Origin: Candidatus Krumholzibacteriota bacterium
GTDB taxonomy: Bacteria; Krumholzibacteriota; Krumholzibacteriia; Krumholzibacteriales; WJIX01
Assembly (NCBI GenBank): GCA_034520215.1
Contig: JAXHNR010000002.1
Coordinates: 344,642 to 408,641, forward strand
DNA length: 64,000 nucleotides
Direction of reading: 5' to 3'
Shown here: positions 1 through 64,000 of the stretch, one piece after another
Layout of the letters: each line of letters opens with the position of its first letter
Numbering within the stretch: the first letter of the stretch is position 1
Translations under genes and position numbers: made by a program
Notes under the pieces: model-generated
The model's input: the letters and a program-made list of their open reading frames with translations, nothing else
Databases searched by the model: none
Told to the model about the DNA's origin: nothing

Positions 1-191
1 AGATTTAAGGATTCTAAATGAAATAAAACTGGGGATAAAGAAATAAAAAAGAAAAACTATTAAATATCATAGAATACATAAAGATGCTTGAATTGTTAGC
101 TGCTGGAACATAGTATATTATATATAATAAAAACTTTTATTTATGGGGTCAATCTTTCAAAAGAACAATTTTGTTAATAGTTTGGTGCTAA

Positions 192-821
192 ATGATTGAA
201 ATATTAAAGCAGTTAGGTTTTTCTGCATTAGGCGTAATATTGTTAACATTACTTTTTTTAGTCGGGAAAGAAGTATGGGGTATAGTTAAAGCAAAAAGAT
301 TACAATCGCTTCATGATACTTTGAGCAAAATGCTTGATGAATTAGATCATAGAATCAGCGAATTCTACTTACCTATGTACCAAAGATTGATTACAATGGA
401 AAGTTTGTTTAATGTAACCCGTTCTTGGTTAAATACTAAATCAGAATATCATAATTCTATATTAAATATTAAATCGTCAAATTCAAGAGCCTTAAGAAAT
501 ATTGTAGTAAGACGATTTTTCTTACCATTAAACACGGGCATTGAAAATCTTATACTTAATCAATTGTATCATAAAGTTTCTACGGATGATACCGATTATT
601 CAAAATTACTTTTTCATTATACAATGTGGCGGGCACTGGAGGAAGCTATAATTAATGATGAAATAGAATCATATAGTGCATCAGATTTACTAACTTTTCC
701 TGCTGAGGAGGCAGAAAAACAAAAACGCTGTTGCCGGGAACTTTTAGAAAAACAGAATACCCTTAGAAAGAAAATTATAAAATTAGAGAAAGTACTTTTC
801 CATTGGATTCCGAAAAGTTAA
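192..821 (+). CDS. hypothetical protein with a hydrophobic N-terminal segment; its 3' end overlaps the rSAM gene start by 19 nt, suggesting co-operonic coupling
   Basis: 209-aa ORF. N-terminal LGFSALGVILLTLLFLVG looks like a TM helix. The overlap with the downstream rSAM gene suggests translational coupling. No recognisable catalytic motif. Confidence 0.35.
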   Translation: MIEILKQLGFSALGVILLTLLFLVGKEVWGIVKAKRLQSLHDTLSKMLDELDHRISEFYLPMYQRLITMESLFNVTRSWLNTKSEYHNSILNIKSSNSRALRNIVVRRFFLPLNTGIENLILNQLYHKVSTDDTDYSKLLFHYTMWRALEEAIINDEIESYSASDLLTFPAEEAEKQKRCCRELLEKQNTLRKKIIKLEKVLFHWIPKS

Positions 822-2119
822 AAACCTCTGTATATATTGGGACTATACAATTATCTAATCATGCTTCATTAATATGGTCTGGGTTGACGGGTTATATCGG
901 TGTAGTTTCACCAAATATTGCTCGTATGATTATCAACGAGTCTTTTGATACAATCCCTAATAAATACTTAGTTACACTAATTAAAAATGGGGTATTAGTA
1001 AAAGAGAACATCAATGAAAATCAGTTATTAAAAGAAATCGTGCTTGCAGATGCATTACAGCAAAAAAGAAAATCTGCTCCTAATATGACAATATTCCTTT
1101 CTTATCAATGCAATTGTAAATGTATATATTGCTATCAAAAAAACAAAAATATCCCTGCATTTATAGATAAAGTCACAATAGACAAATCTATAAATTATGC
1201 CAAATTAAATTATAAGGATAATAGGCTTTTAAAAATTCATCTATTTGGTGGTGAACCGTTACTTGATATAGATTTGCTTCATTATATTGTCAAGGCATTT
1301 GAAAAAGCAAAAAATGAATGCAATTGGGATAAGATATTATATGAAATTACAACTAATGGAACTTTATGGTCAAAAAACATTGAACGGATTTTTTCAAAAG
1401 AAAATCTTTACAAAGTGCAGGTTTCTTTTGATGGTCTTAGAAATAATCATAATCTTTTACGACCCTTGAGTAGAGATGGAAAATCTTCTTTCGACATCCT
1501 GTGGAATAATTTAACTGAAATATCTGATAGAACCCAGAAATTGATTTGCAGATTAAATGTATGCGAAGAAAATAAAGAAGACATAATACCTTTAGCACAG
1601 CGAATTATAAATCTGCTTGGTTCTAGTAATCTAGATATTTATTTGTCGCATTTACGTTTTGAAAATACAAAAGAATTTAATACTATTTCAGGTCATGAAT
1701 ATTCAAATATTTTGTATGACTTTTTCTCATGGTATTATTCTGAATTTTTGCGAGCACACCCATTTCTTGTGCCCAAGAAACGTTATTTATCATGTTACGC
1801 AGCATTTAGAATACCGAAGTGGATCTCAACTAATGGAGAGTTATTTCAATGTCAGCACCAAGCTGAATTAGGTGTGCCACAAACAATTAATTTGGACAGC
1901 TTCTTGGAAAATCCTCAACATAGCATAGATTTTCAAACTTTTGATGATTTTTTGAGCTTAGATAATATTATGCTTGACAAATGCATTGGTTGCAAATACT
2001 ATACTTTTTGTGGGGGAATATGTCCAGCAGGGATATTATCCAATGATATCGAAAACCCTTCATGTGATACATGGGAAATGCGATTATCATTATATGGGGA
2101 ACAAGTTTTATTAAAATAG
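803..2119 (+). CDS. radical SAM enzyme with C-terminal SPASM-type auxiliary cluster domain (peptide/RiPP maturase-like)
   Basis: CNCKCIYC matches the CxxxCxxC radical-SAM motif near residue 100. A GGEPLL-like glycine-rich SAM-binding region is present (FGGEPLL). C-terminal Cys cluster CIGCKYYTFCGGICPAG is typical of SPASM domains. Confidence 0.75.
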   Translation: MDSEKLKTSVYIGTIQLSNHASLIWSGLTGYIGVVSPNIARMIINESFDTIPNKYLVTLIKNGVLVKENINENQLLKEIVLADALQQKRKSAPNMTIFLSYQCNCKCIYCYQKNKNIPAFIDKVTIDKSINYAKLNYKDNRLLKIHLFGGEPLLDIDLLHYIVKAFEKAKNECNWDKILYEITTNGTLWSKNIERIFSKENLYKVQVSFDGLRNNHNLLRPLSRDGKSSFDILWNNLTEISDRTQKLICRLNVCEENKEDIIPLAQRIINLLGSSNLDIYLSHLRFENTKEFNTISGHEYSNILYDFFSWYYSEFLRAHPFLVPKKRYLSCYAAFRIPKWISTNGELFQCQHQAELGVPQTINLDSFLENPQHSIDFQTFDDFLSLDNIMLDKCIGCKYYTFCGGICPAGILSNDIENPSCDTWEMRLSLYGEQVLLK

Positions 2120-2128
2120 GAGGCGGAG

Positions 2129-2284
2129 ATGAAAATTAGAACAGTGAAAAAAGGATGGAATGTTGAGGCCGTTGATCCTGTTAATATAGCAAAACGAACA
2201 GTAAGAGAAATGGATTTTAACTGTGGAGATTATGATTCGGGTAAATTGAGTGACCAAAATTGTGGTCTAGAAGACCGAGTCTAG
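2129..2284 (+). CDS. candidate 51-aa RiPP precursor peptide (below the 60-aa ORF cutoff, so absent from the supplied track)
   Basis: ATG at 2129 lies 9 nt after the rSAM stop and is preceded by GGAGGCGGAG. Translation: MKIRTVKKGWNVEAVDPVNIAKRTVREMDFNCGDYDSGKLSDQNCGLEDRV. The C-terminal half repeats an NCG motif around two Cys residues. Confidence 0.4.
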   Translation: MKIRTVKKGWNVEAVDPVNIAKRTVREMDFNCGDYDSGKLSDQNCGLEDRV

Positions 2285-2934
2285 TGGAAGATTGATCTTT
2301 TTCATAAATATTTATATTTATTCATCAACTAAAAACTAATACAAAAGGGATCAACAGTAAACATCTCAGCTTAAATTGCTGTCTATTACTTAAGACTTTT
2401 ATATAATTTGAATGTGATTTTAGTTACACATTATCTTTAATTGTAATTTTATTAAATATAATGGTTAAGAATCGCTTTGTTATTTATAATGGCTTGTTGC
2501 TTACGGGGGGAACAACACCATTCTCAGCCTTGAGATCTATAATCTCTTTGTGAAGTTAATTTCATATAATATGATTTTAATATTTAATTCTGGATATAAT
2601 ATTCAGAGCATTATAAATATCATTGACTTTAGATGTTTGACATTCCTACAAAATTAATCCTTTTTTTATTGGAAGGGGAATTGAATATAGAATAAATATT
2701 AGGTGTAGTTTCGCTCTTCGTATAACACTTATGAGGCCTCCCACTGTCAAGGCAAAAAGTTACCCAATAACGAGCGGTTAAATCTCCAGTTTTTTTATCA
2801 TAGGTCCATATCCCAACTTAATTTCTGATTTGGCCGCCGGGAAGTCCCTGCGGCCAAAAATTTATACAGGTTCACAGTTCAAAAATTAACTGGGGAAACT
2901 TTAAGCTTCACACGACCTAGAAACACATTGGTTT

Positions 2935-3000
2935 CTGATCAGCGACACTCAAAATTCCCGCTAACGACAATTATAATTACCGGTTTAAAGGGGATTTTGA
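2935..3000 (+). repeat. IS21-family (type 1) left-end-like multi-repeat
   Basis: cgacactcaaaattcccgctaacgacaattataattaccgg resembles the left terminus of the complete IS at 34667 (gtctagcgacaattatttttcccgtctggcgacaattagaattcccgg). Confidence 0.35.
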
Positions 3001-3049
3001 TAAACTATCCGCCCAAAATGGGTAAGGAACGTTTTGAAGATGGCACTTG

Positions 3050-3268
3050 CAAGTCCGATGAGAACAAAAATCGTTGTAAACTTATCTCATCCATACCATC
3101 GTCAAGAGGCCAGCTCAGGCCTTTATCAGAGGCGCGGCTCAGATACTCATAGACCGTACTCTTATCTACAGAACAACTTTTTGCTATTTGCCTGACGCTG
3201 AGCTCAACCTCATTCTTTAACCTTAGTATTTCTTTTATTTTGCGCATTGATAACCTCTTTGCTGGCAT
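3050..3268 (-). pseudogene. istA: IS21-family transposase IstA, N-terminal HTH fragment (truncated after about 70 aa)
   Basis: MRKIKEILRLK...LSVRQIAKSCSVDKSTVYEYL...GLSWPLDD is the conserved IstA N-terminal helix-turn-helix region. The reading frame breaks after RFLFSSD. Confidence 0.7.
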
Positions 3269-3379
3269 TTGTACCTCCCGTTTAATTATCTACAAAGGGT
3301 ATAGATTACTATTTTTCTGGTTATCCAGCGCCGCCATTTATCTCTTGTCGCTATTGATTATCAAACCTTTGATCAGATG

Positions 3380-3445
3380 TCCGGAATCAATCGGAATCAC
3401 TGTCCGGCTTGCACCGGAATATACACCGTTAATTTCTTGTTGTTA
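3380..3445. repeat. IS21-family (type 2) terminal repeat block
   Basis: Several ccggaat motifs (gtccggaatcaatcggaatcactgtccggcttgcaccggaatatacac). The caccggaatatacac terminus is the same as at 21852-21866. Confidence 0.4.
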
Positions 3446-4740
3446 GCGCTGGCGATTCTCCCCCAATAATTCAAAAGAATAAAAAATTATGATATACGAA
3501 CTTATCGGCAAGGATTCGTATAGAAATCGGTAGGGTTTTAATTTTAGTGAGCTTCGAAATCATAGATTCATGTGGTTACAAGATGTCTTATAGTTCAGTG
3601 ACGTTTTAGCTATCAATCTTACCTTTTAGGCTATTTTGAACCTATATAAAAACAAAATTTATTCATTTAAACACCCAAATATTTCATTTCAAAGATAATC
3701 GGAAAAATTCGTAAATATTCAAAATAAGCAATAAAAGCATTGAAATGTAGTAATACCACCAGATGTCTTTTTGTTTCAATAACTCAGCCACTGTTGTCAG
3801 AGTTTTTTTATAAAATGACCTAATCTATAAGAATATAGAGGACAGTCTGTTGATGAACAGAATCTGATCGCCTTATAACTTCCAGCTGCACAATTTAAAC
3901 ATTTTGATCGTATAGCTTTCCATAACATTTTTTTTGGTACTTTTACTTTTCCCATTTAATAGCCTCCTTACGGTTTTACCAAGTGTGCAAGGCTTGTTGT
4001 ATTATGAAAAAAATACTAATTGGTTACCGGTTCGGCGATCAGGCAATTTCTAACCTATCTCAGTCAGCGACCCCATTTTTTATCTTGATTCTCCATCCGG
4101 TTCTTAGTTTCCCATAGGACTCTGAATATCAATCTGTCACTTTGTATGGTACATTTCGGCCGTCCTTTTGTTTTTGAAATCGCAAGGATTTTGAGCGCTG
4201 TTTCGTTAATACCTTTCGCTTTCACTTTTCTTCTTGCCCCATTGTACCAATAATCCGGCTTTAACAATTTATTGCTTTTTCAGCAGAGCCAAAATAGTGA
4301 TAACCCAGAGATGCATTTGATTTTTTTCTTCACCAATTCATTATTACCGATTGATATGAGTTGACAATTCAGGAAATAAAAAAATCGCATAAAGAGGGGA
4401 ATTGCATATTTTTACGTCATGTTTCAAATTAAATAATGTAGTTCGGGATAATAGGTTGGGATTATATTTTTTATCATAAAACAATAAATTTTTACTGCGC
4501 AGATTAATTCCCGCTTTGGCTTCAAGTGGATATCTCCCATTTTAACATGATAAAATGTGATAACAGGCTTTTTCCCCATGTTAAAATATTTTAGTTTTAA
4601 GCGTATCCCAAGCTCAAGAAAATTATTCTTGCCCACAATTCAGAAGATGTTTGACAGTAACTGCCACTAACTGTAAAGTGAATAACTATTGTAATCCATT
4701 TAGAAGAGACTTTTATTCCGAAGCTTTAGAGGTGTACCTG

Positions 4741-4920
4741 ATGAATAGAACCCCTGGCGATATTCTGACCATCGAAGAGCTATCCGCGTACCTGAAAATT
4801 TCTAAATCTACGCTCTATAAGCTTGTTCGGGAAGACAAGATTCCGTCACACAAGGTAGGACGGCACTGGCGTTTCCGGAAGGAGACAATCGATAGATGGT
4901 TGGATGAGAAGCGAATTTAA
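4741..4920 (+). CDS. small helix-turn-helix DNA-binding protein (excisionase/MerR-like HTH_17 type), possible regulator of the downstream BREX operon
   Basis: LTIEELSAYLKISKSTLYKLVREDKIPSHKVGRHWRFRKETIDRWL is the classic excisionase-family HTH. The start was moved to the internal ATG at 4741 (MNRTPGD...). Confidence 0.5.
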   Translation: MNRTPGDILTIEELSAYLKISKSTLYKLVREDKIPSHKVGRHWRFRKETIDRWLDEKRI

Positions 4921-4946
4921 GAACCTGATAGAAAGAAAGAACAATA

Positions 4947-5423
4947 ATGGCAGAGCCGCTCACAGATAAGATTATGAATAAAATCAAAAAAACAAATGCG
5001 TTATATTACCGGCTGATGTTGGTTGTTGCTCCAGCGGGATCGGGAAAAACTACTACTCTTCAAAATGTACAAGAACATGTTGGCGCTCCAGTATTTAACA
5101 TCAATCTTGAATTGTCACAACAGATGCTTGACATGACTGAGCGCCAGCGAGCGTTGCAGCTTTCACGACTAATGAGAGATATTATAAAGGATACAGCTGG
5201 TGAACTTGTTTTGTTTGACAACATAGAGATTTTATTTAATGTGTCACTAAAGCAGGATCCTCTGAAAATTCTTCAGGGAATTTCTCGTAACAAGACAGTA
5301 GTTGCATCATGGAATGGCTACATTGACGGCGACAACTTGATATATGCTGAACCAAACCATCCGGAATACAGACGCTATAAAATCCGTGATTTTCTGGTGG
5401 TGAGTCCGGAGGTTACGCCATGA
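4947..5423 (+). CDS. brxF: small P-loop NTPase, BrxF-like (BREX type 3 accessory ATPase)
   Basis: Walker A VVAPAGSGKTTTL. About 158 aa. Sits immediately upstream of the BrxC-like gene, as in type 3 BREX. Confidence 0.45.
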   Translation: MAEPLTDKIMNKIKKTNALYYRLMLVVAPAGSGKTTTLQNVQEHVGAPVFNINLELSQQMLDMTERQRALQLSRLMRDIIKDTAGELVLFDNIEILFNVSLKQDPLKILQGISRNKTVVASWNGYIDGDNLIYAEPNHPEYRRYKIRDFLVVSPEVTP

Positions 5424-5457
5424 ATTTGGCTGAGAAAATTACAGGGAGGTATATGGA

Positions 5458-8400
5458 ATGAAATATGGTGATCTAATTCAGTTTGAGCCTATCGAGTCCG
5501 TAGTTCAGTTGCGGGATGCTGATGGTGCAGTTGCCGCACGGCAGCTTGTAAGTACCTATGTTATTTCTGATGAAATGGCTGATAAATTTTCCAATATTGT
5601 GATTCCTCAACTTCAGTTTGAAAAACCAATTGACAATAAAGGACTGCTTGTAGTAGGTAATTACGGAGCCGGTAAATCACACCTAATGTCGGTAATTTCC
5701 GCACTTGCCGAGAACCCTGATCTCGCCTCCAGTATAAACGATGCGAAGGTTGCAGCTGCTGCCTCAAGGATTAGTGGAAAATTTAAGGTTGTACGAACCG
5801 AGATAGGGGCTACCACCATGTCTCTGCGTGACATCATTGTAGCCGAGCTCGAAGAACATTTGGGGGAGATGGATATTAATTATAATTTTCCATCTGCAGA
5901 CGATGTAGTTAACAACAAGAGTTCCTTTGAGGAGATGATGGCTGCATTTCACCAGAAGTATCCAGATAACGGTTTGCTCCTGGTGGTTGACGAGCTGCTC
6001 GACTATCTGCGTACACGCAAAGACCAGGAACTCATTCTGGACTTAAATTTTCTCCGTGAAATCGGTGAGGTCTGCAAGGATCTGCGGTTCCGCTTTATAG
6101 CCGGTGTGCAGGAAGCCATATTCGACAGTCCCCGTTTTTCCTTCGTATCCGACAGTATTCGCCGTGTAAAGGATCGTTTCGAACAGATTCTCATCGCCAG
6201 TAAGGATGTTAAGTTTGTAGTAGCAGAACGACTTCTCAAGAAAACTGCGGAGCAGCAAAATAAAATTCAGGAGTATCTCACACCTTATGCAAAATTATAC
6301 GGGCATATGAATGAACGCATGAACGAGTTCGTTCGGTTGTTCCCCGTACATCCTGACTACATCGATACATTTGAACGTGTAACTTCGGTGGAAAAACGTC
6401 AAGTGTTAAAGACCCTGTCTATGGCGATGAAAAAACGTCTAAGCGATGATATTCCGAAAGATAGGCCTGGTCTTATTGCCTACGATACCTATTGGAACAG
6501 GCTATGTGAAAACCCTTCGTTTCGTTCCGTGCCCGACATCAAGGCTGTTATCGACTGCAGCCGGGTGCTGGAGTCTCGTATAGAGCAGGCTTTCACACGC
6601 CCGCCCTACAAGCCCATGGCGATTCGGCTTATCCATGCACTATCTGTGCATCGGCTTACTACTGGCGATATTCATGCTACTCTCGGGGCTACACCCAAGG
6701 AACTGCGGGATGCGCTCTGTCTTTATCAGCCTGAGATTGAGGATTTGGGTGGTGATCCGGCCGATGATCTGCTTTCTCATGTAGAAACAGTTCTGCGGGA
6801 AATTCATAAGACAGTAAGCGGACAGTTTATCTCCGTTAACCCTGCCAACCAGCAATTCTATCTTGATCTTAAGAAAACCGATGACTTCGATGCCCTGATT
6901 GAAAAACGGGCCGAAAGTCTCGATATATCCCAGCTCGATCGCTATTACTATGCAGCCCTGAGAATTGTTATGGAGTGTGCAGATCGGACTTATGTTACCG
7001 GCTACAAAATATGGCAGCACGAACTGGAATGGCTGGAATGTAAAGCATCCCGCCAAGGGTATCTCTTCTTTGGAGCGCCCAACGAGCGTTCTACCGCCGT
7101 TCCACCGCGTGATTTCTATATCTATTTCATCCAGCCCTTTGAAACGCCGAAGTTTAAGGATAAAAAAAAAGCAGATGAAGTATTTCTGCATTTGAAAAAC
7201 CCGGGCGATGAGTTCCGTACCACACTCAGCAATTACGCTGCAGCGCTCGATCTTGCATCCACTTCTTCAGGGCATGCCAAATCTACCTATGAATCTAAAT
7301 CATCGAATTTCGTGCGCGATCTGGTGCAGTGGCTGCAGAAGCATATGACAGACGCATTTGAAGTGACCTATCAGGGACGCAGCAAAACCATCACTGAGTG
7401 GAACAAAGGCAAATCTATACGCGAACTTTCTGGTATCGCCTCACACGAGCGGCTCAACTTCCGTGATTTAATAAACACAGTGGCGGGCGTATGCCTCGCC
7501 CCGAATTTTAAGGAACAGGCGCCTGAGTATCCGCATTTTTCAGTTCTCATTACCAGCGACAACAGGGCACAAGCTGCTCAGGATGCACTCCGTTTCATAG
7601 CGGGTCAAAAAGCCACAAAACAGGGTACGGCTGTTCTTGACGCATTGGAGCTTCTTGATGGTGAACGTCTCGATCCCTATAAATCAAAGTATGTCAAGTA
7701 TATCCTCGGGTTGCTCAAGAAGAAGGGTCGTGGTCAGGTAATCAATCGTTCGGAATTGATCCAGGATGTATTTAGTGTAGAATACCTCGCCCCACAGACC
7801 CTGAGGCTCGAACCGGAGTGGGCTGTCGTAATTCTAGCCGTACTGGTTTATACCGGCGATTTGGTGTTGGTTATCCCGGGCAAAAAGTTTGATGCAACGG
7901 AGCTTCCTAAACTCGCCGGAACCAAAGTGGAGGATCTGGCTCAGTTCAAACACATCAAGCAACCAAAGGATTGGAATTTACCAGCGTTAAAGACATTGTT
8001 CGAACTACTTGATCTTACACCCGGTATGGCCCGGCTGATCTCACAGGGGAAAGGGGAACCAGTACAGCAGCTTCAGAAAGCAATTACGCAAAGGGTAGAG
8101 AAACTGGTTCGTATCAGACAGAATTTGCAGGATGGTATACCGTTCTGGGGAAGCAAGTTGTTTGAAGAAAAGGAGTCACAAAAAATTTTAACCCGGCTGG
8201 ATAAAACGAAGGATTTTCTGGAATCCATGCAGGCTTATTCCTCTCCGGGCAAGCTTAAGAATTTTCGCTACGATACAAAAGAAGTCAAAAACCACCGGGA
8301 TGGAATTAAAACCCTAAAAGAGATCGAATCGCTTCAGGAATTGGTAAAGGACTTGGGGGGCACTGCTTTCTATCTGTCAACAGCTGAAGCGGTCTTACCA

Positions 8401-9186
8401 TCTGATTATGAGTGGACAGACAAGATAAAAACTGCCAGGAAGGATGTTTTAGAAAAAATTATCGATCCGAAAAAGCGCGATGCAACGAATTTTCGCCAGA
8501 ATATGATGCGCAAACTCACCAAACTAAAGAAGGAATATCATAAAATATACCTGACAATGCACACCAAGGCACGGCTGGGGGTGAATTACGATAAACGCAA
8601 AACTCGCCTGACGAAGGACGAACGGCTCAAAGTATTGCAGAAACTATCGACTATTGATCTGATGCCGCGTCAGCATCTGAGCGATTTCCAGAACCGACTT
8701 GCAGGTCTGAAGAGTTGTTTTGCTTTTACAGAGCAGGACCTCGATGTTTCTCCAGTTTGTCCGCACTGCGACTACAGGCCTGGAGAAGAAATACCAGCGG
8801 TACCTGCCGAAAACTTGATCGACGAACTTGATGATGTGCTCGATAAACTTGTTAATGACTGGATTCGAACGCTTCTTAACAACATGGAGGATCCCACTAC
8901 AAAGGAACATTTGGAACTGCTTAAGCCCAAACAAAAGAAATTGGTAAAAGGTTTTATCAAAAGCAGGGAGCTGCCGGAGGATATGGATCAGGTTTTCATT
9001 AATGCGCTAAGGGAAGTACTCTCAGGATTGGTGAAGGTGTCGGTAAAAACAGCTGATATACGAGAAGCGCTCCTGGTAGGAGGTTCTCCCGCCACACTGC
9101 AAGAGATGAAAAAACGGTTTGAGCACTACATCGACGAGCTTTCCAAGGGAAAGGAACCCGGCAAGGTGCGGGTTGTATTGGAGTAG
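5458..9186 (+). CDS. brxC: BREX BrxC/PglY large P-loop ATPase
   Basis: 1242 aa. N-terminal Walker [13 protein letters not shown]. Size and position fit BrxC, with PglZ and a methyltransferase in the same operon. Confidence 0.7.
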
Positions 9187-9197
9187 GGATTTATTAT

Positions 9198-10364
9198 ATG
9201 AAAAAAAAATCAAAGAAATCAATAGAATCTGAAGGTAACCTTTTTAGTCGTGTTGTAACTATTTTGGAGCAGGCGCGAACAAATGTTATTCGCACAGTTA
9301 ATAACGAAATGGTGCTTGCATACTGGCAAATCGGACGAGAGATTGTCCAGTCAGTGCAGAGCGGTGATAAACGTGCTGGATATGGAAAGCAAGTTATTAA
9401 AGAGCTTTCTAAAGAGTTGAATAAAAAATACGGCAAGGGATTCTCTACAACAAATTTATGGTATTTTAGACAGTTCTATCTGGTGTATTCAGATCGGGAA
9501 CCCAGGATTCGCCACAAGGCGTGTGGAGAATTGAATTCTGGAGAAAAACTCCACAAGGCTTGTGGAGTTTCAAATGATTTAAGTATGGTTGTTGAAAAAT
9601 GCGAAGATATCAAAGGATTTTCCCCTCTCTTAAGCTGGTCGCATTATCGTACATTAAGTAAAGTTGAGCAAAAGAATGAACGCCTCTTTTACGAGATTGA
9701 GGCCGAAAAAGAAGGTTGGAGCGTTCCTGCCCTGCAACGCCAAATAGACTCCTTCCTTTTCCCTCGGCTTTTGAAAAGTAGGGATAAAGACGGAGTTATG
9801 GAGTTGGTAGAAAAAGGACAATTAATAAAAACTCCGAGTGACAGCATAAAAGATCCTTATATCCTTGATTTTCTTGGTCTGCCTGATTTTAAGCAAATAC
9901 ACGAATCAAAACTGGAAACTGCGATTATTGACAATCTACAATCATTCCTTCTGGAATTAGGTAAAGGATTTGCATTTGTTGCCCGGCAAAAACGTCTCCA
10001 GTACGAGGATGAATATTTCTATATTGATCTTGTTTTTTATAACTGCATTTTGAAGTGCTATCTTCTAATTGACCTGAAGATAGGTAAGTTGACACATCAG
10101 GATATCGGTCAGATGGACAGCTATATCCGGATGTACGATGATAAATATTTTACAGAGGGTGATAATCCATCAATAGGTCTTATTCTTTGCGCAAAGAAAA
10201 ACGAAACCATCGCCCGCTATTCGGTACTAAAAGACAGCAAACAGCTCTTCGCATCCAAATATATGCTCTGTCTGCCTACAGAGGAAGAGCTGCAGCAGGA
10301 ATTGGAGCGGGAACGGATACTAATTGAAAAGCTTCAATCCGAAGGAAAAGATGATCACGAATGA
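9198..10364 (+). CDS. DUF1016/YhcG-family PD-(D/E)xK nuclease
   Basis: C-terminal LELGKGFAFVARQKRL...YIDLVFYN...LLIDLKIGKL, with the D...D-x-K layout typical of the YhcG family. Inserted between brxC and the methyltransferase. Confidence 0.6.
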   Translation: MKKKSKKSIESEGNLFSRVVTILEQARTNVIRTVNNEMVLAYWQIGREIVQSVQSGDKRAGYGKQVIKELSKELNKKYGKGFSTTNLWYFRQFYLVYSDREPRIRHKACGELNSGEKLHKACGVSNDLSMVVEKCEDIKGFSPLLSWSHYRTLSKVEQKNERLFYEIEAEKEGWSVPALQRQIDSFLFPRLLKSRDKDGVMELVEKGQLIKTPSDSIKDPYILDFLGLPDFKQIHESKLETAIIDNLQSFLLELGKGFAFVARQKRLQYEDEYFYIDLVFYNCILKCYLLIDLKIGKLTHQDIGQMDSYIRMYDDKYFTEGDNPSIGLILCAKKNETIARYSVLKDSKQLFASKYMLCLPTEEELQQELERERILIEKLQSEGKDDHE

Positions 10365-10433
10365 AAAGGTATAAATTATCCACGACTGTTATTTGTGTTT
10401 ATTCGAATCCATTAATGGCCGAAGGGGTTATTT

Positions 10434-13379
10434 GTGATGAGTAGATCAAAAGAAAACAATAAACAGAAACCATTATTTAAGACAAAAATTGTCCCCGGCA
10501 AACCAGGTTCACAGAATCTATTTGAAGAGGAATTTATCCGTGATGAGGGACTCGTGGAATGTCTCGGTATGACGTTTGAAAATGATAAAAAGCGCCGGCA
10601 GCATTTTCTGGAAATATTAAAAGAAAAACTTAAAGACCCTGAATTTCGCAAAATCGAGGGTTTTCCACTCGGAGAGGATGAAGATATTCTCAATCTGTCC
10701 GATCCCCCTTACTACACTGCTTGTCCGAACCCGTGGATCGGTGGTTTTATAAAGCTATGGGAAAGTCAGAAACCAGAGAGGGACAACAAAAAATATCACA
10801 GAGAACCATTTGTCGCTGATGTTAGTGAAGGTAAAAACGATCCAATATACAACGCCCATTCTTATCATACAAAGGTGCCTCACAAAGCGATCATGAGGTA
10901 TATTCTTCACTACACCGCCCCTGGAGACATTGTCTTTGATGGATTTTGCGGTACGGGTATGACGGGTGTCGCGGCGCAGATGTGTGGAAACAAAGATGCG
11001 GTTGAATCTCTGGGTGTTACCAAAAAATCTCCTGAAAAGAAATACAGAGTTGAAAAGGATGGAACAATATCAGAAAAAAAGGTGAACGAAGGGGGGAAAA
11101 CCGTATGGACACCATTTTCCAAAATTGGAGCAAGGAAAGCGGTTCTAAATGACCTTTCCCCAGCGGCAACCTTTATTGCGTATAATTATAACACCCCCGT
11201 TGATGTTGTTGAGTTTGAAAGGGAAGCAAAACGAATCTTAAAGGAAGTAGAAGAAGAATGCGGCTGGATGTATGAGACTGCTCATGAAGATGGACAAAAG
11301 GGCAGGATTAATTACACGGTCTGGTCGGATGTCTTCGTCTGCCCGGAATGTTCCGGGGAAATAATCTTTTCGGAAGCGGCGGTGGATAAAGAGGCCGGGA
11401 AGGTACATAAAGAGTTTCCATGCCCGCACTGCCAGGTTCAACTTACCAAAAGGAAAATGGATAGGGCATGGGTAACAAAGTACGATTCCGCGCTAAACAA
11501 ATCCATACGACAGGCCAAACAGGTTCCGGTACTGATTAACTATTCTCTTCCTGTCCCCGACAGGAAAAGGCCAAAGCGGTTTAAAAAAACACCTGAAGAA
11601 TCTGATCTAGCGCTTATTGAAAGAATAGAGAATAGTGAGATTCCATATTGGTTTCCTGCTGACCGTATGATGGAAGGTGAGGAAACAAGGCGCAACGATA
11701 GATTTGGCATTACCCATGTGCATCATTTTTATACGAAAAGGAATTTGTGGGTGTTGGGGGCGGTGCTGAATATGTGTTCACTTAAAATAAGATTATTATT
11801 TCAATCTCTTTCGCAATTCGTTCAACAAGCTGACAATAATCCTTTGTTATTATTTTTATTCGGAAGTGCTTTACCAAAACTAACTATTATGAATAGGTAC
11901 ATGCCACAACATGGGGGAAGAGCACTTGTTGGCCCCATGGCAAATACACTTTATGTGCCCCCAGTATGTGTTGAGAAGAATGTGATCGATCAATTTCGGT
12001 TTCAATTTAATAAAATCGCCAAAGCATTAAATTCACTTAAGAGCAACTTGGTTTTAACACAAGCTGCGCAACAGATAAATGTGCCTGATAATTCAATTGA
12101 TTATTTGTTTCTTGATCCTCCATTTGGGGCAAATATAATGTACTCAGAGTTAAGCTTTATCAGGGAAGCTTGGTTAAAGGTTTTTACAAATTCTAAACCA
12201 GAAGCAATTGAAAATAAATCGCAAAAGAAAACAATTGATGTGTATAGAATACTGATGGCCGAGTGTTTCAAGGAAACATATAGAATGCTAAAACCAGGAC
12301 ATTGGATGACGGTTGAATTTTCAAACACTAAATCATCTGTGTGGAATAGCATACAACGTGCTCTTTCTGAAGCAGGTTTTATTGTGGCATCTGTTGCCGC
12401 TCTGGACAAAACAAGAGGGGGGCTACATGCTATGATTGGACCTACAGCGGTCAAACAAGATCTCGTAATCTCCGCCTACAAACCCAACGGTGGGTTTGTA
12501 GAACGATTCTTGAAAGAAGCATCAACCGAAGAAGGTGTATGGGATTTTATTCGTACTCATCTCGGCTATCTACCCGTAATAAAGAAACAGGGGAATGAAC
12601 TTGTTCCTGTCCCTGAACGAGATCCGCGCATACTCTTCGATCAGGTTGTTGCTTTCTATGTCAGCAAAGGTTATCGGGTTCCAGTATCTAGCCCGGAGTT
12701 TCAGAAGGGATTAGCTGAGCGTTTTTCTCTTCGCGACGGTATGTACTTCCTGCCTGAGCAGACAGCGGAATACGACAAGAAACGGATGAACGCAAAAGAA
12801 ATTATTCAACTGAACCTCTTTGTATCAGATGAGGCAACCTCTATTCAGTGGCTTAAACAGATACTTAATAAAAAGCCGTTGACCTTCCAAGATATAAATC
12901 CACAGTTTCTGAAAGAAATTTCCGGTTGGGATAAGCATGAAAAAGCCCTTGAGCTTTCTGAAATTCTGGAACAGAACTTTTTGCGTTACGACGGCAAGAG
13001 CAATGTGCCCAGTCAGATTCACAGCTATCTCTCCTCAAATTTTAAAGAGCTGCGCAACCTTGAAAAGGATGATCCTGCGCTTATAGCCAAGGCCAAAGAC
13101 CGCTGGTATGTACCTGATCCTCGGAAGGCTAGTGATCTTGAACAACTCCGAACGAGGGTTTTGATGAGGGAATTTAAAGAATATGTTGAGTACAAGAAGA
13201 AACGAATACGTGTTTTTCGTATGGAAGCTGTCCGCGCTGGCTTTAAGAAAGCATGGCAGGAGCGAGACTACACCACAATAATTGATGTGGCACAAAAGAT
13301 TCCGGACAAGATTATTCAGGAAGATCCCAAGCTCCTTATGTGGTACGATCAGGCTGTAACGAGAACAGGAGAGGAATAA
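10434..13379 (+). CDS. pglX: N6-adenine/N4-cytosine DNA methyltransferase, BREX PglXI-like
   Basis: SDPPYYTACPNPW and LFLDPPFGANIMY (DPPY/F motif IV). VFDGFCGTGMTGVAA is the FxGxG SAM-binding motif. A Cys4 zinc ribbon (CPECSG...CPHCQ) is present. 981 aa. Confidence 0.7.
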   Translation: MMSRSKENNKQKPLFKTKIVPGKPGSQNLFEEEFIRDEGLVECLGMTFENDKKRRQHFLEILKEKLKDPEFRKIEGFPLGEDEDILNLSDPPYYTACPNPWIGGFIKLWESQKPERDNKKYHREPFVADVSEGKNDPIYNAHSYHTKVPHKAIMRYILHYTAPGDIVFDGFCGTGMTGVAAQMCGNKDAVESLGVTKKSPEKKYRVEKDGTISEKKVNEGGKTVWTPFSKIGARKAVLNDLSPAATFIAYNYNTPVDVVEFEREAKRILKEVEEECGWMYETAHEDGQKGRINYTVWSDVFVCPECSGEIIFSEAAVDKEAGKVHKEFPCPHCQVQLTKRKMDRAWVTKYDSALNKSIRQAKQVPVLINYSLPVPDRKRPKRFKKTPEESDLALIERIENSEIPYWFPADRMMEGEETRRNDRFGITHVHHFYTKRNLWVLGAVLNMCSLKIRLLFQSLSQFVQQADNNPLLLFLFGSALPKLTIMNRYMPQHGGRALVGPMANTLYVPPVCVEKNVIDQFRFQFNKIAKALNSLKSNLVLTQAAQQINVPDNSIDYLFLDPPFGANIMYSELSFIREAWLKVFTNSKPEAIENKSQKKTIDVYRILMAECFKETYRMLKPGHWMTVEFSNTKSSVWNSIQRALSEAGFIVASVAALDKTRGGLHAMIGPTAVKQDLVISAYKPNGGFVERFLKEASTEEGVWDFIRTHLGYLPVIKKQGNELVPVPERDPRILFDQVVAFYVSKGYRVPVSSPEFQKGLAERFSLRDGMYFLPEQTAEYDKKRMNAKEIIQLNLFVSDEATSIQWLKQILNKKPLTFQDINPQFLKEISGWDKHEKALELSEILEQNFLRYDGKSNVPSQIHSYLSSNFKELRNLEKDDPALIAKAKDRWYVPDPRKASDLEQLRTRVLMREFKEYVEYKKKRIRVFRMEAVRAGFKKAWQERDYTTIIDVAQKIPDKIIQEDPKLLMWYDQAVTRTGEE

Positions 13380-13381
13380 TT

Positions 13382-14674
13382 ATGGCGAAAATAGAAGGAA
13401 TCAGAATTCAAAATTACGGTGTGTTAAAAGATATAATACTGGGAAAGTTATGGAACTTACAAAATGCCAAACCACTGACACCCATGACTGCGGTTATTGG
13501 AAAAAACGGGGTAGGTAAGAGTTCTTTGTTCGATGCCTTTGGTTTTCTTGCTGATTGCCTGAAATTGGGAGTTGAAGATGCATGTAATGCCAGGGGGCGG
13601 GGCGGCTTTGAGCGTATTTGTTCTCAAGGGAGTAATGGCCCGATCGAGTTTCAGATATACTACAGGCAGCATGGTAATGCCAGACCTATTACATATGAAA
13701 TTGCAATTGACAAAGATAAGGCTGGCCGATCCTACGTAAAAAAGGAACGGCTCAGACAGAGGCGCAAGGGACAGAGCTATGGATGGCCTTTTTCGTTTCT
13801 TGTGTTGAATGAAGGAAAAGGAGTCGTATGGAAAGGCGAAGAACATGGACAGCAGATTGATGAAGGTAAAGTGGATTTTGACTTGTTCGGGTTGATGAAG
13901 AAAATTGGAGCAACACCACAAAAAGAAGAAAGCCGCGAAACAGAGATTATTGAACTACAAGACAAGCGCAAGCTTGGCATTGCAACCCTTGGGGCACTAA
14001 AACAACATCCCAGGATATCGGCATTTCGCCAGTTTATCGAGGGCTGGTATATGAGTTACTTTACTCCGGATGCTGCTCGCAGTCTTCCATTGGCCGGGCC
14101 ACAAAGGCATTTGAATATCCACGGAGATAATCTCGGTAATGTCGTTCAGTTCATGCAGCGTGATCATCCTAAACGTTTTAATAGTATACTCAATCGCATT
14201 GCTGAAAAAATTCCCGGAATTGACAAAATTGATACCGAAGAGAGTCCGGATAAACGGCTGCTTTTGCGTTTTAATGATAAAGGCTTCGATAGTCCGTTCT
14301 ATGCTCAGCAAATGTCTGATGGTACGCTAAAAGTCTTTGCTTACTTTTTGTTATTGGAGGATCCGACACCCCCGCCTTTTATCTGTATTGAAGAGCCTGA
14401 AAACGGGCTGTATCACAAATTGTTGGAGCCTTTGGCCGCTGAATTCCGTACGCATGCAACGGGCAGAAAAAACTCGCCGCAACTCTTTATTACCACGCAT
14501 CAACCATATTTTGTGGATGCACTAACGCCAGAAGAGACATGGATTCTTGAAAAAGGCTCGGACGGTTTTTCGAGGATACGAAGGGCCAGCGAGGATGCAA
14601 CCGTCAAAGCCATGGTAGATGAAGGATTACCGCTTGGTGGCCTCTGGTACAGTGATTATCTGGATGCGAGGTGA
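13382..14674 (+). CDS. AAA_21 / ABC-type (SMC-like) ATPase, defence-associated
   Basis: Start MAKIEGIRIQNYGVLKDI. Walker A GKNGVGKSSLFDA. C-terminal Walker B-like ICIEEPENGLYH. Start reassigned to the ATG at 13382, which follows GGAGAGGA. Confidence 0.65.
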   Translation: MAKIEGIRIQNYGVLKDIILGKLWNLQNAKPLTPMTAVIGKNGVGKSSLFDAFGFLADCLKLGVEDACNARGRGGFERICSQGSNGPIEFQIYYRQHGNARPITYEIAIDKDKAGRSYVKKERLRQRRKGQSYGWPFSFLVLNEGKGVVWKGEEHGQQIDEGKVDFDLFGLMKKIGATPQKEESRETEIIELQDKRKLGIATLGALKQHPRISAFRQFIEGWYMSYFTPDAARSLPLAGPQRHLNIHGDNLGNVVQFMQRDHPKRFNSILNRIAEKIPGIDKIDTEESPDKRLLLRFNDKGFDSPFYAQQMSDGTLKVFAYFLLLEDPTPPPFICIEEPENGLYHKLLEPLAAEFRTHATGRKNSPQLFITTHQPYFVDALTPEETWILEKGSDGFSRIRRASEDATVKAMVDEGLPLGGLWYSDYLDAR

Positions 14675-14678
14675 GCCA

Positions 14679-15341
14679 ATGCACTTTCAAATACATGTTG
14701 AAGATGCGTCTGGGAAAATCGTGTTGGAATCTATTATGGATAAGATTCTGAGCCCACAGGACCTAAATCACACATATAAAATATATTCTTACAAAGGCAT
14801 TGGGCGTATTCCAAATGACCTAAAAGGAACAATAGATCCACAAAAGCGCATTCTTATGGATAGATTGCCAAAGTTACTAAGAGGGTACGGGAAAAGTTTG
14901 CAGCATAGTTCTGTTTCTGTTGTGGTGTTTGTCGTAGATCTCGATTATAGGGATTGTATAGCATTCAAAGAAGAAATGATTGATGTATTAAATGCCTGCA
15001 ATCCAAAGCCAAAAACGCTATTCAGGATTGCGATAGAGGAAATAGAAGCTTGGTTGTTGGGAGATCGTAATGCTATTAAAACTGCTTACCCTCACGCAAA
15101 AAATCAGGTTTTAAACAGTTATCAGCAAGACAGTATATGTGATACATGGGAGAAACTTGCGGATGCCATATATTCTGGGGGATCGAAAAAAGTTAAAAAA
15201 CAGGGATGGCCCCATACAGGACAGTTAAAATGTCGTTGGGCGAAAAAGATTGCTCCTCATATGGATGTAGAAAATAATCAATCAAAAAGTTTCAGGATTT
15301 TCCGTGATGGAATAAGAAAATTGGCAGGAAGTGTGATCTGA
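14679..15341 (+). CDS. DUF4276-like Toprim/OLD-type partner of the AAA_21 ATPase
   Basis: HFQIHVEDASGKIVLESI (conserved acidic residues), VVFVVDLDYRD and the EEIEAWLL motif. Start reassigned to ATG 14679, 4 nt after the ATPase stop, with GAGGTGAG upstream. Confidence 0.5.
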   Translation: MHFQIHVEDASGKIVLESIMDKILSPQDLNHTYKIYSYKGIGRIPNDLKGTIDPQKRILMDRLPKLLRGYGKSLQHSSVSVVVFVVDLDYRDCIAFKEEMIDVLNACNPKPKTLFRIAIEEIEAWLLGDRNAIKTAYPHAKNQVLNSYQQDSICDTWEKLADAIYSGGSKKVKKQGWPHTGQLKCRWAKKIAPHMDVENNQSKSFRIFRDGIRKLAGSVI

Positions 15342-18136
15342 TGAACGGGAACAAATGGCACTACAGTCTCGATCACGACCAAATCTGCAAGGTTATTGAA
15401 ACCCAGAAGCTTTGGGGCAAAACCACCTGCTGTGTCTGGTTTCCGGTTTCGGACTCGGTGGTGCATGTTTCTGCGGCAGGACTTAAACCGATTGAGGACA
15501 TTGTAACATGTACGCCGGAGCATGTTACCTACATTGCAGCTGCAGCCAGGGTAGCAGAAGCGCTTACTCAGAATGTCCTGCTTTCGCCTGTTGAATCTTC
15601 GGTTATTCCTCTCCCCCATCAGATCAAGACACTGTCCCGGGCGATTTCTGGTGATAGGATACGCTATCTCTTGGCAGACGAGGTTGGGCTCGGAAAGACC
15701 ATCGAAGCTGGTTTGATCATGCGAGAGCTTAAATTGCGCGGTTTGGTTACAAGAACTTTAGTTATTTCACCCAAAGGCCTGCTTACGCAATGGATGGCCG
15801 AAATGCAGACTCATTTTGGAGAGGATTTTCGAATTCTTATTCCAGGTGATTTTTCAACCTATAGGCGTATAACCCGTGAAGAAAATATGTGGAAAAGCCA
15901 TGATCAAATTATCTGTTCCATGGATTCTGTAAAACCGATGGACAAACATCGTGGTTGGACGCAGGAGAGGATCACTGAATACAACAGCGAACGTTTCGAA
16001 GATCTGATTGCTGCCGGCTGGGATCTTATTATCGTGGACGAGGCGCACCGTCTTGGTGGAAGCACAGATCAGATCGCCCGCTTCAAACTTGGCAAGGGAT
16101 TGGCCGCGGCATCTCCCTATCTCTTGATGCTCTCCGCTACACCTCATCAGGGAAAGACCGATGCTTTTCACCGTTTGGTTTCCCTTGTCGATTCTGAGGC
16201 CTTTCCGAATGAAGCCAGTGTCACTAGTGAGAGGGTTCAACCTTACGTTATACGCACCGAGAAACGTCAGGCCATAGACGCAAAGGGAAGGCCGCTCTTT
16301 AAGCCCCGGCGTACGGAACTTGCCCCGATCGCATGGGAAAAACGACATCGGGATCAGGAACTTCTTTATGAAGCTGTTACCGAATATGTAAGGCAGGGTT
16401 ACAATCAGGCTAGAAAGGAAAAGCGAAGCTATATTGGTTTTCTTATGATTCTTATGCAACGTCTAGTAGTCTCAAGTACAGCAGCGATCAGCAGCACTCT
16501 TGAACGAAGACTGGAGGTGTTAAAAGCGCCGCAGGAACAGTTAAATCTGTTCCCGGATTATTCAGAAGAGGATTGGGCGGATATGGATGGAGAGGAACAG
16601 ATCGAAACTCTGCTGATGACCCGTTTGAATGCCATGAAAAATGAGAGAGCTGAGGTAAAATTGCTCCTCGATGTCGCAAGACGCTGCGCACAAGTTGGAC
16701 CGGATGCGAAGACTGAGGCATTACTGGACTGGATCTATCGGTTGCAACAGGAAGAAGGCGATCCGGAGCTAAAGATCCTCGTTTTTACCGAATTTGTATC
16801 TACCCAGAAAATGCTCGAACAATTCTTGAAAGATCGCGGGTTTTCAGTGGTTTGTCTGAATGGTTCACTGAACATGAATGACCGCAAAGATGTCCAGGAA
16901 TCTTTCGCGGAGGATGTGCGAGTTTTGGTTTCTACAGATGCGGGCGGCGAAGGCCTAAACCTACAATTCTGTCATGCTGTGATTAACTACGATATTCCAT
17001 GGAACCCGATGCGGCTTGAACAGCGCATTGGACGAGTAGATCGCATTGGTCAGGGGCATGTTGTACGAGCTGTTAACTTTATTTTTGATAGTTCCGTGGA
17101 GCATCGTGTGCAGGAGGTGCTAGAAGAAAAACTGGCTGTTATCCTCGAAGAGTTTGGTATCGATAAAACCGGTGATGTGCTTGATTCAGCACAAGCAGGA
17201 CAGATTTTCGACGATCTTTATGTGGAAGCCATTCTTCATCCGGAAGACGTGGAATCATCAGTTGATACGGTTGTTTCCCGTATCCATGATCAGATTCTGG
17301 AAGCTAAGAAAAGCTCTTCGGTCCTTGGAAAAGCCGAGGATTTAGACCCCGGTGAAGCAAAACGTCTGATGGTTCATCCGCTTCCCGACTGGGTGGAAAG
17401 TATGACGGTTAATTATCTGCATGCAAACGGAGGCAGGGCGGAAAAAAAGCGACGCACGTGGGACCTTGAGTGGCCGGACGGGGAGTTGTTTTCGAACATG
17501 GTTTTTACAAGAAAGGATGCCTTTGATATTCCAACTGCTCACCACTTGACCTTGGAGAATAAAAAAGTTCGCAATTTGGTAATGAAGTTGCCTCGAATGG
17601 TAAGGGGGCAGCCAATACAGTCAGTTAATATTCCGGGGCTTTCCAATGAAATTAAAGGGTTTTGGTCTCTCTGGACAATCACAATTCATGCTGATGACTG
17701 GAAATGGCAGCGGGTATTGGCCATATTTTTGCACGATGACGGCAGAATTCTTAAGCCTACAGCACGCCACATCTGGAATAAATTACTGGCAGTTTCTCCG
17801 GAGATTGGCAGACATCTTAAAAGCGATTCCGCTCATGACGCATTTGATCGAGTAATGGAAGCAGCAGAAAAGGATGGAAAGGCAATTTATGATGGAATCG
17901 TTCAAATGCACCGTAAACGCTTAATTCGTGAACGCAGCAAGGGAACATATGCCTTTAATGCAAGGCGAAAGGCCATGGAACAAATTGGATTGCCGCAAGT
18001 TCGAGACCACAGGTTGGGTAAATTGAATCGTGAAGAGGATGAATGGTGTGAGCAATTGGAACGCAGAGCTAAAGTGATTCCCGAAATGGCAGCTCTTCTT
18101 TTGATATACATGGAGGGAACCAATGCGATCAGGTGA
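15341..18136 (+). CDS. brxH: SNF2-family helicase, BrxHII-like
   Basis: Helicase motif I LLADEVGLGKTIEAG, motif II LIIVDEAHRL, motif III LMLSATPHQGK, and a C-terminal helicase domain (QRIGRVDRIGQ). 931 aa. Confidence 0.7.
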   Translation: MNGNKWHYSLDHDQICKVIETQKLWGKTTCCVWFPVSDSVVHVSAAGLKPIEDIVTCTPEHVTYIAAAARVAEALTQNVLLSPVESSVIPLPHQIKTLSRAISGDRIRYLLADEVGLGKTIEAGLIMRELKLRGLVTRTLVISPKGLLTQWMAEMQTHFGEDFRILIPGDFSTYRRITREENMWKSHDQIICSMDSVKPMDKHRGWTQERITEYNSERFEDLIAAGWDLIIVDEAHRLGGSTDQIARFKLGKGLAAASPYLLMLSATPHQGKTDAFHRLVSLVDSEAFPNEASVTSERVQPYVIRTEKRQAIDAKGRPLFKPRRTELAPIAWEKRHRDQELLYEAVTEYVRQGYNQARKEKRSYIGFLMILMQRLVVSSTAAISSTLERRLEVLKAPQEQLNLFPDYSEEDWADMDGEEQIETLLMTRLNAMKNERAEVKLLLDVARRCAQVGPDAKTEALLDWIYRLQQEEGDPELKILVFTEFVSTQKMLEQFLKDRGFSVVCLNGSLNMNDRKDVQESFAEDVRVLVSTDAGGEGLNLQFCHAVINYDIPWNPMRLEQRIGRVDRIGQGHVVRAVNFIFDSSVEHRVQEVLEEKLAVILEEFGIDKTGDVLDSAQAGQIFDDLYVEAILHPEDVESSVDTVVSRIHDQILEAKKSSSVLGKAEDLDPGEAKRLMVHPLPDWVESMTVNYLHANGGRAEKKRRTWDLEWPDGELFSNMVFTRKDAFDIPTAHHLTLENKKVRNLVMKLPRMVRGQPIQSVNIPGLSNEIKGFWSLWTITIHADDWKWQRVLAIFLHDDGRILKPTARHIWNKLLAVSPEIGRHLKSDSAHDAFDRVMEAAEKDGKAIYDGIVQMHRKRLIRERSKGTYAFNARRKAMEQIGLPQVRDHRLGKLNREEDEWCEQLERRAKVIPEMAALLLIYMEGTNAIR

Positions 18137-18836
18137 CAAATTTATCGAATTATTTAATAAGCTCGAGACAACTCTAAGACAAAAAGTAAACTGGAATAAT
18201 CATAAGTCTTTCTATCAATTAGTAAATGTGGCTGCTAAAAAGTATTCCGTAGTTCATAGAAATCGGGATATTCTGAAAGATTTTGGTAATCTTAGGAACG
18301 CTATTGTTCATGATACTAAGTATCCCAAGAAGATTCTAGCCGATCCGCGGCGTGAGACTTTGGATAGTTTAGAAAATGTATTTGAAGCAATCACCAACCC
18401 TAAAAAAGTTATTCCAAAGTTTCAGAAAGATATCAAAGTATTTTCCCTAGAAGAAAAACTTACTAAGGTTTTAAAATATATGGGCAAAAACGATTTCTCG
18501 CAGGTTGTTGTATATAACAATGAGCATTACCAAACATTGTCTTCTGAGGCTATTGTAGGATGGTTAAGAAGCGCCATCGGTGTTGGAATTGCTGATCTGG
18601 AAGGTTCTAAAGTTGAGAATTCCCTAATATTCGAAGACGAAAAAACATGCGAATATTTGTCTCGAAACGAACCAATTGATTCTGCCTTTGAACTATTTGA
18701 AAAGGCGATTCAAAGAAACATACCACGATTGCAAGCCATCCTCGTGTCAGAGTCGGGTAAGTCTGATCAAAAACCTTTTGGCCTTATTACTCCATGGGAT
18801 CTGCTCAGTATAAATGGAGAAGATACTAATGAATAG
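18123..18836 (+). CDS. hypothetical protein with HEPN-like Rx4H motif and C-terminal CBS-like segment, embedded between helicase and PglZ
   Basis: LRNAIVHD contains the R-x4-H HEPN signature. C-terminal KPFGLITPWDLLS resembles a CBS motif. Overlaps both flanking genes. Confidence 0.3.
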   Translation: MRSGDKFIELFNKLETTLRQKVNWNNHKSFYQLVNVAAKKYSVVHRNRDILKDFGNLRNAIVHDTKYPKKILADPRRETLDSLENVFEAITNPKKVIPKFQKDIKVFSLEEKLTKVLKYMGKNDFSQVVVYNNEHYQTLSSEAIVGWLRSAIGVGIADLEGSKVENSLIFEDEKTCEYLSRNEPIDSAFELFEKAIQRNIPRLQAILVSESGKSDQKPFGLITPWDLLSINGEDTNE

Positions 18837-20841
18837 TTGGCGAGGGCAGATTCTAAAGGAATTTACTCCTCGGGTTGCACGCCTGACGCTGGTTGCCGAC
18901 CCGGATGGGCTTTTACTGGAGGAAGGTATTTTGAAGGGGATTCGCGAACGTGGCTTCGAACTAATCCTTTTCGAGGATCATGTAGCATTTCGCTACGCTT
19001 ACGAATCTAAATTCCGTTCTCGCTGGGATCATGGTGAACACACTGATCTGGTGGTCGTATTGAGATCGCCCTCAAGCGACCTTGATTCTCTTCCCTATGA
19101 TCTTCTGCAGGCAGGGCGAAAACTGTCTTTTAATCTAGGAGAGCTGTTTCCCAATCTAAGTTACCCGGTGATTGCCGCGTTGGACGCGCAAGATCTTGAT
19201 GCTCTTTTTCTGGCTCAGCTACAGTATATGCCTGGTAACATGGGTGATAATGCGACAAAAGAATTTGTGCTGCGTCATGTATTCGAGATTGCCCCCGAAC
19301 TTATAAAACAGCCATCCGATCTTCTGCGGGTTTTGCTGCGCCGTCACTACCGGAGACAGCGGATACCTGCCATGCTTGATCAGCGTTTTATCCAGGTGTT
19401 AAGACAGAATGGTCTATTTAAAGATTGGCAGCTCGACAAAATTGTTTCCGACCGTGAAGTTTTCTTTGCTTTTCTGCAAGAGCGCTGGCCGGCTTTCCTG
19501 GATTGCATGGCTGACCGGGGAAAACAACCAAAGACGGGAAATGAAGGAAAAGGTGATTACGGACTCCAATACTCAGGCCCCCTAGATATTCCCTTCGACC
19601 ATGACGATATTCGGGTTTATATTGACAATTTGTTCATAGAGGGATTACTCCATTCTGTCTATCACAAAAAGGGTGATGAATTGAAGTCAACCTGGGCCGG
19701 AGTTGGCATCCAGACCGATGCAGAAGAAGATCATCAGTATAGACTGGACAGATTGATTGATATGATCCGTAACAATATTCCAACAGAGGATGCCAGGCAT
19801 ACAGATTGGTTCCGTTTCGGTTATAGCTATGCTGAAATTAGTGTACTCGAACATGAGATAAACAGCGGACTGTCGGGTGATGAAAAAGAGCGTATTGCTT
19901 CACTTCGTTTATCAGTTGATGAGGCATTTCGCGAGTGGGTTGAGGATCGGTTTGCAGGTCTACATAATCAGCCCCCCGTGCCACCGGCAATGATTCACCA
20001 CATCCCGAGGGTCCTGGCAAGGGAGATTGGTGACTCAAGTAAAAAGAAGGTCGCATTTCTGCTGGTGGATGGGTTAGCTCTTAATCAGTGGCTTGTCTTA
20101 CGTGATGTGCTCCAGTATCAAAGGAAAAAATTAGAATTCCGAGAAAGCGCTGTTTTCGCCTGGATTCCCACCGTGACATCAGTGTCACGGCAGGCTGCCT
20201 TTGCCGGTAAACCACCGATTTACTTTCCCTCGAGTATACATACCACGAATAAGGAACAATCCCTTTGGACTCAATTCTGGGCGGATCAAGGACTGACAGG
20301 CACTGCTGAAGCATACGCAAGGGGCATTGGGGATGGTGATATCGACAAGGTGCGTGAGATCCTATCGCGCCCGAAGATTCGTGTGGTAGGGCTTGTTATC
20401 GATAAGGTAGACAAAATTATGCACGGCATGGAACTGGGTGCGGCTGGTATGTTGAGCCAGGTTCGTCAGTGGGCTATGCAGGGTTTTATGTCTGATCTTA
20501 TTGACATTCTTCTTTGTCAGGGCTTTCAGGTTTTTTTAAGTTCAGATCATGGTAACATTGAGGCGCAGGGTTGTGGAAGGCCGGCTGAAGGTTCTGTTGC
20601 GGATATAAGGGGCGAGCGAATTCGCGTGTATCCGGATGATCTGTTGCGGGCATCGGTCAGGAAAGATTTTCCAGAAGCTATAGAATGGCCGCCGATTGGC
20701 CTGCCGGAGGACTATCGCGCCCTGCTGGCACCAGACCGAAAGGCATTCATTCGGAAAAACGAAACCACCGTCGGACACGGCGGAATTTCTATCGAAGAAC
20801 TGATAGTTCCTCTGGTTCAGATCTATAGGAGGAATAAATGA
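18814..20841 (+). CDS. pglZ: BREX PglZ alkaline-phosphatase-superfamily protein
   Basis: 675 aa. VAFLLVDGLALNQW and FLSSDHGNIEAQG (metal-binding D/H motifs of the PglZ/alkaline phosphatase fold). Confidence 0.7.
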   Translation: MEKILMNSWRGQILKEFTPRVARLTLVADPDGLLLEEGILKGIRERGFELILFEDHVAFRYAYESKFRSRWDHGEHTDLVVVLRSPSSDLDSLPYDLLQAGRKLSFNLGELFPNLSYPVIAALDAQDLDALFLAQLQYMPGNMGDNATKEFVLRHVFEIAPELIKQPSDLLRVLLRRHYRRQRIPAMLDQRFIQVLRQNGLFKDWQLDKIVSDREVFFAFLQERWPAFLDCMADRGKQPKTGNEGKGDYGLQYSGPLDIPFDHDDIRVYIDNLFIEGLLHSVYHKKGDELKSTWAGVGIQTDAEEDHQYRLDRLIDMIRNNIPTEDARHTDWFRFGYSYAEISVLEHEINSGLSGDEKERIASLRLSVDEAFREWVEDRFAGLHNQPPVPPAMIHHIPRVLAREIGDSSKKKVAFLLVDGLALNQWLVLRDVLQYQRKKLEFRESAVFAWIPTVTSVSRQAAFAGKPPIYFPSSIHTTNKEQSLWTQFWADQGLTGTAEAYARGIGDGDIDKVREILSRPKIRVVGLVIDKVDKIMHGMELGAAGMLSQVRQWAMQGFMSDLIDILLCQGFQVFLSSDHGNIEAQGCGRPAEGSVADIRGERIRVYPDDLLRASVRKDFPEAIEWPPIGLPEDYRALLAPDRKAFIRKNETTVGHGGISIEELIVPLVQIYRRNK

Positions 20842-21620
20842 ACAATCGACTGAAACAAATTGGTGTTGATCGCTTTATTAGGTTAAAATGGCTTGAACGT
20901 ACATCTGATTTGCTGCTAGCCGGTAACTATGAGAATATAATCAAGAATGAACTTGAGCAATTACTAACAATTGATTTCCCTTCTTCGTCGGCGAGTAAAA
21001 GGGGTACAATTTCTAAGACAATCACAATCTTGTTAAAGACATGGGTCCGCGTACCTCGAGATATTTATTCTTTGAGAGACACTGGCCTCGAACTACTTCA
21101 ATCGGCGAAAAAAAATGACCGTTTAGCAATCCACTGGGGAATGATTATGGCTGCCTACCCTTTCTGGGGGGTTGTTGCCGGACAAACCGGGCGCTTGCTT
21201 CGTCTTCAGAAGAATGTAGCTGCAAGCCAAATACAGCGGCGTCTTAGGGAACAGTATGGAGAGCGAGAAACGGTTTCAAGAGCGGCGAGCCGTGTTATTC
21301 AGTCTTTTACCTATTGGCATGTTTTAAGTAACACTAAAAATAGAGGTATCTACAGTCAGGGACGCACATTTTCTATAAATGACCCTAAACTTATCTCCTG
21401 GCTTGTCGAGGTCTCCTTGCACGCACGTTCAAACGGTTCTGCTGTGATAAAGGACCTGCTTGATAGTACAATTTTTTTCCCCTTTCGATTTATACATATG
21501 TCAGCAGAGCAGTTAGTTTCCATATCATCTCGATTGGACATGATACGCCACGGACTGGATGAAAATTTAGTGATGTTGAGAGAAGAAGAACCAAACAAAG
21601 GAAGGAGAAAGAAACAATAA
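20838..21620 (+). CDS. hypothetical protein, possibly BrxA-like terminal gene of the BREX operon. Its 3' end runs into IS-derived sequence
   Basis: Position matches brxA in the type 3 gene order. The last residues (EEEPNKGRRKKQ) resemble the IstB C-terminal tail (EESNKGRRNKK), which points to an IS junction near 21580. Confidence 0.3.
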   Translation: MNNRLKQIGVDRFIRLKWLERTSDLLLAGNYENIIKNELEQLLTIDFPSSSASKRGTISKTITILLKTWVRVPRDIYSLRDTGLELLQSAKKNDRLAIHWGMIMAAYPFWGVVAGQTGRLLRLQKNVAASQIQRRLREQYGERETVSRAASRVIQSFTYWHVLSNTKNRGIYSQGRTFSINDPKLISWLVEVSLHARSNGSAVIKDLLDSTIFFPFRFIHMSAEQLVSISSRLDMIRHGLDENLVMLREEEPNKGRRKKQ

Positions 21621-21710
21621 ATTCGGTGGCAAAATAACCAGGGCTTTTTGCCTTAAAGAAACGGGAATTATAATTGTCGTTGAAAAGAAAAAATGCTTGA
21701 CGCCAGACAA

Positions 21711-21866
21711 GAATCGAACTGAAAGGAGAATCTGTGAGAAAAATGTACTAAAATCGTTGAATCAAACCTGCCACTTTGGTATGGTAACCTAGCAGGGAAT
21801 AGAAAGGGCTCAAAGGGTGGCAGTTTAAAACCGGAATGGGTGGCAACTTTCACCGGAATATACACA
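21711..21866 (+). repeat. IS21-family (type 2) right end, copy A: last 16 codons of istB plus about 110 bp terminus
   Basis: Near-identical to the reverse complement of 30222-30375 and to 56501-56602. Ends in ...caccggaatatacaca. Confidence 0.7.
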
Positions 21867-21941
21867 GGTTATTGTAGTCTAATTTAATTCTTCATTTAAT
21901 TACGTAACTGGAAATATTGACATTTTTTTAGGAATTGTATT

Positions 21942-23654
21942 TTGAAAAGTGATTGTAATATACTTGGCATTACATCTCCTATGAGTTGGGATTCGTCAGC
22001 TTGCATACTTAAGTCTGGCCAATTATTCGCTGCTGCAGAAGAAGAAAAAATTATACGTATAAAGCATGCTCCTCATCATGAACCAATTAATTCTATTGAT
22101 TTCTGCTTAAAAACATCAAATCTAAGCATGAAAGATATTGATTGTATAGCTACTGCATACATGAGTAATGAAGAGTATCTTGTCCGTAGATTTTTGTATG
22201 GTCTAAAGTATCTTTCAATAGACGATCTGTTAGCTCCATATTATTATTTTAAAAATAGTGAGCATTTCAAGAAACTTAATAGCTGGAATATTCTAAATAA
22301 GAATAAAAATAAGTTAATTAACGTTGAACATCATTTAGCACATTCATTTCACTCATTTTCTTCATCAGAATTTGAAAAGGCTTTAGTAATTTCATTAGAT
22401 GGTGAGGGCGAAACAGTATCTGGTTTGATTTCTGTTTTTTATAGAAGAGGATTTCAAATATTGCATAGAATTCCTTTGAAGTACAGTTTAGGGTCAATGT
22501 ATGAATCATTTACAGATTTTATAGGATATAGCTCGCATTATGATGAAGGCAAAGTAATGGGTCTTTCATCATATGGAACAGCAAATGATACGATTGTAAA
22601 TGATTTAGTTAAATCTGACCAGAAATGTACATTTAGAATTGCTACAAGGAAGATCAATAAATATTTAAAAAATAAGTTTGAACACTTAATTTTAAATGAA
22701 GGCTTTATTTGTGATGAATTACACAAAACATCAATGGCTAATTTTGCAGCAACAGCACAGAATATATATGAGGTAATCTTATTGTCGATGGCCGAGTATT
22801 GGATTTTAAAAACAAAAATTTCAAACGTTTGTCTTGCGGGAGGATGTTCACTAAATTGCCTTGCAAATGGTAAGTTATTGCTAAATCCACAAGTAAGCTC
22901 CGTGTTTGTGCCCCCTGGTAGTAATGACGCTGGAACTTCAATTGGAGCAGGAGTTTATGCTTATTTTTTGAACTCAGACGAAATACCATATGTTGACCAT
23001 GAATCTGCTAATGGCCACATCTATTCGGAAAATGAAATATTGCAATGCTTGAATAAACACAACCTTAAATTTTCGAAATTTAGTAACACAATCGATTTTA
23101 TAGCACGAGTACTTGCAGATGGAAAGAATGTAGGATGGTTTCAAGGAGGTATTGAGTTTGGACCTAGAGCTTTAGGCTATAGATCGATTCTATCCTCCGC
23201 TGATACTAATTCAGGAAAAGATGAGCTTAACTATATTAAGGGCAGAGAGAAGTGGAGACCATTTGGTTGCATTATACTAGAAAACAAGATTGCAGAGTAT
23301 TTCGAAATAAATACAGAAAGATTGCCAGATCTAAGATACATGAATGTTGCATTGCCCGTTCGAAAGAATAAAGCTAAACAAATCCCTGCAGTTGTGCATG
23401 TTGATAATACGAGTAGGATTCAATCTGTTACAGAATCAGAAAAAGAATTAAATAATCTATTAAAAAAGTATTATGAAATTACAGGTATTCCTTTATTGAT
23501 AAATACTTCTTTTAACACAAGAGGGGAACCTATTGTAAATACTCCAAATGAGGCCATCGTAGCATTTAAAACTCTAAATTTGGATTATTTAATCATGAAT
23601 GATATTTTGGTTTCTAGACCAAACTGTAATGTTCTTGAAAATAAAGAGGTATAG
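21942..23654 (+). CDS. carbamoyltransferase (NodU/CmcH/TobZ family)
   Basis: N-terminal ILGI...WDSSACIL...AAEEEKIIRIKH (ASKHA-like carbamoyltransferase signature). 570 aa. About 30% GC. Confidence 0.7.
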   Translation: MKSDCNILGITSPMSWDSSACILKSGQLFAAAEEEKIIRIKHAPHHEPINSIDFCLKTSNLSMKDIDCIATAYMSNEEYLVRRFLYGLKYLSIDDLLAPYYYFKNSEHFKKLNSWNILNKNKNKLINVEHHLAHSFHSFSSSEFEKALVISLDGEGETVSGLISVFYRRGFQILHRIPLKYSLGSMYESFTDFIGYSSHYDEGKVMGLSSYGTANDTIVNDLVKSDQKCTFRIATRKINKYLKNKFEHLILNEGFICDELHKTSMANFAATAQNIYEVILLSMAEYWILKTKISNVCLAGGCSLNCLANGKLLLNPQVSSVFVPPGSNDAGTSIGAGVYAYFLNSDEIPYVDHESANGHIYSENEILQCLNKHNLKFSKFSNTIDFIARVLADGKNVGWFQGGIEFGPRALGYRSILSSADTNSGKDELNYIKGREKWRPFGCIILENKIAEYFEINTERLPDLRYMNVALPVRKNKAKQIPAVVHVDNTSRIQSVTESEKELNNLLKKYYEITGIPLLINTSFNTRGEPIVNTPNEAIVAFKTLNLDYLIMNDILVSRPNCNVLENKEV

Positions 23655-23657
23655 TTA

Positions 23658-24833
23658 ATGTGTAATCTTAATTATGAGGATTACCCTTGTTTAAATACTG
23701 GAATTCTGCGCTTTGACCGACTATGGCTATTTGAAATGCTTTTTCATTACTCATCATTTGGTACTATTGATTGGTATGCTAAAGACAAGATTAATGTGCT
23801 TGATATGGGATGTGGAACATGTGAATGTGCGGTAGCTGCAGCTCTTAAGTATAAGAATGTAACGATACATTGTGTAGATGTTAGTGAAAATATATTAGAG
23901 TATGGTAAAAAATTAGCAGAAAAATATAATGTTGATAATATCAGGTTTTATGTGGGAAGTATATATACTATAAATCTCCCTATAAAATTTGATGCGGTTA
24001 TTTTAAGTGGCGTTATCCATCATTTAAAAAATCCATTAATCGGAATTAATAATATTTTAAAGCTATGTACTGATTCATGTGTTTTTGCATTTTATATATA
24101 TTCATTAAATGGACGTTTTGACGTTTTAAGGATCCAGAATGCTTTATCATTATTGTATCGAGAAAAGACTTTGTCTGAGCAAATCTCTATAGTTAGGGAT
24201 TTAATAAATGAAAATAACAAAGGATTAAGAACGGTTCTTTCCTGGAAACAAAACCATGGTGTTTTAAATGATTGCTATAGTGATAATTTTTTGGTTGATA
24301 TGTTTGCCCCAGGTTTTGAAAAACTATTTTCACTTCCTGAAGTGTTCAGATTTTTGGATAGGGCCAATTTGGATTTTGTAAGATTTGTTAACGAAACTTC
24401 TTGGGACCCAAACCTATATTTCAATAATCCTGAGCTTTTAAAGGAAATTGCTAATTTGTCGAAAAATGAAAAATATTTTCTTGTAGATAATCTTATTATG
24501 TCAGAAAATGGATATGAATTTATTGCAATAAAAAAAGGTAATAAAAGAAAATTTCATAAGAGACAACCATCAGAGTTAGGCAAAACAATAAAAAGATGTG
24601 CTTACGGAGAATTGAAATATGATCATAATAATAATGCTTATGTTAAACTCCTTTTTGATGATAGCATCATGTATATGAATCAGTTAGAAGCCACAATTTA
24701 TAAATTAGCATGTGAAGGAAGTACGATTAGAAAATGCATAATTAAGTGTAAAGTTAATAATATTTATTATGATGATGAATTTTATGAAACGTTACTTCGC
24801 TTAGAAAAGGAAGCAGTTATTGCGGTGAACTAA
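23658..24833 (+). CDS. class I SAM-dependent methyltransferase
   Basis: VLDMGCGTCECAVAAA (motif I) and AVILSGVIHH (motif II-like). Confidence 0.6.
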   Translation: MCNLNYEDYPCLNTGILRFDRLWLFEMLFHYSSFGTIDWYAKDKINVLDMGCGTCECAVAAALKYKNVTIHCVDVSENILEYGKKLAEKYNVDNIRFYVGSIYTINLPIKFDAVILSGVIHHLKNPLIGINNILKLCTDSCVFAFYIYSLNGRFDVLRIQNALSLLYREKTLSEQISIVRDLINENNKGLRTVLSWKQNHGVLNDCYSDNFLVDMFAPGFEKLFSLPEVFRFLDRANLDFVRFVNETSWDPNLYFNNPELLKEIANLSKNEKYFLVDNLIMSENGYEFIAIKKGNKRKFHKRQPSELGKTIKRCAYGELKYDHNNNAYVKLLFDDSIMYMNQLEATIYKLACEGSTIRKCIIKCKVNNIYYDDEFYETLLRLEKEAVIAVN

Positions 24834-24863
24834 GTACAAAATGGTTGTAAAATTTTAAAAAGA

Positions 24864-26120
24864 TTGAGCAGTTATCTGATGGTTAATCTTAACATTGTAA
24901 CCCCTACACATAATATTTCTTTTTTGCGCGAAACTTATGAATCTTTACTAAAGCAAACAGATAGAAAATGGAAATGGCTAATTGTTTTAAATAGTGGAGC
25001 GAAAAATCCAGAAATTCAAGATGATAGAGTCATTGTTGTTGAAGCTCCTACAGACATACCCAGAAATAATGTTGGTGCTATAAAAAATTATGCGTTTAAC
25101 CTTGTTGATGATGGAATTTCTTTGGAGTTAGATCATGATGATTTATTAACACCGAATGCTGTGAAATTGGTAAAGAAAGCTTTTGAGGATGATTGTGTTG
25201 GGATTGTGTATAGCGACTTTGCTGATTTTATTGATGAATCGTGGAGGCCACATCGTAATTCAGAGAAAAATGGTTGGTTATATCGACAAGAAGAGTTTTA
25301 TGGCAAAAAGTTTGATGTTTGTAGGGCATTTAAGTTAACAGCTCAATCAATTTCTCTCGTTTATTTTGCTCCTATCCATATTAGGGCATGGAAAACTAAA
25401 TTATATAAAGAAGTTGATGGACATAATCCTAATTTAATAGTAGCAGCTGATCATGAATTATTATGCAAGCTTTATCTTAAAGCAAAATTTAAATATATAC
25501 CAAAGTGTTTGTATTTGCACAGAGAGCATAGCAAGAACACTTATAAGCAGAATCTTGATATTATGAATGATATTACTTATTCAATATATGACGAGTATAT
25601 CGATTTATTAATTGATCGATGGTGCTCCATAAATAATTACAAAAAACTTGATATATGCTGCGGTAACTCACCGAATAAAGGGTATATCGGTATGGATATT
25701 TCTCAAGGAGATATAATTTCAGACTTAAATTGCAATTTTCCATTAAAAGACAATTCTGTAGCAGTTGTAAAAGCAACAGATGCTTTAGAACATTTAAAAG
25801 ACCCCGTGCATACTATGAATGAAATATATAGAATATTAATTCATGGAGGATGGCTAATATCTGACACTCCAAGTACGGATGGTCGAGGAGCGTTTCAAGA
25901 CCCCACACACTGTTCGTTTTGGAATTATAATTCATTTTTGTATTATACAAATAAAATGTTTTCTAAATATGTCCCTAACATTGATTGTCGTTTTCAATCT
26001 ATGCGGTTATATAATTACTTTCCAAGCGAGTATCATAAAAAATTAAATATACCATATATAAAATCACACCTAGTTGCTGTGAAAAACGGAATAAGATTAC
26101 CTGGTGAAATAAAAATTTAG
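24864..26120 (+). CDS. bifunctional family-2 glycosyltransferase / methyltransferase-like protein
   Basis: N-terminal VTPTHNISFLRETYESLLKQT (GT2). C-terminal LDICCGN...ALEHLKDPVHTMNEIYRILIHGGWL (Methyltransf_11-like). Confidence 0.55.
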   Translation: MSSYLMVNLNIVTPTHNISFLRETYESLLKQTDRKWKWLIVLNSGAKNPEIQDDRVIVVEAPTDIPRNNVGAIKNYAFNLVDDGISLELDHDDLLTPNAVKLVKKAFEDDCVGIVYSDFADFIDESWRPHRNSEKNGWLYRQEEFYGKKFDVCRAFKLTAQSISLVYFAPIHIRAWKTKLYKEVDGHNPNLIVAADHELLCKLYLKAKFKYIPKCLYLHREHSKNTYKQNLDIMNDITYSIYDEYIDLLIDRWCSINNYKKLDICCGNSPNKGYIGMDISQGDIISDLNCNFPLKDNSVAVVKATDALEHLKDPVHTMNEIYRILIHGGWLISDTPSTDGRGAFQDPTHCSFWNYNSFLYYTNKMFSKYVPNIDCRFQSMRLYNYFPSEYHKKLNIPYIKSHLVAVKNGIRLPGEIKI

Positions 26121-26121
26121 T

Positions 26122-27030
26122 ATGAATAGGAGATGCAAAATTAAAAATAAAATCATAGATTTGAAAAGTAATAAGAGAGCTATTATTTTAGCGCACTATT
26201 ATGTTTCTTCTGATGTACAAGATGTGGCTGATTTCGTAGGTGATTCTCTTGATTTGGCAATGAAAGCGAAAGATGTTGATGCTGATATAATAATAATGGC
26301 TGGCGTTAAGTTTATGGCAGAAATGGTAAAAATTCTTAATCCGACTAAAAAAGTACTTATACCAAGTTTAGATAGCTATTGTGAAATGGCTGATATGGTA
26401 GAAGCTGATTACTTAGAGGAAATTAAATCAAAAAATCCTGACGCTGCAGTTGTAGCATATGTCAATACATCAGCTGAGGTTAAAGCTATGAGTGATATAT
26501 GTTGTACATCTCGCAATGCAATTTCGATTGTAGAGTCATTAAAATCTAAAAATATTATTTTTGTACCAGATCAAAACATGGCTTCATATATTTCATTAAA
26601 TACTAATAAACATATTTCAGTGCCAAAAGGATTTTGCTATGTTCATAAAGAAGTTAGTGATTCTATAATTAATGTAAAACTAGCTAAATATCCTAAAGCT
26701 AAATTACTAGTGCACCCTGAATGCAATAGCAGTATCCAAGAACGTGCTGACTTTATAGGTTCTACAAGTGCTATGATATCATTTGTTAATAATACTAATA
26801 ATAACGAGTTTATTATAGCAACAGAAAACAATTATGTCCAATTTCTAAGCAAAATGTTTCCAAATAAGAAATTTACAGGAGCTGCACATTTGTGTAGAGG
26901 AATGAAAGAAAATAACATAGAAAACATTTTAAGTGCACTTCAAAATGTAGAACATGAAGTTATTGTTGATGATTCTATTGCTAATGATGCATTGACTTCA
27001 ATCGATAGGATGTTACAACATGAGAACTAA
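26122..27030 (+). CDS. nadA: quinolinate synthase (NadA) family protein
   Basis: AHYYVSSDVQDVADFVGDSLDLA, AGVKFMAEMVKIL, AYVNTSAEVKA, LVHPEC, IGSTSAM, ATENNY and LCRGM align with NadA signature blocks, including three candidate [4Fe-4S] Cys ligands. Confidence 0.75.
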   Translation: MNRRCKIKNKIIDLKSNKRAIILAHYYVSSDVQDVADFVGDSLDLAMKAKDVDADIIIMAGVKFMAEMVKILNPTKKVLIPSLDSYCEMADMVEADYLEEIKSKNPDAAVVAYVNTSAEVKAMSDICCTSRNAISIVESLKSKNIIFVPDQNMASYISLNTNKHISVPKGFCYVHKEVSDSIINVKLAKYPKAKLLVHPECNSSIQERADFIGSTSAMISFVNNTNNNEFIIATENNYVQFLSKMFPNKKFTGAAHLCRGMKENNIENILSALQNVEHEVIVDDSIANDALTSIDRMLQHEN

Positions 27031-28030
27031 TAGTCAAATTAATGATTTAAGATCCATGTTTTGCCCTTGCAAGATAAAGGATGAAGTAGAACTTGTAGAA
27101 ATTAACGAAGAATATGTTGAATATGATGGCTTTCAATTTATTGCAAAGCCTCTAAATGCAATTATTGAATTAACAAATAAATGCAATCTAAGATGTAAAC
27201 ATTGTTGTATTACTGAAAAAAGAAATGAAAAAGGGATTAACATCTCAATATTAAATGAACTAATAAATCTTGGCATTGAAAATTTTGAGCTCACTGGAGG
27301 AGAACCACTATTACATCCACATTTTAAGGAGATACTTCAATTATTAATTGAAAATAATTGCTATTTTCGTATCATGTCGAATGGATATTTTTGGAGTAAT
27401 GAACTCTACGAGCTATTGCAATGCTATCCCAACGTTGAAATATTCATATCAATAGACGGAAATGAAGAAATACATGACAGTATAAGAGGAAAAGGATCAT
27501 TTGTTAAAGCGATTAATACGATCCGAGAAGTTAAAATACATGATATAAAGCTGGGTATTTCAATGGCAGTTTCAAAAATTAATATAGATTGTATTGATTA
27601 TCTTTCACGATTAGTAAAAGAGCAAAACATAGATATTATAAAATTGATTCCTTTGAAGAGCAAAACATTAGACCCAGAATTTATAGACATGTACTCGTTA
27701 TCTTTTGAAGATTTCCAAAGAATTGATAGCGTAATTGAAAAAATAAACTTACCCAATAAGTTGGAATATAATGATTCACATAACTATAACTCAGACAAAA
27801 GGGTAGCTTTTTTTGGATGCAAGATGGGAGGAGCATTTTGCTCTATTGACAGTTATGGTTATCTTCAGAATTGTCCAGTAACTAGGGCTCCTGTAGGTCA
27901 AATTGATGATGGGAATTTCATTGAGTTATGGAATATCTTGCAAATAAATATTAGGAGAGAATTATATTCTAGCAAATGTTATGATTGCTATTTAAGAAAA
28001 TATTGTGCAGGCAATTGTAGCTATGCTTAG
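27020..28030 (+). CDS. radical SAM enzyme with C-terminal SPASM/twitch-type Cys cluster
   Basis: CNLRCKHCC matches CxxxCxxC. LTGGEPLL is present. C-terminal Cys residues (CPVT...CYDCYLRKYCAGNC). Confidence 0.7.
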   Translation: MRTNSQINDLRSMFCPCKIKDEVELVEINEEYVEYDGFQFIAKPLNAIIELTNKCNLRCKHCCITEKRNEKGINISILNELINLGIENFELTGGEPLLHPHFKEILQLLIENNCYFRIMSNGYFWSNELYELLQCYPNVEIFISIDGNEEIHDSIRGKGSFVKAINTIREVKIHDIKLGISMAVSKINIDCIDYLSRLVKEQNIDIIKLIPLKSKTLDPEFIDMYSLSFEDFQRIDSVIEKINLPNKLEYNDSHNYNSDKRVAFFGCKMGGAFCSIDSYGYLQNCPVTRAPVGQIDDGNFIELWNILQINIRRELYSSKCYDCYLRKYCAGNCSYA

Positions 28031-28784
28031 AGACGAATTCTATAAAAAAAATAAAATAATAGTTGTTGCTCACCCCGATGATGAAGCGATAGCTTGTGGT
28101 AACCTAATTTTAAAAACTCTGGAACAAGGTTTTTCTATTTGTGTTATAAGAGTTACTAAGGGGGCTCCTTATTATTTAAATAATAAGGAGAGGGAATTAG
28201 TTGTAAATATAAGAGAAAATGAGGCGAGTAAATTTGATAATTTATTTTATTCTTATTCTTACCACTCTGTAAATTTAAGTTTCATAGATCAGTATTTGAG
28301 TAGTAATGTCTCTCTATTGTATCATTCTTTAAAAAATATAGTAGTAAAGAATGTTATTACGAATTCAATAATAATTAGTCATCATCTTGAATTTGGACAT
28401 CCTGATCACGATCTTTTGTATTTTATTGTTAGAAAAATTTCAAAAGATCTTCGATTTAATATGTATTCATTTCCAATGTATGGTACTTACAATGGGAGAT
28501 TCTATTATGAATATTCCTATGAAAATTTAAATGATGTTGTTTTTAAACTTAATAATATTGATGTTTATCAAAAATCGCAGTTATTAAATATATTCAAATC
28601 ACAAAAAAGAATAATAGAACGGATAAATACATCTAAGGAAGTATTTATTCCAGTTGAAAAGCTAACAGGGGTCTGTTTTGATTTACCATACCCTAAAAAA
28701 TATTTAGTTTCAGAAAATATTCCTATCACACCTATCAAATTGTTGAATATCTGGATGTCTTGGGAACGGGAAAATGGTAATTAA
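28005..28784 (+). CDS. PIG-L/LmbE-family deacetylase
   Basis: IIVVAHPDDEAIACG (the AHPDDE zinc-binding motif of PIG-L N-acetylglucosaminyl deacetylases) and HPDH further downstream. Confidence 0.65.
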   Translation: MQAIVAMLRDEFYKKNKIIVVAHPDDEAIACGNLILKTLEQGFSICVIRVTKGAPYYLNNKERELVVNIRENEASKFDNLFYSYSYHSVNLSFIDQYLSSNVSLLYHSLKNIVVKNVITNSIIISHHLEFGHPDHDLLYFIVRKISKDLRFNMYSFPMYGTYNGRFYYEYSYENLNDVVFKLNNIDVYQKSQLLNIFKSQKRIIERINTSKEVFIPVEKLTGVCFDLPYPKKYLVSENIPITPIKLLNIWMSWERENGN

Positions 28785-29880
28785 AAAAATACTTTCTATT
28801 GGTTTTTTCCCACCTCGTAGAAGCGGAGCTGCAATTACTAATCATGAAATATGCAATAAGTTATCATTAAGCAATAAAGTAATTGCTCTTTCTCCGCTCT
28901 TAGAAGTGCATGCAAAAATGCCGGTAGACAAGTATTTTAAGACAAAAAAATATTCTTTAGTAAAATTAAAAAATAAATTGCCGCCTGCTTCAAAAAGGGT
29001 TTATCAAAATACAATTACAGAAATTGGGAAAAGGTTTTCACCTGAGATATTAAACTATATAAATTCATTTCAACCAGATATTGTATTTATTATGCATGAG
29101 TCAATATTATGGTATTTAGAGGGCTACTTATTAAAAATGAATGTACCTTTTTATTGCCTTTGTCATGGATCGCCTATAACTCAACTTTCAGACTATGGCA
29201 GTATTGAAAGAGATTATTTTTTAAACACATTATCTCAAATGAAAAAAGTATTTGTAATATCTAAATATTTAAGTGATTTGTTGAAATCATTCCATATACG
29301 TAGTTCACTTCCTTTTGGCGATGGATTAAACACAAATCTTTTCAATTCTTATAAAAGAAAACAAGTAAGTAGTCAAAAAAAGATTCAAATAATGCATGTA
29401 TCAAATTTTAAAGAAGGGAAACAAATAAATGAATTCTATCGACTTGCTTCAATTATGAAGGATAGAAAAAATCTAAAATTTTTAGCAATTGGTAATCCTC
29501 ATCTTAATGAAGCTGTTATTGACATAGAAAACAATGTAGTAAATATCGCATGGTTACCTTATGAACAAACCTTAGATTTTATGAATAAGGCGGACATTTT
29601 GGTTGTAACGTCGCAAAGAGAAGGTTTATCAAGAATAATTCGTGAATCACAGCTTTTAGGTAAAGTCCCTATTGCACCGGATTTAGAGGTATTTAGAGAA
29701 TCAATTGAAAATGAGGCGACTGGTTTTTTATATGATGTAGATGACGAAAGGAGCTTGAGTATTACTTTGCAGCGTATTATTGCTAAATTTGAAATGGTGA
29801 AATATCTAATTTGTGCAAAGAGAAAATACTTTTTTCAACAATATGGTATCCCTAAACTTATAAACGAAGATATTTGGTAA
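28774..29880 (+). CDS. family-4 (GT-B) glycosyltransferase
   Basis: C-terminal VVTSQREGLSRIIRESQLLGKVPIAPD...E (E-x7-E region of GT4). Confidence 0.6.
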   Translation: MVIKKILSIGFFPPRRSGAAITNHEICNKLSLSNKVIALSPLLEVHAKMPVDKYFKTKKYSLVKLKNKLPPASKRVYQNTITEIGKRFSPEILNYINSFQPDIVFIMHESILWYLEGYLLKMNVPFYCLCHGSPITQLSDYGSIERDYFLNTLSQMKKVFVISKYLSDLLKSFHIRSSLPFGDGLNTNLFNSYKRKQVSSQKKIQIMHVSNFKEGKQINEFYRLASIMKDRKNLKFLAIGNPHLNEAVIDIENNVVNIAWLPYEQTLDFMNKADILVVTSQREGLSRIIRESQLLGKVPIAPDLEVFRESIENEATGFLYDVDDERSLSITLQRIIAKFEMVKYLICAKRKYFFQQYGIPKLINEDIW

Positions 29881-30221
29881 TAAAGATTGTGCCAACAATT
29901 TTTCGTTTTATAATTTTTTAAGCATTCTTCTTTTACGGTAGCCTAAGTATATCATTCTGATTATATCAAGCCAGCTTACTTTTAACCCTACTCAAAACCT
30001 GGTTTGTAGTAGTGACCTTTCAACATTAAACTCATTCATGTGACCTTCCCCCGTTTAATAATCTACCACGCTCAAAGCTAATCTTTCTTTATTCATTCAT
30101 TTGTCTAGAAGCAAACTCACTTGGGGGCATGCTCCCAAGTGAACTGTGCGGCCTGAATGTATTGTGCTCGCACCTTCAATCCTCGATTTTTTGTCGGGTA
30201 TCAGCAAGGTTTAAGGAAAAG

Positions 30222-30375
30222 TGTGTATTCCGGTGAAAGTTGCCACTCATTCCGGTTTTAACCTGCCACCCCTGAGGTACTTTCTATTCCCTGCTGTTTA
30301 ACCATACCAAAGTGGCAGGTTTGAATCAACGATTTGAGTACATTTTTCTCACAGATTCTCCTTTCAGTTCGATTC
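30222..30375 (-). repeat. IS21-family (type 2) right end, copy B (inverted relative to copy A)
   Basis: Reverse complement matches 21711-21866. The terminus faces 30222. Confidence 0.7.
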
Positions 30376-30742
30376 TTTTAGCGCTGTGGACTACCCGGTC
30401 ACAGATAGCATCTGCGATGGTATGATCACCGATTATCTTGTGCCAGTCTTTAACTGGCAGTTGAGATACGAAGATTGATGATTTCAGGCCATGCCTGTCT
30501 TCAAGGATTTCCAGAAGGGTGAGGCGGTTGGGGGCGTCGAGGGGCTCGAGGCCGAAGTCGTCGATTATAAAGACATCAAGCTTTCTTATTTTGATCAGCT
30601 CTTTCAGATAAGTTCCATCTGCTTTTGAGAGCTTAAGATTAGCGAACAGCTTTGAGCAGGGGAAGTAGCCGACCTTGTGGCCATAGACGCATGCCTGATG
30701 CCCCAGTGCTGAATGGGCTTCCCCTGGTTTTCTAGACACCAA
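30326..30742 (-). pseudogene. istB: IS21-family IstB helper ATPase, C-terminal fragment (type 2)
   Basis: LDVFIIDDFGLEPL (Walker B region) and ...WHKIIGDHTIADAICDRVVHSAKRIELKGESVRK (IstB C-terminus). The N-terminal half with Walker A is missing. Confidence 0.7.
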
Positions 30743-30774
30743 TTAGGTTACAATATAACCTAAAGGAGGAGTCC

Positions 30775-31365
30775 ATGACGCAGCAGAAGCAAGACTGGAT
30801 CAGGTCCAACGAGAGGGCGATGTGGTATTTTGGCGGTGTACCGGCGGCGATAGTACCTGACAACTTAAAAAGCGGTGTTACTCTCAGCAGCAGGTATGAA
30901 CCGGGCATTAATGATCTCCTCGATGATTTTGCCGGGTATTACAGGACGGTGATACTTCCTGCCAGAGCTGGTGCTCCCCGGGATAAGGCACTGGCTGAGA
31001 ACGGGGTAAAGCTGGTTTATCAGAGAATATATGCGCCTCTCAGAAACGAGATATTCCACTCTGTTGAGGAGATAAACGAAGCGATCCTTCCACTTCTGGG
31101 GCGTCATAATGATAAGCCATTCACGCGGCTTGGAGTATCCAGAAGGGAGCTGTTTGAGGAGATCGAGAAGAGCGAGCTTAAAGATCTTCCTGTAGAGAGA
31201 TATCCTCTCAAGTACTTCAAGAAGCAAAGGCATTCGGGGTTTAATGTTCATATCTCAGAAGCGATCCGGGCAGGTGACAAAGAGGCACTCACCCGGGTTG
31301 CCAGATATATGATGAGGAGCCCCGTAGTAATCTCACGACTAATCTATCACAGAGAAGCACAGTAG
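30775..31365 (+). pseudogene. istA: IS21-family transposase IstA, C-terminal fragment (type 2)
   Basis: WYFGGVPAAIVPDNLKSGV...DKALAENGVKLVYQRIYAPL is the conserved post-DDE IstA region. The matching N-terminus sits far away at 3050-3268 on the opposite strand. Confidence 0.7.
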
Positions 31366-31379
31366 GTCAGGATTAAAAA

Positions 31380-31800
31380 ACGTAACCCTGCAATCGGTGA
31401 TGAGATCGTCCTGGATGTACTCAGGTTTATCGCCAGGCTTTCGGTACAAATCCCGGATCCCCATGAGAGGATTGTCTTATACTACGGCCCATACTCGAAC
31501 GCCTCCGGCAGGCGCAGAACAACACAGGATGGAAAAGAACTGACACCGCCGGCAAAAGGCTTCTCGAGATCAGGTGAGAGTGAATACAGCAAGTCAAGAC
31601 GGATAAGCTGGGCTAAGCTGATAGCTAAAGTCTGGAAAGAGGACCACCTTCTCTGCAAAAAATGCTGAGGGAAAAATGAGGATTATTTCCTTTATCGCCG
31701 ATCCGGTGGTAATTGATAGGATTCTACGGACGCTTTGGCTGGAATCACTGCGATCAACCTCCTCCCCGTTATTATCCTCCGCTCCAGATCTGCAGCTCAC
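31380..31800 (+). pseudogene. IS91-family (rolling-circle Y2) transposase, C-terminal remnant, frameshifted
   Basis: Frame-shifted translations give ...RISWAKLIAKVWKEDHLLCKKC and ...IISFIADPVVIDRILRTLWL, the characteristic IS91/IS801 C-terminal zinc-finger tail. Confidence 0.45.
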
Positions 31801-32108
31801 CGCTAACCTGAAGCGGGGCGTATTAAGCGTAAGTTGTGTTACCTACAGAGGATGTTAGGTGGGGTGTGGTCTGATTTGGCCTTATCTCCCTACACCACAT
31901 CCAAACTTGCTTTATGGGCCCGGAACATGGCTGAAGAAAATTTCTCCATCCCTGAAATCAGAATAATGGCGACGAAGCACAGTATAAATGGGGCGCAAAA
32001 CCCCCTTGTTCGCACTTCCCCCGTTGACAGAAAAAATCGAATTTCTTATAATTATGGATAAATGATAAATAAATATTAGAATTACAAACTAAAACATATA
32101 AAAAACTC

Positions 32109-32939
32109 ATGGTTAATTGCTTATTTAAGTCATGGAAAGATATTATTCAGAATTCTATAGTAGAATTTTATAATGATATAGGAGATTCAGGCTTTATTGT
32201 AGGGAGTTTTCATGACGCGGAACTATTCATTGACCCAAAAGATATTGATGTGGCAATTATTTTTGATTACCTTGACACTGAAATGTTGCGGGTAGCAATA
32301 GAAAGAGCGGAGCTGTTATCACAAAAACTAAGCAATAATTTTGATTCTATAAATTTTATTCCCGAGTTTAAACAAGGACCAATTAAGCTAGCAAACAATA
32401 ATAAACAAAAACAAATCCATTTCTTCTTTTTTGAATATTCGGCAATCCAAAGGAAAAAAGGACATCCTTTCTTGTGTAGTTGGTTAATGAATAATTCTAG
32501 ACTTTTTGGCAAAGAATTGTCACAGATCATTAATGTAAGAGGTATTGATAGAAAAGTCCTAATTAATGATATTAATAATACCATTACTTCAATTAGTCAA
32601 GGAAAGATATGGTATTGGGAGTTTTATCAAAAAGAAAATAAGAACAAATTGAAAATGAAAATGGAATGGCAAAATGTCAATTCTAGAAATCAATATTTAG
32701 AACTTATTAGATATTCTAGACATATAATTCGTTCCTTTTTATTATATCTAACTGAAAATGACTCAAGTAAATCACAACTACTTATATCTGAATCCAATAG
32801 GATATTAGAATTGGAATTGTACAATAGAACTCATAATGAAATTGTGGAAAGTAAAAGATTTACATTTGATAAGGAAGTCTTTCATATTTTAAATTTTTTA
32901 CATACGGCAACTAACTATTTATCAAAACTTAAGGCTTAA
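32109..32939 (+). CDS. Pol-beta-superfamily nucleotidyltransferase-domain protein
   Basis: GSFHDAELFIDPKDIDVAII matches hG[GS]x9-13DxD. Confidence 0.45.
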   Translation: MVNCLFKSWKDIIQNSIVEFYNDIGDSGFIVGSFHDAELFIDPKDIDVAIIFDYLDTEMLRVAIERAELLSQKLSNNFDSINFIPEFKQGPIKLANNNKQKQIHFFFFEYSAIQRKKGHPFLCSWLMNNSRLFGKELSQIINVRGIDRKVLINDINNTITSISQGKIWYWEFYQKENKNKLKMKMEWQNVNSRNQYLELIRYSRHIIRSFLLYLTENDSSKSQLLISESNRILELELYNRTHNEIVESKRFTFDKEVFHILNFLHTATNYLSKLKA

Positions 32940-32941
32940 AC

Positions 32942-34564
32942 ATGATCGAATACGATATAATTATCCCAACCCATAAAAATTTTGATGAAAAAAAAGGATC
33001 AATTTTACCAACACTTTTAGGAATCTCTAATTTTATTGTTCAACCAATCAATGTATTCATAATAAGTAATGGCGATGATGAGAAAACAAAGAACCGTTTG
33101 CACGAAACATGTTCAATGTTTAAAAATGTAGTATTAATTGAAGAAAAAGTAGCAAATCGGGCTAAAGCAAGAAATATTGGTATTGGAAAAAGCAAATCAG
33201 ATTTTGTAATGTTTATGGATGATGATATAATAGTATCTCCTGAAGCAATTAATTTTTTCGTCAAAAATATATCTATGCATTCATTTCTATGTGGTGCTTG
33301 GAGACGCTATATTCCTCAAAATACTAAAGTCTCTACTATTAATGAATATTTAAAGCAGCAAAATTATCAGGATATAGATAATCTAGCTTCTGATGAACCA
33401 TCGTATAAACCCTCTCCTAAGGGAGAATATAATGGTTTACTACAACAATCGACATTTATATCGTGTTTTGGTGGAGCATCAAGAAAATGTATTAATGAAG
33501 TAGGTGGTTATGATGAAGAGTTTGAGGGATGGGGTCTTGAGGATACAGATCTAATGAGAAAATTAATACAAACTGTCAATTTTATTAGTATGGCTCCATC
33601 TTTGGTCTGGCATTATGATCATCTTGTTCAACCATATAGATGGAAAGAGCATTGGGGAATTAACTGGAATACTTATATTAAAAATTCAAAGGATAGAGGT
33701 TTTCTCATGCTTCGTGCCCTTTTTAATAAAAAAGAAGCTACAGTTAATGATGAAGAAGTATTGATCTCACCAAAAAATGAAAAAGCATATTCATTAATTC
33801 CAAAACAACTCAAGCCAATTTATCAAGCTCATTTAAAAGAGTGCGTTGATATATATTCTTCTGATTATTATTGTGTTGGTGTTATTCTATATGGTTCAGC
33901 ATTATATAGCGAAGAGCCCAGTGATTTTGATATTACAAAAATTGTATTTAAAGGGAAACAAGAGTTTAATTATTTTAATAGATCGATTATCCCAATTGAT
34001 GAACATATTATTGGTCTTTTTTCTATTAAACATTTTATTGATCATCCTTTTTATGATCCAAATAGATGGTTCATTATTGCGGGCAAATTTGCAGAAGGAT
34101 TATACCTGTGGCAAAATGTTAATATTAAAGAAAAAATTTCATATTGGATAGAAGAATCTATTAAGAGATTTTGGTTACATCTATTGTCCTACCATCTTGG
34201 TAGAGTTTTAAAATTGATAAATGAAGAACACTATATTGATAGATCAAAAGCATATTGGCACTTTTCTCTAATCCTTTGTTTCTCGAAATCAATATTCCCA
34301 ATAAAATATAGGTATCCATATTCCAATGACATAGACATTCAATCAATGCTAATAAACTTTGAGAATGAAATCATGCCATTAAAGTTATACGAAAGAAAAA
34401 AAGAGACATTAATAATTCTACAAAAATACATATTCGATATCGTAGCTAAATACGATAATAATCAAATATATCCCATATACTATCAGGACAGTTTAATTTC
34501 AATAAATGAGATTAAAAAAATCACTAAATCAGAAATACAATACAAATTAGCTCCATTAGGTTAA
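32942..34564 (+). CDS. family-2 glycosyltransferase fused to a nucleotidyltransferase-like C-terminal domain
   Basis: N-terminal IIIPTHKNF...GIGKSKSDFVMFMDDDIIVSPEA (GT2 with DDD). C-terminal VILYGSALYSEEPSDFDI (GS...DxD). Confidence 0.5.
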   Translation: MIEYDIIIPTHKNFDEKKGSILPTLLGISNFIVQPINVFIISNGDDEKTKNRLHETCSMFKNVVLIEEKVANRAKARNIGIGKSKSDFVMFMDDDIIVSPEAINFFVKNISMHSFLCGAWRRYIPQNTKVSTINEYLKQQNYQDIDNLASDEPSYKPSPKGEYNGLLQQSTFISCFGGASRKCINEVGGYDEEFEGWGLEDTDLMRKLIQTVNFISMAPSLVWHYDHLVQPYRWKEHWGINWNTYIKNSKDRGFLMLRALFNKKEATVNDEEVLISPKNEKAYSLIPKQLKPIYQAHLKECVDIYSSDYYCVGVILYGSALYSEEPSDFDITKIVFKGKQEFNYFNRSIIPIDEHIIGLFSIKHFIDHPFYDPNRWFIIAGKFAEGLYLWQNVNIKEKISYWIEESIKRFWLHLLSYHLGRVLKLINEEHYIDRSKAYWHFSLILCFSKSIFPIKYRYPYSNDIDIQSMLINFENEIMPLKLYERKKETLIILQKYIFDIVAKYDNNQIYPIYYQDSLISINEIKKITKSEIQYKLAPLG

Positions 34565-34766
34565 AAAGCTTGCAAAGAATGAGCAAAACATTGCTGCTCG
34601 TTTTACTTCTCGGTTTGAGCTGGGAAACAGATAATTCTTTCTCCCGATCTTATGGAAAGCTTTCAGTGTCTAGCGACAATTATTTTTCCCGTCTGGCGAC
34701 AATTAGAATTCCCGGTTATTAAGGGAATTGATAGACTGTCCAAGTCATGAGAATAAGGAGGCTTGG

Positions 34767-36143
34767 ATGGTCACGGACAGGCAGGTGAAATTACTGATGA
34801 AACTATTACAAAATGAGAAAACATTAAGGGTAGCTGCGGCGAAATCGGGTATGGATGAGAAGACAGCGAGGAAGTACCGGAAACTGGGGAAATCACCGAG
34901 TGAATTAAAGCGAGAATATAGTTGGCGAACCAGGAGGGATCCGTTTGCGGAGGTATGGGATGAGGTCAGCGCCATGTTGGGCTTGAATCCCGGATTGGAA
35001 GCGAAGACACTGTTTAAGGATTTGCAGAGACAATATCGGGGGCGATTTTCAGATGGGCAGCTTCGCACCTTTCAACGAAGGGTAAAAACGTGGAGAGCTA
35101 CAGAAGGGCCCTCGAAGGAAGTGTTTTTTGACCAGGTATACGAGCCTGGTGTTCTTTGCCAGTCTGATTTCACCAGTATGAACAAGTTGAATATCACTAT
35201 CGGGGGGCAACCGTTTGATCATTTGATCTACCATTTTATCCTGCCGTACTCGAACTGGGAGACAGGGACGATATGTTTCTCGGAGAGTTTTGAGAGTCTT
35301 TCAGAGGGTCTTCAGAACGCGCTATGGGAGCTTGGGGGAGTTCCGGTATCACACAGGACTGATCGTTTAACAACAGCGGTTCATAAGACTGTCCATCCGG
35401 AGGAATTCACCCGGCGTTATAAAGGTCTGCTGAAACACTATGGTCTAAGGGGCCAGAAAATACAGACAGCATCCCCGAACGAGAATGGTGATATTGAGCA
35501 GAGTCATTATAGGTTCAAGAAAGCGGCAGAGCAGTCTCTAATGCTTCGTGGCAGCAGGGACTTTGCCGACAGAAATGAATATTCCGGTTTCCTGGGCCAG
35601 ATATACGATCAGCTGAATTCTGGCCGCAGGGAGCGCTTTAAAGAGGAGCTGAAGGTGCTGCGGCGATTACCAGAAAGACGTCATGAGGCATGCAAACGTC
35701 TTGATGCGAGGGTAACACGCGGGAGTACTATAAGGGTTAACCATAACGTGTACTCAGTTGACGGCCGGTTGATCGGAGAGACTGTCAATGTTCGGCTCTA
35801 CGTTGAGCATCTTGAGGTCTGGTACGCTCAACGCCTGGTTGAGACCATCCCCCGGCAGAGAGGTGAAGGAAAGCATTATATCCAATACCGGCACATAATA
35901 GACTGGCTTGTCAGGAAGCCGGGAGCCTTCGAGAACTACCGCTACCGAGATGATCTTTTCCCAACGAGCCGTTTCAGGATGGCCTATGATGCGTTTAAAA
36001 GGAGGCATTCACAGCAAAAGGCGAGCAGAGAATATCTTCGGATACTATATCTGGCACCCAGAGAGAACGAAAAGCGTGTTAATGATGCGCTGCGTGTGCT
36101 GATGGGAATGCCATCATTACAGCCGATTCTGTCGAGGAGATAG
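34767..36143 (+). CDS. istA: IS21-family transposase IstA
   Basis: N-terminal HTH, DDE-type integrase core. ATG at 34767 is preceded by AAGGAGG. The track starts at 34728. Confidence 0.75.
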   Translation: MVTDRQVKLLMKLLQNEKTLRVAAAKSGMDEKTARKYRKLGKSPSELKREYSWRTRRDPFAEVWDEVSAMLGLNPGLEAKTLFKDLQRQYRGRFSDGQLRTFQRRVKTWRATEGPSKEVFFDQVYEPGVLCQSDFTSMNKLNITIGGQPFDHLIYHFILPYSNWETGTICFSESFESLSEGLQNALWELGGVPVSHRTDRLTTAVHKTVHPEEFTRRYKGLLKHYGLRGQKIQTASPNENGDIEQSHYRFKKAAEQSLMLRGSRDFADRNEYSGFLGQIYDQLNSGRRERFKEELKVLRRLPERRHEACKRLDARVTRGSTIRVNHNVYSVDGRLIGETVNVRLYVEHLEVWYAQRLVETIPRQRGEGKHYIQYRHIIDWLVRKPGAFENYRYRDDLFPTSRFRMAYDAFKRRHSQQKASREYLRILYLAPRENEKRVNDALRVLMGMPSLQPILSRR

Positions 36144-36243
36144 CACTCAGCGGCAATGAACCGGAGCCTGCCACTGATGTGAACATAGCAGATGTGGATC
36201 TCAGTGAGTATGACGCTCTTCTCGGTGAAAAGGAGGTGGCGAC

Positions 36244-37092
36244 ATGCTGAAAGCAGCAGAACAAAGAGATCTTCTTTTGAAATGCCTCAAGACTCTCCGG
36301 CTGCCGACAGTCCGTGAGTGTTACGAAGATCAGGCTGAAGAGGCAAGACGGGAAAGCTTAAGTTATGAGCATTATCTGTTAGAAGTTATGGAGCGTGAAC
36401 GCGAGGTTCGAGCCCAAAACCGTGTAATCCGGTTACTACGGCAATCGAAGCTGCCGTTGGAGAAAACAATAGATACTTTCGACAGGAACCGTCTTCCACG
36501 TAATGTTAACGCTCATCTCGATGTACTTCTGGAAGGTTCTTTTATAGACCGCAGAGAGAATGTGCTGGCCTTTGGTAATCCGGGCACTGGCAAGACTCAC
36601 CTTCTCTGTGCAATAGGGCAGGAACTGATCCATCAGGGCCGGAGAATCTATTTTAGACCGTGCAGTCCCCTGGTCCAGGATCTACTGGAAGCAAAGAGAG
36701 ACCTGAAACTTAAGCGACTACTGAAAAAACTGTCAAAATATGACGCGATCATCATTGATGATATAGGCTACGTGCAGCAGAACCGGGAAGAAATGGAAGT
36801 TTTGTTCGTTCTGCTAGCAGAACGATACGAAAGAGGCAGTGTGATGCTCACAAGCAATCTGCCGTTCTCAAAGTGGGAGAAAATCTTCAAAGATCCAATG
36901 GTAACTGCCGCAGCCATAGATCGACTTGTTCATCACAGCGTTATACTTGAACTCAATCTAGCCAGTTACAGATTAGAAGAATCAAACAAAGGAAGGAGAA
37001 ATAAAAAAACAAAATCGGCCACAAGAAAATCCAGAAACTATACCGGAAAGAAAAGGGAAAATTCATTGTCGTTAAAGAGAAAAAATAGTTGA
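36244..37092 (+). CDS. istB: IS21-family helper ATPase IstB
   Basis: Walker A GNPGTGKTHL, Walker B IIIDDIGY, and the IstB C-terminal tail. Confidence 0.75.
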   Translation: MLKAAEQRDLLLKCLKTLRLPTVRECYEDQAEEARRESLSYEHYLLEVMEREREVRAQNRVIRLLRQSKLPLEKTIDTFDRNRLPRNVNAHLDVLLEGSFIDRRENVLAFGNPGTGKTHLLCAIGQELIHQGRRIYFRPCSPLVQDLLEAKRDLKLKRLLKKLSKYDAIIIDDIGYVQQNREEMEVLFVLLAERYERGSVMLTSNLPFSKWEKIFKDPMVTAAAIDRLVHHSVILELNLASYRLEESNKGRRNKKTKSATRKSRNYTGKKRENSLSLKRKNS

Positions 37093-37102
37093 CGCTAGAC
37101 AC

Positions 37103-37351
37103 TTCACCATCTTCGAGCTTCCGGAGAGTCACCGAAGAAGACTCCGAACTACCAATGGTCTGGAGAGATTGAATGAAGAGATAAAGAGAAGAACCAAAGT
37201 AGCAAGGCTGTTCCCCAATGAAGCGTCGCTTCTTCGGCTGGTCAGTGCAGTTTTATCTGAGATCAGTGAAGAATGGGAGACCGGTAGAAGGTATTTAAAC
37301 ATGGAAAACGAATGGCCCGCTGATAGAATTTACAGAAAAGATGTTGCATGA
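37103..37351 (+). pseudogene. IS256-family transposase, C-terminal fragment interrupted by the IS21 insertion
   Basis: Translation from 37103 gives FTIFELPESHRRRLRTTNGLERLNEEIKRRTKVARLFPNEASLLRLVSAVL, the conserved IS256 Tnp C-terminus. It begins exactly at the IS21 right end. Confidence 0.6.
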
Positions 37352-37448
37352 TCCCAGAAAATCTTTAACTTATTAGATATTAGTGCATTATCAATTACAG
37401 AGAAAAACCCATTAAGGAAATCAATCACTCCTCAATATTAGGAATGGT

Positions 37449-38093
37449 CTAATTAATTTCAATATAGTGACGTAAAATTGCTAACTCATAATTATTTATA
37501 AAGATATTTTTTGATTTATCCCTTGAATAGAGGATTATAAGTGCTTTTCCAACTTTTTCATAATTTTCATCATTGTAATGAGCATGAATTTGACAATTAT
37601 ATTTTGGAAAATCAAACCAAATAAACGGAGATCCGTTTTTATCTTTATCCTTTGTTGTTTTTGCCGGCTTAATATCCCCACTGAGAACTCCATTCATAAA
37701 TGCTTTGGAATTGAATTTCTTGTCTACTTCTTCCGGGTATTTTTGTCGGTTCTTATCTTCTTTCACTAGTTTTTGCTGTTCTTCATAATATGCTAATTTC
37801 TTTTTATTTTTTGAATGGACAAGCCCAGATATTAGTGACGGAAAAACTGGACACAGAATGCTAATCCAAAGTGCAGTTATTAAGTCACTTCCAGAAATGT
37901 GCTCACCTAGTATTGTGGCCAAAAGAAGAATAAGGAAATTGATAATCAGCAGCACTAGAAAACCAATAAAAAAAATCATAGACATAGCCTTTAATATGCT
38001 GCCACCATGGATAAGTTTAGTTGACTTATATTGTTTTGAATTCAACAGAGCCCCCTCTGGAATGAATCTATAATCTGCTCTATTTCCTCCCAT
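37449..38093 (-). CDS. hypothetical membrane protein (two N-terminal TM helices)
   Basis: ORF with hydrophobic N-terminus (IFFIGFLVLLIINFLILLLATILG). No known motif. Confidence 0.35.
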   Translation of the reverse strand: MGGNRADYRFIPEGALLNSKQYKSTKLIHGGSILKAMSMIFFIGFLVLLIINFLILLLATILGEHISGSDLITALWISILCPVFPSLISGLVHSKNKKKLAYYEEQQKLVKEDKNRQKYPEEVDKKFNSKAFMNGVLSGDIKPAKTTKDKDKNGSPFIWFDFPKYNCQIHAHYNDENYEKVGKALIILYSRDKSKNIFINNYELAILRHYIEIN

Positions 38094-39004
38094 TGCGAGT
38101 TGCTATAACTGAAGAAGTGCTTGGTATCATAAAACATATTCATCTTTTCACTCGTTACACTTTTAATCTGATTTTCTGTATTTTATGTCCCATCGAGAAT
38201 GCTAACGCTGCAGCTCTCTTGCGGCGGGGATTTCGATCACAGAACATCAATATACCACAGAAATTGAGACAAACGACTAATTCTAAATTTTGCACGGTGC
38301 CTCCGCCGTCAAGAGCAGCCACTTGATACTCATTGAGGCCTCCCCCTCAGCATACCACTGAGGTATAATAAAGATTAATCGGCTATTTTCACCTTTAACA
38401 AGGAGGAGAATTTTATCCCTTGACAAGGGAAGGCCTCATAGGTGTTATGCCCAAATATTGGACTGCTTCATATCTTTTTATTGTCTATATTTATATTATT
38501 TTTATTGATAGTCAAGAACTTTTTTCCGATTTACTTTTTCTTCAGTAAAAAAAGATGTAACGAAATTATGGACAAAGTATTTGTAATAGCCATATTCTTC
38601 ACGTCGAATATCTGAAAGGGTATCCGTAAATTTCATGTAAAACCATTGTTCCATTATATTTCGATCATGACAATTCATTTAACACTCTATGTACTTTTCC
38701 AATTATCATTAATACTTGGGGCATACAGTATACAGCACTGTATAACTAAATAACTGCATTATAAGCCTTCTGTATAACACGAATGAATTCACTTAATGAA
38801 CCATATTTTTTAACTCTTTTGATTCTTTTTTAATCAAAATCGTGAACCCTTGTCCGCTATTGTCCGGATATAAATATCTATATTGATATATAGCGAAAGA
38901 TAAAAGTGTCGAACTATATGCATTAAGTTGTGCTTATTACAATAAGCTAAGTTAATACAATAAGTTATGCAAATATTAACGATGGACTAAATGGAGGCAT
39001 TTAA

Positions 39005-39187
39005 ATGAAAAAAAATTCTATTTTGGCAAATTTTTCAGAAAAAAGACGCAAATTGATTACTAATTTAGTCAGTAAGCATCCCGAGTTGGCGGAAGATGCT
39101 GTAATGCCTACTGTTTCTGACATTTACAGTCATGCAGGTTCAGGCAGGGATGAAGAAGACGAATTTCTTAAAAAGAGTTTGAGATAG
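39005..39187 (+). CDS. 60-aa small protein, candidate substrate peptide of the downstream rSAM/SPASM enzyme
   Basis: Ends 3 nt before the rSAM start. RBS AATGGAGG. Acidic C-terminal half (SGRDEEDEFLKK). No Cys. Confidence 0.35.
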   Translation: MKKNSILANFSEKRRKLITNLVSKHPELAEDAVMPTVSDIYSHAGSGRDEEDEFLKKSLR

Positions 39188-39189
39188 TC

Positions 39190-40230
39190 ATGAAAAAAAT
39201 AAATTCAGAGCTGGAACCGGTTCCCCGGCGCTGTTCGTGGGAACTGACGCTTGGTTGTAATCTGAGCTGCTCGCACTGCGGATCTTCTGCAGGCCAGAAA
39301 CTTTCAGATGAACTCAATACAGAGGAAGCGTTCTCAGTCGCAGACCAATTGTCTGAAATGGGATGCCAGAATGTAACACTTCTGGGCGGAGAACCGTTTC
39401 TACGCGACGACTGGGATAAAATAGCTTCCCGGCTGGTATCTAACGGGATTGAGACCACGTTAATTTCTAATGGTGTGCTCGTAGATGATTCAGTGGTCCA
39501 TCGGTTAAGAGATGCTGGAGTAAGGTCATTAGGGTTAAGCGTTGACGGCCTCGAAAACACCCACAACCGATTAAGAGGAAGAAATGATGCTTTTGAAAAA
39601 GTTCTGAGAGCCTCTGAATTGGCAGTGAAGGCCGGTATCTCAGTATGTGCTGTAACGGTAGTACTGCCTGAGAATTTTCATGAACTCAATGACCTTGCGA
39701 GGATATTGGAATCTCGGGGAGCGAAATACTGGCAATTACAACTGCCAATTCCCTGCGGGCGTTACAAATTAAAAAGTTGGTTGAAGCCGGAAACAGCTAA
39801 AAAGCTTGTAGACTTTATCGCCGAAGTTCAGGATAATTCCAACCTGTTGACTTATGCGGGATGTAACGTCGGTTATCTTGGAGATAAGGAAGAAGTTATC
39901 CGAACCGCGCGAAATGAAGGGCTTGGTTTTTGGACTGGCTGCTATGCGGGCGTTCTCATGGTCGGAATAAGAAGTAATGGTGACGTGACAGGTTGTTTAA
40001 CCATGCCAGATGAACTTACAGCCGGGAATCTTCGAGATAAAAGCTTGAAAGAGATCTGGGAAGATAATGATTCCTTCAGTTACAACAGAACTTTTGACAG
40101 GAAATTTCTTGCTGGGGATTGTGCTGCGTGTGAACAATCAGATATTTGCCGGGGAGGGTGCAGAACTATGTCTTATTATTTGACAGGAGGTCTTTATGGC
40201 GATCCTTGCTGCGAATTGCAGGTTGGTTAA
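39190..40230 (+). CDS. radical SAM enzyme with SPASM domain
   Basis: CNLSCSHC matches CxxxCxxC. LLGGEPFL is present. C-terminal CAACEQSDICRGGCRT...CCE Cys cluster. Confidence 0.75.
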   Translation: MKKINSELEPVPRRCSWELTLGCNLSCSHCGSSAGQKLSDELNTEEAFSVADQLSEMGCQNVTLLGGEPFLRDDWDKIASRLVSNGIETTLISNGVLVDDSVVHRLRDAGVRSLGLSVDGLENTHNRLRGRNDAFEKVLRASELAVKAGISVCAVTVVLPENFHELNDLARILESRGAKYWQLQLPIPCGRYKLKSWLKPETAKKLVDFIAEVQDNSNLLTYAGCNVGYLGDKEEVIRTARNEGLGFWTGCYAGVLMVGIRSNGDVTGCLTMPDELTAGNLRDKSLKEIWEDNDSFSYNRTFDRKFLAGDCAACEQSDICRGGCRTMSYYLTGGLYGDPCCELQVG

Positions 40231-40265
40231 AATGAAGGTGGATTCTTAAAATAGGGAGGCGAATT

Positions 40266-41255
40266 ATGAGCACAAAAAAGATTATATCTTTATCAGCAAT
40301 AATTGTAGTAATTGTGGCAGTTGTTTTGGCTGTAGTTCTTTCTCAGAGGGAAGTTTCGGAGAGCCGCACTATCAGATTCGGCTACAGGCCAATTTCTCCG
40401 TCCATAGATTTCTTCGTGGCAATGGACCGGGGCTTTTTTGAAGACGAAGGTTTAAATGTTGAGGTTAAAATATTCAGGGGAAGCAGTGACCTTACTAACG
40501 CTGTAATGGCCGGAGATGTTGATTTCGCCTCGGATTTAGGTATGGTTACCCAATTGCTTCCCATGATGCGCACAGGGGAGTATAAGGTGCTCTTCCTATC
40601 TCTAGACCTGGACGCTTTAGATTCACCCATGCGTGGGCCCACACTTGTGGTAAAGAAAGGTATCGGGGTTAGCGGCATAGAAGATCTAAAGGGGAAAAGC
40701 GTAGGTATATTCCCTGGAGTCAATTTCAGAATATTCCTGGAGGCCGTTTTAAGTGAACACGGCATAGATGTAGAAAAAGACGTTAATGTTGTCCAGATTC
40801 CGCCGCAAGAGCAGATGACAGCGTTTAAATCAGTAGACGCTCTTTTATCACTCGATCCAATCACAAGCGGGATAGAGAAAAGGTACGATGCTGAGGTATT
40901 AGCGGATCGAGTTTCAGCCAGATATATCTTTGATAACTTTCCTGCGGCCGCATCGTCGGTTAATCGTGAATTTGCAGAAAAATATCCTGAAATAGTGGCG
41001 AAGGTGGAGAGAGTAATTTCGCGGGGAATAGATTTTGTCCGCGAAAATCCTGATCAAACCGTGGAATCGCTCGCTGAATGGACGAATTTGCCGGTTGAAA
41101 TCGCCAAGACGATGGAGCCAGTAAAATATGCCAAGCACAGCGAGATCGATGTTCAGCAGCTTCAGAGGGCATGTGACTATATTTATGATATTGATTGGCT
41201 TAAATTAAACAGTAACCTCGATGCGTCGCGGCTGGTTTGGAAAAAGAAAAGCTGA
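40266..41255 (+). CDS. ABC transporter substrate-binding protein, NMT1/THI5-SsuA/TauA-like
   Basis: N-terminal signal/TM. Family assignment is by overall sequence character and its position with the NitT/TauT-type ATPase and permease. Confidence 0.55.
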   Translation: MSTKKIISLSAIIVVIVAVVLAVVLSQREVSESRTIRFGYRPISPSIDFFVAMDRGFFEDEGLNVEVKIFRGSSDLTNAVMAGDVDFASDLGMVTQLLPMMRTGEYKVLFLSLDLDALDSPMRGPTLVVKKGIGVSGIEDLKGKSVGIFPGVNFRIFLEAVLSEHGIDVEKDVNVVQIPPQEQMTAFKSVDALLSLDPITSGIEKRYDAEVLADRVSARYIFDNFPAAASSVNREFAEKYPEIVAKVERVISRGIDFVRENPDQTVESLAEWTNLPVEIAKTMEPVKYAKHSEIDVQQLQRACDYIYDIDWLKLNSNLDASRLVWKKKS

Positions 41256-41293
41256 GTTTTTTAATCATCAGATAATGGGTTAGGACTTGTACT

Positions 41294-42073
41294 ATGTCTC
41301 ATGCGATTGAAATTAATAATCTGACCAAGAAATATAAACAATCAAGCGGGGGAAATGGCCAGGACATTTCTGCTCTTGAAGGGATTGATCTAACAATAGA
41401 ATCAGGGGAATTTGTAACTATTTTCGGTCCTAATGGATGCGGGAAAACAACCCTGCTGTTGTGTGTTGCCGGTATTGAAGAACCAAGTACCGGTTCGATC
41501 CTCATTAACGATCGTTCGCCGCATGAGGCGCTCACTGGGTTTGTTTTCCAAAATTACAGAGAAGCTTTACTTCCCTGGAGGTCCTGCCTTGATAATATTG
41601 CTTTTCCTTTAGAAATATCTGGAATAGACAAAAAGGAAAGTAGAAATCGAGCTGAACAAATAGTTGAAGATCTTTATTTAAATATTGATCTTCGAAGCTA
41701 CCCATACCAGCAGAGTGGCGGGCAGCAGCAACTTGTAGCAATAGCCCGAGCACTCGTTTCGGACCCGGACGTACTGGTAATGGACGAACCATTGAGCGCA
41801 CTGGATTTAAAAGCAAGATTTCGAATGCGTGCTACCATAGAAGAGATATGGCAGAGAACGAATAAAACCACTCTTCACGTATCTCATGATGTTGAAGAAG
41901 CGGTTTATCTATCAGATAAGATAGTCGTTCTGTCTGAGCGCCCTGGCAAGATATTGCGGGTGATACCAAATACTCTGGAGAGGCCCAGAGATCGAACGGC
42001 CGGTTCTGTTGCTTATAACGAGATGAGGAATAAAGTCTTAGAAATATTCCAGGCTAATGAGGAGATCCAATGA
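41294..42073 (+). CDS. ABC transporter ATP-binding protein (NitT/TauT family)
   Basis: Walker A GPNGCGKTTLL, ABC signature QSGGQQQ, Walker B VLVMDEP. Confidence 0.75.
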   Translation: MSHAIEINNLTKKYKQSSGGNGQDISALEGIDLTIESGEFVTIFGPNGCGKTTLLLCVAGIEEPSTGSILINDRSPHEALTGFVFQNYREALLPWRSCLDNIAFPLEISGIDKKESRNRAEQIVEDLYLNIDLRSYPYQQSGGQQQLVAIARALVSDPDVLVMDEPLSALDLKARFRMRATIEEIWQRTNKTTLHVSHDVEEAVYLSDKIVVLSERPGKILRVIPNTLERPRDRTAGSVAYNEMRNKVLEIFQANEEIQ

Positions 42074-42834
42074 AAATTTCATGTTGGGTTAATATAAAAA
42101 GGGGATTAATGGTTCCCCTGGCAGCGATAATTCTCTGGCAATTAATATCTTCATCCGGCCTGGTGAATCCTCTCTACATACCGAGCCCGTATCTAGTGGG
42201 TAATGCCGTTTTGCGACTCTTTGGGGAAGCAGATTTTTGGAAAGGAGCAGGCGCAACTTTATGGAGAATGTTTGCCGGTTTTGCCGTGGCGGCATCTGCC
42301 GGAATCCCCATTGGTATTGTTCTTGGTTATATGAAACGCGCCTATAAATATAGCGAATTTCTAATTGATTTCTCACGTTCTATTCCTGCAACGGCTCTAT
42401 ATCCGCTATTCATTCTCGCTTTCGGAATAGGAGACAGCTCAAAGGTCGCTATAGTGTCGTTTGCATGTTTTTTCGTAATATTAATTAATTCAATATACGG
42501 AGTCTGGAATGCGCCGAAGACAAGAGTTATTATGGCCAAGGCATTTCGCGCTAATGATTATCAGATATTTACAAAAATCATTCTTTTTGATGCTTTGCCT
42601 CAAATATTTGCCGGTTTAAGAAATGCGCTTTCGATAGCGCTTATTATGACAGTTGTAGCTGAAATGTTCATTGGAACAAATAGAGGGCTTGGATTCTTAA
42701 TTATGAATTCAAAACTGGCATACGATACTCCTACGATGTATGCAGTGATAATAATTCTCGGCGCTATCGGTTATATAGCGAGTCGCGGGTTATTATACAC
42801 TGAAAAAATGGTTATTCATTGGTCCAGAGTATAG
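42070..42834 (+). CDS. ABC transporter permease (NitT/TauT family)
   Basis: Six or more hydrophobic segments. Start overlaps the ATPase stop by 4 nt. Confidence 0.6.
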   Translation: MKISCWVNIKRGLMVPLAAIILWQLISSSGLVNPLYIPSPYLVGNAVLRLFGEADFWKGAGATLWRMFAGFAVAASAGIPIGIVLGYMKRAYKYSEFLIDFSRSIPATALYPLFILAFGIGDSSKVAIVSFACFFVILINSIYGVWNAPKTRVIMAKAFRANDYQIFTKIILFDALPQIFAGLRNALSIALIMTVVAEMFIGTNRGLGFLIMNSKLAYDTPTMYAVIIILGAIGYIASRGLLYTEKMVIHWSRV

Positions 42835-42847
42835 AAAGAGAAGAAAA

Positions 42848-43828
42848 TTGAGCAATTTTGAAGATGCAATTTTTAGGCAGATAAGGGGGTTGTGGACAGG
42901 CCATGCTCTTTTAGCGGCAAAGAAATTAGGAATTATGGAACTTCTTATGAAGTCAGGTCTATCAATTCCCCAGTTAGCGGATCAGCTATCTGTTGATGAG
43001 AGAGGGATGCGAGCTCTGATATCAACTTTAAGTGACATTGGGATAGTCAATAATGAGAACGATGTAATAAGTCTTACGGCATTAGGTAGAGAAACATCTC
43101 TTCCAGACAGGTCTTTATCTGGTTATATAAAATTTCACTCGTTGCTCAGCAATCATTGGGCGAATCTCGATAAATTACTTAAAAAGGGATCTTCGCTGCC
43201 AATTGATCCGAATATCTCTGTTTCTCCTGAAATTGTGAAATCGTATATTGAAGCTATGGATGCTCTTGGAATGCCCATTTCGGAAGAGCTTGTAAATGCT
43301 CTCGACATAAAATCTGGAGATAGAGTACTTGATTTAGGTGGGGGAAGCAGCGTACATGCACGTGCAATATTGTCAAAACATCCAGATGCTCAAGTAACAT
43401 TACTTGATAGACCCATTGTTATTAAACTTCTAAAAGAAGAATTTTCAGGGAAGTGGAATATATCCAAGAACTTAATTTTAACTGAAGGAGATTATTTGAA
43501 TTTAAGGAGTGATGAGAAATATGATATTATTCTTTTATCAAATATAATTCATAATGAAAGTAGTGATAATATTCTTAATATACTCGAGAGTTGCTCTAGG
43601 GTTCTTAATGAAGGTTCCCGTCTGGCGATTCTGGATTATTTTTACAGTGCTAATAATAAATTAACTTCATCACCTGCAGGATTTGATTTATTGTTGTATT
43701 TGATAACCAGCCATGGCAAAATACAGAATCTGGATTACATCGAAGACCTAGTTAAACAAGCGGGTTTCATAGAGCCTGTATATTCAGTGTTGGGCAATTA
43801 CCGTTTGGGTATTTACAGAAAAGCATGA
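42848..43828 (+). CDS. SAM-dependent O-methyltransferase (class I, with N-terminal dimerisation/HTH-like domain)
   Basis: VLDLGGGSSVHARAIL (motif I) and DIILLSNIIHNES (motif II-like). Confidence 0.6.
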   Translation: MSNFEDAIFRQIRGLWTGHALLAAKKLGIMELLMKSGLSIPQLADQLSVDERGMRALISTLSDIGIVNNENDVISLTALGRETSLPDRSLSGYIKFHSLLSNHWANLDKLLKKGSSLPIDPNISVSPEIVKSYIEAMDALGMPISEELVNALDIKSGDRVLDLGGGSSVHARAILSKHPDAQVTLLDRPIVIKLLKEEFSGKWNISKNLILTEGDYLNLRSDEKYDIILLSNIIHNESSDNILNILESCSRVLNEGSRLAILDYFYSANNKLTSSPAGFDLLLYLITSHGKIQNLDYIEDLVKQAGFIEPVYSVLGNYRLGIYRKA

Positions 43829-43836
43829 GGTAGCTT

Positions 43837-45795
43837 TTGAGCAAGGAAAAGGATTTGTTCAGCCTGGTTCATCGCATACGCCCAAGAATGGAATTCTCAA
43901 AATACCTGCGTTCCTTAAAAAATACAAATGATCATAAAAATATTCGATTATATTTAGACCGTGTAATGAAGTCCGGTGATTACCCCGCACATATTGAGAA
44001 TTTCTTAAGCTTGTCTTTCAGGACTATACAGGATGAATTAATTTTACCTTTCCTCAAGGCAAATCCTCTTGATTTGAAGAACAATTGGAATATTATCTCT
44101 GGGGCTTTCACATATTTCTCCGGTGAAGCCGGGAAGGCCATTCCCTATTTCTTAAATTGGGATAAGACAGACGGCAAAGTGCAGCATTCAGTAAATCCGG
44201 GTTTTAAAATGTATTGCGATACCTTGAGATCTCAATCTAATGAAAACGAAATCTGTAATCATCCCGATATTGAAAACATACATGAATGTCCAGAATTGCG
44301 AAATTGCCTAGGCAAATTTCTCGACAGGATTAAATATACTGGTAGCCGACTTATTGAGAGAAAATTACCTGTAAGATCATTTATCTCATTTGAATTAGAA
44401 AAACTAAATGAAGTAGCATCCAATGATGCTGAAGCACAACGTGTATTTACAGAGCTGAAAAAATTAGCAGATATTGCTCCAGGCAAATCTATCGTTGAAA
44501 ACGATTCTATAAGATCTTCTTCTTCCATAAAAAAGGAGCTGGCTGAGACAGCTGATTTCCTTAGCCCAGATGTTCTAGATCTGGTTGTGGATATCTACGA
44601 ACAATTTAAATCAACAGCCCTTTTCCCACTATCAAATGGCAAATTCAATGAATCAGAAAGGAAAATGTCGAACAAATTACAACTAGAAAACATTAATTAC
44701 CTTTCAACGGAAAATTTGGAAACGGGCCATGATTATTCTCTTAAGGAATTCGCCAATCTTGTATTATCTTTGTCGGTTATTTACCAGGCGCCCTATTTTT
44801 ATCTGTTGCATTTTGGGCCGGCAATTAAAGAAGAAAGAGATGATGATTTTCCGGTCGGTACCGGTACGCTGGCAATTAACAGTTTTATGCTTAGGGATGA
44901 ACTTCTCAGCTATATAAGTCTGCTGGCCGATACGGCCATATCCTCTATTTCAAAAGCAGAAGCGGTAGTGCTCCAACACAGGCACGAGACTACAAAAAGA
45001 AACCTTCTTCTTGCTGAAAGTGCTTATGGAGTTGGCCATACTCAAAAAGACAGGTTTACCAGACTTCGGGGGCAGCTTGAAAACGCTGAAGATTATTTGT
45101 CCCCTGATCTTCTTGATTCGGCCGAAGCTGCTGTATGGGTAAGTAAAGCGAGAGCAAGCGCGAAAAAGGCAGCAGATAGTTCAACAACAATGGATTTTAT
45201 GGCTAACTTGTTTCAAGTTAACGGGGAGATCGAAAAAGTGGATTCCAGATTCTTTCCGGAAGAAGATGAAGGACCATACAACATTCACGAACATCTAAAA
45301 GATGAAATAAAGACTTTTGATGTGCCTTTCGAGTTGAACGCTAGTAATATTGAAAATCTACGTATTATCGATAATGTTGATGAAAATAAAAGAAGATTAT
45401 ATGATGAATTTTATGATGACATATTGCACGAATTATTAGCAAATGCAGTAAAAGCAACTACAGATAATATTGTACAACTGGAAATTAATTATCAGCCAAT
45501 AGATTTAAAATTAGATAATTCTAAAGATAAATTTGAATGCCTTGTAATATCAAATGAAACCAGGTATAGTGATTTTGAAAGCAGGCTTGGGCTTTCTGTT
45601 GGGAATTGGACTGAATGGGATATCGGGGAGAAAGGGCCAAAAGGCGCTTTAAGGCAAATCGCCATTCGTCTAAAAGCGACAAATCAGGGGCTCCTATTAG
45701 CCAAACCTGATTTAAAAAATGATAAATATTACTTTAGGATTGGTCTTTATTTATTCAATATGATAAATAGAACTAATGATAAACATGGGGGTTAG
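43837..45795 (+). CDS. cytoplasmic histidine-kinase-like protein (HATPase_c at C-terminus, degenerate G1 box)
   Basis: N-box LHELLANAVKAT. G2-like ESRLGLSVG. Candidate H-box QHRHETTKRNL. No TM segments. Confidence 0.4.
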   Translation: MSKEKDLFSLVHRIRPRMEFSKYLRSLKNTNDHKNIRLYLDRVMKSGDYPAHIENFLSLSFRTIQDELILPFLKANPLDLKNNWNIISGAFTYFSGEAGKAIPYFLNWDKTDGKVQHSVNPGFKMYCDTLRSQSNENEICNHPDIENIHECPELRNCLGKFLDRIKYTGSRLIERKLPVRSFISFELEKLNEVASNDAEAQRVFTELKKLADIAPGKSIVENDSIRSSSSIKKELAETADFLSPDVLDLVVDIYEQFKSTALFPLSNGKFNESERKMSNKLQLENINYLSTENLETGHDYSLKEFANLVLSLSVIYQAPYFYLLHFGPAIKEERDDDFPVGTGTLAINSFMLRDELLSYISLLADTAISSISKAEAVVLQHRHETTKRNLLLAESAYGVGHTQKDRFTRLRGQLENAEDYLSPDLLDSAEAAVWVSKARASAKKAADSSTTMDFMANLFQVNGEIEKVDSRFFPEEDEGPYNIHEHLKDEIKTFDVPFELNASNIENLRIIDNVDENKRRLYDEFYDDILHELLANAVKATTDNIVQLEINYQPIDLKLDNSKDKFECLVISNETRYSDFESRLGLSVGNWTEWDIGEKGPKGALRQIAIRLKATNQGLLLAKPDLKNDKYYFRIGLYLFNMINRTNDKHGG

Positions 45796-45797
45796 AA

Positions 45798-47396
45798 ATG
45801 ATGGCGGCAGGTTTTGACAAAATCCGCATTCTGCTTTTAGATGATAGAGACAGTCTCAGACCTCAGGACGGACTTTCTCCGAGATTAAAGAAATGGTTCG
45901 ACGTAAAATGGATTGCTACACCATCAGAAGCTCGTGCCTATAGGGATTCATCATGGGTTTGTATAACCAGAGAACCTGAATTGTTAAATAAACTTGGATG
46001 GGTGCCAGAAATATTTGTAATTGATTACGCGCTGACACAAGAAGAAATCCCTGTATTAGATAGAGTTAGAAGAAATAAAGATAAGTATACAGATTTGAGC
46101 CCCTTGCCCAACCTTGAGGATGCTCTTTCCAAACTTGGAATTAGTAGTTCAGGCATATCAGTCTTGAAGGAACCGCCGGTAACACCGTCTGCTGGAAGTG
46201 AATTCTGGGGCTGTTATATTGGTGGCCTTATTCTATCTACCTTCGCGGATTATCCAGTTTCAGCCGTTACAATAACAAGATATGGCGAGTCGGACTTCTT
46301 AGAAAATGCCAAGGATGTAGCATTTTTTGAATGGATGATGGAAAAACAGACAAATACTCAATTAAAGGGTACGGGAGCAAAAAGTTTGGATTGGACTGAA
46401 ATAATTTCTGAGGGTGCCATAAAACTCCGTGAAAGGATTAAGCAACTTGCCAGCATTGGTATAATAACATTGGACCTCGAGGATATTTTGCAGCTTATCC
46501 ATAATACAAGCCACCCAACAGTATCATATTCCTCAAGATATGGAAAAAGAAGTTTGCCAGTTCAAGGCCTATTTATAGATGAACGTGATGAAAAAGTAAG
46601 AAAAGAAAAAGCCAAGAAATGGGCCGAAGAAATAATCGAAGAAGCCTTGACTTATATGGAGAAAGGATCTGAACCAGAGGAATATGTAAGTACTTTAGAT
46701 CAAATTGAAGAAGGTTTAGGAGTAGCTAGAGACCTCTGGGATAAATGGGAAGGCGAAGAAGTGCCCCAACATATGGAATGTTCAAGAATATTCGGGCAAG
46801 TACAACAGGTAGTTAAAGCGGGCGAAAGAGATTTAAAAGAAGATGAAATAAAAGAACTGGATAGATGGTGCGCTAAATATGACTTAGTCCTGGAAGACGT
46901 TATAAATACTTTAAAAAAAAGAAAGTATACTCTTAAGACAGATGGGGGGGATATTAGAGCCTATAATTGTGATGTTATTGTAAAAAGGTGGGCTATTCTC
47001 TTCACGATTGTAAGGCTTGCAATTATTGCATGGCATGCCTCAAGGGAATTGGACCGTGATATAAGAATTTCCTCTCACGACGTATATATGGCACTTTTCC
47101 CCCTGGCAATTAACCTGCCTTATTATCTGCATGAGCCTATGGGTAAAGAATCAGGTGAGCATACAAAATATTTGAAAAGATTAAATAGAGACGGATCCAC
47201 TTCAAGCGGCTGGGGTGAAATTGGGATAAGTGTCGTTGATGTATTAGCAGGCAAAGATTTTGACGAAAATTCACATGGGTTATTTTCGTTTGAAAGGAAA
47301 ATTCTTCGAATGTTCTCTGTAGGGCTTGGTTGTGGCAACAGACAGAACTTAAAGAAAGGTTCTGTTTTGAATAACATATTATTTGGACCTTTTTGA
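45798..47396 (+). CDS. hypothetical protein with a degenerate receiver-like N-terminus
   Basis: IRILLLDDRD followed by EIFVIDYAL, which is the spacing of acidic pocket and phospho-Asp in receiver domains. The rest is unknown. Start overlaps the upstream stop. Confidence 0.3.
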   Translation: MMAAGFDKIRILLLDDRDSLRPQDGLSPRLKKWFDVKWIATPSEARAYRDSSWVCITREPELLNKLGWVPEIFVIDYALTQEEIPVLDRVRRNKDKYTDLSPLPNLEDALSKLGISSSGISVLKEPPVTPSAGSEFWGCYIGGLILSTFADYPVSAVTITRYGESDFLENAKDVAFFEWMMEKQTNTQLKGTGAKSLDWTEIISEGAIKLRERIKQLASIGIITLDLEDILQLIHNTSHPTVSYSSRYGKRSLPVQGLFIDERDEKVRKEKAKKWAEEIIEEALTYMEKGSEPEEYVSTLDQIEEGLGVARDLWDKWEGEEVPQHMECSRIFGQVQQVVKAGERDLKEDEIKELDRWCAKYDLVLEDVINTLKKRKYTLKTDGGDIRAYNCDVIVKRWAILFTIVRLAIIAWHASRELDRDIRISSHDVYMALFPLAINLPYYLHEPMGKESGEHTKYLKRLNRDGSTSSGWGEIGISVVDVLAGKDFDENSHGLFSFERKILRMFSVGLGCGNRQNLKKGSVLNNILFGPF

Positions 47397-47421
47397 TTCA
47401 TTTCCGAGGTGAAACAGTATT

Positions 47422-48054
47422 ATGCTTGAAGACCTTTCTATAAATGAACTAAATAAATTTGCCAAAGAATTTATAGGGCGATTAAGAGCAAATAATAATT
47501 TGAAAGTTGTCTCGAATAGATATACGGATAAAGAACTTGAGATTATTGCCATGAGTTTGCTTTATAGCGAAATGATTGAAAACTGGGACAGAATTCGCCC
47601 TTTTGAGAATTATGCTAGAGGAAGTTTGTATCATAAGTTTACAAGAGAACTCAAGGGCAAAGATGATTTGATTGGCCCAAAAGTATTAGATTTTCAGGAC
47701 GACAAAATAGATAAAAGTAAGACTCAGATGCCAAATAGCCTGGATATGAATATTGACACTGCTTATACAAGAAAGCTAAGAGCAGAAGAATTAATTTCTG
47801 AACTAGAATCGGCTAAAAGAGAACATCAGAGAGGGAAAAGGGTATTATCAAGGCGTCGCATGTATATCGAATTTGGAATTGGGAAAAAGAATTGGAGTGG
47901 AGTATACATAGGTCTTGGATTTGATCTTCATCCTGATATTTATTTAAAAGATGACAAAACTGAAGCTCAGAGGTTAGCTGTATTATCCCGCAGAAATACC
48001 TTTATTAAATACGGGCTTAGTGGAGAAAATGCCGAAATTGAGACGAAAGAATAA
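47422..48054 (+). CDS. hypothetical protein
   Basis: 210-aa ORF in the same operon. Low-complexity basic C-terminus. Confidence 0.3.
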   Translation: MLEDLSINELNKFAKEFIGRLRANNNLKVVSNRYTDKELEIIAMSLLYSEMIENWDRIRPFENYARGSLYHKFTRELKGKDDLIGPKVLDFQDDKIDKSKTQMPNSLDMNIDTAYTRKLRAEELISELESAKREHQRGKRVLSRRRMYIEFGIGKKNWSGVYIGLGFDLHPDIYLKDDKTEAQRLAVLSRRNTFIKYGLSGENAEIETKE

Positions 48055-48063
48055 GAATCAGGT

Positions 48064-48306
48064 CTAATCTGCGTGCATGAAGGAGAATGCACATCCCCAG
48101 ATACATGCAAGAATGAATGCGATAGCAAGGACAGAAATTGTATTAACTGAATATTTAAGATCAAATAGCCTGACAAAGTAATCACTAAACTTGTTAATAA
48201 GTTGCACCGCTTTGGGATAATATTCCTCGCAAATTTTGACAATAAATCCAGCTGATATTGTGCAAACGAGTACTGCTAATCCATGAGATGAAGCATGTTT
48301 TTTCAT
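48064..48306 (-). CDS. small two-TM membrane protein
   Basis: MKKHASSHGLAVLVCTISAGFIV... Convergent with the upstream operon. Confidence 0.25.
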   Translation of the reverse strand: MKKHASSHGLAVLVCTISAGFIVKICEEYYPKAVQLINKFSDYFVRLFDLKYSVNTISVLAIAFILACIWGCAFSFMHAD

Positions 48307-48763
48307 ACTGTTCTCCCTTAGGGTTAATCTTTGTATAAGAATCATAAAATGAGGGTTTAATTACTATCATTTCCCGCACAGGTAAATGTTTTCCTGGTGA
48401 ATAAATAATGTCCAAACTTATGGGCCTCTATTTTTATATGCAGATATATTCCAAAAATTCAGACAATCACTGACAGAAGATGTAAACTGTCTGAAGCTTT
48501 AATTTTCTTTTAATTTATATAAATCGTGATTACGAAATTGTCCTTTAAGTGTCGTCGACAATTGTCCGTAATTTTCTCTGTTCAAATTATAATTGGGTAG
48601 AAGCGAATAATTCTTGTAAAACAATTCTGATTGTACCTGTCAGTAAATGTCAGAAAACTTATTATCCTAAAAGATATATAAGCAGCAGGTAAAAATTTCT
48701 GGGCAAAAAGCCCCGTTGCCCACAAAACAGAAAACGACTAGGGGTAGAAAGAGAGGAGATGAA

Positions 48764-48934
48764 ATGGAATCATTCGAAAAGGATATTATTCGCCAGTCAA
48801 GTATGCCGCTTGAGGATGGGGGTGACACGCATTTTCATCCCTGGAGTGATGGGAATGGATTCACTGTGACTACACGCCTTCCCGGTGGTGATGCATTCTA
48901 CGAAAATTTTGAAATTGATAGTTTTAATCAGTGA
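48764..48934 (+). CDS. small hypothetical protein (56 aa from internal ATG)
   Basis: RBS AGAGAGGAG precedes the ATG at 48764 (MESFEKDIIRQ...). Confidence 0.3.
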   Translation: MESFEKDIIRQSSMPLEDGGDTHFHPWSDGNGFTVTTRLPGGDAFYENFEIDSFNQ

Positions 48935-48962
48935 TTTGAAGCTTAAAAGAATAGGAGTTGCT

Positions 48963-49289
48963 ATGTGTTACAATTGCGGAAATTGCTGGTGTTATGGTTG
49001 TGACGATAATGATGATTATGAACTTCCTGGATATGGAAGCATTAATCATAAGAAAGATTATTACAATGACCTTCCTGAGCCTGTAGCTGACCCCATTGAT
49101 CCGGTTAGAGATATAGGTGGCACCATTTTGGGGCATCGAGATAGGTACCTGAATAGCTTTAAACCGCTTAGTGACCCTATGCCGATGGATATCGGTCCGG
49201 GAGGTTTTATAAGAGATCCTTTGGGAAACACGATTGGAGAGATAGGGCCCGGTAATACCCTTCTCCCTCCTCCCAGGATCGGTTTCTAG
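48963..49289 (+). CDS. small Cys-rich protein (108 aa) with N-terminal CxxCxxCxCxxC cluster and Gly/Pro-rich tail
   Basis: MCYNCGNCWCYGCDDNDDYELPGYGS... RBS ATAGGAG upstream of the ATG at 48963. Confidence 0.4.
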   Translation: MCYNCGNCWCYGCDDNDDYELPGYGSINHKKDYYNDLPEPVADPIDPVRDIGGTILGHRDRYLNSFKPLSDPMPMDIGPGGFIRDPLGNTIGEIGPGNTLLPPPRIGF

Positions 49290-49302
49290 CAGCTCTTATT
49301 TA

Positions 49303-49337
49303 AGATGGGGGCGATTAATCCCGCCCCCATCTTTTAA
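49303..49337 (+). terminator. rho-independent terminator
   Basis: aagatgggggcg-attaat-cccgcccccatctt forms a 12-bp GC-rich stem and is followed by TTTT. Confidence 0.7.
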
Positions 49338-49343
49338 AATCTA

Positions 49344-49769
49344 TTGAGTGTTAGAGCAAAAAATGAATGGAAGAATCTTATGAAGAATAATTTATTTAAA
49401 GTGAGAACCCTTTGCGAAAGCACAACTAATAGATTAGAAGAACTTCTTGAGGAAATTAAATGTTGCAAGTTGTTGGGGATTGAACCGAAAGGTGTAGATC
49501 TCAGTGTACTTCCGGATCTCGTTAAGATCAGAAGGGAATTTGATTTTCTTCATTGGCAGTTGTCAAAGATTGAACCGGAACCCTGGTATATTGAAGATTT
49601 AACACTTATTTCTGAGAGCTTAGAATATTGTGAGCATACCCTTATTGAGGAGATAAAAGGCTTACATAATTGTGAATGGAACTGGGAACTGAGCATAGAT
49701 AAGTGGATAGAGAAACTTTCAATAGTGTTGGTGCAGCTTCCAACTGAAAATATGAGCCCTAATGAATAA
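49344..49769 (+). CDS. hypothetical protein
   Basis: 141-aa ORF. No motif recognised. Confidence 0.3.
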   Translation: MSVRAKNEWKNLMKNNLFKVRTLCESTTNRLEELLEEIKCCKLLGIEPKGVDLSVLPDLVKIRREFDFLHWQLSKIEPEPWYIEDLTLISESLEYCEHTLIEEIKGLHNCEWNWELSIDKWIEKLSIVLVQLPTENMSPNE

Positions 49770-49890
49770 CGAAGATAAATAGTAATATTGATACGATCCA
49801 TTCCATCTCCGGAAACGAAATTCCAAATAAAAAGTTAGAAAAATATTTATATGCTCAATGGTATTTTGTCTCCAAGTCAAAGGAGGAATT

Positions 49891-52062
49891 ATGCTGCAGC
49901 GAATTAAATATGCATCACGTATAAAGGGCATCACTATATATGGAAATAGAAAAAAAATTATCAGGTGCAGTTTAATACTCGCCAGTTCAATTTTGATATT
50001 AGTCATTTTAATTTCCTTATTAGTTTCTTCCTATGTCTGGCCGAAAATGGATTACGCTCATGTTAGGAGCCTCCACCCGGCAATATACGATTCTAGCGGA
50101 AAGTACTGCGGCATTATTGCTGGCGCGATAGATCCTCACGCTGATTTCTCAACCAGTAGAAGCTGGGGAATTGATCACAAAACTTTTGAAGCGTCACCAG
50201 AAATCCCTGAAGTGTGGGAGTCAGTTCTTAGAATTCTGGAAGACCGTAACCTCGGTAATTTCCCGGGGTTCATGGGCCTTGATCCGGTGGGTTTAATTCG
50301 GGCCGTTGTTTCGGGAGGAAAATTTGGAGGATCAACTCTAGGAATGATGATAATTAGGACCTTGCTCATAGATGACAGCTCGTTTGTTTTTCCTGAGTAT
50401 CGCTACAACAGAAAATTAAAGGAAATACTATATACTCCGGCAATGTATTTAAGATTAGGCGAAGATGGCATTATCCGCTGGGCTTCGCTACATCTCGCCG
50501 TGGCCAGGGGAGCGAGGGGATCGGATTTCGGTGCCGTTCTCCACGGCATCAGCCCGGCTTCCCTGGCCGTTTTTAACAAAACACCCAATGAGCTTTCTGC
50601 AGCAGAGCAGGCGCTGCTGGCAGCGGCAGTCAAACATCACTTTTTGCTCAAACCCCTTCGTAAAGATTCTTATTCGGTAGACGAAACGCAATTTTTAAAA
50701 ACACGAAGAAGGGCTGTTTACGGAATTTCCCAGATTGACATGGATGAGACAGAAAAGAATGCCGCTATTAACGAGTTACAAGGCATGTCTGCTCCGACAG
50801 TAAGAATTGATCCGGAATGGCTAAGAATTTTACCCTCAGATGAATCAGAAACTTTTAAGGCCTATGCAAATCCCCAGAGGCTTTCAATATATGCGGTCAA
50901 AGGTGAAAGCAATTCAGTTATAGCTGAACTTCTGGAAAGGTTCGGATGGTCTTTCAGAGAAGAAATTGCGACGGTAACCATATCTATTGATGCGGTGGCA
51001 AACCGGACATTCAAGGAAAAGTTTGAAGAAAGACTTTCACATCTGGAGAAGTGCTATAAGGACAAAATTAATATCCCATTAATCTACGAAGATTCCAAGT
51101 ATAATACAGCAGAAATAGTTTTCGCGATGGCGGATGAAAACGGGCGGATAATACGATTTTACTCTAATACAGCGGGCGCATACTTTGGAAAAAATTCATT
51201 GCGAAATTCCGATGGAAAATATCAGCATAGAATCGGCGGGAGAACACTCGGCTCAATTAGCAAAGCCTATTGTGCGGTAATTCTCGGTGATGAAAACTGT
51301 TCTCCTGATGATATGTTTATTAATAAGTGTATCCCCGGTGTAAGGAATCCTGGAGGCATTCCTGGTGTAAAATCTTCTTCAGAGCGTGATGCATATTATC
51401 CAGCTGAAATAACTTTCGCAAGGTCACTTAATCTTCCCCTGCTGAACCGAATGATAAGAGCAGACAGGAATAAAATTATTCAGGCAAAGAAGGATTTTGG
51501 GATTACCTTGTGGGATGGTACTCCTCTGGCTACTGCATTTGTTCTGGGACATTGCTCTGCTACACCTCAACGAGTACATACATTCATATCAGATTTGCTG
51601 GCTTATATAGATGACGGGGGCCTCCCTGATAGAGAAACACATATTGTAGAATCTGTCCGAAAATATAGAAGCTCTGAAAGAATTATTATGTCGGATTCAT
51701 TCAGGCCAAGAATAAAAAGTTGGCTGGATGACTATCGATCCAGAGATTTCGTTGAAAGTGTACTCAGTTCAGTGGTGCATTTGGGGGGAACCGGTCAGAG
51801 AATGTCAGATTTAATACCCGAAAACGATCCAAGGATTGAACTTGCTATCGGAAAGACAGGAACTGGTACAACAGAAGATCATAATGAGATAACTGATCTT
51901 TTAATGACAGGTGGAATTGTATTGAGAAATTCCAACTACAAGAGATTGACTTACTTCGTGGCCATAAGGTCACCTATGCCTACGCGCCCTCTTGGAAAAA
52001 ATATATCCGCTGGTGAATTTCTAGCACCGCTTATCCGCCTGGCAATTAATGACGTACTTTAA
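49891..52062 (+). CDS. divergent class-A penicillin-binding-protein-like protein (GT51 glycosyltransferase plus transpeptidase-like domain)
   Basis: N-terminal TM. GT51 motif 1 EDRNLGNFPGFMGLDPVGLIRAV. Degenerate motif 2 GGSTLGMMIIRTLL. Motif 3 RKLKE. Transpeptidase-like SxxK (GSISKAY) and KTG (IGKTGTGTT). ATG at 49891 is preceded by AAGGAGGAA. Confidence 0.55.
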   Translation: MLQRIKYASRIKGITIYGNRKKIIRCSLILASSILILVILISLLVSSYVWPKMDYAHVRSLHPAIYDSSGKYCGIIAGAIDPHADFSTSRSWGIDHKTFEASPEIPEVWESVLRILEDRNLGNFPGFMGLDPVGLIRAVVSGGKFGGSTLGMMIIRTLLIDDSSFVFPEYRYNRKLKEILYTPAMYLRLGEDGIIRWASLHLAVARGARGSDFGAVLHGISPASLAVFNKTPNELSAAEQALLAAAVKHHFLLKPLRKDSYSVDETQFLKTRRRAVYGISQIDMDETEKNAAINELQGMSAPTVRIDPEWLRILPSDESETFKAYANPQRLSIYAVKGESNSVIAELLERFGWSFREEIATVTISIDAVANRTFKEKFEERLSHLEKCYKDKINIPLIYEDSKYNTAEIVFAMADENGRIIRFYSNTAGAYFGKNSLRNSDGKYQHRIGGRTLGSISKAYCAVILGDENCSPDDMFINKCIPGVRNPGGIPGVKSSSERDAYYPAEITFARSLNLPLLNRMIRADRNKIIQAKKDFGITLWDGTPLATAFVLGHCSATPQRVHTFISDLLAYIDDGGLPDRETHIVESVRKYRSSERIIMSDSFRPRIKSWLDDYRSRDFVESVLSSVVHLGGTGQRMSDLIPENDPRIELAIGKTGTGTTEDHNEITDLLMTGGIVLRNSNYKRLTYFVAIRSPMPTRPLGKNISAGEFLAPLIRLAINDVL

Positions 52063-52085
52063 CCATTTGAAAAGGAGGCATTACA

Positions 52086-53744
52086 GTGCGTGTAGACATA
52101 CCCAATCAAGCGAAAAAGAAGAGAAGAGTTTCAATCGATTCACTGCTGGCCATAGCAATAGTCCTCTGCAGTATTGCCAGTTTTAATTCTACCTACTATG
52201 GTTTTCGCTCAACCTATGCTTATCATGCTGAAGAAGCTTGGCTTACATGGTTTCTCCCCATATTTATCACCTTCGGAGTTCAAATTCTCCTGATCGCCAG
52301 TGTGATTAAATTCAAACGCTCAAAAGGATTAATAAGAAGATTTGCCTGGGTAGTAATGATCGTACTCGCGATGATGATTTCTACCGGGTATGGAATTTCA
52401 TACTGGGATGAAGCCATAGGGGCTAGAGAACGAATAGAGGTCAAAGCAGATGGCATAGCCTATAACGCAATGGAAACATTGGGAAAAGGGATCAGCACTT
52501 TTGACACATTTGTTCGCGCTTCCGAGGACCTTGCCGAGCATTCAGAAAAAATGGCTGAGTTAGAAGATAAAGAGGGATCCTCTTGTGGTTGTAAAGTAAG
52601 GGACGGGCAGGGACCACGCTGGAGAAAGAGAATGACAGATTTTCATACCATGCGTTCTCGTATTCCGCATATACAGGCTCTCAGGGATAGTTTGAATTAC
52701 GTATATAATAATATGATTGCGCGGACTGAGAACTTCGATGTCCATAATGTAGACAACTTTTCTAAATCCTTTAAGGTTGACATTCTCAGAGCAAACAAGT
52801 TCATTGGAGACGAACAGATAGCCATTCTTGACGGATGGCTCATTAAGCGGCTCAAGCAGAACGAAGATGGATTTTATGATAAAGGCAAGAAGTACACCTG
52901 CCCGGATCCCATTCTCAAAGAGAAAATGCTGGAGTTAAGAAGCTCCATTGAACATCTTTCTCCTCTGCCGAATCCCGGAGATATCAGGATTGACGATTCT
53001 AATGCAATCGAATCTATCAAGTACGTTTACAGTGCTTTCAAGAACGCACTTACTTTTATGCCCAAATCGACTGAACAGCTTGAAGCTGAAAGAAGAGAAA
53101 AGATAAACTCTCCCGCGGTCGATGAAGATTCCTCTAAGAAAGTTGAACCTGTTGCCATTCTCATTGGATGCACTGTAGATCTTCTTATAATCCTGGTTGG
53201 TTTTCTTTATGGGCCAACGGGGGGCTCTTCTCCTGATCCGAACACTCCCCTTCTCGGCAATGCTGCTGGAACACTCAAAAAGATGCTGGTTCGCCCTGAA
53301 TATAAGAGGCTTTTGTTAAGTTACATCAGTATGGATAGGGACACTGAGGATCTCGGAAGGTTCCTTCGCAAAAATATGACTCTGCTCCCGGATGGAAGGT
53401 ATATTATCAATTTTGATTCCGAGGATCTTGAGAGTGTTGAAAGGGATACGATTATTGAAATGCTCGATCTCTGGACAATAGACAAACTGGTGAAAGAGAT
53501 CGACCCCAAAAAGGAACCCTATTTCAAAAAGGAAGCGAAGAACTCAACAAACTACCTGTATCCGGAATTCCTGTGGAAACTTTCCAAGAATACCAGCCCT
53601 GCGGCTCTAAGAATCGCGATGAGAATTCTCCAGAGGAGAATAGAAATGGGCATGCCCTCAATAGCGGATTACAGGCAGGCAAAAAAGGAAATTGAGGATG
53701 ATCCTGAGTCCGGAGAATCTGGCGCCGAAGAAACCGCAAGCTAA
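52086..53744 (+). CDS. polytopic membrane protein of unknown function
   Basis: Three N-terminal TM helices, a roughly 250-aa soluble domain, a fourth TM (VAILIGCTVDLLIILVGFLYG) and an acidic C-terminus. GTG start. Confidence 0.4.
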   Translation: MRVDIPNQAKKKRRVSIDSLLAIAIVLCSIASFNSTYYGFRSTYAYHAEEAWLTWFLPIFITFGVQILLIASVIKFKRSKGLIRRFAWVVMIVLAMMISTGYGISYWDEAIGARERIEVKADGIAYNAMETLGKGISTFDTFVRASEDLAEHSEKMAELEDKEGSSCGCKVRDGQGPRWRKRMTDFHTMRSRIPHIQALRDSLNYVYNNMIARTENFDVHNVDNFSKSFKVDILRANKFIGDEQIAILDGWLIKRLKQNEDGFYDKGKKYTCPDPILKEKMLELRSSIEHLSPLPNPGDIRIDDSNAIESIKYVYSAFKNALTFMPKSTEQLEAERREKINSPAVDEDSSKKVEPVAILIGCTVDLLIILVGFLYGPTGGSSPDPNTPLLGNAAGTLKKMLVRPEYKRLLLSYISMDRDTEDLGRFLRKNMTLLPDGRYIINFDSEDLESVERDTIIEMLDLWTIDKLVKEIDPKKEPYFKKEAKNSTNYLYPEFLWKLSKNTSPAALRIAMRILQRRIEMGMPSIADYRQAKKEIEDDPESGESGAEETAS

Positions 53745-53773
53745 AACAGAAAACATGAATTTTGGAGGATGTC

Positions 53774-55708
53774 ATGAAAAGAAAAAAGAGAAAAGCAAAT
53801 AATAAGTCATTTTTAAGAAAATATGGTTTGTTACTGGCTGGAATTTTCATACTCCTTCTATATGGATTTGAATACATCAGGACGCCATGGACTGAAACTG
53901 TAATGGAAATTGGCAGGTATCCTTTGCATTCTTTGAGGTTTTTGGTGGGTAAGGGAGGACTTCTCGTTGCATGGGCAATGATATTGGCTTACCTGACAAA
54001 GAACGTTTCCGGGAGTTTAGTGCCGGGCAGGGGAAAGCGAGCAGGTATAATGACTTCTCTTATCATATCAATCTTTTTTATGCAGATCATCGGCAGGATT
54101 AGAGATGCAGGCAAACCATGGGGAGGCCTTATAGGAGAAGCAGTTCTTAAAAGCAGTATGGGTGAGTATGGAATAATCGGAGGACTGCTTTTTATCTCTT
54201 TACTGGTAATCGCGATAATTCAGTTCGGATTCAGATTGTCAATTATTAACCACAAGAATATAAAAAATCTTTTTATTTCAGCAGGAAATATGATCTCAAA
54301 GGGGGCAAGGAATATTATGAATTTCTTAAAGAATCACCATTCTGAAATCATCAGATTGGCGCACAGAATGTATTATGCAACCCTTGATTTTCTCCTTGAG
54401 GATGAAAAAGAAGAATCATTATCAGGAGCAAGTTTATATCCTCAGGCAACCAAACCTATCAATGGAATAACTTATAACATGGCTTCTAATTCTTCTTCAC
54501 TCGATCATAGTGAAAATGAAAAAGATACTGAAAGCCAAGTAATAAGTTCAAATAAAACTGAGAGCCGATATCCAGATATGCACAGAAACCTACCGGATAT
54601 ACTTTTAAAGAATCCTCTCCCTCTTGAAATACTACCTGATGTACCGAACGAGATACATAAAGCTCGAGAGAAACTCCATGATGAAATGGATTTCATAGAA
54701 GAGACTATAATTCGCATGGCTTATCAGATGGAAGGGGTCCGTCTCGGCATTATGGACAATAACAAAATAATAGGTATGACATCGATGACTATTAAGTTTA
54801 CAAGAAATGGCAGGGAAGGACCTGTGATAACAAATCTTTCCCGGATTGTAAATGACCTTCAGATTAAAATAGGAAGGAACCCGATATCGATATATTTCAA
54901 GGATAACGTGGTCTTTGAAATACCTTTGAAGCCTGAGGAATGCAAGACAGTTTATTTAAAAGAACTTCTCTATGACTTAAAAGACCTCTCAGATGATTCA
55001 ATAAAAGCGGCCATCGGAAAAGACAGCTACGGAAAACCGACACTGTTGGATTTCGGTAAAGATCCTCATTACCTCATAGGCGGCAGTACTGGAAGTGGGA
55101 AAACGATATGCCTGAAATCTATCGCACTCGGCCTTGCATGTCGTTATTCTCCTGAAAATCTTTGGCTGGTTTGTTCAGATCACAAGGGAGATCTTCGCCG
55201 ACTTGAAGCACTCCCTCATATGAAAATACCTATAGCAAAAGATGATAATGAATTCATCGATTTCATAAATTATCTTGAAGATATGACGGAATTCCGTAAA
55301 AAGATTATAGGTACAGAGGAGTTTGACAGATTACCTAAAGTGGTTGCGATAATAGACGAAGTTCACGGATTTGAGGATAGAGACAGACTTGCCGGACTTC
55401 TTGCTGTGTGCAGGAGCCTCAAAATATCAATTATTCTTGCAACCCAGCACCCTAAATCAACAGTTTTACCCACCAAGCTGACTGCAAATTGCCCTGGCAG
55501 AATTGCCTTTAAGACAGCCACTAAATCTGCAAGCAGGATTATTATAGAAGAATCAGATGCTTACAAATTGCTAGGGCAGGGTGATGGGCTTGTTAAACAT
55601 TCAAGGGGAAGAGAACGGTTTAAAGGGGCTTTTGTGAGTGACATGGATTTGGAGGCAGTTGATGAGTATGTATCCGTTATCAACGAGATGGAAGTATATG
55701 ATGCTTAA
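53774..55708 (+). CDS. FtsK/SpoIIIE-family membrane-anchored ATPase (single motor domain)
   Basis: Four N-terminal TM helices. Walker A GGSTGSGKTICLKS, Walker B VAIIDEVHGF, and the ATQHP motif typical of FtsK-HerA ATPases. ATG at 53774 follows GGAGGA. Confidence 0.65.
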   Translation: MKRKKRKANNKSFLRKYGLLLAGIFILLLYGFEYIRTPWTETVMEIGRYPLHSLRFLVGKGGLLVAWAMILAYLTKNVSGSLVPGRGKRAGIMTSLIISIFFMQIIGRIRDAGKPWGGLIGEAVLKSSMGEYGIIGGLLFISLLVIAIIQFGFRLSIINHKNIKNLFISAGNMISKGARNIMNFLKNHHSEIIRLAHRMYYATLDFLLEDEKEESLSGASLYPQATKPINGITYNMASNSSSLDHSENEKDTESQVISSNKTESRYPDMHRNLPDILLKNPLPLEILPDVPNEIHKAREKLHDEMDFIEETIIRMAYQMEGVRLGIMDNNKIIGMTSMTIKFTRNGREGPVITNLSRIVNDLQIKIGRNPISIYFKDNVVFEIPLKPEECKTVYLKELLYDLKDLSDDSIKAAIGKDSYGKPTLLDFGKDPHYLIGGSTGSGKTICLKSIALGLACRYSPENLWLVCSDHKGDLRRLEALPHMKIPIAKDDNEFIDFINYLEDMTEFRKKIIGTEEFDRLPKVVAIIDEVHGFEDRDRLAGLLAVCRSLKISIILATQHPKSTVLPTKLTANCPGRIAFKTATKSASRIIIEESDAYKLLGQGDGLVKHSRGRERFKGAFVSDMDLEAVDEYVSVINEMEVYDA

Positions 55709-55742
55709 TTAGAGTTTTCAACTTGGGGAAAGGAGGTGAATA

Positions 55743-55955
55743 ATGTCAAATAGTAATGGTTACTTTAGGAATGGAGACAAGATCAGTAAAGTGACTGAGG
55801 ATGGACTCCGCATTAATTTTTATCCTTCGGGCATACCCCTAGTACAGATGCCTGGTCAGTCTCACAAGTCTTACAAGAAAGGCTTCGGCAAAGCTTTTTC
55901 GAACCAGTCTCCACAAGAAATGTCAAACTACGTTTCTGCTCTTTTTAAGAAATAA
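55743..55955 (+). CDS. small hypothetical protein (70 aa)
   Basis: RBS GGAAAGGAGGTG precedes the ATG. Last gene of the operon. Confidence 0.35.
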   Translation: MSNSNGYFRNGDKISKVTEDGLRINFYPSGIPLVQMPGQSHKSYKKGFGKAFSNQSPQEMSNYVSALFKK

Positions 55956-56102
55956 AGACTTTTGATTGATATTTCTTGAAAAAGGCTTCAGCTGAGCTGT
56001 GGTTAGAAACATACCAGCTAATCACAGCTCAGTCACACAACTCTTTACGCTAATAAAGTCCTCCATAGGCTCCAATTGTATAATAAAAGGTACCAACAAA
56101 AC

Positions 56103-56335
56103 AAGGGTGTCTAGCGTCAACTATTTTTTCTCTTTAACGACAATTAAATTTCCCTTTTCTTTCCGGTAGAGTTTCTGGATTTTCTTGTGGCCGATTTCGT
56201 TTTTTTATTTCTCCTTCCTTTGTTTGATTCTTCTAATCTGTAACTGGCTAGATTGAGTTCAAGTATAACGCTATGATGAACCATTCGATCTATGGCTGCG
56301 GCAGTTACCATTGGATCTTTGAAGATTTTCTCCCA
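56103..56335 (-). pseudogene. istB: IS21-family (type 1) right end with IstB C-terminal fragment
   Basis: 56103-56140 is identical to the reverse complement of the IS right terminus at 37063-37102. Encoded tail WEKIFKDPMVTAAAIDRMVHHSVILELNLASYRLEESNKGRRNKK matches the IstB C-terminus. Confidence 0.65.
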
Positions 56336-56500
56336 AGTTTGGCAAACCAAATATCTGCAACATCGGAAACAGATGCTTTTGATTCCGAATGGAATGTTGG
56401 GTCGACTTTCTTCTATAAAATTATTGCTGTCTATAGGCATGGAAATAAGAGTGAATCTGCTTTGCTCATTCCTGATCAGATAGTTGTGTAGATTCCGGAT

Positions 56501-56602
56501 CAAACCTGCCACTTTGGTATGGTTAAACAGCAGGGAATAGAAAGTACCTCAGGGGTGGCAGGTTAAAACCGGAATGAGTGGCAACTTTCACCGGAATACA
56601 CA
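56501..56602 (+). repeat. IS21-family (type 2) right-end terminus, copy C
   Basis: Near-identical to 21765-21866 and to the reverse complement of 30222-30325. Confidence 0.65.
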
Positions 56603-56654
56603 TTATTTTGGCGAAATCAGAAAATTAATGATCGAAGCATCGAGTGATATATAT

Positions 56655-57452
56655 TCAACTAATTATACTATATCTGATTCTGCTTAAATTTTCATCGCTT
56701 CTGGGTTTTCGGAAAATATATAAATGCTCATGCGCTATAAGAAGAATATTGAATTCCTCTGACATCTTCTGCCAGTACGGGTTGGATTTGCAGTTGTGCT
56801 GGATTTTTATAACATCTTCTCTGAGAGCAAAACCCTGCTTAAGAAATCTTTTTAAAACATATGAAGACAAAGGAATATAATGCCGATTTCTTCTAGTATC
56901 CCCGATCAAAACTGCACAAAAGCAGTCTTCTTTTAATACCCTGAAAAATTCCGCAATACCTTTTTCTAATTCATAACAGAATTTCTTGACTCCACCGATA
57001 TTCGATAAGTCACCTTTGATTTTTCCATTTGAATAATTGATTATATTAAGGTAAGGAGGATGTGTGAGTATTAAATCAACGCTTTCATTTTTAATGCCAT
57101 TTAAGGTTCTTACATCGCCAATTTTAACCTCAGGTTCATACTTATAATCACCTTTAAATGTTATATTTCTCTGTGCTCGTTTTACGGCTTCCGGGTTAAT
57201 ATCAAGCCCTATTGCCCTTCTGTTTAATAATTTTGCTTCAATTAAAGTTGTACCCCCACCAACCATGGGATCTAAAATCAGATCTCCTTCTTTTGAGTAT
57301 CTCAGAATTACATTCGTCGCTATCTGAGGTGCGAAATTACCCCTGTAATCCGAATTATGTGTAACCCAACTTCCTCTTTGAGGAAAAGACCACACGGTTG
57401 TGGTCTCCGTCACCTCATCATACCCTTTTACTTTCCTCAATCTTTTCCTCAA
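56655..57452 (-). CDS. DNA methyltransferase (N6A/N4C, pfam01555-like), second methylase of the RM operon
   Basis: LILDPMVGGGTTLIEA (motif I, DPxxGSGTT-like) and LILTHPPYL (motif IV). Confidence 0.65.
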   Translation of the reverse strand: MRKRLRKVKGYDEVTETTTVWSFPQRGSWVTHNSDYRGNFAPQIATNVILRYSKEGDLILDPMVGGGTTLIEAKLLNRRAIGLDINPEAVKRAQRNITFKGDYKYEPEVKIGDVRTLNGIKNESVDLILTHPPYLNIINYSNGKIKGDLSNIGGVKKFCYELEKGIAEFFRVLKEDCFCAVLIGDTRRNRHYIPLSSYVLKRFLKQGFALREDVIKIQHNCKSNPYWQKMSEEFNILLIAHEHLYIFRKPRSDENLSRIRYSIIS

Positions 57453-58692
57453 TCCACCTGCACCAGGATAATATGGTTGATGCTCTTCTTCTTAAAGTAC
57501 TTTCTGTACCACCATTTAAAACTGAATTCTTTCTCATTATCTCTGTAATGGCTTCTATCGATTCATCGCCTGACTTCAAGGCATTAAAGGAATCATAAAA
57601 AACTTTATGCTTGAATATTTGTCTTATCAGACCCTCATGTCTCTTGCTTCTGGGAAGTTTCACGAGTTCTTCCCCTAATTCAGTCAGACATACAATCCCT
57701 TTCTCTTTTGTAACAAGTTCTAAATATTTTGCGGCGTTGTAATAGTAATCCGCCTGCCTTGGATCAAAAGAGAAATAATCTGCGAAATCTTCTTTACTGT
57801 TAACGTCCGATTTAACCAGCTCCATTATATTTATAACCTTTTCAAAGTCATCTGCCTGCGGAAATGGAATACTCGCAGGATCAATTGGTAAAAAGTCCTT
57901 GATATCAAGAATTTCATCGGGAATTGGCTGTATTTCTTCCTGAAATAAAAAATTAGCTCTACTTAAAAGGACTATCGAATTGAAATTATCGTATTCAACA
58001 AATTCGAACTTCCAAAAACTAAAAACACCGTCAGAATATGAAAAAAATACCGGAATCACATTTTTATTGATTCTAGACATCCAATGTCTATAAGGATAGT
58101 ACAACTGTCTGATATTAAAATCATTCACTTTGCCTATTTTAGCTTCAACAATATAAAACTGGTCGCCCTCAAATCCTGCATCAAGTTCGGCTCCAGTTTT
58201 TGAAACTGTAATTTCTCTATCTCTATCAAATGTTTTAACCTTAAATTTAAAATCATCAGTGCCGAATTTTCCTCTGGCTGTGAACTTTATTTCATCGTCC
58301 AGAAATTCGGATAACATTTTCGAAATATCAGAGATAACTATGGCATTGTCCTCAGAAGTGATACTTTTTAAATCAATTGTTTCATAATCATCAATAATTG
58401 AGCTGTCAATCATTCTATTTTTATCTGAATATTTAACCTCACAATAAGAATTGAACTTTAAAAGCACATAGTCTTTCCTTGCAACGGGTAGAATTGAAAT
58501 ATCATTCTCCTTAAATATTTCCGGTCTGTTCTCGGAATGATCAAATTTGGCCATTAATCGGGGTTCCCTATTTGAAATATCCTTTATTTCAGTTGAAGAA
58601 ATTTTATATATCCCTTGTTCTTCTATCTTTTCAATAAGATTTAGATGCTTGTCTATTTCTTTCCAAGCCTTCTGATTTTTAGTTTCACGCAT
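57418..58692 (-). CDS. putative Type II restriction endonuclease
   Basis: Sits between two methylase genes with overlapping stops and starts. Candidate PD-(D/E)xK: ELDAGFEGDQFYIVEAKIG. Confidence 0.45.
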   Translation of the reverse strand: MRETKNQKAWKEIDKHLNLIEKIEEQGIYKISSTEIKDISNREPRLMAKFDHSENRPEIFKENDISILPVARKDYVLLKFNSYCEVKYSDKNRMIDSSIIDDYETIDLKSITSEDNAIVISDISKMLSEFLDDEIKFTARGKFGTDDFKFKVKTFDRDREITVSKTGAELDAGFEGDQFYIVEAKIGKVNDFNIRQLYYPYRHWMSRINKNVIPVFFSYSDGVFSFWKFEFVEYDNFNSIVLLSRANFLFQEEIQPIPDEILDIKDFLPIDPASIPFPQADDFEKVINIMELVKSDVNSKEDFADYFSFDPRQADYYYNAAKYLELVTKEKGIVCLTELGEELVKLPRSKRHEGLIRQIFKHKVFYDSFNALKSGDESIEAITEIMRKNSVLNGGTESTLRRRASTILSWCRWIEEKIEESKRV

Positions 58693-59635
58693 CGTAATTC
58701 CTTATAATCAGTTCCTTAACTTCGCCTCTTTTTTCAGCATTACAATTGATAACCCTTTTGGCAGTCACTCTTTCAATATTAAATCCCGAATAAAGATCAT
58801 CGAAGTAATCGTCATCCACATTGTAATTTTTGGGATCCGAATTACTGAGAAGCAAATAAGCGCCTTTCTTGTTCATTTTCTTGAAATATTCAGCCAATCT
58901 TATTTGATCTTCATTGTTAAAATCATCTTTAAAATAGCCGGTAAAATTAGACGTACTACTTATAGGTCTATAGGGAGGGTCAAAGTATACCATGCTGTTT
59001 TTAGTTATATGCCTTTTGGCCCTCTCGAAGTCTCCGCAAACTATTTTAGTATTTTTAAGTACTTTACTAACCTCTAGGATATTGACTTCATCGCAGATTG
59101 TAGGATTCTTATACCTTCCGGAAGGTACATTAAATTTTCCTTTGCTATTCTGCCTGAAAAGACCATTATAGCAGGTTTTATTTAAAAATATTAGATATGC
59201 TGCTCTTTCAACCCAATTATCAGTATAATCAGTGAAATTAAATTTAAGCATTTGCTTATTGTACTTTTCCCTGATTTGGTAATACATTTTTTTTCTATTA
59301 ACAACTTCTCTCCTAACATACCTGTTCTCAATTATTTTTAGTTCATTAATGAGCTCTGAAGGGTTATTTTTGATAACTTTAAATCCTACAATTAATTCCC
59401 TATTGATATCGAATAAAAAAGACTTTTCTATTTTAAAGTTATTCATCAGATAAAAAAATAAAGCTCCACCACCAACAAATGGTTCAACATATCTTTTAAT
59501 CTTGCCGGTATCTTTGATATTTTGAGGAAATCTTGATATTAATTCATTAATTAAAAGATTTTTCCCTCCAACCCATTTGAGAAAAGGTCTCGCAGCTCTT
59601 TTTGGTTGATTTTTAGTAATCAGACCTGTTGTCAT
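58685..59635 (-). CDS. dam: Dam-family (D12 class, alpha) N6-adenine DNA methyltransferase, probably GATC-specific
   Basis: RPFLKWVGGK, EPFVGGGALFF (motif I) and VYFDPPYRP (motif IV). Confidence 0.7.
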   Translation of the reverse strand: MTTGLITKNQPKRAARPFLKWVGGKNLLINELISRFPQNIKDTGKIKRYVEPFVGGGALFFYLMNNFKIEKSFLFDINRELIVGFKVIKNNPSELINELKIIENRYVRREVVNRKKMYYQIREKYNKQMLKFNFTDYTDNWVERAAYLIFLNKTCYNGLFRQNSKGKFNVPSGRYKNPTICDEVNILEVSKVLKNTKIVCGDFERAKRHITKNSMVYFDPPYRPISSTSNFTGYFKDDFNNEDQIRLAEYFKKMNKKGAYLLLSNSDPKNYNVDDDYFDDLYSGFNIERVTAKRVINCNAEKRGEVKELIIRNYDA

Positions 59636-60463
59636 AAAAAGATTATCCTATCAGTTTATATAAGATATTCGTAACTTTTAGCTATGCTTACACTATTCTT
59701 CTTTACCTGCCTAAGAAGATAGTGTTTTCGCCTCTTCAACCTAAGGTAATATTAGGCCAATTTTTAAACTTTGAAAAGTGTTAATTAGTACATTTACCTT
59801 TTCCTCCACGGTTATTAGACCGTATTTTTATTCCTGCAGATGATTTAGCTAATTAGAGCCAACCAAATAATTACTAAATGCTTTTCTTTCAGGGCAAGAG
59901 CGTCTGTCTAGCGTCAACTATTGTTTCTCTTCTTTCTGATCCAGCAGTTCCCCTATGTCTTTGAAAAACTCAGAGGAGATATATTCATAGAAAGGATGGA
60001 TTAGAACGAAGAGATTCCCATCGAGTTTATAATGGAGATGATCTTTCTGCTGTTCTGATTGTGATAGTATCTTTTTTGTTGAGAAATGAAGTAAAACGGA
60101 AAAGCCGTATTGTCACTCCCTCACCTGCCCCCGTCCAGCCTGATATTTTCTCTTTTATCGAAAACATTTCCGTATTCTAATGAAAAACCCGCGTAGAGGG
60201 GCTGCATGAGGAGATCCGGGTCATCCTACCGACAAGTAAGAAAAGGCGACTCAGACGGTTCTGGATCAGGCTGAAGTTCTGTGCGAAGAATGGATTGCTT
60301 AAAAAATGATTATTATCGGATAAGCATTCTTGAATATATTCATCCAATCTTTTTCAAGATAAAAAATTTCTGAGAACAACCAGGTGGTCACTTTGTCTCT
60401 TCCTATTCCCGAAAAAGAGGGCAGTTTCACTCTTGACATTATAACTGATTATATGGTATAAGG

Positions 60464-61321
60464 TTGTCCATCCGGGGAGAAGATATGGGTTTTATTTATT
60501 CAGATATAATCGAAAGTATCAGTTCGGAGGCTGCCTTTTCCAGCTCTGTTGTGCGTGAAGAGAGACTTAAGGGAAAATACAGTAATAACAAGGGGAAAGA
60601 ACCGGGTAGAGGAAAACTGTTGGGACGAGCTAGAGCGGCGCTTCGATCGAGGCATTACAGTGTAAGAACAGAAAAAACATATATATCATGGATTAAGAGG
60701 TTCATCCATTTTAATAACCTTAGACATCCCGCTGATATGGGAGATAGGGAAATAAACGAATTTCTCACCCACCTTGCAGTTAAAAGAAGTGTAAGTTCTT
60801 CAACTCAAAATCAGGCTTTAAGCGCGCTTTTGTTTCTATACAAATATGTGCTCAAGATTGAGCTCGGCGATCTTGGTGATATAATCCGTGCCCGTAAAAC
60901 GAAACGTGTTCCTGTTGTCTTAACGCGAGAGGAAGTCAGAAAGCTTCATAAAAAAGATCTGGCCGATGGATGGGGAAGAGTTAAAATGCCTTATGCTCTC
61001 GATAGAAAATATCCAAACGCCGCCGTTGAATGGAAATGGCAATGGGTATTTCCACAGGCGAACCGCTGGATAAACACAGCGAAAAACAAACAGGGCCGCC
61101 ACCATCTGGATCCGTCTATTATGCAGAAGACATTTAGGAGCGCTGTAGTAAAAGCAGATATTAAAAAGCAAGCAACCTGCCATACCCTGCGACATTCTTT
61201 TGCGACGCATTTACTTAAAGGCGGTTATGATATTAGAACAATACAGGAGCTTCTCGGCCATAAGGGTATAAAAACGACAATGATATATACGCATGTTTTA
61301 ATAGAGGGCCAAATGGTGTAA
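60464..61321 (+). pseudogene. intI: integron integrase IntI with an in-frame deletion of roughly 80 aa that removes the catalytic core
   Basis: [25 protein letters not shown] and [18 protein letters not shown] match the IntI N-domain. The IntI-specific insertion [21 protein letters not shown] is present. [13 protein letters not shown] and IYTHV boxes are present. The segment between VRKL and ALDRKYP is only 16 aa, so the catalytic Arg/Lys region is missing. Confidence 0.7.
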
Positions 61322-61527
61322 AGAGTCCAGCAGATGAATTGTAAATATTGAAGGGATTTTATACGGAAACCGTATAAGAACTTATTTGTTTTATTAAAGT
61401 TGAATAAGCACCTTACTTAAAAGGAGATATCGCAAAGATATTTAAGGAACATAGGTTGACGAAATAATCAAATATAGGTTTATACGTAAACTGTATATAC
61501 AATGTTCGCAGCACAAAGGAGGATAGA

Positions 61528-62016
61528 ATGAAGAGGTCAATTCCTGTTCTTGCAGTGGCATTGTTGTGTGTTTGCCTTCCCGCATTCTCCTATGCGGCTG
61601 ATCGCAATCCCTTTCTTGCCGAAGTGTCAGCCTTCAGTGTTGTCGTGGAGAACCTCTCGCCCTACCTGAAGGGAATTGGCATGACAGAGGCTGATATTCA
61701 GGACCGAGTGGAATTCCTGTGCAGAAGGAACTCTTTTCCCCTCAACTCAAAAGCGTGGCCGTGGCTCTACGTCCGCGTAACCGCCCTCCCTGTCACCGTA
61801 GGAGAACGGATCGTGGGCTATGCATACACAGTTGAACTCGCTTTCAAACAACTGGCCAAGACCAAGTCCAACGAAATGTATACCGTAGCATCATGGTCTG
61901 CTCGCACTTCCCTTGTAGTCGGACCACGAGAAGCCCTTCAACGGATGATCAAGGACACACTTCAGGACAAAGTCGAGGAGTTTGCCAACGTGTGGATGGC
62001 TTCGCACAATCAATGA
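61528..62016 (+). CDS. integron cassette ORF: secreted protein of unknown function
   Basis: Signal peptide MKRSIPVLAVALLCVCLPAFSYAADR. RBS AAAGGAGG upstream. An attC follows. Confidence 0.5.
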   Translation: MKRSIPVLAVALLCVCLPAFSYAADRNPFLAEVSAFSVVVENLSPYLKGIGMTEADIQDRVEFLCRRNSFPLNSKAWPWLYVRVTALPVTVGERIVGYAYTVELAFKQLAKTKSNEMYTVASWSARTSLVVGPREALQRMIKDTLQDKVEEFANVWMASHNQ

Positions 62017-62022
62017 ACCGGA

Positions 62023-62082
62023 CTGCGAACAATCTCCTGCAGGCGACGTCCTAAAGGCCGCGCCTGAGGAGTGACGTTAGGC
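62023..62082 (+). repeat. attC recombination site (about 60 bp) ending in canonical R' core GTTAGGC
   Basis: 5' arm gcgaacaatctcctgcagg pairs with 3' arm cctgaggagtgacGTTAGGC, with bulged bases. The next ORF starts 18 nt after the core. Confidence 0.55.
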
Positions 62083-62099
62083 GGCAACGAAAGAGGGCT

Positions 62100-63002
62100 A
62101 TGGATTCATTATTCAAACCTGGAAATAACTATGAGTACATTATGTCTGTGTGGAAAGATCGGGATTCGGCCACGGATACTGAACTATTGGAGTGCATAAG
62201 ATCAGAATGCGACCCTTGTAAGATTGCAGAGGCTGGCATTGAAAATGGTGGAAATCAGGTTGGCGTGCTTGGATTGATTATCGAGGAGATAGGCAGAAGA
62301 AAAATACGTGATGCTGCACCCATCATTGTCGAATATGTTGCTTGGCCGTACTACAATGACTTTTGGGTGCATCTTGTGCCACGTTGCTTTGAAGCTTTAT
62401 GCAAGATAGGCGATGACTCAATTGTTGGTCGCTTCTTAGAGTTGACTTCTGGCGATATCGCAGCAAAATCGATAATCGCCAATCTCCATGCAGTCTCATC
62501 TCAGATATACTCAAATGGGCTAGCAGAGCCGTTGGAATCCGAACCGAAAAAAGATCCCCGCGCACGAATGATCATGATAGCAATAGAAGAAAACCTCATA
62601 AAGGTCCGACAAATTATGAAATGGGCGGATTCTACAATTGGCAATACGAATCAACCTCCACCAGCATGGCTGTGCGATTTATCACTACAAGGACATTTCA
62701 GTATCCGGAATGCGCCCGAGGACGATGATATCGTTCCTTCTTTCGATGAACGGTGTATCTGTATAGTTGCCTTCAACAAGGCGGGTGTAATTTCTTTCTC
62801 GGACACTGTTGAAAAAATTTTTCGTGAAGAACTTGATGGATTCATAGTCGGAAAGAAGGCTTTGAGATATTTGTTGCAAACCCAAGCTTTTCGATCGCAA
62901 AAAAATGTTATGAGTATTAAAAAGCAAATTGAAAAGTGCTTCGATGAAATTGTTGAACGAAGGCCTTTGTTAATGGATATGATGAAAGATTTGACAGCCT
63001 AA
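62100..63002 (+). CDS. integron cassette ORF: hypothetical protein (300 aa)
   Basis: Starts 18 nt downstream of the GTTAGGC core. RBS GAAAGAGGG. Confidence 0.5.
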   Translation: MDSLFKPGNNYEYIMSVWKDRDSATDTELLECIRSECDPCKIAEAGIENGGNQVGVLGLIIEEIGRRKIRDAAPIIVEYVAWPYYNDFWVHLVPRCFEALCKIGDDSIVGRFLELTSGDIAAKSIIANLHAVSSQIYSNGLAEPLESEPKKDPRARMIMIAIEENLIKVRQIMKWADSTIGNTNQPPPAWLCDLSLQGHFSIRNAPEDDDIVPSFDERCICIVAFNKAGVISFSDTVEKIFREELDGFIVGKKALRYLLQTQAFRSQKNVMSIKKQIEKCFDEIVERRPLLMDMMKDLTA

Positions 63003-63136
63003 CAAGGCTAATTCAGCCGACGCAAAAAGCCGCGCGGCTGATTAGCAGCGATGGCGCGGACGCTTCGCGAGACAAGGAATTAATGAATGAGGAATATCTA
63101 AATAAGTATTAAGAGGGTGGAGGCGCTGTGGTGCCG

Positions 63137-63270
63137 CGCCAACGGGCTGCGGATTTCCATCCGCATTCTGTCCGTCGCTAAAGCGCCGGCTATCATGCGC
63201 CTGCAGCGGGCGGTAGGGCCTGCGAGCAAGCTCGCGGCCTCTCCCGCCGCTGATCCGCAGCCCGTTATAC
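63137..63270 (+). repeat. attC-like site with 11-bp perfect L''/L' pairing and an R'-like core GTTATAC
   Basis: gggctgcggat (63144-63154) is the exact reverse complement of atccgcagccc (63253-63263), which sits immediately before GTTATACGT. GC-rich central region. The annotated ORF start at 63117 lies inside this structure. Confidence 0.5.
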
Positions 63271-63296
63271 GTTTAATTCTTCAAGGAGGGGTAAAG

Positions 63297-63803
63297 ATGG
63301 CAAATGATGATTCGACTGTCGGGAATAAACTAGCTGGTATGTTCTTTGAGAACTGGAATGAAAAATCAGCTATTTCGAAATTGAAAACTCAGCATTCCAT
63401 TAAATCGCCAGAGCACAGTGTTTTCATGAGCTTGTTCTGGTTATTTTACCTGGCTTATACACGTGCTGCAATGTCATCACCTGATAAGATATCTTCTCAA
63501 CAATTCCAGAATATTGCAGATCACCTAACAACAAATGTTATAACCAAATTCAAGGATATCTTCGATTCGAGTGAGGATTCAGCAGACTTGCTAGCACTTT
63601 ACGGTGGAATTGCCGAAGGATTGTTCGGATGCTACAACACAAATTTAAACAGTTCTCCTTCGGTGCACTGGCATATCGGCAAGGAAATGTGTGTCATACT
63701 TAATGGTCCTGGTGCTGAACAGGATCCATCGCTAATCACCTATTTCGCAGATATGCTTCACAATGACTCAGTGAGAATTAAGGAATATTTTAATAATATG
63801 TAG
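63297..63803 (+). CDS. integron cassette ORF: hypothetical protein (169 aa from ATG 63297)
   Basis: AAGGAGGGGTAAAG precedes ATG 63297, which is 27 nt after the GTTATAC core. The upstream part of the track ORF overlaps attC and is rejected. Confidence 0.5.
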   Translation: MANDDSTVGNKLAGMFFENWNEKSAISKLKTQHSIKSPEHSVFMSLFWLFYLAYTRAAMSSPDKISSQQFQNIADHLTTNVITKFKDIFDSSEDSADLLALYGGIAEGLFGCYNTNLNSSPSVHWHIGKEMCVILNGPGAEQDPSLITYFADMLHNDSVRIKEYFNNM

Positions 63804-63818
63804 TCTGGATATTACTAC

Positions 63819-63918
63819 AACGTATAACTTTGCTTGCAGCTGGCGGTCTTGGCTGTCACTGCGGCTGCGCAGCACCCGCCGCGCCAGCCGGCGTCAGCAG
63901 CTGAAGCGAGCGTTAGAC
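63819..63918 (+). repeat. attC recombination site (about 100 bp): R'' aacgtataac, R' GTTAGAC
   Basis: Outer arms acgtataac and gttagacgt are near-complementary. Inner arms ctttgcttgcagctg and cagcagctgaagcgag pair with bulges. GC-rich centre. Next ORF ATG at 63935, 17 nt after the core. Confidence 0.6.
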
Positions 63919-63934
63919 GTATTAGGGAAAAACT

Positions 63935-64000
63935 ATGAAAGGGCAAGTATTCACGATCGGGAAGTTAAACTATATAAATGGAGTTGTCTACTTTGTAGCC
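63935..64000 (+). CDS. 5' end of a further cassette ORF (runs off the window)
   Basis: AGGGAAAAACT-ATG follows the attC core. Open to the window end (MKGQVFTIGKLNYINGVVYFVA). Confidence 0.35.
   Translation, partial: MKGQVFTIGKLNYINGVVYFVA

Follow-up and report, generated by a model that had tools for sequence, protein, structure and literature searches.

The gene cluster that ends in P1, P2 and P3

Three intact genes lie back to back on the + strand at 43837-45795, 45798-47396 and 47422-48054 of the window (the whole 64,000-nucleotide stretch analysed), as the first-pass annotation had described, and encode products of 652, 532 and 210 aa, referred to here as P1, P2 and P3. P1 starts at a TTG codon with a GAGG 6 nt upstream; 2 nt separate P1 from P2, and 25 nt separate P2 from P3. 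None of the three products has a match in Pfam, NCBIfam, PHROGs or PADLOC. They do not form a stand-alone triplet but are the tail of a dense same-strand cluster that begins at 39190 or 39005:

39005..39187, + strand: 60-aa ORF, with its stop 3 nt upstream of the radical SAM gene
39190..40230, + strand: radical SAM/SPASM enzyme (Pfam Radical_SAM 7e-34, SPASM 2e-8)
40266..41255, + strand: ABC importer substrate-binding protein (SBP) of the SsuA/NMT1 (sulfonate/nitrate/taurine) type (NCBIfam SsuA_fam 2.6e-31, sub-cutoff)
41294..42073, + strand: ABC transporter ATPase (NCBIfam SaoA-like 2.6e-66, sub-cutoff)
42070..42834, + strand: ABC transporter permease (NCBIfam SaoP/SsuC-like)
42848..43828, + strand: O-methyltransferase (Pfam Methyltransf_2 1.2e-17, Dimerisation 3e-7)
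43837..44973, + strand: P1 N-terminal region, aa 1-379, putative variable sensor part (pLDDT <50)
44974..45216, + strand: P1 DHp-like helical hairpin, aa ~380-460 (pLDDT ~90; helices 353-420 and 428-460)
45283..45780, + strand: P1 GHKL/CA-like alpha-beta domain, aa ~483-648 (Foldseek, hhalign, column counts)
45798..46457, + strand: P2 receiver-like domain, aa 1-~220
46458..47396, + strand: P2 C-terminal domain, aa ~221-532 (beta-hairpin plus helices)
47422..48054, + strand: P3, 210 aa, termed the third slot from its position in the cassette

The radical SAM enzyme resembles peptide maturases, yet it scores below all equivalog cutoffs; with its best NCBIfam model, nif11-class maturase 3, it reaches 225 bits where the cutoff is 725. 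The 60-aa ORF preceding it, possibly the gene with which the cluster opens, coincides with a sub-threshold c-di-GMP-I-like match. The permease and ATPase genes share 4 nt, and the O-methyltransferase, whose N-terminus is a dimerisation/HTH-like domain, ends 8 nt before the P1 start. The surroundings of the window copy include IS21, a restriction-modification-like cluster, an integrase and an FtsK/SspH-like ATPase.

Folds and pocket residues of P1 and P2

In the structure model of P1, residues 380-648 have a pLDDT of about 90. Foldseek matched this C-terminal part to the DHp+CA cores of histidine kinases (E 2e-6 to 1e-4, probability 1.0), with LvrB, RetS, HK853, DesK and CusS at the top; the CA domain also matched that of NtrB, beside those of HK853, RetS, DesK and CusS. 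In profile-profile comparison with hhalign, P1 aligned to six E. coli histidine kinases at E 2e-5, against 0.1-0.4 for the cross-controls, and the alignment placed H401 on the phospho-His of EnvZ, N536 on the N box, N573 on the G1 Asp and GPKGAL on G2. The C-terminal 270 aa of P1 is confidently predicted to be a histidine-kinase DHp+CA core.

The motifs that the first-pass annotation had picked out in P1 were all recovered in the column counts. The candidate H-box, AYGVGH401TQKDRF (His401 codon 45037-45039), keeps its histidine in 16/16 family members. R520, D523, E532 and the N-box residue N536 (codon 45442-45444) are each present in 17/17. The G2-like motif, G600-P-K-G603-A-L-R606 (codons 45634-45654), is conserved as G600-P-K-G603-x-L-R606, with G603 and R606 in 17/17. 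Because these motifs are conserved across the family, the motif calls are not chance. The degeneracy of the G1 box is likewise confirmed: Asn573 (codon 45553-45555) occupies the G1 Asp position in 18/18 members and no Gly follows. No acidic residue follows the histidine; 13 of 16 members have Pro or Thr at this position (H+1). P1 also has no transmembrane segment, as proposed (maximum 19-residue Kyte-Doolittle mean 1.34). Within its N-terminal region, a cysteine cluster (C127, C140, C151, C157) is restricted to the closest relatives (P0025, P0077). P1 is a soluble histidine-kinase-like protein with a conserved yet non-canonical nucleotide pocket. HisKA kinases and GHKL ATPases need the G1 Asp and glycines and an acidic H+1 for adenine binding and autophosphorylation. 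Since P1 has none of these, its activity as an ATP-driven autokinase is doubtful.

P2 is an atypical response regulator with a receiver fold, a full acidic pocket and Asp76 as the putative acceptor. The D-D...D pattern pointed out earlier is real and conserved: D15 is found in 48 of 52 members, and D16, D76 and T160 each in 52 of 52 (codons 45840-45845 for D15/D16, 46023-46025 for D76, 46275-46277 for T160). There is no clear conservation at the beta5 Lys column: 33/52 members have K or R, and the window P2 has Thr, with K190 nearby. An ~80-aa insertion in the beta3/beta4 interval lengthens the receiver to ~220 aa; the C-terminal part, rightly described as unfamiliar, therefore comprises ~310 rather than 400 aa. 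This output domain is a new helical domain that matches no known fold; its conserved residues are S246-R-Y-G-x-R251, W275, W314, R397-W398, P435 and E499. Although searches with sequence models identify neither P1 nor P2, the fold matches of P1 and the hhalign box mapping uphold the description of the pair as an atypical two-component system. The invariant pocket residues of both proteins favour a working site over a decayed one.

It is possible, although we consider it unlikely, that P1 keeps the histidine-kinase fold without autophosphorylating from ATP and serves as a scaffold or phosphatase under ligand control, or binds a different small molecule in a remodelled Bergerat pocket, be it GTP, the solute brought in by the importer or a product derived from SAM; P2 would then be phosphorylated by another donor or controlled through binding alone. 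The invariant Asn573, the missing G1 glycines and the Pro or Thr at H+1 fit such a scheme, as do the failure of Pfam HATPase_c and HisKA on all 18 family members and the presence among the top Foldseek matches of RetS, a kinase fold that acts via protein-protein interaction. Given the G1 column counts, the earlier caveat that P1 may be a pseudokinase or an unusual GHKL protein stands. However, His401 is kept not only in the members counted but also in all loci checked, the Asn and Glu of the N box do not vary either, nor do the glycines of the G2-like motif, and the (near-)invariant D15/D16, D76 and T160 of P2 would be hard to explain other than by phosphoryl chemistry in a cognate pair.

Related loci and the third gene

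About 15 non-redundant loci, mostly metagenomic contigs, were compared. At every locus with upstream sequence, a P1-like gene lies directly upstream of a P2-like gene, and the two frequently overlap. A gene for an ABC ATPase, a permease or an SBP lies upstream in 13 of the 13 loci that reach far enough, and an ATPase homolog precedes the P1-like gene in related loci. The transporters are of four types (SsuA/NMT1, NMT1_2, TrpX/ABC_sub_bind and Liv-type). The N-terminal regions of P1 fall into mutually unalignable classes, and the class tracks the transporter type. Most cassettes contain a radical SAM or methyltransferase gene, the kind of SAM enzyme differing among them (rSAM-SPASM versus plain methyltransferases) with no corresponding change in the HK-like and REC-like cores; in L002, L005 and L009 no SAM enzyme lies between the ABC importer and the triad. 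In L029/L030, the rSAM-SPASM enzyme and P1 are fused in a single 1208-aa protein. The family is rare and patchily distributed over phyla, the genes flanking the cassettes vary from locus to locus, and a search of 72,556 plasmids and 50,697 phages returned no homolog.

The third gene encodes a sigma-70 region 2 protein in at least four lineages. The third-slot proteins of L003, L007, L026 and L027 exceed the Pfam gathering score for Sigma70_r2; that of L026 has region 3 besides, that of L007 matches solved ECF sigma2 domains (E 3e-7), and that of L010 is FliA/WhiG-like. None has a recognisable sigma region 4, and L032 has no third-slot gene. A C-terminal RRxxW-type motif is common to the third-slot proteins (leave-one-group-out p about 1/255 to 3/255), and P3 scores marginally for it (p about 0.05). 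P3 itself, called basic in the first-pass annotation, is only marginally so (K+R 38, D+E 35). It has no family match in sequence-model searches, its only homologs are the third-slot proteins of L001 (1e-8) and L025 (1e-23), and neither sequence nor profile comparison connected it with sigma factors or with the sigma-positive members of the third slot. From its position in the cassette only, we infer that P3 is sigma-like.

The suggestion that the triplet is a defence module is not supported at the window locus, where P1, P2 and P3 have no PADLOC match, P2 has no recognisable killing effector and the genes are linked to an ABC importer. More broadly, a Detocs-like conflict system, in which the cytoplasmic sensor kinase would switch on a receiver-effector that harms the cell or the invader, with P3 as a modulator, is improbable. 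In its favour, the P2 scaffold of the P0095 lineage is interrupted by a HEPN RNase of Swt1-like type whose RNxxxH motif is intact, and SNF2 helicase and SACS-like genes come after this cassette, which adjoins brxL/pglZ (BREX); L001 has a SWI2/SNF2 helicase upstream, L002/L005 have CHAT-TPR neighbours, and the surroundings of the window copy and the rare, patchy distribution would also suit defence. However, HEPN was found in one of ten long variants scanned, the flanking genes are inconstant, plasmids and phages lack homologs, and sigma-70-type proteins are frequent partners. The constant partner is an SBP-dependent ABC importer, in most cassettes with SAM enzymes, and we know of no defence system that uses such partners. 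Detocs (bioRxiv 10.1101/2023.01.24.525353) shares the three-gene operon, the cytoplasmic sensor kinase and a receiver with a non-DNA-binding output, the HEPN RNase being a Detocs-like trait limited to one P2 lineage. In contrast to Detocs, P1-P2-P3 has no TPR sensor and no stand-alone buffer receiver (DtcB equivalent), the window P2 has no PNP or other killing effector, and P1-P2 is strictly linked to ABC importers and mostly to SAM enzymes as well.

It is very improbable that P1 and P2 are non-signalling scaffold, substrate-recognition or chaperone subunits of a radical SAM/methyltransferase pathway for the synthesis or modification of a peptide or cofactor, starting from an imported precursor: the rSAM-SPASM::P1 fusion, the peptide-maturase resemblance, the 60-aa ORF abutting the radical SAM gene and the SAM enzymes of most cassettes would fit, but three loci have no such enzyme between importer and triad, its type varies while the HK-like and REC-like cores do not, and the conserved His, the Asp pocket and the sigma-type partners mark a signalling system rather than a catalytic one.

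Comparison with known systems and a proposed relay

The best explanation, which we hold at about even chances, is a divergent, soluble His-Asp relay that is cytoplasmic and transporter-coupled and controls a sigma-like partner. P1 shares with classical HisKA systems (EnvZ/OmpR, HK853/RR468) the DHp hairpin, its His in an H-x-L-K/R-x-x-L context, and the Bergerat-fold CA domain with an N-box Asn and a glycine-rich G2, and the adjacent cognate receiver has the DD / D / T pocket. Unlike in those systems, Pfam HisKA, HATPase_c and Response_reg do not match P1 or P2, the G1 and H+1 positions of P1 deviate as described, P1 is soluble with a lineage-specific N-terminal region, and P2 combines an enlarged receiver with a new output domain.

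BceRS-BceAB likewise combines a kinase/regulator pair with an ABC transporter in strict genetic linkage; its kinase has no extracellular sensing part and possibly monitors the transporter itself or the compound that it carries. However, the Bce transporters export and have no SBP, and BceS sits in the membrane, whereas P1-P2 lies beside SBP-dependent importers of several families and its kinase is soluble. SpoIIAB and RsbW, small GHKL anti-sigma kinases, share with P1 the GHKL domain, the ExxxNA N-box and, as proposed for P1, a sigma-factor connection; they keep the G1 DxGxG and have no DHp domain or His, whereas the DHp hairpin of P1 carries a conserved His and P1 is paired with a cognate receiver.

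In the PorX/PorY-SigP system of Porphyromonas gingivalis, the response regulator works through an ECF-type sigma factor (PMC4800418). PorX, like P2, is a regulator of ~520 aa without a DNA-binding domain (PMC4800418), but its output is a PglZ/alkaline-phosphatase domain unrelated to the helical domain of P2, porX, porY and sigP are dispersed rather than in one operon, and PorY is a canonical membrane kinase. In PhyR-NepR-EcfG, a receiver protein phosphorylated by a histidine kinase controls an ECF sigma factor by protein-protein interaction (PMC8999054), resembling the proposed scheme of kinase, receiver protein and sigma-like partner. However, PhyR has a sigma-like domain, not detected in P2, and a different domain order, and it requires the anti-sigma factor NepR, for which the cassette has no similar gene.

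P1-P2-P3 looks like an undescribed regulatory cassette rather than an established phage-defence system. The conserved cassette combines an ABC importer and one or more SAM-dependent enzymes, followed by P1, P2 and P3. This gene order is directly observed, like the folds, the conserved catalytic-type residues and the rSAM::P1 fusion; that P1, P2 and P3 are the regulatory end is a reading on which we are evenly balanced. We infer phosphotransfer from His401 to Asp76, a phosphodonor for it and a ligand of P1, together with a contact between P2 and P3. The input to P1 would be cytoplasmic, either an imported solute, possibly modified by the radical SAM enzyme or the methyltransferase, or the state of the transporter or the radical SAM enzyme. 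His401 would be phosphorylated and the phosphoryl group passed to Asp76 of P2, which would alter the hold of the output domain on the sigma-like third protein, or its release. This would in turn set the transcription level of the cassette or its regulon.

Genomic setting of the P1–P2–P3 genes

The three genes under study lie back to back on the forward strand, and all three open reading frames (ORFs) are intact, with exactly the boundaries proposed in the first-pass annotation. The triad is not isolated: it is preceded by same-strand genes with intergenic gaps of −4 to 38 nt.

39190–40230, +, radical-SAM/SPASM enzyme, upstream of the triad
40266–41255, +, SsuA/NMT1-type substrate-binding protein (SBP)
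41294–42073, +, ABC ATPase
42070–42834, +, ABC permease
42848–43828, +, O-methyltransferase, stop codon 8 nt 5' of the P1 start
43837–45795, +, P1, 652 aa, TTG start with GAGG 6 nt upstream
45798–47396, +, P2, 532 aa, 2 nt after P1
47422–48054, +, P3, 210 aa, 25 nt after P2

The exact P1–P3 sequences are recorded from one Candidatus Krumholzibacteriota MAG only, in a contig of 1.03 Mb. At the upstream end, a 60-aa ORF (39005–39187, +) ends 3 nt 5' of the radical-SAM start codon. The c-di-GMP-I riboswitch model aligned over its full length to positions 39015–39085, overlapping this ORF, with a score of 20.8 bits where the gathering score is 35; the conserved first hairpin (GGCAAA...GACGCAAA) is good, the second helix is poor, and the fold z-score is −1.2. 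As the match is sub-threshold and a search of 13 related loci found no riboswitch, riboswitch control of the operon was rejected. A promoter scan gave a result no better than that for shuffled sequence, and terminator-like sites (16 vs 8.5 ± 2.7 in shuffles) do not define the operon ends.

The following elements surround the cassette.

21942–29880, +, biosynthetic cluster of very low GC (0.29–0.32 vs 0.43–0.48 in its neighbours): carbamoyltransferase, methyltransferases, GT2-methyltransferase fusion, NadA-like protein, second radical-SAM enzyme, PIG-L deacetylase, GT1 glycosyltransferase
34728–37092, +, complete IS21-type pair, IstA (Mu-transposase domain at its C-terminus) plus IstB, situated ~2 kb 5' of the cassette
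48885–55708, +, five ORFs after an 830-nt gap downstream of the triad: Cys-rich 134-aa ORF (CYNCGNCWCYGC), 141-aa ORF, PBP1-like transglycosylase (734 aa), 552-aa membrane protein, membrane-anchored FtsK/SpoIIIE ATPase with PADLOC similarity to SspH and mad8
56144–61321, IstB fragment and a minus-strand restriction-modification-like cluster: N6_N4 methylase, DUF6996/DUF6997/DUF7226 protein, Dam-type methylase
60464–61321, tyrosine recombinase after the restriction-modification-like cluster

The IS21-type pair indicates that this chromosomal region is variable and prone to insertions, and the genes at 48885–55708 look like mobile-element or defence cargo.

P1 and P2 compared with histidine kinases and receivers

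Scans of P1, P2 and P3 against Pfam, NCBIfam, PHROGs and PADLOC returned zero matches. A sequence search of the PDB with P1 and P2 gave nothing except one insignificant match at E 0.47, a PDB profile search with P2 recovered only the PorX REC domain, insignificantly (E 0.3–0.6), and a word-indexed homolog search with P1, as a single sequence or a profile, recovered a single fragment besides P1. With a concatenation of P1 and P2 as the query, an exhaustive HMMER search yielded 261 cluster representatives at E ≤ 1e-3, among which more than 130 resemble P2 across most of its length and about 18 resemble P1, with conservation confined to P1 residues ~380–643. Thus, P1 and P2 represent real but uncatalogued protein families. 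The HisKA, HATPase_c and Response_reg models matched none of the 18 P1-family members and none of 52 P2-family members; for HisKA and HATPase_c, P1 and its family gave no match at E up to 1, and P2 itself likewise has no Response_reg match.

An AlphaFold2 model of P1, built on the 18-sequence alignment, is poor for residues 1–376 and confident for residues 380–648 (pLDDT about 90). In this model, a long helical hairpin (helices 353–420 and 428–460) is followed by an α/β domain. The top 40 matches in a Foldseek search of the PDB were all histidine-kinase cores composed of the phospho-His-bearing helical hairpin (DHp) and the GHKL/Bergerat-fold catalytic domain (CA), with E values of 2e-6 to 1e-3 and probability 1.0; they include LvrB, RetS, HK853, a bacteriophytochrome kinase, YF1, DesK, CusS and NtrB. 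Profile-profile alignment (hhalign) of P1 with six E. coli kinases (E 2e-5) places H401 at the phospho-accepting His of the EnvZ H-box, E532/N536 at the N box, N573 at the G1 Asp, and G600-P-K-G-A-L-R606 at the G2 box. P1 possesses both a DHp hairpin with a conserved His at the phospho-accepting position (H401, 16/16 sequences) and the N-box Asn of a Bergerat-fold CA domain (N536). Other columns are equally strict: R520, D523, E532 and N536 are each present in 17/17 family members, as are W594, G603, R606, A609 and L612, and N573 is found in 18/18.

Two features of canonical kinases are absent. The G1 Asp of HisKA kinases and GHKL ATPases recognizes the N6 of adenine, and the acidic residue at H+1 serves as the catalytic base. 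The P1 family lacks a DxGxG G1 box, with the invariant Asn573 followed by no glycines and preceded by a variable residue, and P1 has no acidic residue at H+1 (T402; the family column is P in 10, T in 3 and E in 2 of 16). The G2-region motif, G600-P-K-G603-(G/A)-L-R606, is conserved in the family in a pattern that differs from GxGxG. With neither a G1 Asp nor an acid at H+1, classical ATP-dependent autophosphorylation of P1 is uncertain, and the main rival to a kinase function is that P1 acts as a pseudokinase, a phosphatase or a ligand-binding scaffold. The strict conservation of the pocket residues argues for a working ligand site rather than a decayed one.

P1 contains no membrane segment. 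Four cysteines (C127, C140, C151 and C157; 44215–44307) cluster in its N-terminal region; only the closest relatives, the homologous proteins P0025 and P0077, share them, and they may form a metal or Fe-S site of the sensor part. Across the family, the N-terminal regions fall into mutually unalignable classes that track the transporter type, the pattern expected if each sensor module is adapted to its own import pathway.

P2 has a (βα)5 CheY-like fold with the receiver signature of an acidic pair after β1, an acceptor Asp ending β3 and a Thr/Ser ending β4. D16, D76, G138, P153 and T160 are the invariant columns of the family (D16, D76 and T160 in 52/52 sequences; D15 in 48/52), and D15/D16, D76 and T160 follow the predicted strands β1 (9–14), β3 (72–75) and β4 (155–158), as in CheY-like receivers. 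Alignment with seven E. coli receivers (hhalign, E 5e-4, with cross-controls at E 0.1–0.4) equates D15/D16 with D11/D12 of OmpR and D76 with D55. An insertion of ~80 aa separates β3 from β4. The β5 Lys lacks clear conservation, its column being K in 25 and R in 8 of the 52 sequences; window P2 has T192 there, with K190 nearby, and no β5 strand was called in its model. The first-pass annotation had suggested a possible atypical two-component system, and this reading is supported at the level of the folds and the catalytic residues.

The remainder of P2 (residues ~221–532) consists of a β-hairpin and helices with a conserved SRYGxR motif, several Trp/Arg residues and E499. It is conserved in 123 of 134 P2-type representatives, and a structural search with this C-terminal domain gave no standout match and no known fold. 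No PglZ/alkaline-phosphatase domain was matched in P2, and the structural similarity to PorX is limited to the receiver. Two sites of the P2 scaffold, at profile positions 335–371 and 406–467, accept large insertions, as observed in the homologs P0095 and P0102. In P0095, a HEPN domain of ~170 aa is inserted at positions 335–371; that the P2 C-terminal domain is HEPN in general was rejected, as HEPN is an insertion there and window P2 lacks Rx4-6H at this site. A fusion of P2 with a third-slot protein in P0102 (L032, 10001–12253) was also rejected, because the extra 270 aa form an internal insertion, which has no family match.

Related cassettes and the third-slot gene

We compared about 15 non-redundant related loci, drawn from metagenomes and two MAGs, using purpose-built HMMs to score their ORFs. 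Among GTDB representative genomes, a scan recovered two only, a Phycisphaerae MAG and a Pyrinomonadaceae MAG. A P1-like gene lies directly 5' of the P2-like gene, frequently overlapping it, in every locus with upstream sequence, and an SBP-dependent ABC importer is encoded just upstream in 13/13 loci that extend far enough. The importer family varies by locus (SsuA/NMT1, NMT1_2, TrpX/ABC_sub_bind or Liv-type), and most cassettes include a SAM-dependent enzyme, either radical SAM (rSAM)-SPASM or a methyltransferase. In loci L029 and L030, the rSAM-SPASM enzyme is fused to the P1-like protein (1208 aa); the rSAM part is similar to the enzymes of L006/L007 (1e-61), and the C-terminus is recognized by the P1 core HMM (2e-10).

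Individual cassettes show further variation. In those of L029 (6382–22022) and L030, the fusion gene accompanies a P2 gene with an inserted Swt1-like HEPN RNase; genes for a SNF2 helicase and a SACS-like protein come next, and BREX brxL/pglZ adjoin. The closest relative of the window cassette, L025 (125–2816; P2 58% identical, P3 E 1e-23), is degraded, with a C-terminal fragment of P1, a truncated P2 and then small ORFs, and a DDE transposase adjoins it. L032 contains no third-slot gene; a HATPase_c_3 protein and 2OG-Fe oxygenases are encoded in its vicinity.

The gene right after the P2 homolog, which we term the third slot, usually encodes 200–320 aa. Sigma70_r2 (PF04542) scored above the Pfam gathering threshold in the third-slot proteins of L003, L007, L026 and L027, the L026 protein also matching Sigma70_r3. 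The L007 protein matches solved ECF sigma factors at E 3e-7 over region 2 only, and the L010 protein resembles FliA/WhiG. Region 4 (Sigma70_r4) was matched in none of the scanned third-slot proteins. A C-terminal RRxxW-type motif is common to most third-slot groups, sigma-positive or not, with p about 1/255 to 3/255 in a leave-one-group-out matrix test.

P3, the third-slot protein of the window, scores marginally for the RRxxW-type motif (p about 0.05), has no Sigma70_r2 match and, among third-slot proteins, has homologs in L001 and L025 only. Attempts to connect P3 with sigma factors or with the sigma-positive third-slot proteins, by pairwise phmmer, leave-one-out HMMs, PDB profile searches and hhalign comparison of the third-slot groups, yielded nothing significant. 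P3 is a candidate sigma-like protein on account of its gene position.

Signalling relay or defence module

The best-supported reading is that P1 and P2 constitute a His-Asp relay, soluble and highly divergent, which is linked to an operon for import and modification. The output of the relay would pass via the new domain of P2 to a sigma-type partner. PorXY-SigP (PMC4800418) and PhyR-NepR-EcfG (PMC8999054) are functionally comparable to the proposed relay, which is built from other parts; in particular, PorX has a C-terminal PglZ/alkaline-phosphatase domain, whereas P2 does not.

The first-pass annotation had also suggested a defence module, probably with Detocs in mind, a system comprising the cytoplasmic TPR kinase DtcA, the stand-alone receiver DtcB, and DtcC, a receiver joined to a cell-killing effector such as PNP or similar (bioRxiv 10.1101/2023.01.24.525353). 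Unlike DtcA, P1 has no TPR or other Pfam match and no PADLOC match. A counterpart of DtcB is absent, as P3 has no REC signature and the cluster contains no other small receiver gene. As for DtcC, P2 contains a receiver, its output domain in the window is of no known fold, and the HEPN insertion was found only in the P0095 lineage.

A defence or conflict role is a minor possibility in the family at large and is unlikely in the case of the window copy. It draws on P0095, in which a Swt1-like HEPN with an intact RNKYIH motif lies inside the P2 scaffold, with SNF2 and SACS-like genes after it and brxL/pglZ adjoining, and on the location of several loci, the window included, in variable regions rich in mobile elements. 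BREX adjoins L029 and restriction-modification-like genes lie ~9 kb from the window copy, while most other loci have no defence neighbours, in a sample too small for statistics. Against such a role, P1–P3 have no PADLOC match, the window cluster includes no stand-alone receiver, window P2 has no recognizable effector, tblastn with P2 found no copies on plasmids or phages, and the constant partner genes look metabolic or regulatory. The suggestion of a defence module is not supported.

Returning to the His-Asp relay, we consider a more specific model speculative and rather unlikely as a whole: a new class of transporter-coupled signalling cassette in which a GHKL protein with a remodelled nucleotide pocket (invariant Asn for the G1 Asp), using a non-ATP ligand or the product of the linked rSAM enzyme, would drive or gate His-to-Asp transfer to a receiver with an insertion, whose new output domain would control a partner with sigma region 2 only and a conserved RRxxW tail, the HEPN swap in one lineage yielding a conflict or abortive-infection switch.

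The two uncatalogued protein families are predicted to form a kinase/receiver pair that is linked to transporters, has a non-canonical GHKL pocket and acts with a sigma-type partner, a finding that would surprise two-component-system specialists and is directly testable. With the invariant G1 Asp-to-Asn replacement in an otherwise conserved pocket, one can test directly if Bergerat-fold kinases are able to work with another nucleotide or ligand. The genes are obligately paired with SBP importers for several substrate classes and with SAM enzymes, in one case as a fusion to the kinase, which suggests a scheme of import, modification and cytoplasmic sensing with a dedicated sigma-like factor as its target; to our knowledge, ECF-type regulation with such an architecture has not been described. 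The sister lineage with HEPN represents a natural experiment in the conversion of a regulatory relay into a conflict system. Few bacterial signalling devices are catalogued as well as two-component systems, yet P1 and P2 evade every curated model and are recognizable only via structure; His-Asp relays of comparable divergence may therefore be more numerous in uncultured phyla than current counts suggest.

Follow-up and report, generated by a model that had tools for sequence, protein, structure and literature searches.

Gene order and genomic setting

The window under study is a 64,000-nucleotide stretch of DNA from a Candidatus Krumholzibacteriota bacterium, in which four genes, here called A to D, follow one another on the forward strand. 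Gene A (49891-52062, with an alternative upstream ATG at 49858) encodes a 723-aa protein resembling penicillin-binding proteins (PBPs); gene B (52086-53744), a 552-aa membrane protein with four transmembrane (TM) segments; gene C (53774-55708, with a TTG start at 53762), an FtsK/SpoIIIE-family ATPase of 644 aa from the ATG or 648 aa from the TTG; and gene D (55743-55955), the final gene of the operon, a basic soluble protein of 70 aa. These open reading frames, which the gene caller of the source annotation also predicts, are separated by 23 nt (A-B), by 17 nt or 29 nt depending on whether C starts at the TTG or the ATG (B-C), and by 34 nt (C-D), and AGGAGG-type ribosome-binding sites lie upstream of A, B, and D. 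The observations of the original prediction, namely four same-strand genes with gaps of 17-34 nt and the motifs described below, are confirmed, and its interpretation is partly supported.

The operon lies between a BREX cluster (comprising a methylase and an SNF2 helicase besides PglZ and DUF6079), IS21 copies, and a restriction-modification cluster, with methylases also nearby. No relaxase, VirB4, or replication genes were found among the flanking genes scanned, and the window cassette itself encodes neither a nuclease nor any other evident effector. No gene of WXG100 type was noticed nearby, and the genes in the vicinity of A-D that were examined with Pfam gave no match to a component family of the type VII secretion system (T7SS).

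Gene D is plausible as a gene, being preceded by a strong ribosome-binding site (AAAGGAGGTG). Its product matches no family in Pfam, PADLOC, NCBIfam, or PHROGs, has no central W-x-G, and has no homologue in the six-frame open reading frames of the related loci L001-L014, nor in L016-L020. D is an orphan and is not conserved.

Gene A encodes a divergent class A PBP

The A protein has an N-terminal anchor of one TM segment and two catalytic domains, a GT51 glycosyltransferase and a transpeptidase. The first of these catalytic domains is recognized by Pfam Transgly (46.3 bits, cutoff 27); Pfam Transpeptidase gives no match, and NCBIfam PBP_1a_fam covers residues 116-672 with 50 bits against a cutoff of 509, none of the NCBIfam PBP1a/1b/1c cutoffs being reached. 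Profile search and structure prediction nevertheless agree on the nature of this protein: its AF2 model (pLDDT 91.9, pTM 0.90) finds full-length E. coli PBP1b as the best Foldseek match, over 679 aligned columns, and a profile of 50 relatives aligns with S. pneumoniae PBP1b through both domains, even though the identity to solved PBPs in the Foldseek alignments is only about 15%.

As originally claimed, GT51 motifs 1 and 3 with both catalytic glutamates (ILEDRNL, E117; RKLKE, E178) are in place, as are the SxxK and KTG of the transpeptidase (S455-I-S-K458 and K655-T-G657), to which S512-L-N514 can be added. Residues E117, R174, K175, S455, K458, S512, K655, G657, and T658 are unchanged across 50 members of the family, and E178 is kept in at least 90% of them. 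Motif 2, which had been regarded as strongly altered, does read GGSTLGMM, but it is less aberrant than first thought because the family consensus at this place is GGSTLxMQLVRS. Its modelled fold identifies A as a genuine class A PBP, intact and highly divergent, and the conserved motifs together with this fold predict that it is catalytically competent.

B and the conserved A-B core

In the B protein, TM1-3 occupy residues about 13-107 and TM4 about 352-378, enclosing a periplasmic helical domain of roughly 245 aa (about 108-352); the C-terminal domain that follows (about 170 aa) is cytoplasmic. The description of B as a large polytopic membrane protein thus applies to its four TM segments only, its mass consisting mostly of the periplasmic loop and the C-terminal domain. 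The alignment of homologues reveals two invariant cysteines in the periplasmic domain, C167 and C272, and the motif HS..A..E...G..CG......GPR...R..D. With no match in Pfam, NCBIfam, PADLOC, or PHROGs, B is a member of an undescribed 4-TM family.

A and B lie together in most of the contexts compared. The comparison covers 16 independent contexts, a small number, with the sampled ones selected by the size of the assembly fragment. Adjacency of A and B was observed in 13 of them, which makes the pair a conserved core: a B homologue directly adjoins the A-family gene in L001, L003, L004, L005, L006, L011, L012, L013, L015, L016, and L018, and in L014 it lies 3 kb away. The stop and start codons of the two genes often overlap, which suggests translational coupling. 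The conserved unit is therefore not the four-gene set proposed at the outset, but A plus B; in the loci of relatives, the ATPase is optional and exchangeable, and D is not conserved.

Gene C encodes an FtsK-like ATPase

The expected four N-terminal TM helices and single motor were located in C: four hydrophobic segments are followed by a low-complexity linker and an alpha/beta motor with one Walker A (GSTGSGKT) and one Walker B (VVAIIDEV) motif. C matches Pfam FtsK_SpoIIIE with 67 bits, and it scores higher for the phage and mobile-element FtsK-like family PHROG 1358 ("FtsK/SpoIIIE-like"; E=1.3e-46, 160 bits) than for the NCBIfam cellular FtsK equivalog (82.4 bits, against a cutoff of 1566). 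The PADLOC profiles mad8 and SspH are also matched at about E=1e-19, the latter through its C-terminal ATPase region. Among PDB sequences, C aligns best with the E. coli FtsK motor 2ius, and this alignment stops no more than about 15 residues short of the C-terminal end of C, so that the KOPS- and XerD-related gamma domain of FtsK is absent. Judged from its sequence, C is a membrane-anchored, single-motor ATPase of the FtsK/SpoIIIE family lacking gamma. It retains Walker A, the DE of Walker B, the TQ sensor, and an arginine aligned to the Arg620 finger of PaFtsK; at the position of the DNA-gripping loop-II Arg632 of FtsK, however, both C and its homologue in L011 have a histidine, so DNA translocation is not assured.

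This substitution could be read in favour of a T7SS-like or other protein-secretion device, in which C would export a protein substrate such as D, whose small gene comes directly after it, or a wall-acting protein. The EccCa score of C (76.7 bits) is about level with that for FtsK, and EccC and YukB chains are among its PDB matches. EssC and EccC, however, have three ATPase domains each, and C has a single one; C falls far below the cutoffs of all T7SS models; D is not conserved and has no central W-x-G; the neighbourhood scans found neither T7SS components nor a WXG100-like gene; and the partner ATPases elsewhere are HerA-like or VirD4-like. We thus consider secretion, which the original prediction had entertained, highly unlikely.

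ATPase partners in other genomes

The proposed association of a PBP-like enzyme with a pumping ATPase does recur. Such an ATPase is encoded no more than two genes away from A-B in four of the 16 contexts (the window, L004, L005, and L011), and these ATPases represent three different clades. In L011, A-B is followed by a 661-aa FtsK-like protein with the same architecture as C (33% identity, E=5e-50) and then by a PLDc_2 nuclease. The ATPase of L004 (953 aa) is HerA/DUF87-like and also matches the PADLOC HerA profiles, and that of L005 (1131 aa) is VirD4-like, with TrwB_AAD_bind, TraG-D_C, and an excisionase-type HTH_17. The L011 protein was the sole partner recovered by BLASTP with C, so the partner ATPases are not close homologues of one another; all four, though, match the PADLOC defence-ATPase profile mad8. 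The ATPase gene is on the same strand as A-B in three cases and divergent in L004. Of the three, the window and L011 have gaps of 17-45 nt, and in L005 a 215-aa gene intervenes.

The VirD4/TrwB-like partner of L005 would also fit a minimal DNA-transfer or uptake apparatus of a mobile element, in which C would be a TraB/TcpA-like pump, B a channel or scaffold, and A an enzyme remodelling the wall at the mating site. Conjugative coupling ATPases accompanied by wall enzymes are those of Streptomyces TraB, Clostridium Tcp (TcpA, TcpH, and TcpG), and ICEBs1 (ConQ, ConG, and CwlT), and Gram-positive sets such as the last two join, in one operon, a membrane-anchored FtsK/VirD4-like coupling protein, a polytopic protein, and a peptidoglycan-acting enzyme, as the cassette does. 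C is weakly similar to TraB and CedB in NCBIfam, and the A-B pair of L012 lies 5 kb from the type IV secretion genes TrbL, CagX, and TrbI. Against this, the wall enzymes of the known systems are hydrolases and A is a synthase; relaxase, VirB4, and other transfer genes are present there, whereas the flanking genes of the window cassette, L011, and L005 that were scanned or have Pfam matches include no relaxase, VirB4-type ATPase, or replication/partition gene. C is far below every conjugation cutoff (TraB 17.5 against 800, CD1115 15.2 against 250), the two IS240 copies on both flanks of the L005 cassette frame it as cargo, and the A family is absent, at the sensitivities used, from 72,556 plasmids, 50,697 phage genomes, and IMG/VR. 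A DNA-transfer role therefore appears unlikely, the contexts favouring conflict or defence cargo.

Distribution and neighbourhoods

About 130 clusters out of 1.84 billion representatives make up the A family, which has a patchy distribution and whose named hosts include Krumholzibacteriota, Acidobacteriota, Beggiatoa/Parabeggiatoa, Sphingomonas, and Anaerolineales. Besides the BREX-flanked window and the IS240-framed L005, its neighbourhoods contain an integrase (L001), type III CRISPR-Cas together with the type IV secretion genes (L012), Septu PtuA and an EAD2-kinase-FGE protein (L018), and HicAB and PIN (L009). A-B is thus a rare, accessory, horizontally moving gene pair, and its neighbourhoods point to defence and mobile (conflict) islands more than to a self-transfer apparatus.

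That A and C might simply be the housekeeping PBP1 and FtsK of this organism deserves almost no credence, a judgement based on the window and the family loci. In L016, minCD lies 4 kb from the A-B pair; even so, conserved synteny with dcw or division genes, the test named at the outset, was found in none of the loci examined. C lacks gamma, C and A score far below the FtsK and PBP_1a cutoffs, the A family is rare and patchy, the setting of the cassette is a defence island, and canonical PBPs adjoin family members in L013 and L015, all of which bears out the earlier view that this is not a housekeeping pair. For the suggested developmental wall-synthesis module, no support was found.

More weight can be given to an auxiliary wall-synthesis or repair module, with the FtsK-like gene a mere island neighbour that has no direct mechanistic coupling to it, although we still hold this to be rather improbable. 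The module could then be a back-up or low-affinity synthase against beta-lactams, lysozymes, T6SS or bacteriocin hydrolases, or phage lysins, with PbpC with alpha-2-macroglobulin and the mobile mecA as analogues. The conserved catalytic residues of both domains and the PBP1b fold agree with it, as do the pump-free majority of A-B contexts, the carriage of the pair as cargo in integrase- or transposon-bearing regions (L001, L005), and its position next to an alpha-2-macroglobulin/PbpC operon in L015 and a canonical class A PBP in L013. What speaks against it is the ATPase linkage: three FtsK-HerA-superfamily clades within two genes of A-B in a quarter of the contexts is far above chance by our estimate, which is no genome-wide computation but follows from such genes being only a handful per genome, and the shared strand and short gaps point the same way.

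Comparison with known systems

A shares with class A PBPs the bitopic GT51-transpeptidase architecture, and, like PBP1A-LpoA, PBP1B-LpoB/FtsN/CpoB, and PbpC-YfhM, it is paired with a second envelope protein. It differs from them in its low identity and sub-cutoff scores, and the pair differs in being accessory, mobile, and recurrently linked to an ATPase; Lpo-type partners are moreover outer-membrane lipoproteins, whereas B is an inner-membrane protein. C, in turn, shares the TM segments, linker, motor, and sensor and finger residues of cellular FtsK/SpoIIIE, and housekeeping FtsK is likewise reported to have a functional tie to the synthesis of the septal wall (PMC10683668); but C differs in its size of 644 aa, the missing gamma, the loop-II histidine, its score far below the equivalog cutoff, and its location in a defence island instead of a core genomic context.

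Zorya (ZorAB) and Kiwa (KwaA) link a sensor in the membrane or at the wall to a component in the cytoplasm that is directed at DNA. Their resemblance to the cassette is conceptual only, A and B having no sequence relationship with them (no PADLOC match), and neither of these envelope-anchored anti-phage systems is known to include a PBP or an FtsK-type pump.

The closest parallel is "HerA/FtsK capture", a concept for anti-invader systems such as DndFGH/SspFGH and the BRC systems (PMC10853773, PMC12839542), with which A-B has in common a non-ATPase core joined by FtsK/HerA-superfamily ATPases from different clades, the location in defence islands, a nuclease partner in one locus (L011), and the SspH and mad8 matches of C. 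The described systems are cytoplasmic: at their centre are nucleases and DNA-binding components of the wHTH or ORC/Cdc6 kind, and no part of them belongs to the envelope or to peptidoglycan (PMC10853773, PMC12839542); peptidoglycan and transglycosylases are not mentioned in PMC10853773, and the only "transglycosylase" in PMC12839542 is tRNA-guanine transglycosylase. Here, instead, a periplasmic wall synthase and a membrane protein form the core, and the window cassette has no nuclease. Neither PADLOC and Pfam nor the literature searched yielded a prior description of the cassette.

Proposed role

Our preferred reading, to which we give a probability of roughly 0.4, is an accessory, horizontally transferred envelope cassette of the capture type acting against foreign DNA. 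A and B would form a two-protein complex of a periplasmic PBP and its dedicated four-TM partner, the helical domain of B most likely binding or regulating A and its cytoplasmic domain tying the pair to the cell interior. In the window, this pair would have recruited C as a membrane-anchored hexameric pump without the KOPS-reading domain; elsewhere, the same core would have recruited evolutionarily different pumps (HerA-like and VirD4-like), and once also a PLD nuclease. At the envelope, the cassette could act on incoming or outgoing foreign DNA: A-B may mark, sense, or re-seal places of wall breach or remodelling, as in phage injection, conjugative mating, or lysis, and would place there the ATPase, which would intercept the DNA. 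The gene order, the folds and catalytic motifs, the linkage of B and of exchangeable ATPases to A, and the conflict-island setting are observed; we infer that A, B, and C associate physically, which way signals pass, that the substrate is DNA, and that the cassette serves in defence.

Some observations count against such a role. The pump is present in only four of the 16 contexts and several A-B pairs (L013, L016, L019, and L020) sit in unremarkable chromosomal surroundings, so the core may serve a wall-related function unrelated to DNA; A, like B, has no match in PADLOC; and a fully conserved synthase active site is unexpected for a mere sensor. Nonetheless, the acquisition of ATPases by A-B suggests that this is a so far undescribed module of the envelope for countering invaders or handling DNA, and not a part of housekeeping division.

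Organization of the cassette and its upstream genes

The cassette consists of four genes on the plus strand, encoding a PBP-like protein (A; 49891-52062, 723 aa, with a further in-frame ATG at 49858), a four-TM partner (B; 52086-53744, 552 aa), an FtsK-like ATPase (C; 53774-55708, 644 aa, or 648 aa if translated from the TTG at 53762), and a 70-aa protein (D; 55743-55955). These are the four open reading frames (ORFs) of the original prediction, with its coordinates and its 17-34 nt gaps, and the public annotation of the identical contig contains the same four gene calls. A and B are separated by 23 nt, B and C by 17 or 29 nt, and C and D by 34 nt, with AGGAGG-type ribosome-binding sites ahead of A, B and D. 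Neither repeats nor mobile-element boundaries were found in the surroundings of the cassette, and the window gave zero tRNA and zero Rfam matches.

Two small ORFs (U4 and U5, 48885-49769) lie directly upstream of A. Just upstream of the cassette there are also three large, tightly packed ORFs (U1-U3, 43837-48054; 652, 532 and 210 aa), which are preceded, at a distance of 9 nt, by a radical SAM-SPASM/NMT1-type ABC transporter/O-methyltransferase operon (39190-43828). Since U1-U5 neither match any Pfam, NCBIfam, PADLOC or PHROGs family nor have a counterpart in any related locus, they were not counted as members of the system.

A separate lineage of class A PBPs

Class A PBPs are viewed as housekeeping wall builders. 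They are characterized by a GT51 domain with both catalytic Glu residues and by a transpeptidase domain with the SxxK, SxN and KTG motifs, and A has both. The only Pfam domain detected in A is Transgly (GT51; 46.3 bits, cutoff 27), the Pfam Transpeptidase HMM giving no match. In an alignment of 50 relatives, the catalytic E117 of GT51 motif 1 (EDRN) and the R174-K175 pair of motif 3 are invariant, and the catalytic E178 of motif 3 is conserved in at least 90%. Also invariant are the transpeptidase residues S455/K458 (SxxK), S512 (SxN) and K655/G657/T658 (KTG). The claim that A keeps GT51 motifs 1 and 3 with both Glu residues, SxxK and KTG is thereby borne out across its relatives. The second transpeptidase motif, S512-L-N514 in the window protein, has an Asn that is invariant in the 12 closest relatives, whereas about 10 of the 50 have S or T instead. 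Motif 2 had been described as strongly altered; it is indeed a variant (GGSTLGMM), and since the family consensus is GGSTLxMQL, the change is mild and represents no loss.

The A-family profile aligns to residues 57-588 of Streptococcus pneumoniae PBP1b, covering both domains, and a single TM helix is found at the N terminus of A. The AF2 model obtained from a 50-sequence alignment (pLDDT 91.9, pTM 0.90) has full-length Escherichia coli PBP1b as its top structural match, over 679 aligned columns at around 15% identity, followed by PBP1a and then by class B transpeptidase domains. The catalytic residues, the two-domain profile match, the confident PBP1b-like model and the TM helix together identify A as a genuine class A PBP, which is probably active. 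It belongs to a separate and rare lineage: the NCBIfam models of the named groups do align to A, with scores an order of magnitude under their cutoffs (PBP_1a_fam, 50.4 against 508.75; PBP_1b, 26.4 against 718; PBP_1c, 38.8 against 494), which leaves it outside PBP1A, PBP1B and PBP1C.

The family came to light only when 1.84 billion cluster representatives were searched exhaustively with an HMM. At E<1e-30 it comprises 130 of them, which are, with few exceptions, 700-830 aa long and match over their whole length. Word-indexed searches were nearly empty (two matches with A, just one of them a relative, at 29% identity; one match with B; two with the B alignment). Its named hosts are Krumholzibacteriota, Acidobacteriota, Beggiatoa/Parabeggiatoa, Sphingomonas and Anaerolineales. 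Single-member clusters make up the majority, a pattern that marks A as an accessory gene spread horizontally. Searched by tblastn with A, the family is absent from 72,556 PLSDB plasmids and 50,697 phage genomes. A C-terminal sub-alignment recovered five metagenome loci and found no member in IMG/VR.

Protein B and the conserved A-B unit

B has no match in Pfam, NCBIfam, PADLOC or PHROGs, and the same outcome was obtained when nine members of its family were scanned singly. According to hydropathy and the family alignment, it is composed of three TM helices (residues ~13-107), a loop of ~245 residues, a fourth TM helix (~352-378) and a C-terminal domain of ~170 residues; the distribution of positive charges suggests that the loop is periplasmic and the C terminus cytoplasmic. 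The only invariant residues of the family are all located in the loop, namely C167, C272 and the motif HS..A..E...G..CG......GPR...R..D, and the two cysteines could form a disulfide. The AF2 model, built from a three-sequence input, is poor overall (pLDDT 50.8), with residues ~120-300 modelled as an antiparallel helical bundle at pLDDT 65-89, and with a C-terminal domain whose predicted secondary structure is wHTH-like at a pLDDT of only ~32.

The genomic surroundings of A-family genes were compared in 16 independent contexts. A B homologue directly adjoins A in the window and in the related loci L001, L003, L004, L005, L006, L011, L012, L013, L015, L016 and L018, with overlapping stop and start codons in many of these pairs, and lies 3 kb from A in L014. 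B was not detectable in L009, L019 and L020, and L008 is too short for judging its presence. The conserved unit is A plus B, and not the four-gene synteny of the original prediction; the ATPase is swappable, and D, an orphan, recurs in none of the other loci compared.

Four loci carry, directly upstream of A, an additional gene for a small membrane protein, S (L005 9654-9920, L006 351-629, L011 9689-9982 and L012 9695-9991). The protein is conserved, measures 88-98 aa and combines a basic tail with three hydrophobic segments. It is missing from the window and constitutes an optional third component of the cassette.

Two further observations regard the B-like genes. In metagenome contigs of Guaymas type, the gene is split into two ORFs (L016/L017 10861-12185 and L018 10920-12571), for which frameshifts, pseudogenisation or sequencing errors are possible causes. 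In L015 (7067-21627), from a 3.4-Mb genome, an alpha-2-macroglobulin (1764 aa)/PbpC operon adjoins a divergent A-family gene of 846 aa (minus strand) and a B-like gene of 956 aa, so that two envelope pairs for "defence and repair", each with a PBP, stand side by side.

Protein C and the exchangeable ATPases

C carries four TM segments at its N terminus, followed by a low-complexity linker and by an FtsK alpha/beta motor (Pfam FtsK_SpoIIIE, 67.1 bits, cutoff 24) in which the Walker A (GSTGSGKT), Walker B (IIDEV) and sensor (ATQ) motifs are present, as had been read from the sequence for the TM helices and the single Walker A/B motor. The E. coli FtsK motor is the nearest relative of known structure; its alignment extends to the C terminus of C, which therefore has no gamma winged-helix domain (KOPS/XerD) and stops ~15 residues past the beta domain. 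C reaches 82.4 bits against the cellular FtsK equivalog NF007615 (cutoff 1566), 77 against EccCa and 160 against a phage/MGE FtsK-like PHROG. The idea that A and C are simply the housekeeping PBP1 and ftsK is hardly credible, as the original prediction had anticipated: C is devoid of the gamma domain, A falls outside the named PBP groups, and the genes are set in a defence island.

Loop II of C reads ATQHPK (window 55400-55420, residues ~557-562 of 644), compared with ATQRPS in FtsK, which places a His at the position of Arg632. In PaFtsK, this loop-II Arg of the TQR motif grips DNA (bioRxiv 10.1101/2022.01.03.474797). An Arg located 12 residues ahead of this position aligns to the finger residue, PaFtsK Arg620. 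A missing Arg finger was considered for C and rejected, the substitution affecting Arg632 and the finger being conserved. The homologue in L011 (14060-16045) presents the same arrangement, with His in the loop (AVQHPT) and the Arg620-aligned residue kept.

Pumping ATPases accompany A-B in the window and in three other loci. In L011, S, A and B are followed by a 661-aa C-like protein (33% identity, E=5e-50) and by a PLDc_2 nuclease, the only nuclease linked to these cassettes, that of the window having none. L004 encodes a 953-aa HerA/DUF87-like ATPase transcribed divergently from A-B. In L005, S, A and B precede a 215-aa TM protein and a 1131-aa VirD4/TrwB-like ATPase with TraG-D_C and HTH_17 domains, the whole set being flanked by two IS240 transposase genes. 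By BLASTP, the L011 protein is the sole partner ATPase found with C; the one core has accordingly been combined with members of at least three FtsK-HerA superfamily clades. Each genome encodes only a few FtsK-HerA-type ATPases, and their presence in 4 of the 16 contexts is therefore, as a rough estimate, well above chance. The PBP-ATPase link proposed for the window is thus real and recurrent, with the ATPase as a swappable accessory to the A-B core.

This recurrence bears on the view of the cassette as a wall repair or resistance module with an unrelated ATPase as its neighbour. Such a module would be in keeping with the intact synthase active site of A and with the ordinary-looking surroundings of some loci; repeated recruitment of pumps argues for a link, and we consider this alternative serious, if unlikely.

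The original prediction had also recognized in C features of the coupling ATPases of secretion or conjugation, which the comparisons made here do not bear out. EssC and EccC have three tandem FtsK-like ATPase domains, whereas C has one Walker A; its scores with the T7SS models TIGR03924 (76.7, cutoff 509) and TIGR03928 (56.7, cutoff 778) are far under the cutoffs, as are those with plasmid_TraB (17.5, cutoff 800) and conju_CD1115 (15.2, cutoff 250). No T7SS component family was matched among the window genes examined, and no relaxase or VirB4 family among those scanned around the cassette. A T7SS-like secretion device is very improbable.

Distinctly unlikely, even if less remote, is the minimal DNA-transfer apparatus of a mobile element. 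The VirD4/TrwB-like ATPase of L005 and the T4SS genes near one A-B pair (L012) are consistent with it. Against it stand the lack of relaxase and VirB4 matches among the genes scanned around the cassette and the absence of the A family from the plasmids and phages searched; tblastn with C returned, for plasmids, generic FtsK motors only.

Genomic setting: a defence and cargo island

The window contains a complete BREX-like cluster (4947-21620), encoding a small AAA protein (4947-5423), a 1242-aa DUF6079 protein (5458-9186), a DUF1016/YhcG PDDEXK nuclease (9198-10364), a 981-aa N6_N4 methylase (10434-13379), an inserted AAA_21 and DUF4276 pair (13340-15341), an SNF2 helicase (15341-18136), a 237-aa protein matching CBS weakly and below threshold (18123-18836), PglZ (18814-20841) and a 260-aa protein. 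In having both DUF6079 and PglZ, the cluster is reminiscent of type 3 BREX or of the "BRC" systems (PMC12839542). It is followed by a glycan-modification set (21942-29880 and 32109-34564) of carbamoyltransferase, SAM methyltransferase, GT2 and GT1/GT4 glycosyltransferase, NadA-like, radical SAM and PIG-L deacetylase genes, with a GC content of 0.29-0.32 against 0.42-0.47 in adjacent sequence, which is probably a horizontally acquired surface-polysaccharide cluster. Radical SAM genes also lie by several of the related loci, at a frequency judged chance-level for anaerobes, and were set aside.

An IS21-type element (34728-37092), with a Mu-transpos_C_2 transposase and IstB, and a separate truncated IstB fragment immediately downstream of D (56144-56512, minus strand) indicate repeated insertions into the island. 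Next to the latter, on the minus strand, an N6_N4 DNA methylase, a 424-aa DUF6996/DUF6997/DUF7226 protein and a Dam-family methylase (56655-59635) probably constitute a restriction-modification-like or other defence system, with the DUF protein as candidate effector. The window is, as a whole, a defence and cargo island.

The related loci are comparable in several cases. Neighbours of A-family genes include an integrase (L001); an HTH/M78 pair, an AAA protein, a large HEAT-repeat protein and a ResIII helicase (L011); T4SS genes and a type III CRISPR-Cas locus with RT-Cas1 (L012); Septu PtuA and an EAD2-kinase-FGE protein (L018); HicAB and PIN (L009); and Uma2 and caspase-like genes (L014). Ordinary-looking contexts are those of L013, with an adjacent canonical class A PBP, L015, with its alpha-2-macroglobulin/PbpC operon, L016, near minCD, and L019 and L020. 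This setting favours conflict or defence cargo over the secretion or developmental module initially proposed.

Relationship to capture systems and proposed function

"HerA/FtsK capture" is a concept established for anti-invader systems (PMC10853773, PMC12839542). The A-B cassettes follow the same pattern, i.e., a conserved non-ATPase core that takes up pumps of different origin (FtsK-, HerA/DUF87- and VirD4/TrwB-like), located in conflict islands and, once, with a nuclease. Contrary to them, the systems described in both publications are cytoplasmic, with no mention of peptidoglycan, the sole transglycosylase being a tRNA-guanine transglycosylase. No PBP linked to such ATPases was described in the literature searched. 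Regarding catalogued anti-phage systems, A, B and D have no match in PADLOC-DB 2.0, leaving the core unmatched, and the matches of C are confined to generic ATPase profiles (mad8, SspH and HerA). The novelty would lie in the unprecedented presence of a peptidoglycan-synthase core in a capture-type conflict module, in the PBP lineage itself and in the partner family B.

Our preferred reading, to which we assign a probability of roughly 40%, has two parts. A and B would form a periplasm-spanning complex working where the wall is breached or remodelled and, in the ATPase-bearing versions, this complex would position the membrane pump for the interception of foreign DNA. The intact synthase active site, the nuclease-free cassette of the window and the loop-II His are facts that this reading does not account for. 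More doubtful, and offered tentatively, is the broader proposal that A-B, with or without the ATPase, constitutes a new class of envelope-embedded immunity, in which breaches made by phages or conjugation machines would be detected or re-sealed, and an exchangeable pump, with or without a nuclease, would intercept DNA at the membrane.

Implications

A PBP family predicted to be catalytically intact is found here among accessory cargo, together with a dedicated membrane partner, recurrent pump recruitment and a location in defence islands. Should the PBP-pump link prove functional, wall synthesis would be tied to mobile-DNA conflicts. If the defence reading is true, a periplasmic, peptidoglycan-based layer would be added to the anti-phage repertoire, and "HerA/FtsK capture" would extend to the envelope. 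If the cassette is instead a repair or resistance module, it would represent a new mobile PBP family, relevant for the tolerance of wall-acting agents. Under any of these readings, B is a sizeable uncharacterised family with a clear partner.

Follow-up and report, generated by a model that had tools for sequence, protein, structure and literature searches.

The window, a stretch of DNA comprising 64,000 nt, contains close to its end an integron integrase gene (intI), which is followed on the same strand by an attI site and a row of cassettes. We interpret this locus, with a probability of roughly 85%, as an inverted chromosomal integron, a platform for gene capture which was active until recently and whose integrase was then disabled by two lesions, leaving an array that would now be frozen in cis. 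According to this scenario, intI would be transcribed toward attI and the cassettes, and two extra cassettes (C1 and C2) would have been gained exactly at the attI crossover, as compared with relatives in which the element E resides right behind attI. The cassette gain would have come first and the lesions of intI afterwards. The coordinates of the features are compiled in Table 1.

Table 1. Features of the integron locus (positions refer to the window)
Feature	Position	Strand	Remarks
intI pseudogene, present reading	60464-61321	+	285 codons; N-terminal SAM-like domain, IntI-specific insertion, HxxR, H and Y kept
Junction of the 219-nt in-frame deletion	60935-60943	+	one copy of GTCAGAAAG left
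Loss of one nucleotide from an A run	61300-61301	+	TTTTAAATAG in relatives, TTTTAATAG in the window
Former 3' end of intI, at present in another frame	61302-61344	+	14 residues, then stop; matched to the C-termini of relatives
Conserved hairpin TTTTATACGGAAACCGTATAAGA, then T-rich tract	61357-61379	+	terminator-like score; kept in L084, L085 and L002
attI core	61440-61510	+	conserved TTGAC 61456-61460; palindrome TTTATACGTAAACTGTATA 61479-61497; crossover G61504|T61505
Cassette C1	61505-62076	+	ORF 61528-62016 (162 aa); attC1 62024-62082
Cassette C2	62077-63050	+	ORF 62100 (or 62142)-63002; attC2 62997-63056
Cassette E	63051-63264	+	ORF-less, strongly structured
Cassette C3	63265-63912	+	ORF 63297-63803 (168 aa); attC3 63822-63918
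Cassette C4, cut at the window end	63913-64000	+	ORF from 63935; comes after the attC3 R' core

The product of intI scored 322 bits with the integron-integrase model TIGR02249 of NCBIfam (cut-off 265), but merely 105-109 bits with the XerC and XerD models, whose cut-offs are approximately 330. Pfam assigned PF13495 (106 bits) and PF00589 (73 bits), the latter being matched at profile positions 94-168 of 172 only. When aligned with the solved structure of VchIntIA (2a3v), the product covered residues 8-115 of the chain and, as a second block, residues 189-309, indicating that about 73 residues are missing. The segment ALDRKYP...WQWVFPQ, which is specific for IntI and invariant across the protein alignment with full-length relatives, is present in the window and aligned within the second of these blocks. 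In the preliminary description, which was made from the sequence alone, the gene had been recognised as an integron integrase by this insertion and by the HxxR and Y boxes. This identification was corroborated, and the alternative of a full-length XerCD-type recombinase is contradicted by the low XerC/XerD scores and by the insertion itself. Among the best 120 of 8000 scored homologues, the nearest named relative of the integrase belongs to a Candidatus Latescibacteria MAG (ca. 79-84% identity). The host of the integron is a bacterium that has not been cultivated.

Alignment of the protein with full-length relatives (P0001-P0003 and others) disclosed a single clean gap of 73 columns between REEVR and KLHKKDL, and on the DNA level the same gap amounts to 219 nt and is in frame. 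Tyrosine recombinases use the catalytic set Arg-Lys-His-Arg-His-Tyr. The gap takes out the Arg of GLRLxE and the Lys of GKGxKDR, both of which are present in all relatives, and HxxR, H and Y are left. Similar repeats of 8-9 nt lie at either edge of the corresponding block in the intI genes of the relatives; the deletion probably arose by slippage between such direct repeats. The in-frame deletion of the catalytic core, which had already been noticed, was thus confirmed and sized, but it is not the only damage. A second lesion, the loss of one nucleotide, falls four codons past the catalytic Tyr codon (61286-61288) and would have replaced the last 14 residues beyond this Tyr. Judging from the residues missing, the window integrase has presumably lost its DNA-cleaving activity. 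A protein that no longer cleaves DNA would leave the array, from C1 and C2 through E and C3 to C4 and beyond, frozen in cis, although an integrase acting in trans could still mobilise the cassettes. In view of the two lesions, the term degenerate integron, meaning an array of cassettes beside a pseudogene of intI, suits the locus better.

Might the shortened integrase have been put to another use, for instance as a regulator or protector binding to attI/attC, or as a partner with a dominant-negative effect on another integrase? Besides the IntI-specific insertion, it has kept the DNA-binding domain at the N-terminus and the HxxR/H/Y region at the C-terminus, the deletion preserves the frame exactly, the ORF remains open with a score above the TIGR02249 cut-off, and a promoter-like sequence (TTGACA-18-TATAAG, 60435-60464) is located directly 5' of the gene. 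However, the second, frame-shifting lesion fits decay better than selection, and this architecture was found in none of the best 120 of 8000 scored homologues. Furthermore, several metagenome loci with the same attI family show a loss of intI that is further advanced than in the window. We therefore regard a repurposed integrase as quite improbable.

About the same low probability is given to the possibility that one or both lesions are artefacts of assembly or sequencing and that the true integron is intact. The frameshift comes from a single base of a homopolymer (an A run), where errors are typical, and might be due to sequencing. An independent assembly of the intI stretch was looked for, and no independent contig spanning the gene was found; the short Logan contigs of SRR26473340 match its flanks only. 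On the other hand, a clean in-frame gap of 219 nt with a repeat of only about 9 nt would be an unusual assembly error, and the sequences flanking the lesions are identical in the independent Logan contigs L001 and L083. The cassette content is unlike that of the intact relatives, so that the locus is not a chimera of them.

The spacer between intI and the first cassette (61322-61504) matched three intact relatives through ...ATACAATG, and divergence began exactly at this point. Since the sequences of four loci agree as far as ATACAATG and differ thereafter, the attI crossover was placed at G61504|T61505. In the window the junction with the first cassette reads G61504|TTCGCAG, i.e. a G|TT crossover adjoining attI, and many metagenome contigs contain similar TTATnCGGAnCnnTATAAnCAnTG| sequences directly before element E. 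As judged by these alignments, the spacer is attI, in agreement with the location originally proposed. In the three intact relatives element E is the first cassette behind attI. The comparison with intact integrons, which had been suggested as a check, fixed the attI junction and disclosed C1 and C2 as extra cassettes of the window relative to these three. The tatacg-centred palindromes of the spacer had been likened to the R boxes of attC. While the assignment of the spacer to attI stood, the first tatacg palindrome may have another function: the hairpin at 61357-61379 scores like an intrinsic terminator and is conserved, so that it may be the terminator of intI rather than an IntI binding site. 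A promoter scan did not reveal a convincing sigma-70-type promoter in attI, the TTGAC at 61456 having only a weak -10 partner.

Downstream of attI, the window harbors four complete cassettes (C1, C2, E and C3) and a part of C4. All attC matches and cassette ORFs reside on the plus strand, as does intI. Five co-oriented cassettes separated by attC sites were thus counted, consistent with the at least four proposed before, and the cores GTTAGGC (62076), GTTATAC (63264) and GTTAGAC (63912) were recovered. The distances to the next ATG, described as 17-27 nt, are 17, 26 and 16 nt when counted from the core end. The assignment of attC sites to ORFs had to be revised in two points. The attC2 site had been overlooked, as had cassette E, and the palindrome ending at 63264 belongs to this separate, ORF-less cassette. 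The R'' sequence of attC2, GCCTAAC, overlaps the stop codon of C2, and its hybrid R' is G|ATGGCG, which has GAT instead of GTT because element E adjoins. The C1 product exhibits a signal-peptide-like N-terminus and gave no match in Pfam and NCBIfam.

The attC sites were examined with a covariance model (R2), which was trained solely on 15 full-length cassette sites of class 1 integrons from plasmids. A previous model with trimmed attC arms (R1) was dropped in favour of R2, as it could not cover attC sites of more than about 60 nt. When R2 was run on both strands of the 64-kb window, the top four matches were the four predicted attC sites, all of them on the plus strand. The sites attC3 (27.1 bits, E 3.4e-4) and attC1 (27.0 bits, E 3.5e-4) were significant, lending support to the proposed attC palindromes, whereas the third and fourth, the E site (11.1 bits) and attC2 (10.8 bits), were not significant alone, the best match elsewhere in the window having 10.6 bits. 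On real class 1 attC sites the model gave 43-69 bits, and neither the strand opposite to the cassettes nor the sequence beyond the arrays yielded a match at E<0.1. R2 missed the attC sites of the relative L002, which points to a limited sensitivity within this clade. A scan of 58000-64000 against Rfam 15 (E up to 10) yielded neither a match to attC nor a credible one for element E.

The predicted folds of attC1, attC2 and attC3 comprise an R stem, an unpaired spacer and an L stem, with a single base bulging out of the R''/L'' arm, a T in the case of attC2; the attC of E has 14 outer bp without a spacer or bulge. Like the class 1 sites, the sites of the window possess inverse R''/R' cores, unpaired spacers of 5 nt and 5-6 nt, and a bulge in the L stem three pairs in. 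The class 1-trained model matches both attC1 and attC3 over their full length, although at 27 bits as compared with 43-69 for class 1, and attC2 deviates from class 1 by GAT in its hybrid R'. In the usual description of canonical attC sites, the extrahelical G or T belongs to the bottom strand. The G or T bulged on the top strand was at one time considered an anomaly; this was rejected, as the class 1 sites of cmlA8, dfrA14 and dfrA1 share the top-strand G.

The cassette boundaries were further examined by comparing the 5' ends of the cassettes with their own attC sites. C1 starts with TTCGCAG, the reverse complement of its own R'' CTGCGAA(C), C2 with TTAGGC, the reverse complement of GCCTAA, and C3 with TTATACGTT, the reverse complement of AACGTATAA. 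At the four variable R-box positions, the starts of the four cassettes are complementary to their own R'' in 16 of 16 cases, as opposed to only 5 of 16 for the adjacent hybrid R'. The extended complementarity comprises 8, 7, 7 (8 in L002) and 10 nt. Complementarity of a cassette start to its own R'' is a trace of the circular intermediate. A XerC/D-like recombinase that merely lies beside ordinary genes with terminator hairpins can practically be dismissed: hairpins behind genes are common and two of the four sites were not significant with R2, but the integrase scores and the IntI insertion aligning to 2a3v, the perfect complementarity of the cassette starts, and the occurrence of element E with exact boundaries at another array position in relatives all contradict it.

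The orientation of the array had been thought to be rare. This view was not supported: among related loci with detectable attC sites, 21 carry these downstream and on the same strand as intI, as opposed to 20 with the classical divergent layout, and the mean identity to the window IntI is higher for the co-oriented (61%) than for the divergent loci (50%). Co-orientation was also found in L002; it is the normal layout within this IntI clade and is common among environmental integrons. The same arrangement, with the intI strand carrying the attC top strands and the cassette ORFs, is known from the inverted chromosomal integrons of the Treponema denticola type. Loci from Treponema, Coriobacteriia, Cyanobacteria and other non-proteobacterial groups are among the closest genome relatives and have the same layout where attC is detectable. 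The window differs from the T. denticola type by its host lineage, the nearest named relative being the Latescibacteria MAG, and by its broken integrase. The group of inverted integron integrases was reported to be paraphyletic (PMC4889954).

Integrase decay has precedents. According to a statement in 10.1101/2025.06.18.660453, citing Gillings et al., intI of Xanthomonas chromosomal integrons was inactivated by frameshifts, stops or large deletions, and the array persists in a static state. Of 279 CALINs, 15 have an intI pseudogene nearby (PMC4889954). As in these cases, the array of the window outlasts the presumably inactivated integrase. In contrast to the divergent, proteobacterial Xanthomonas integrons, however, it is co-oriented and at an early stage of decay, with an open ORF, a score above the family threshold and an intact attI. 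Decayed integrases, inverted integrons and cassettes without an ORF have all been documented before, and this locus adds one more case. Its value lies in a clean, datable snapshot of integron decay, in which two gains at attI would have been followed by the loss of the integrase, and in an attI of a poorly studied non-proteobacterial integron family placed to the base. Automated annotation would still call the broken gene an integron integrase, which matters to surveys counting active integrons.

Element E is a member of a family of conserved, structured sequences about 150 nt in length, which was detected on at least 75 metagenome contigs, often directly behind attI. Nearly all of its sequence forms one three-branched hairpin, and an abundant subfamily has a non-canonical GAT/ATC crossover core; fold z-scores of -5.0 and -6.8 were obtained. 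E exhibits the properties of an ORF-less cassette: it has cassette boundaries (G|AT and G|TT), its 3' part is attC-like, it lacks a conserved reading frame, and its array position differs between the window and the relatives. Two other interpretations were rejected. E begins with ATG and is open in a short variant, but a peptide gene is at odds with indels of 1-2 nt, which are compensated across the stems and do not occur in triplets; the copies of the window and L002 have different reading frames. A fixed part of the integron platform is contradicted by the presence of E behind many unrelated attC 3' arms, and also by the variant in L154, in which the core is the canonical GTT/AAC and the 5' hairpin is fully covaried.

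ORF-less cassettes are known as promoter cassettes from Treponema in the oral metagenome and as sRNA cassettes from Xanthomonas (PMC8876359, PMC6557892). E is likewise devoid of an ORF, but distinguished from these by its sequence-conserved hairpin family with the abundant GAT/ATC subfamily. A full-text literature search for the E sequence and for conserved non-coding cassettes retrieved no description of the family. Since E is repeatedly the first cassette behind attI, it may have a role of its own, and we tentatively consider, with considerable doubt, that it represents an undescribed, widespread family of structured non-coding cassettes rather than merely selfish empty ones. Conceivably, it might insulate the array transcriptionally from intI or terminate transcription between the two, act as a regulatory RNA, or modulate recombination at attI; the promoter scan detected no sigma-70-type promoter within E. 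E is also a practical lead, as its effect on cassette expression or recombination is directly testable. A test for strand bias of G-T wobbles, addressing the folding strand of E, gave no decisive difference (24 versus 15).

The integron is real, and its interpretation in the preliminary description is essentially right. The NCBI integron-integrase model TIGR02249 gave 322 bits with the product of intI (cut-off 265), while the XerC and XerD models, with cut-offs of about 330, reached just 105-109 bits, confirming that the protein is an integron integrase and not of the XerCD type. It has kept the IntI-specific segment ALDRKYP...WQWVFPQ as well as HxxR, H and Y. The alignment with the Vibrio cholerae integrase (2a3v) comprised two blocks (chain residues 8-115 and 189-309). 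Among the best 120 of 8000 scored database proteins, every one was full length (315-360 aa); the top three, one of which bears the name Candidatus Latescibacteria MAG integron integrase, showed 81-84% identity in the best local alignment, covering about 44% of the query.

Aligned with its relatives, the protein exhibited one gap of 73 columns, from REEVR to KLHKKDL. The absent block includes GLRLxEC and RDGKGxKDR, which in this enzyme family are the carriers of the first catalytic Arg and of the beta-hairpin Lys, respectively. At the DNA level, comparison with L084, L085 and L002, the loci encoding the full-length relatives P0001, P0002 and P0003, disclosed a gap of 219 nt whose junction (60935-60943) is a single GTCAGAAAG. 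Thus, the in-frame loss of the Arg/Lys region proposed earlier was sized at 73 residues. In the relatives, similar strings of 8-9 nt bound the block on either side, suggesting that the deletion arose by slippage. There is also a second lesion, which had not been noticed before: at 61296-61307, the relatives contain TTTTAAATAGAGG and the window TTTTAATAGAGG, which shifts the frame four codons past the Tyr codon. The ancestral end of IntI (14 residues) remains legible out of frame, to 61344. Since the second lesion lies within a homopolymer, it may be a sequencing error; a contig search found no independent contig spanning it. Directly upstream of the ORF (60435-60464), TTGACA and TATAAG with an 18-nt spacer form the likely intI promoter, and the relatives have TTGACG at the position of TTGACA. 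A LexA-box-like CTGT-N8-ACAG was not seen by eye near this promoter.

As Rfam contained no attC match for the integron region, we built an attC model from 15 different attC sites of plasmid-borne class 1 integrons (dfrA14, chlorite-dismutase cassette, cupin cassette, qacG2, aac(6')-IIa, cmlA8, OXA-10-type cassette, arr-2, dfrA27, aac(6')-Ib, OXA-2, orfD, dfrA1, gcuC and aac(6')-IIc), which were aligned and on which the textbook R/L-box structure was imposed. Real class 1 attCs, including sites not used for training, scored 43-69 bits, and at E<0.1 the class 1 loci gave no match off the cassette strand or beyond the arrays. When the entire 64-kb window was scanned on both strands with filters off, the top four matches were the four predicted sites; the next-best match anywhere had 10.6 bits. 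By their E-values, attC1 and attC3 are significant on their own, corroborating the palindromes previously noted at 62076 and 63912, whereas attC2 and the site of E, the palindrome at 63264, are backed solely by rank and position. The sensitivity of the model in this clade is not high, as it missed the attCs of L002.

Features of the integron, of related loci and of the upstream region
Feature	Locus	Position	Strand	5' bases	Own R''	Remarks
intI	window	60464-61321	+			SAM-like N-terminal domain and distal portion of tyrosine recombinase catalytic domain
C1	window	61505-62076	+	TTCGCAG	CTGCGAA(C)	
attC1	window	62024-62082	+			27.0 bits, E 3.5e-4
C2	window	62077-63050	+	TTAGGC	GCCTAA(C)	
attC2	window	62997-63056	+			10.8 bits
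E	window	63051-63264	+	ATGGCGC	GCGCCA(A/T)C	
attC of E	window	63188-63270	+			11.1 bits
C3	window	63265-63912	+	TTATACGTT	AACGTATAA(C)	
attC3	window	63822-63918	+			27.1 bits, E 3.4e-4
C4	window	63913 to window end	+			
E copy	L002	4436-4651				
E copy	L085	1597-1808				
E copies	L098-L212					metagenome loci
E right after attI-like sequence	L110, L113, L120, L121, L124, L133, L141, L180, L182, L192, L196, L204, L212					
region with intI 3' remnant	L124	2900-3260	-			
intI 3' remnant	L099, L110, L116, L133, L169, L180, L205					
BrxC-type P-loop	window	5458-9186				weak match, below cut-off
SNF2/DrmD-like helicase	window	15341-18136				
PglZ	window	18814-20841				862 bits with BREX_PglZ_3
DNA methyltransferases	window	56655-59635	-			MethyltransfD12 and N6_N4_Mtase genes around DUF6996/DUF6997/DUF7226 protein

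Cassette boundaries were set from the GTTRRRY cores, and two more were fixed by the ORF-less structured cassette E, which has ...GATTAGCAGCG on its 5' side and TTATACG on its 3' side. The mapping yielded five cassettes 3' of intI, where at least four had been predicted. Every complete cassette begins with the reverse complement of its own attC's R'' box. At the four variable R-box positions per cassette, the own-cassette match was 16/16 vs 5/16 for the neighbouring hybrid R', the trace expected if each cassette was formerly a circle closed at its own attC. Folded as single strands, attC1, attC2 and attC3 exhibited an R stem, an unpaired spacer, an L stem and one bulged base in the R''/L'' arm. 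The longest ORF of this region (63117-63803, GTG start, 228 aa) traverses the G+C-rich attC of E and continues in the same frame as the C3 gene. That gene almost certainly begins with the ATG at 63297, after AAGGAGG; mechanical ORF calling would mis-annotate it.

The spacer between intI and the first cassette, suggested before to be attI, is conserved in four loci (window, L084, L085 and L002) up to a shared breakpoint. Common to them are the hairpin TTATACnGAAACCGTATAAGAA with a T-rich tract behind it, TTGAC, a second palindrome and ...ATACAATG, after which they diverge. As the window continues there with TTCGCAG, the attI crossover lies between G61504 and T61505. The three relatives continue with ATGGCGCGGACGCTTCGCG, the start of E. 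Right after the intI stop codon of the window, the hairpin (61357-61379) scores terminator-like and, with its T-rich tract, resembles an intrinsic terminator. Were it functional, the co-oriented cassettes would need their own promoter in attI for expression. The sole promoter trace in attI is the conserved TTGAC (61456-61460), whose -10 partner is weak.

While a decayed integron is a known kind of object, E is the most novel thread of this analysis. ORF-less cassettes are already known as a class (PMC8876359, PMC6557892). E itself had no Rfam match and no occurrence in the searchable literature. Scanning metagenomes with its first 19 nt revealed at least 78 E-like matches on at least 75 contigs. 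Among the matches listed, E always resided within cassette arrays on the attC strand, about 16-22 were preceded by attI-like AT-rich TTATnCGGAnCnnTATAAnCAnTG and about 48 by the 3' arm of unrelated attCs, and the preceding base was G in 75/78. On the 24 E contigs with significant attCs (class 1-trained model), all 41 sites lay on the strand of E. No copy of E was detected in 80 genome loci up to 10 kb from intI. Its usual length is about 150 nt; the copies of the window, L002, L085, L118 and L133 are longer by an AT-rich insert of about 55 nt. Aligning 40 distinct copies yielded a consensus of three branches and 36 pairs, with 97.2% of cells paired and compensatory changes in 16 pairs; none of 500 shuffles matched these values, and slid controls were 21-48% paired. 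A coding function was ruled out by non-triplet indels among the copies. The R box of the dominant subfamily is GCGCCATC/GATGGCGC, with GAT where GTT is expected (core GAT/ATC, not GTT/AAC). In the variant of L154 (3841-3987), GTTGTCGAGG/CCTCGACAAC with the canonical core, 5' hairpin and R box are fully covaried, which supports that the 5' hairpin of E represents the R'/R'' pairing. At the junctions in the listed metagenome loci, which provide an attI consensus for the family of this integron, E very often comes first among the cassettes. Why a non-coding cassette frequently occupies position 1 is a question thereby raised; insulation or termination, regulation and plain selfish spread are candidate roles.

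E lies directly 3' of attI in the three intact relatives and in many more distant loci. The simplest reading of these sequences is that C2 and C1 were gained at attI in the window lineage and that intI was lost afterwards; the integrase would then still have been active past the divergence from the relatives. In several metagenome contigs that share this attI family, no more than the last 25-75 intI codons are left, followed by attI, E and cassettes; upstream of the remnant in L124 there is unrelated DNA with a LemA-like and an aminotransferase-like gene. Hence, it seems that in this family intI has been lost repeatedly while its 3' end was retained. Decay of intI with persistence of the array is well documented in Xanthomonas (10.1101/2025.06.18.660453) and beside some CALINs (PMC4889954).

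The co-orientation of intI and cassettes is described as that of the inverted integron-integrase group, of which Treponema was the first case (PMC3607928, PMC4889954). The preliminary description recognized it correctly but called it rare. When 83 related loci were surveyed with the class 1-trained model (E up to 0.1), attCs were detected in 42. In 21 loci the sites followed intI on its own strand (Coriobacteriia and other Actinomycetota, Cyanobacteria, Acidobacteriota, Gemmatimonadota, Cytophagia, Neomarinimicrobiota, Binatia and a deltaproteobacterium), in 20 they were located 5' of it on the other strand (Microbulbifer, Halieaceae, Burkholderiales, Verrucomicrobia, Desulfamplus), and one locus, outside both classes, had a lone match 3' of intI on the opposite strand. 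The co-oriented loci are also closer kin (mean best-segment identity to the window IntI 61% vs 50%). Co-orientation is the norm in the family of this integrase.

Upstream of the integron, the window harbors a BREX type 3 defence system (5458-20841). The methyltransferase region adjoining the integron is probably a foreign module for restriction-modification or defence; it has a G+C content of 29-34%, whereas intI has about 40% and the cassettes have 45-53%.
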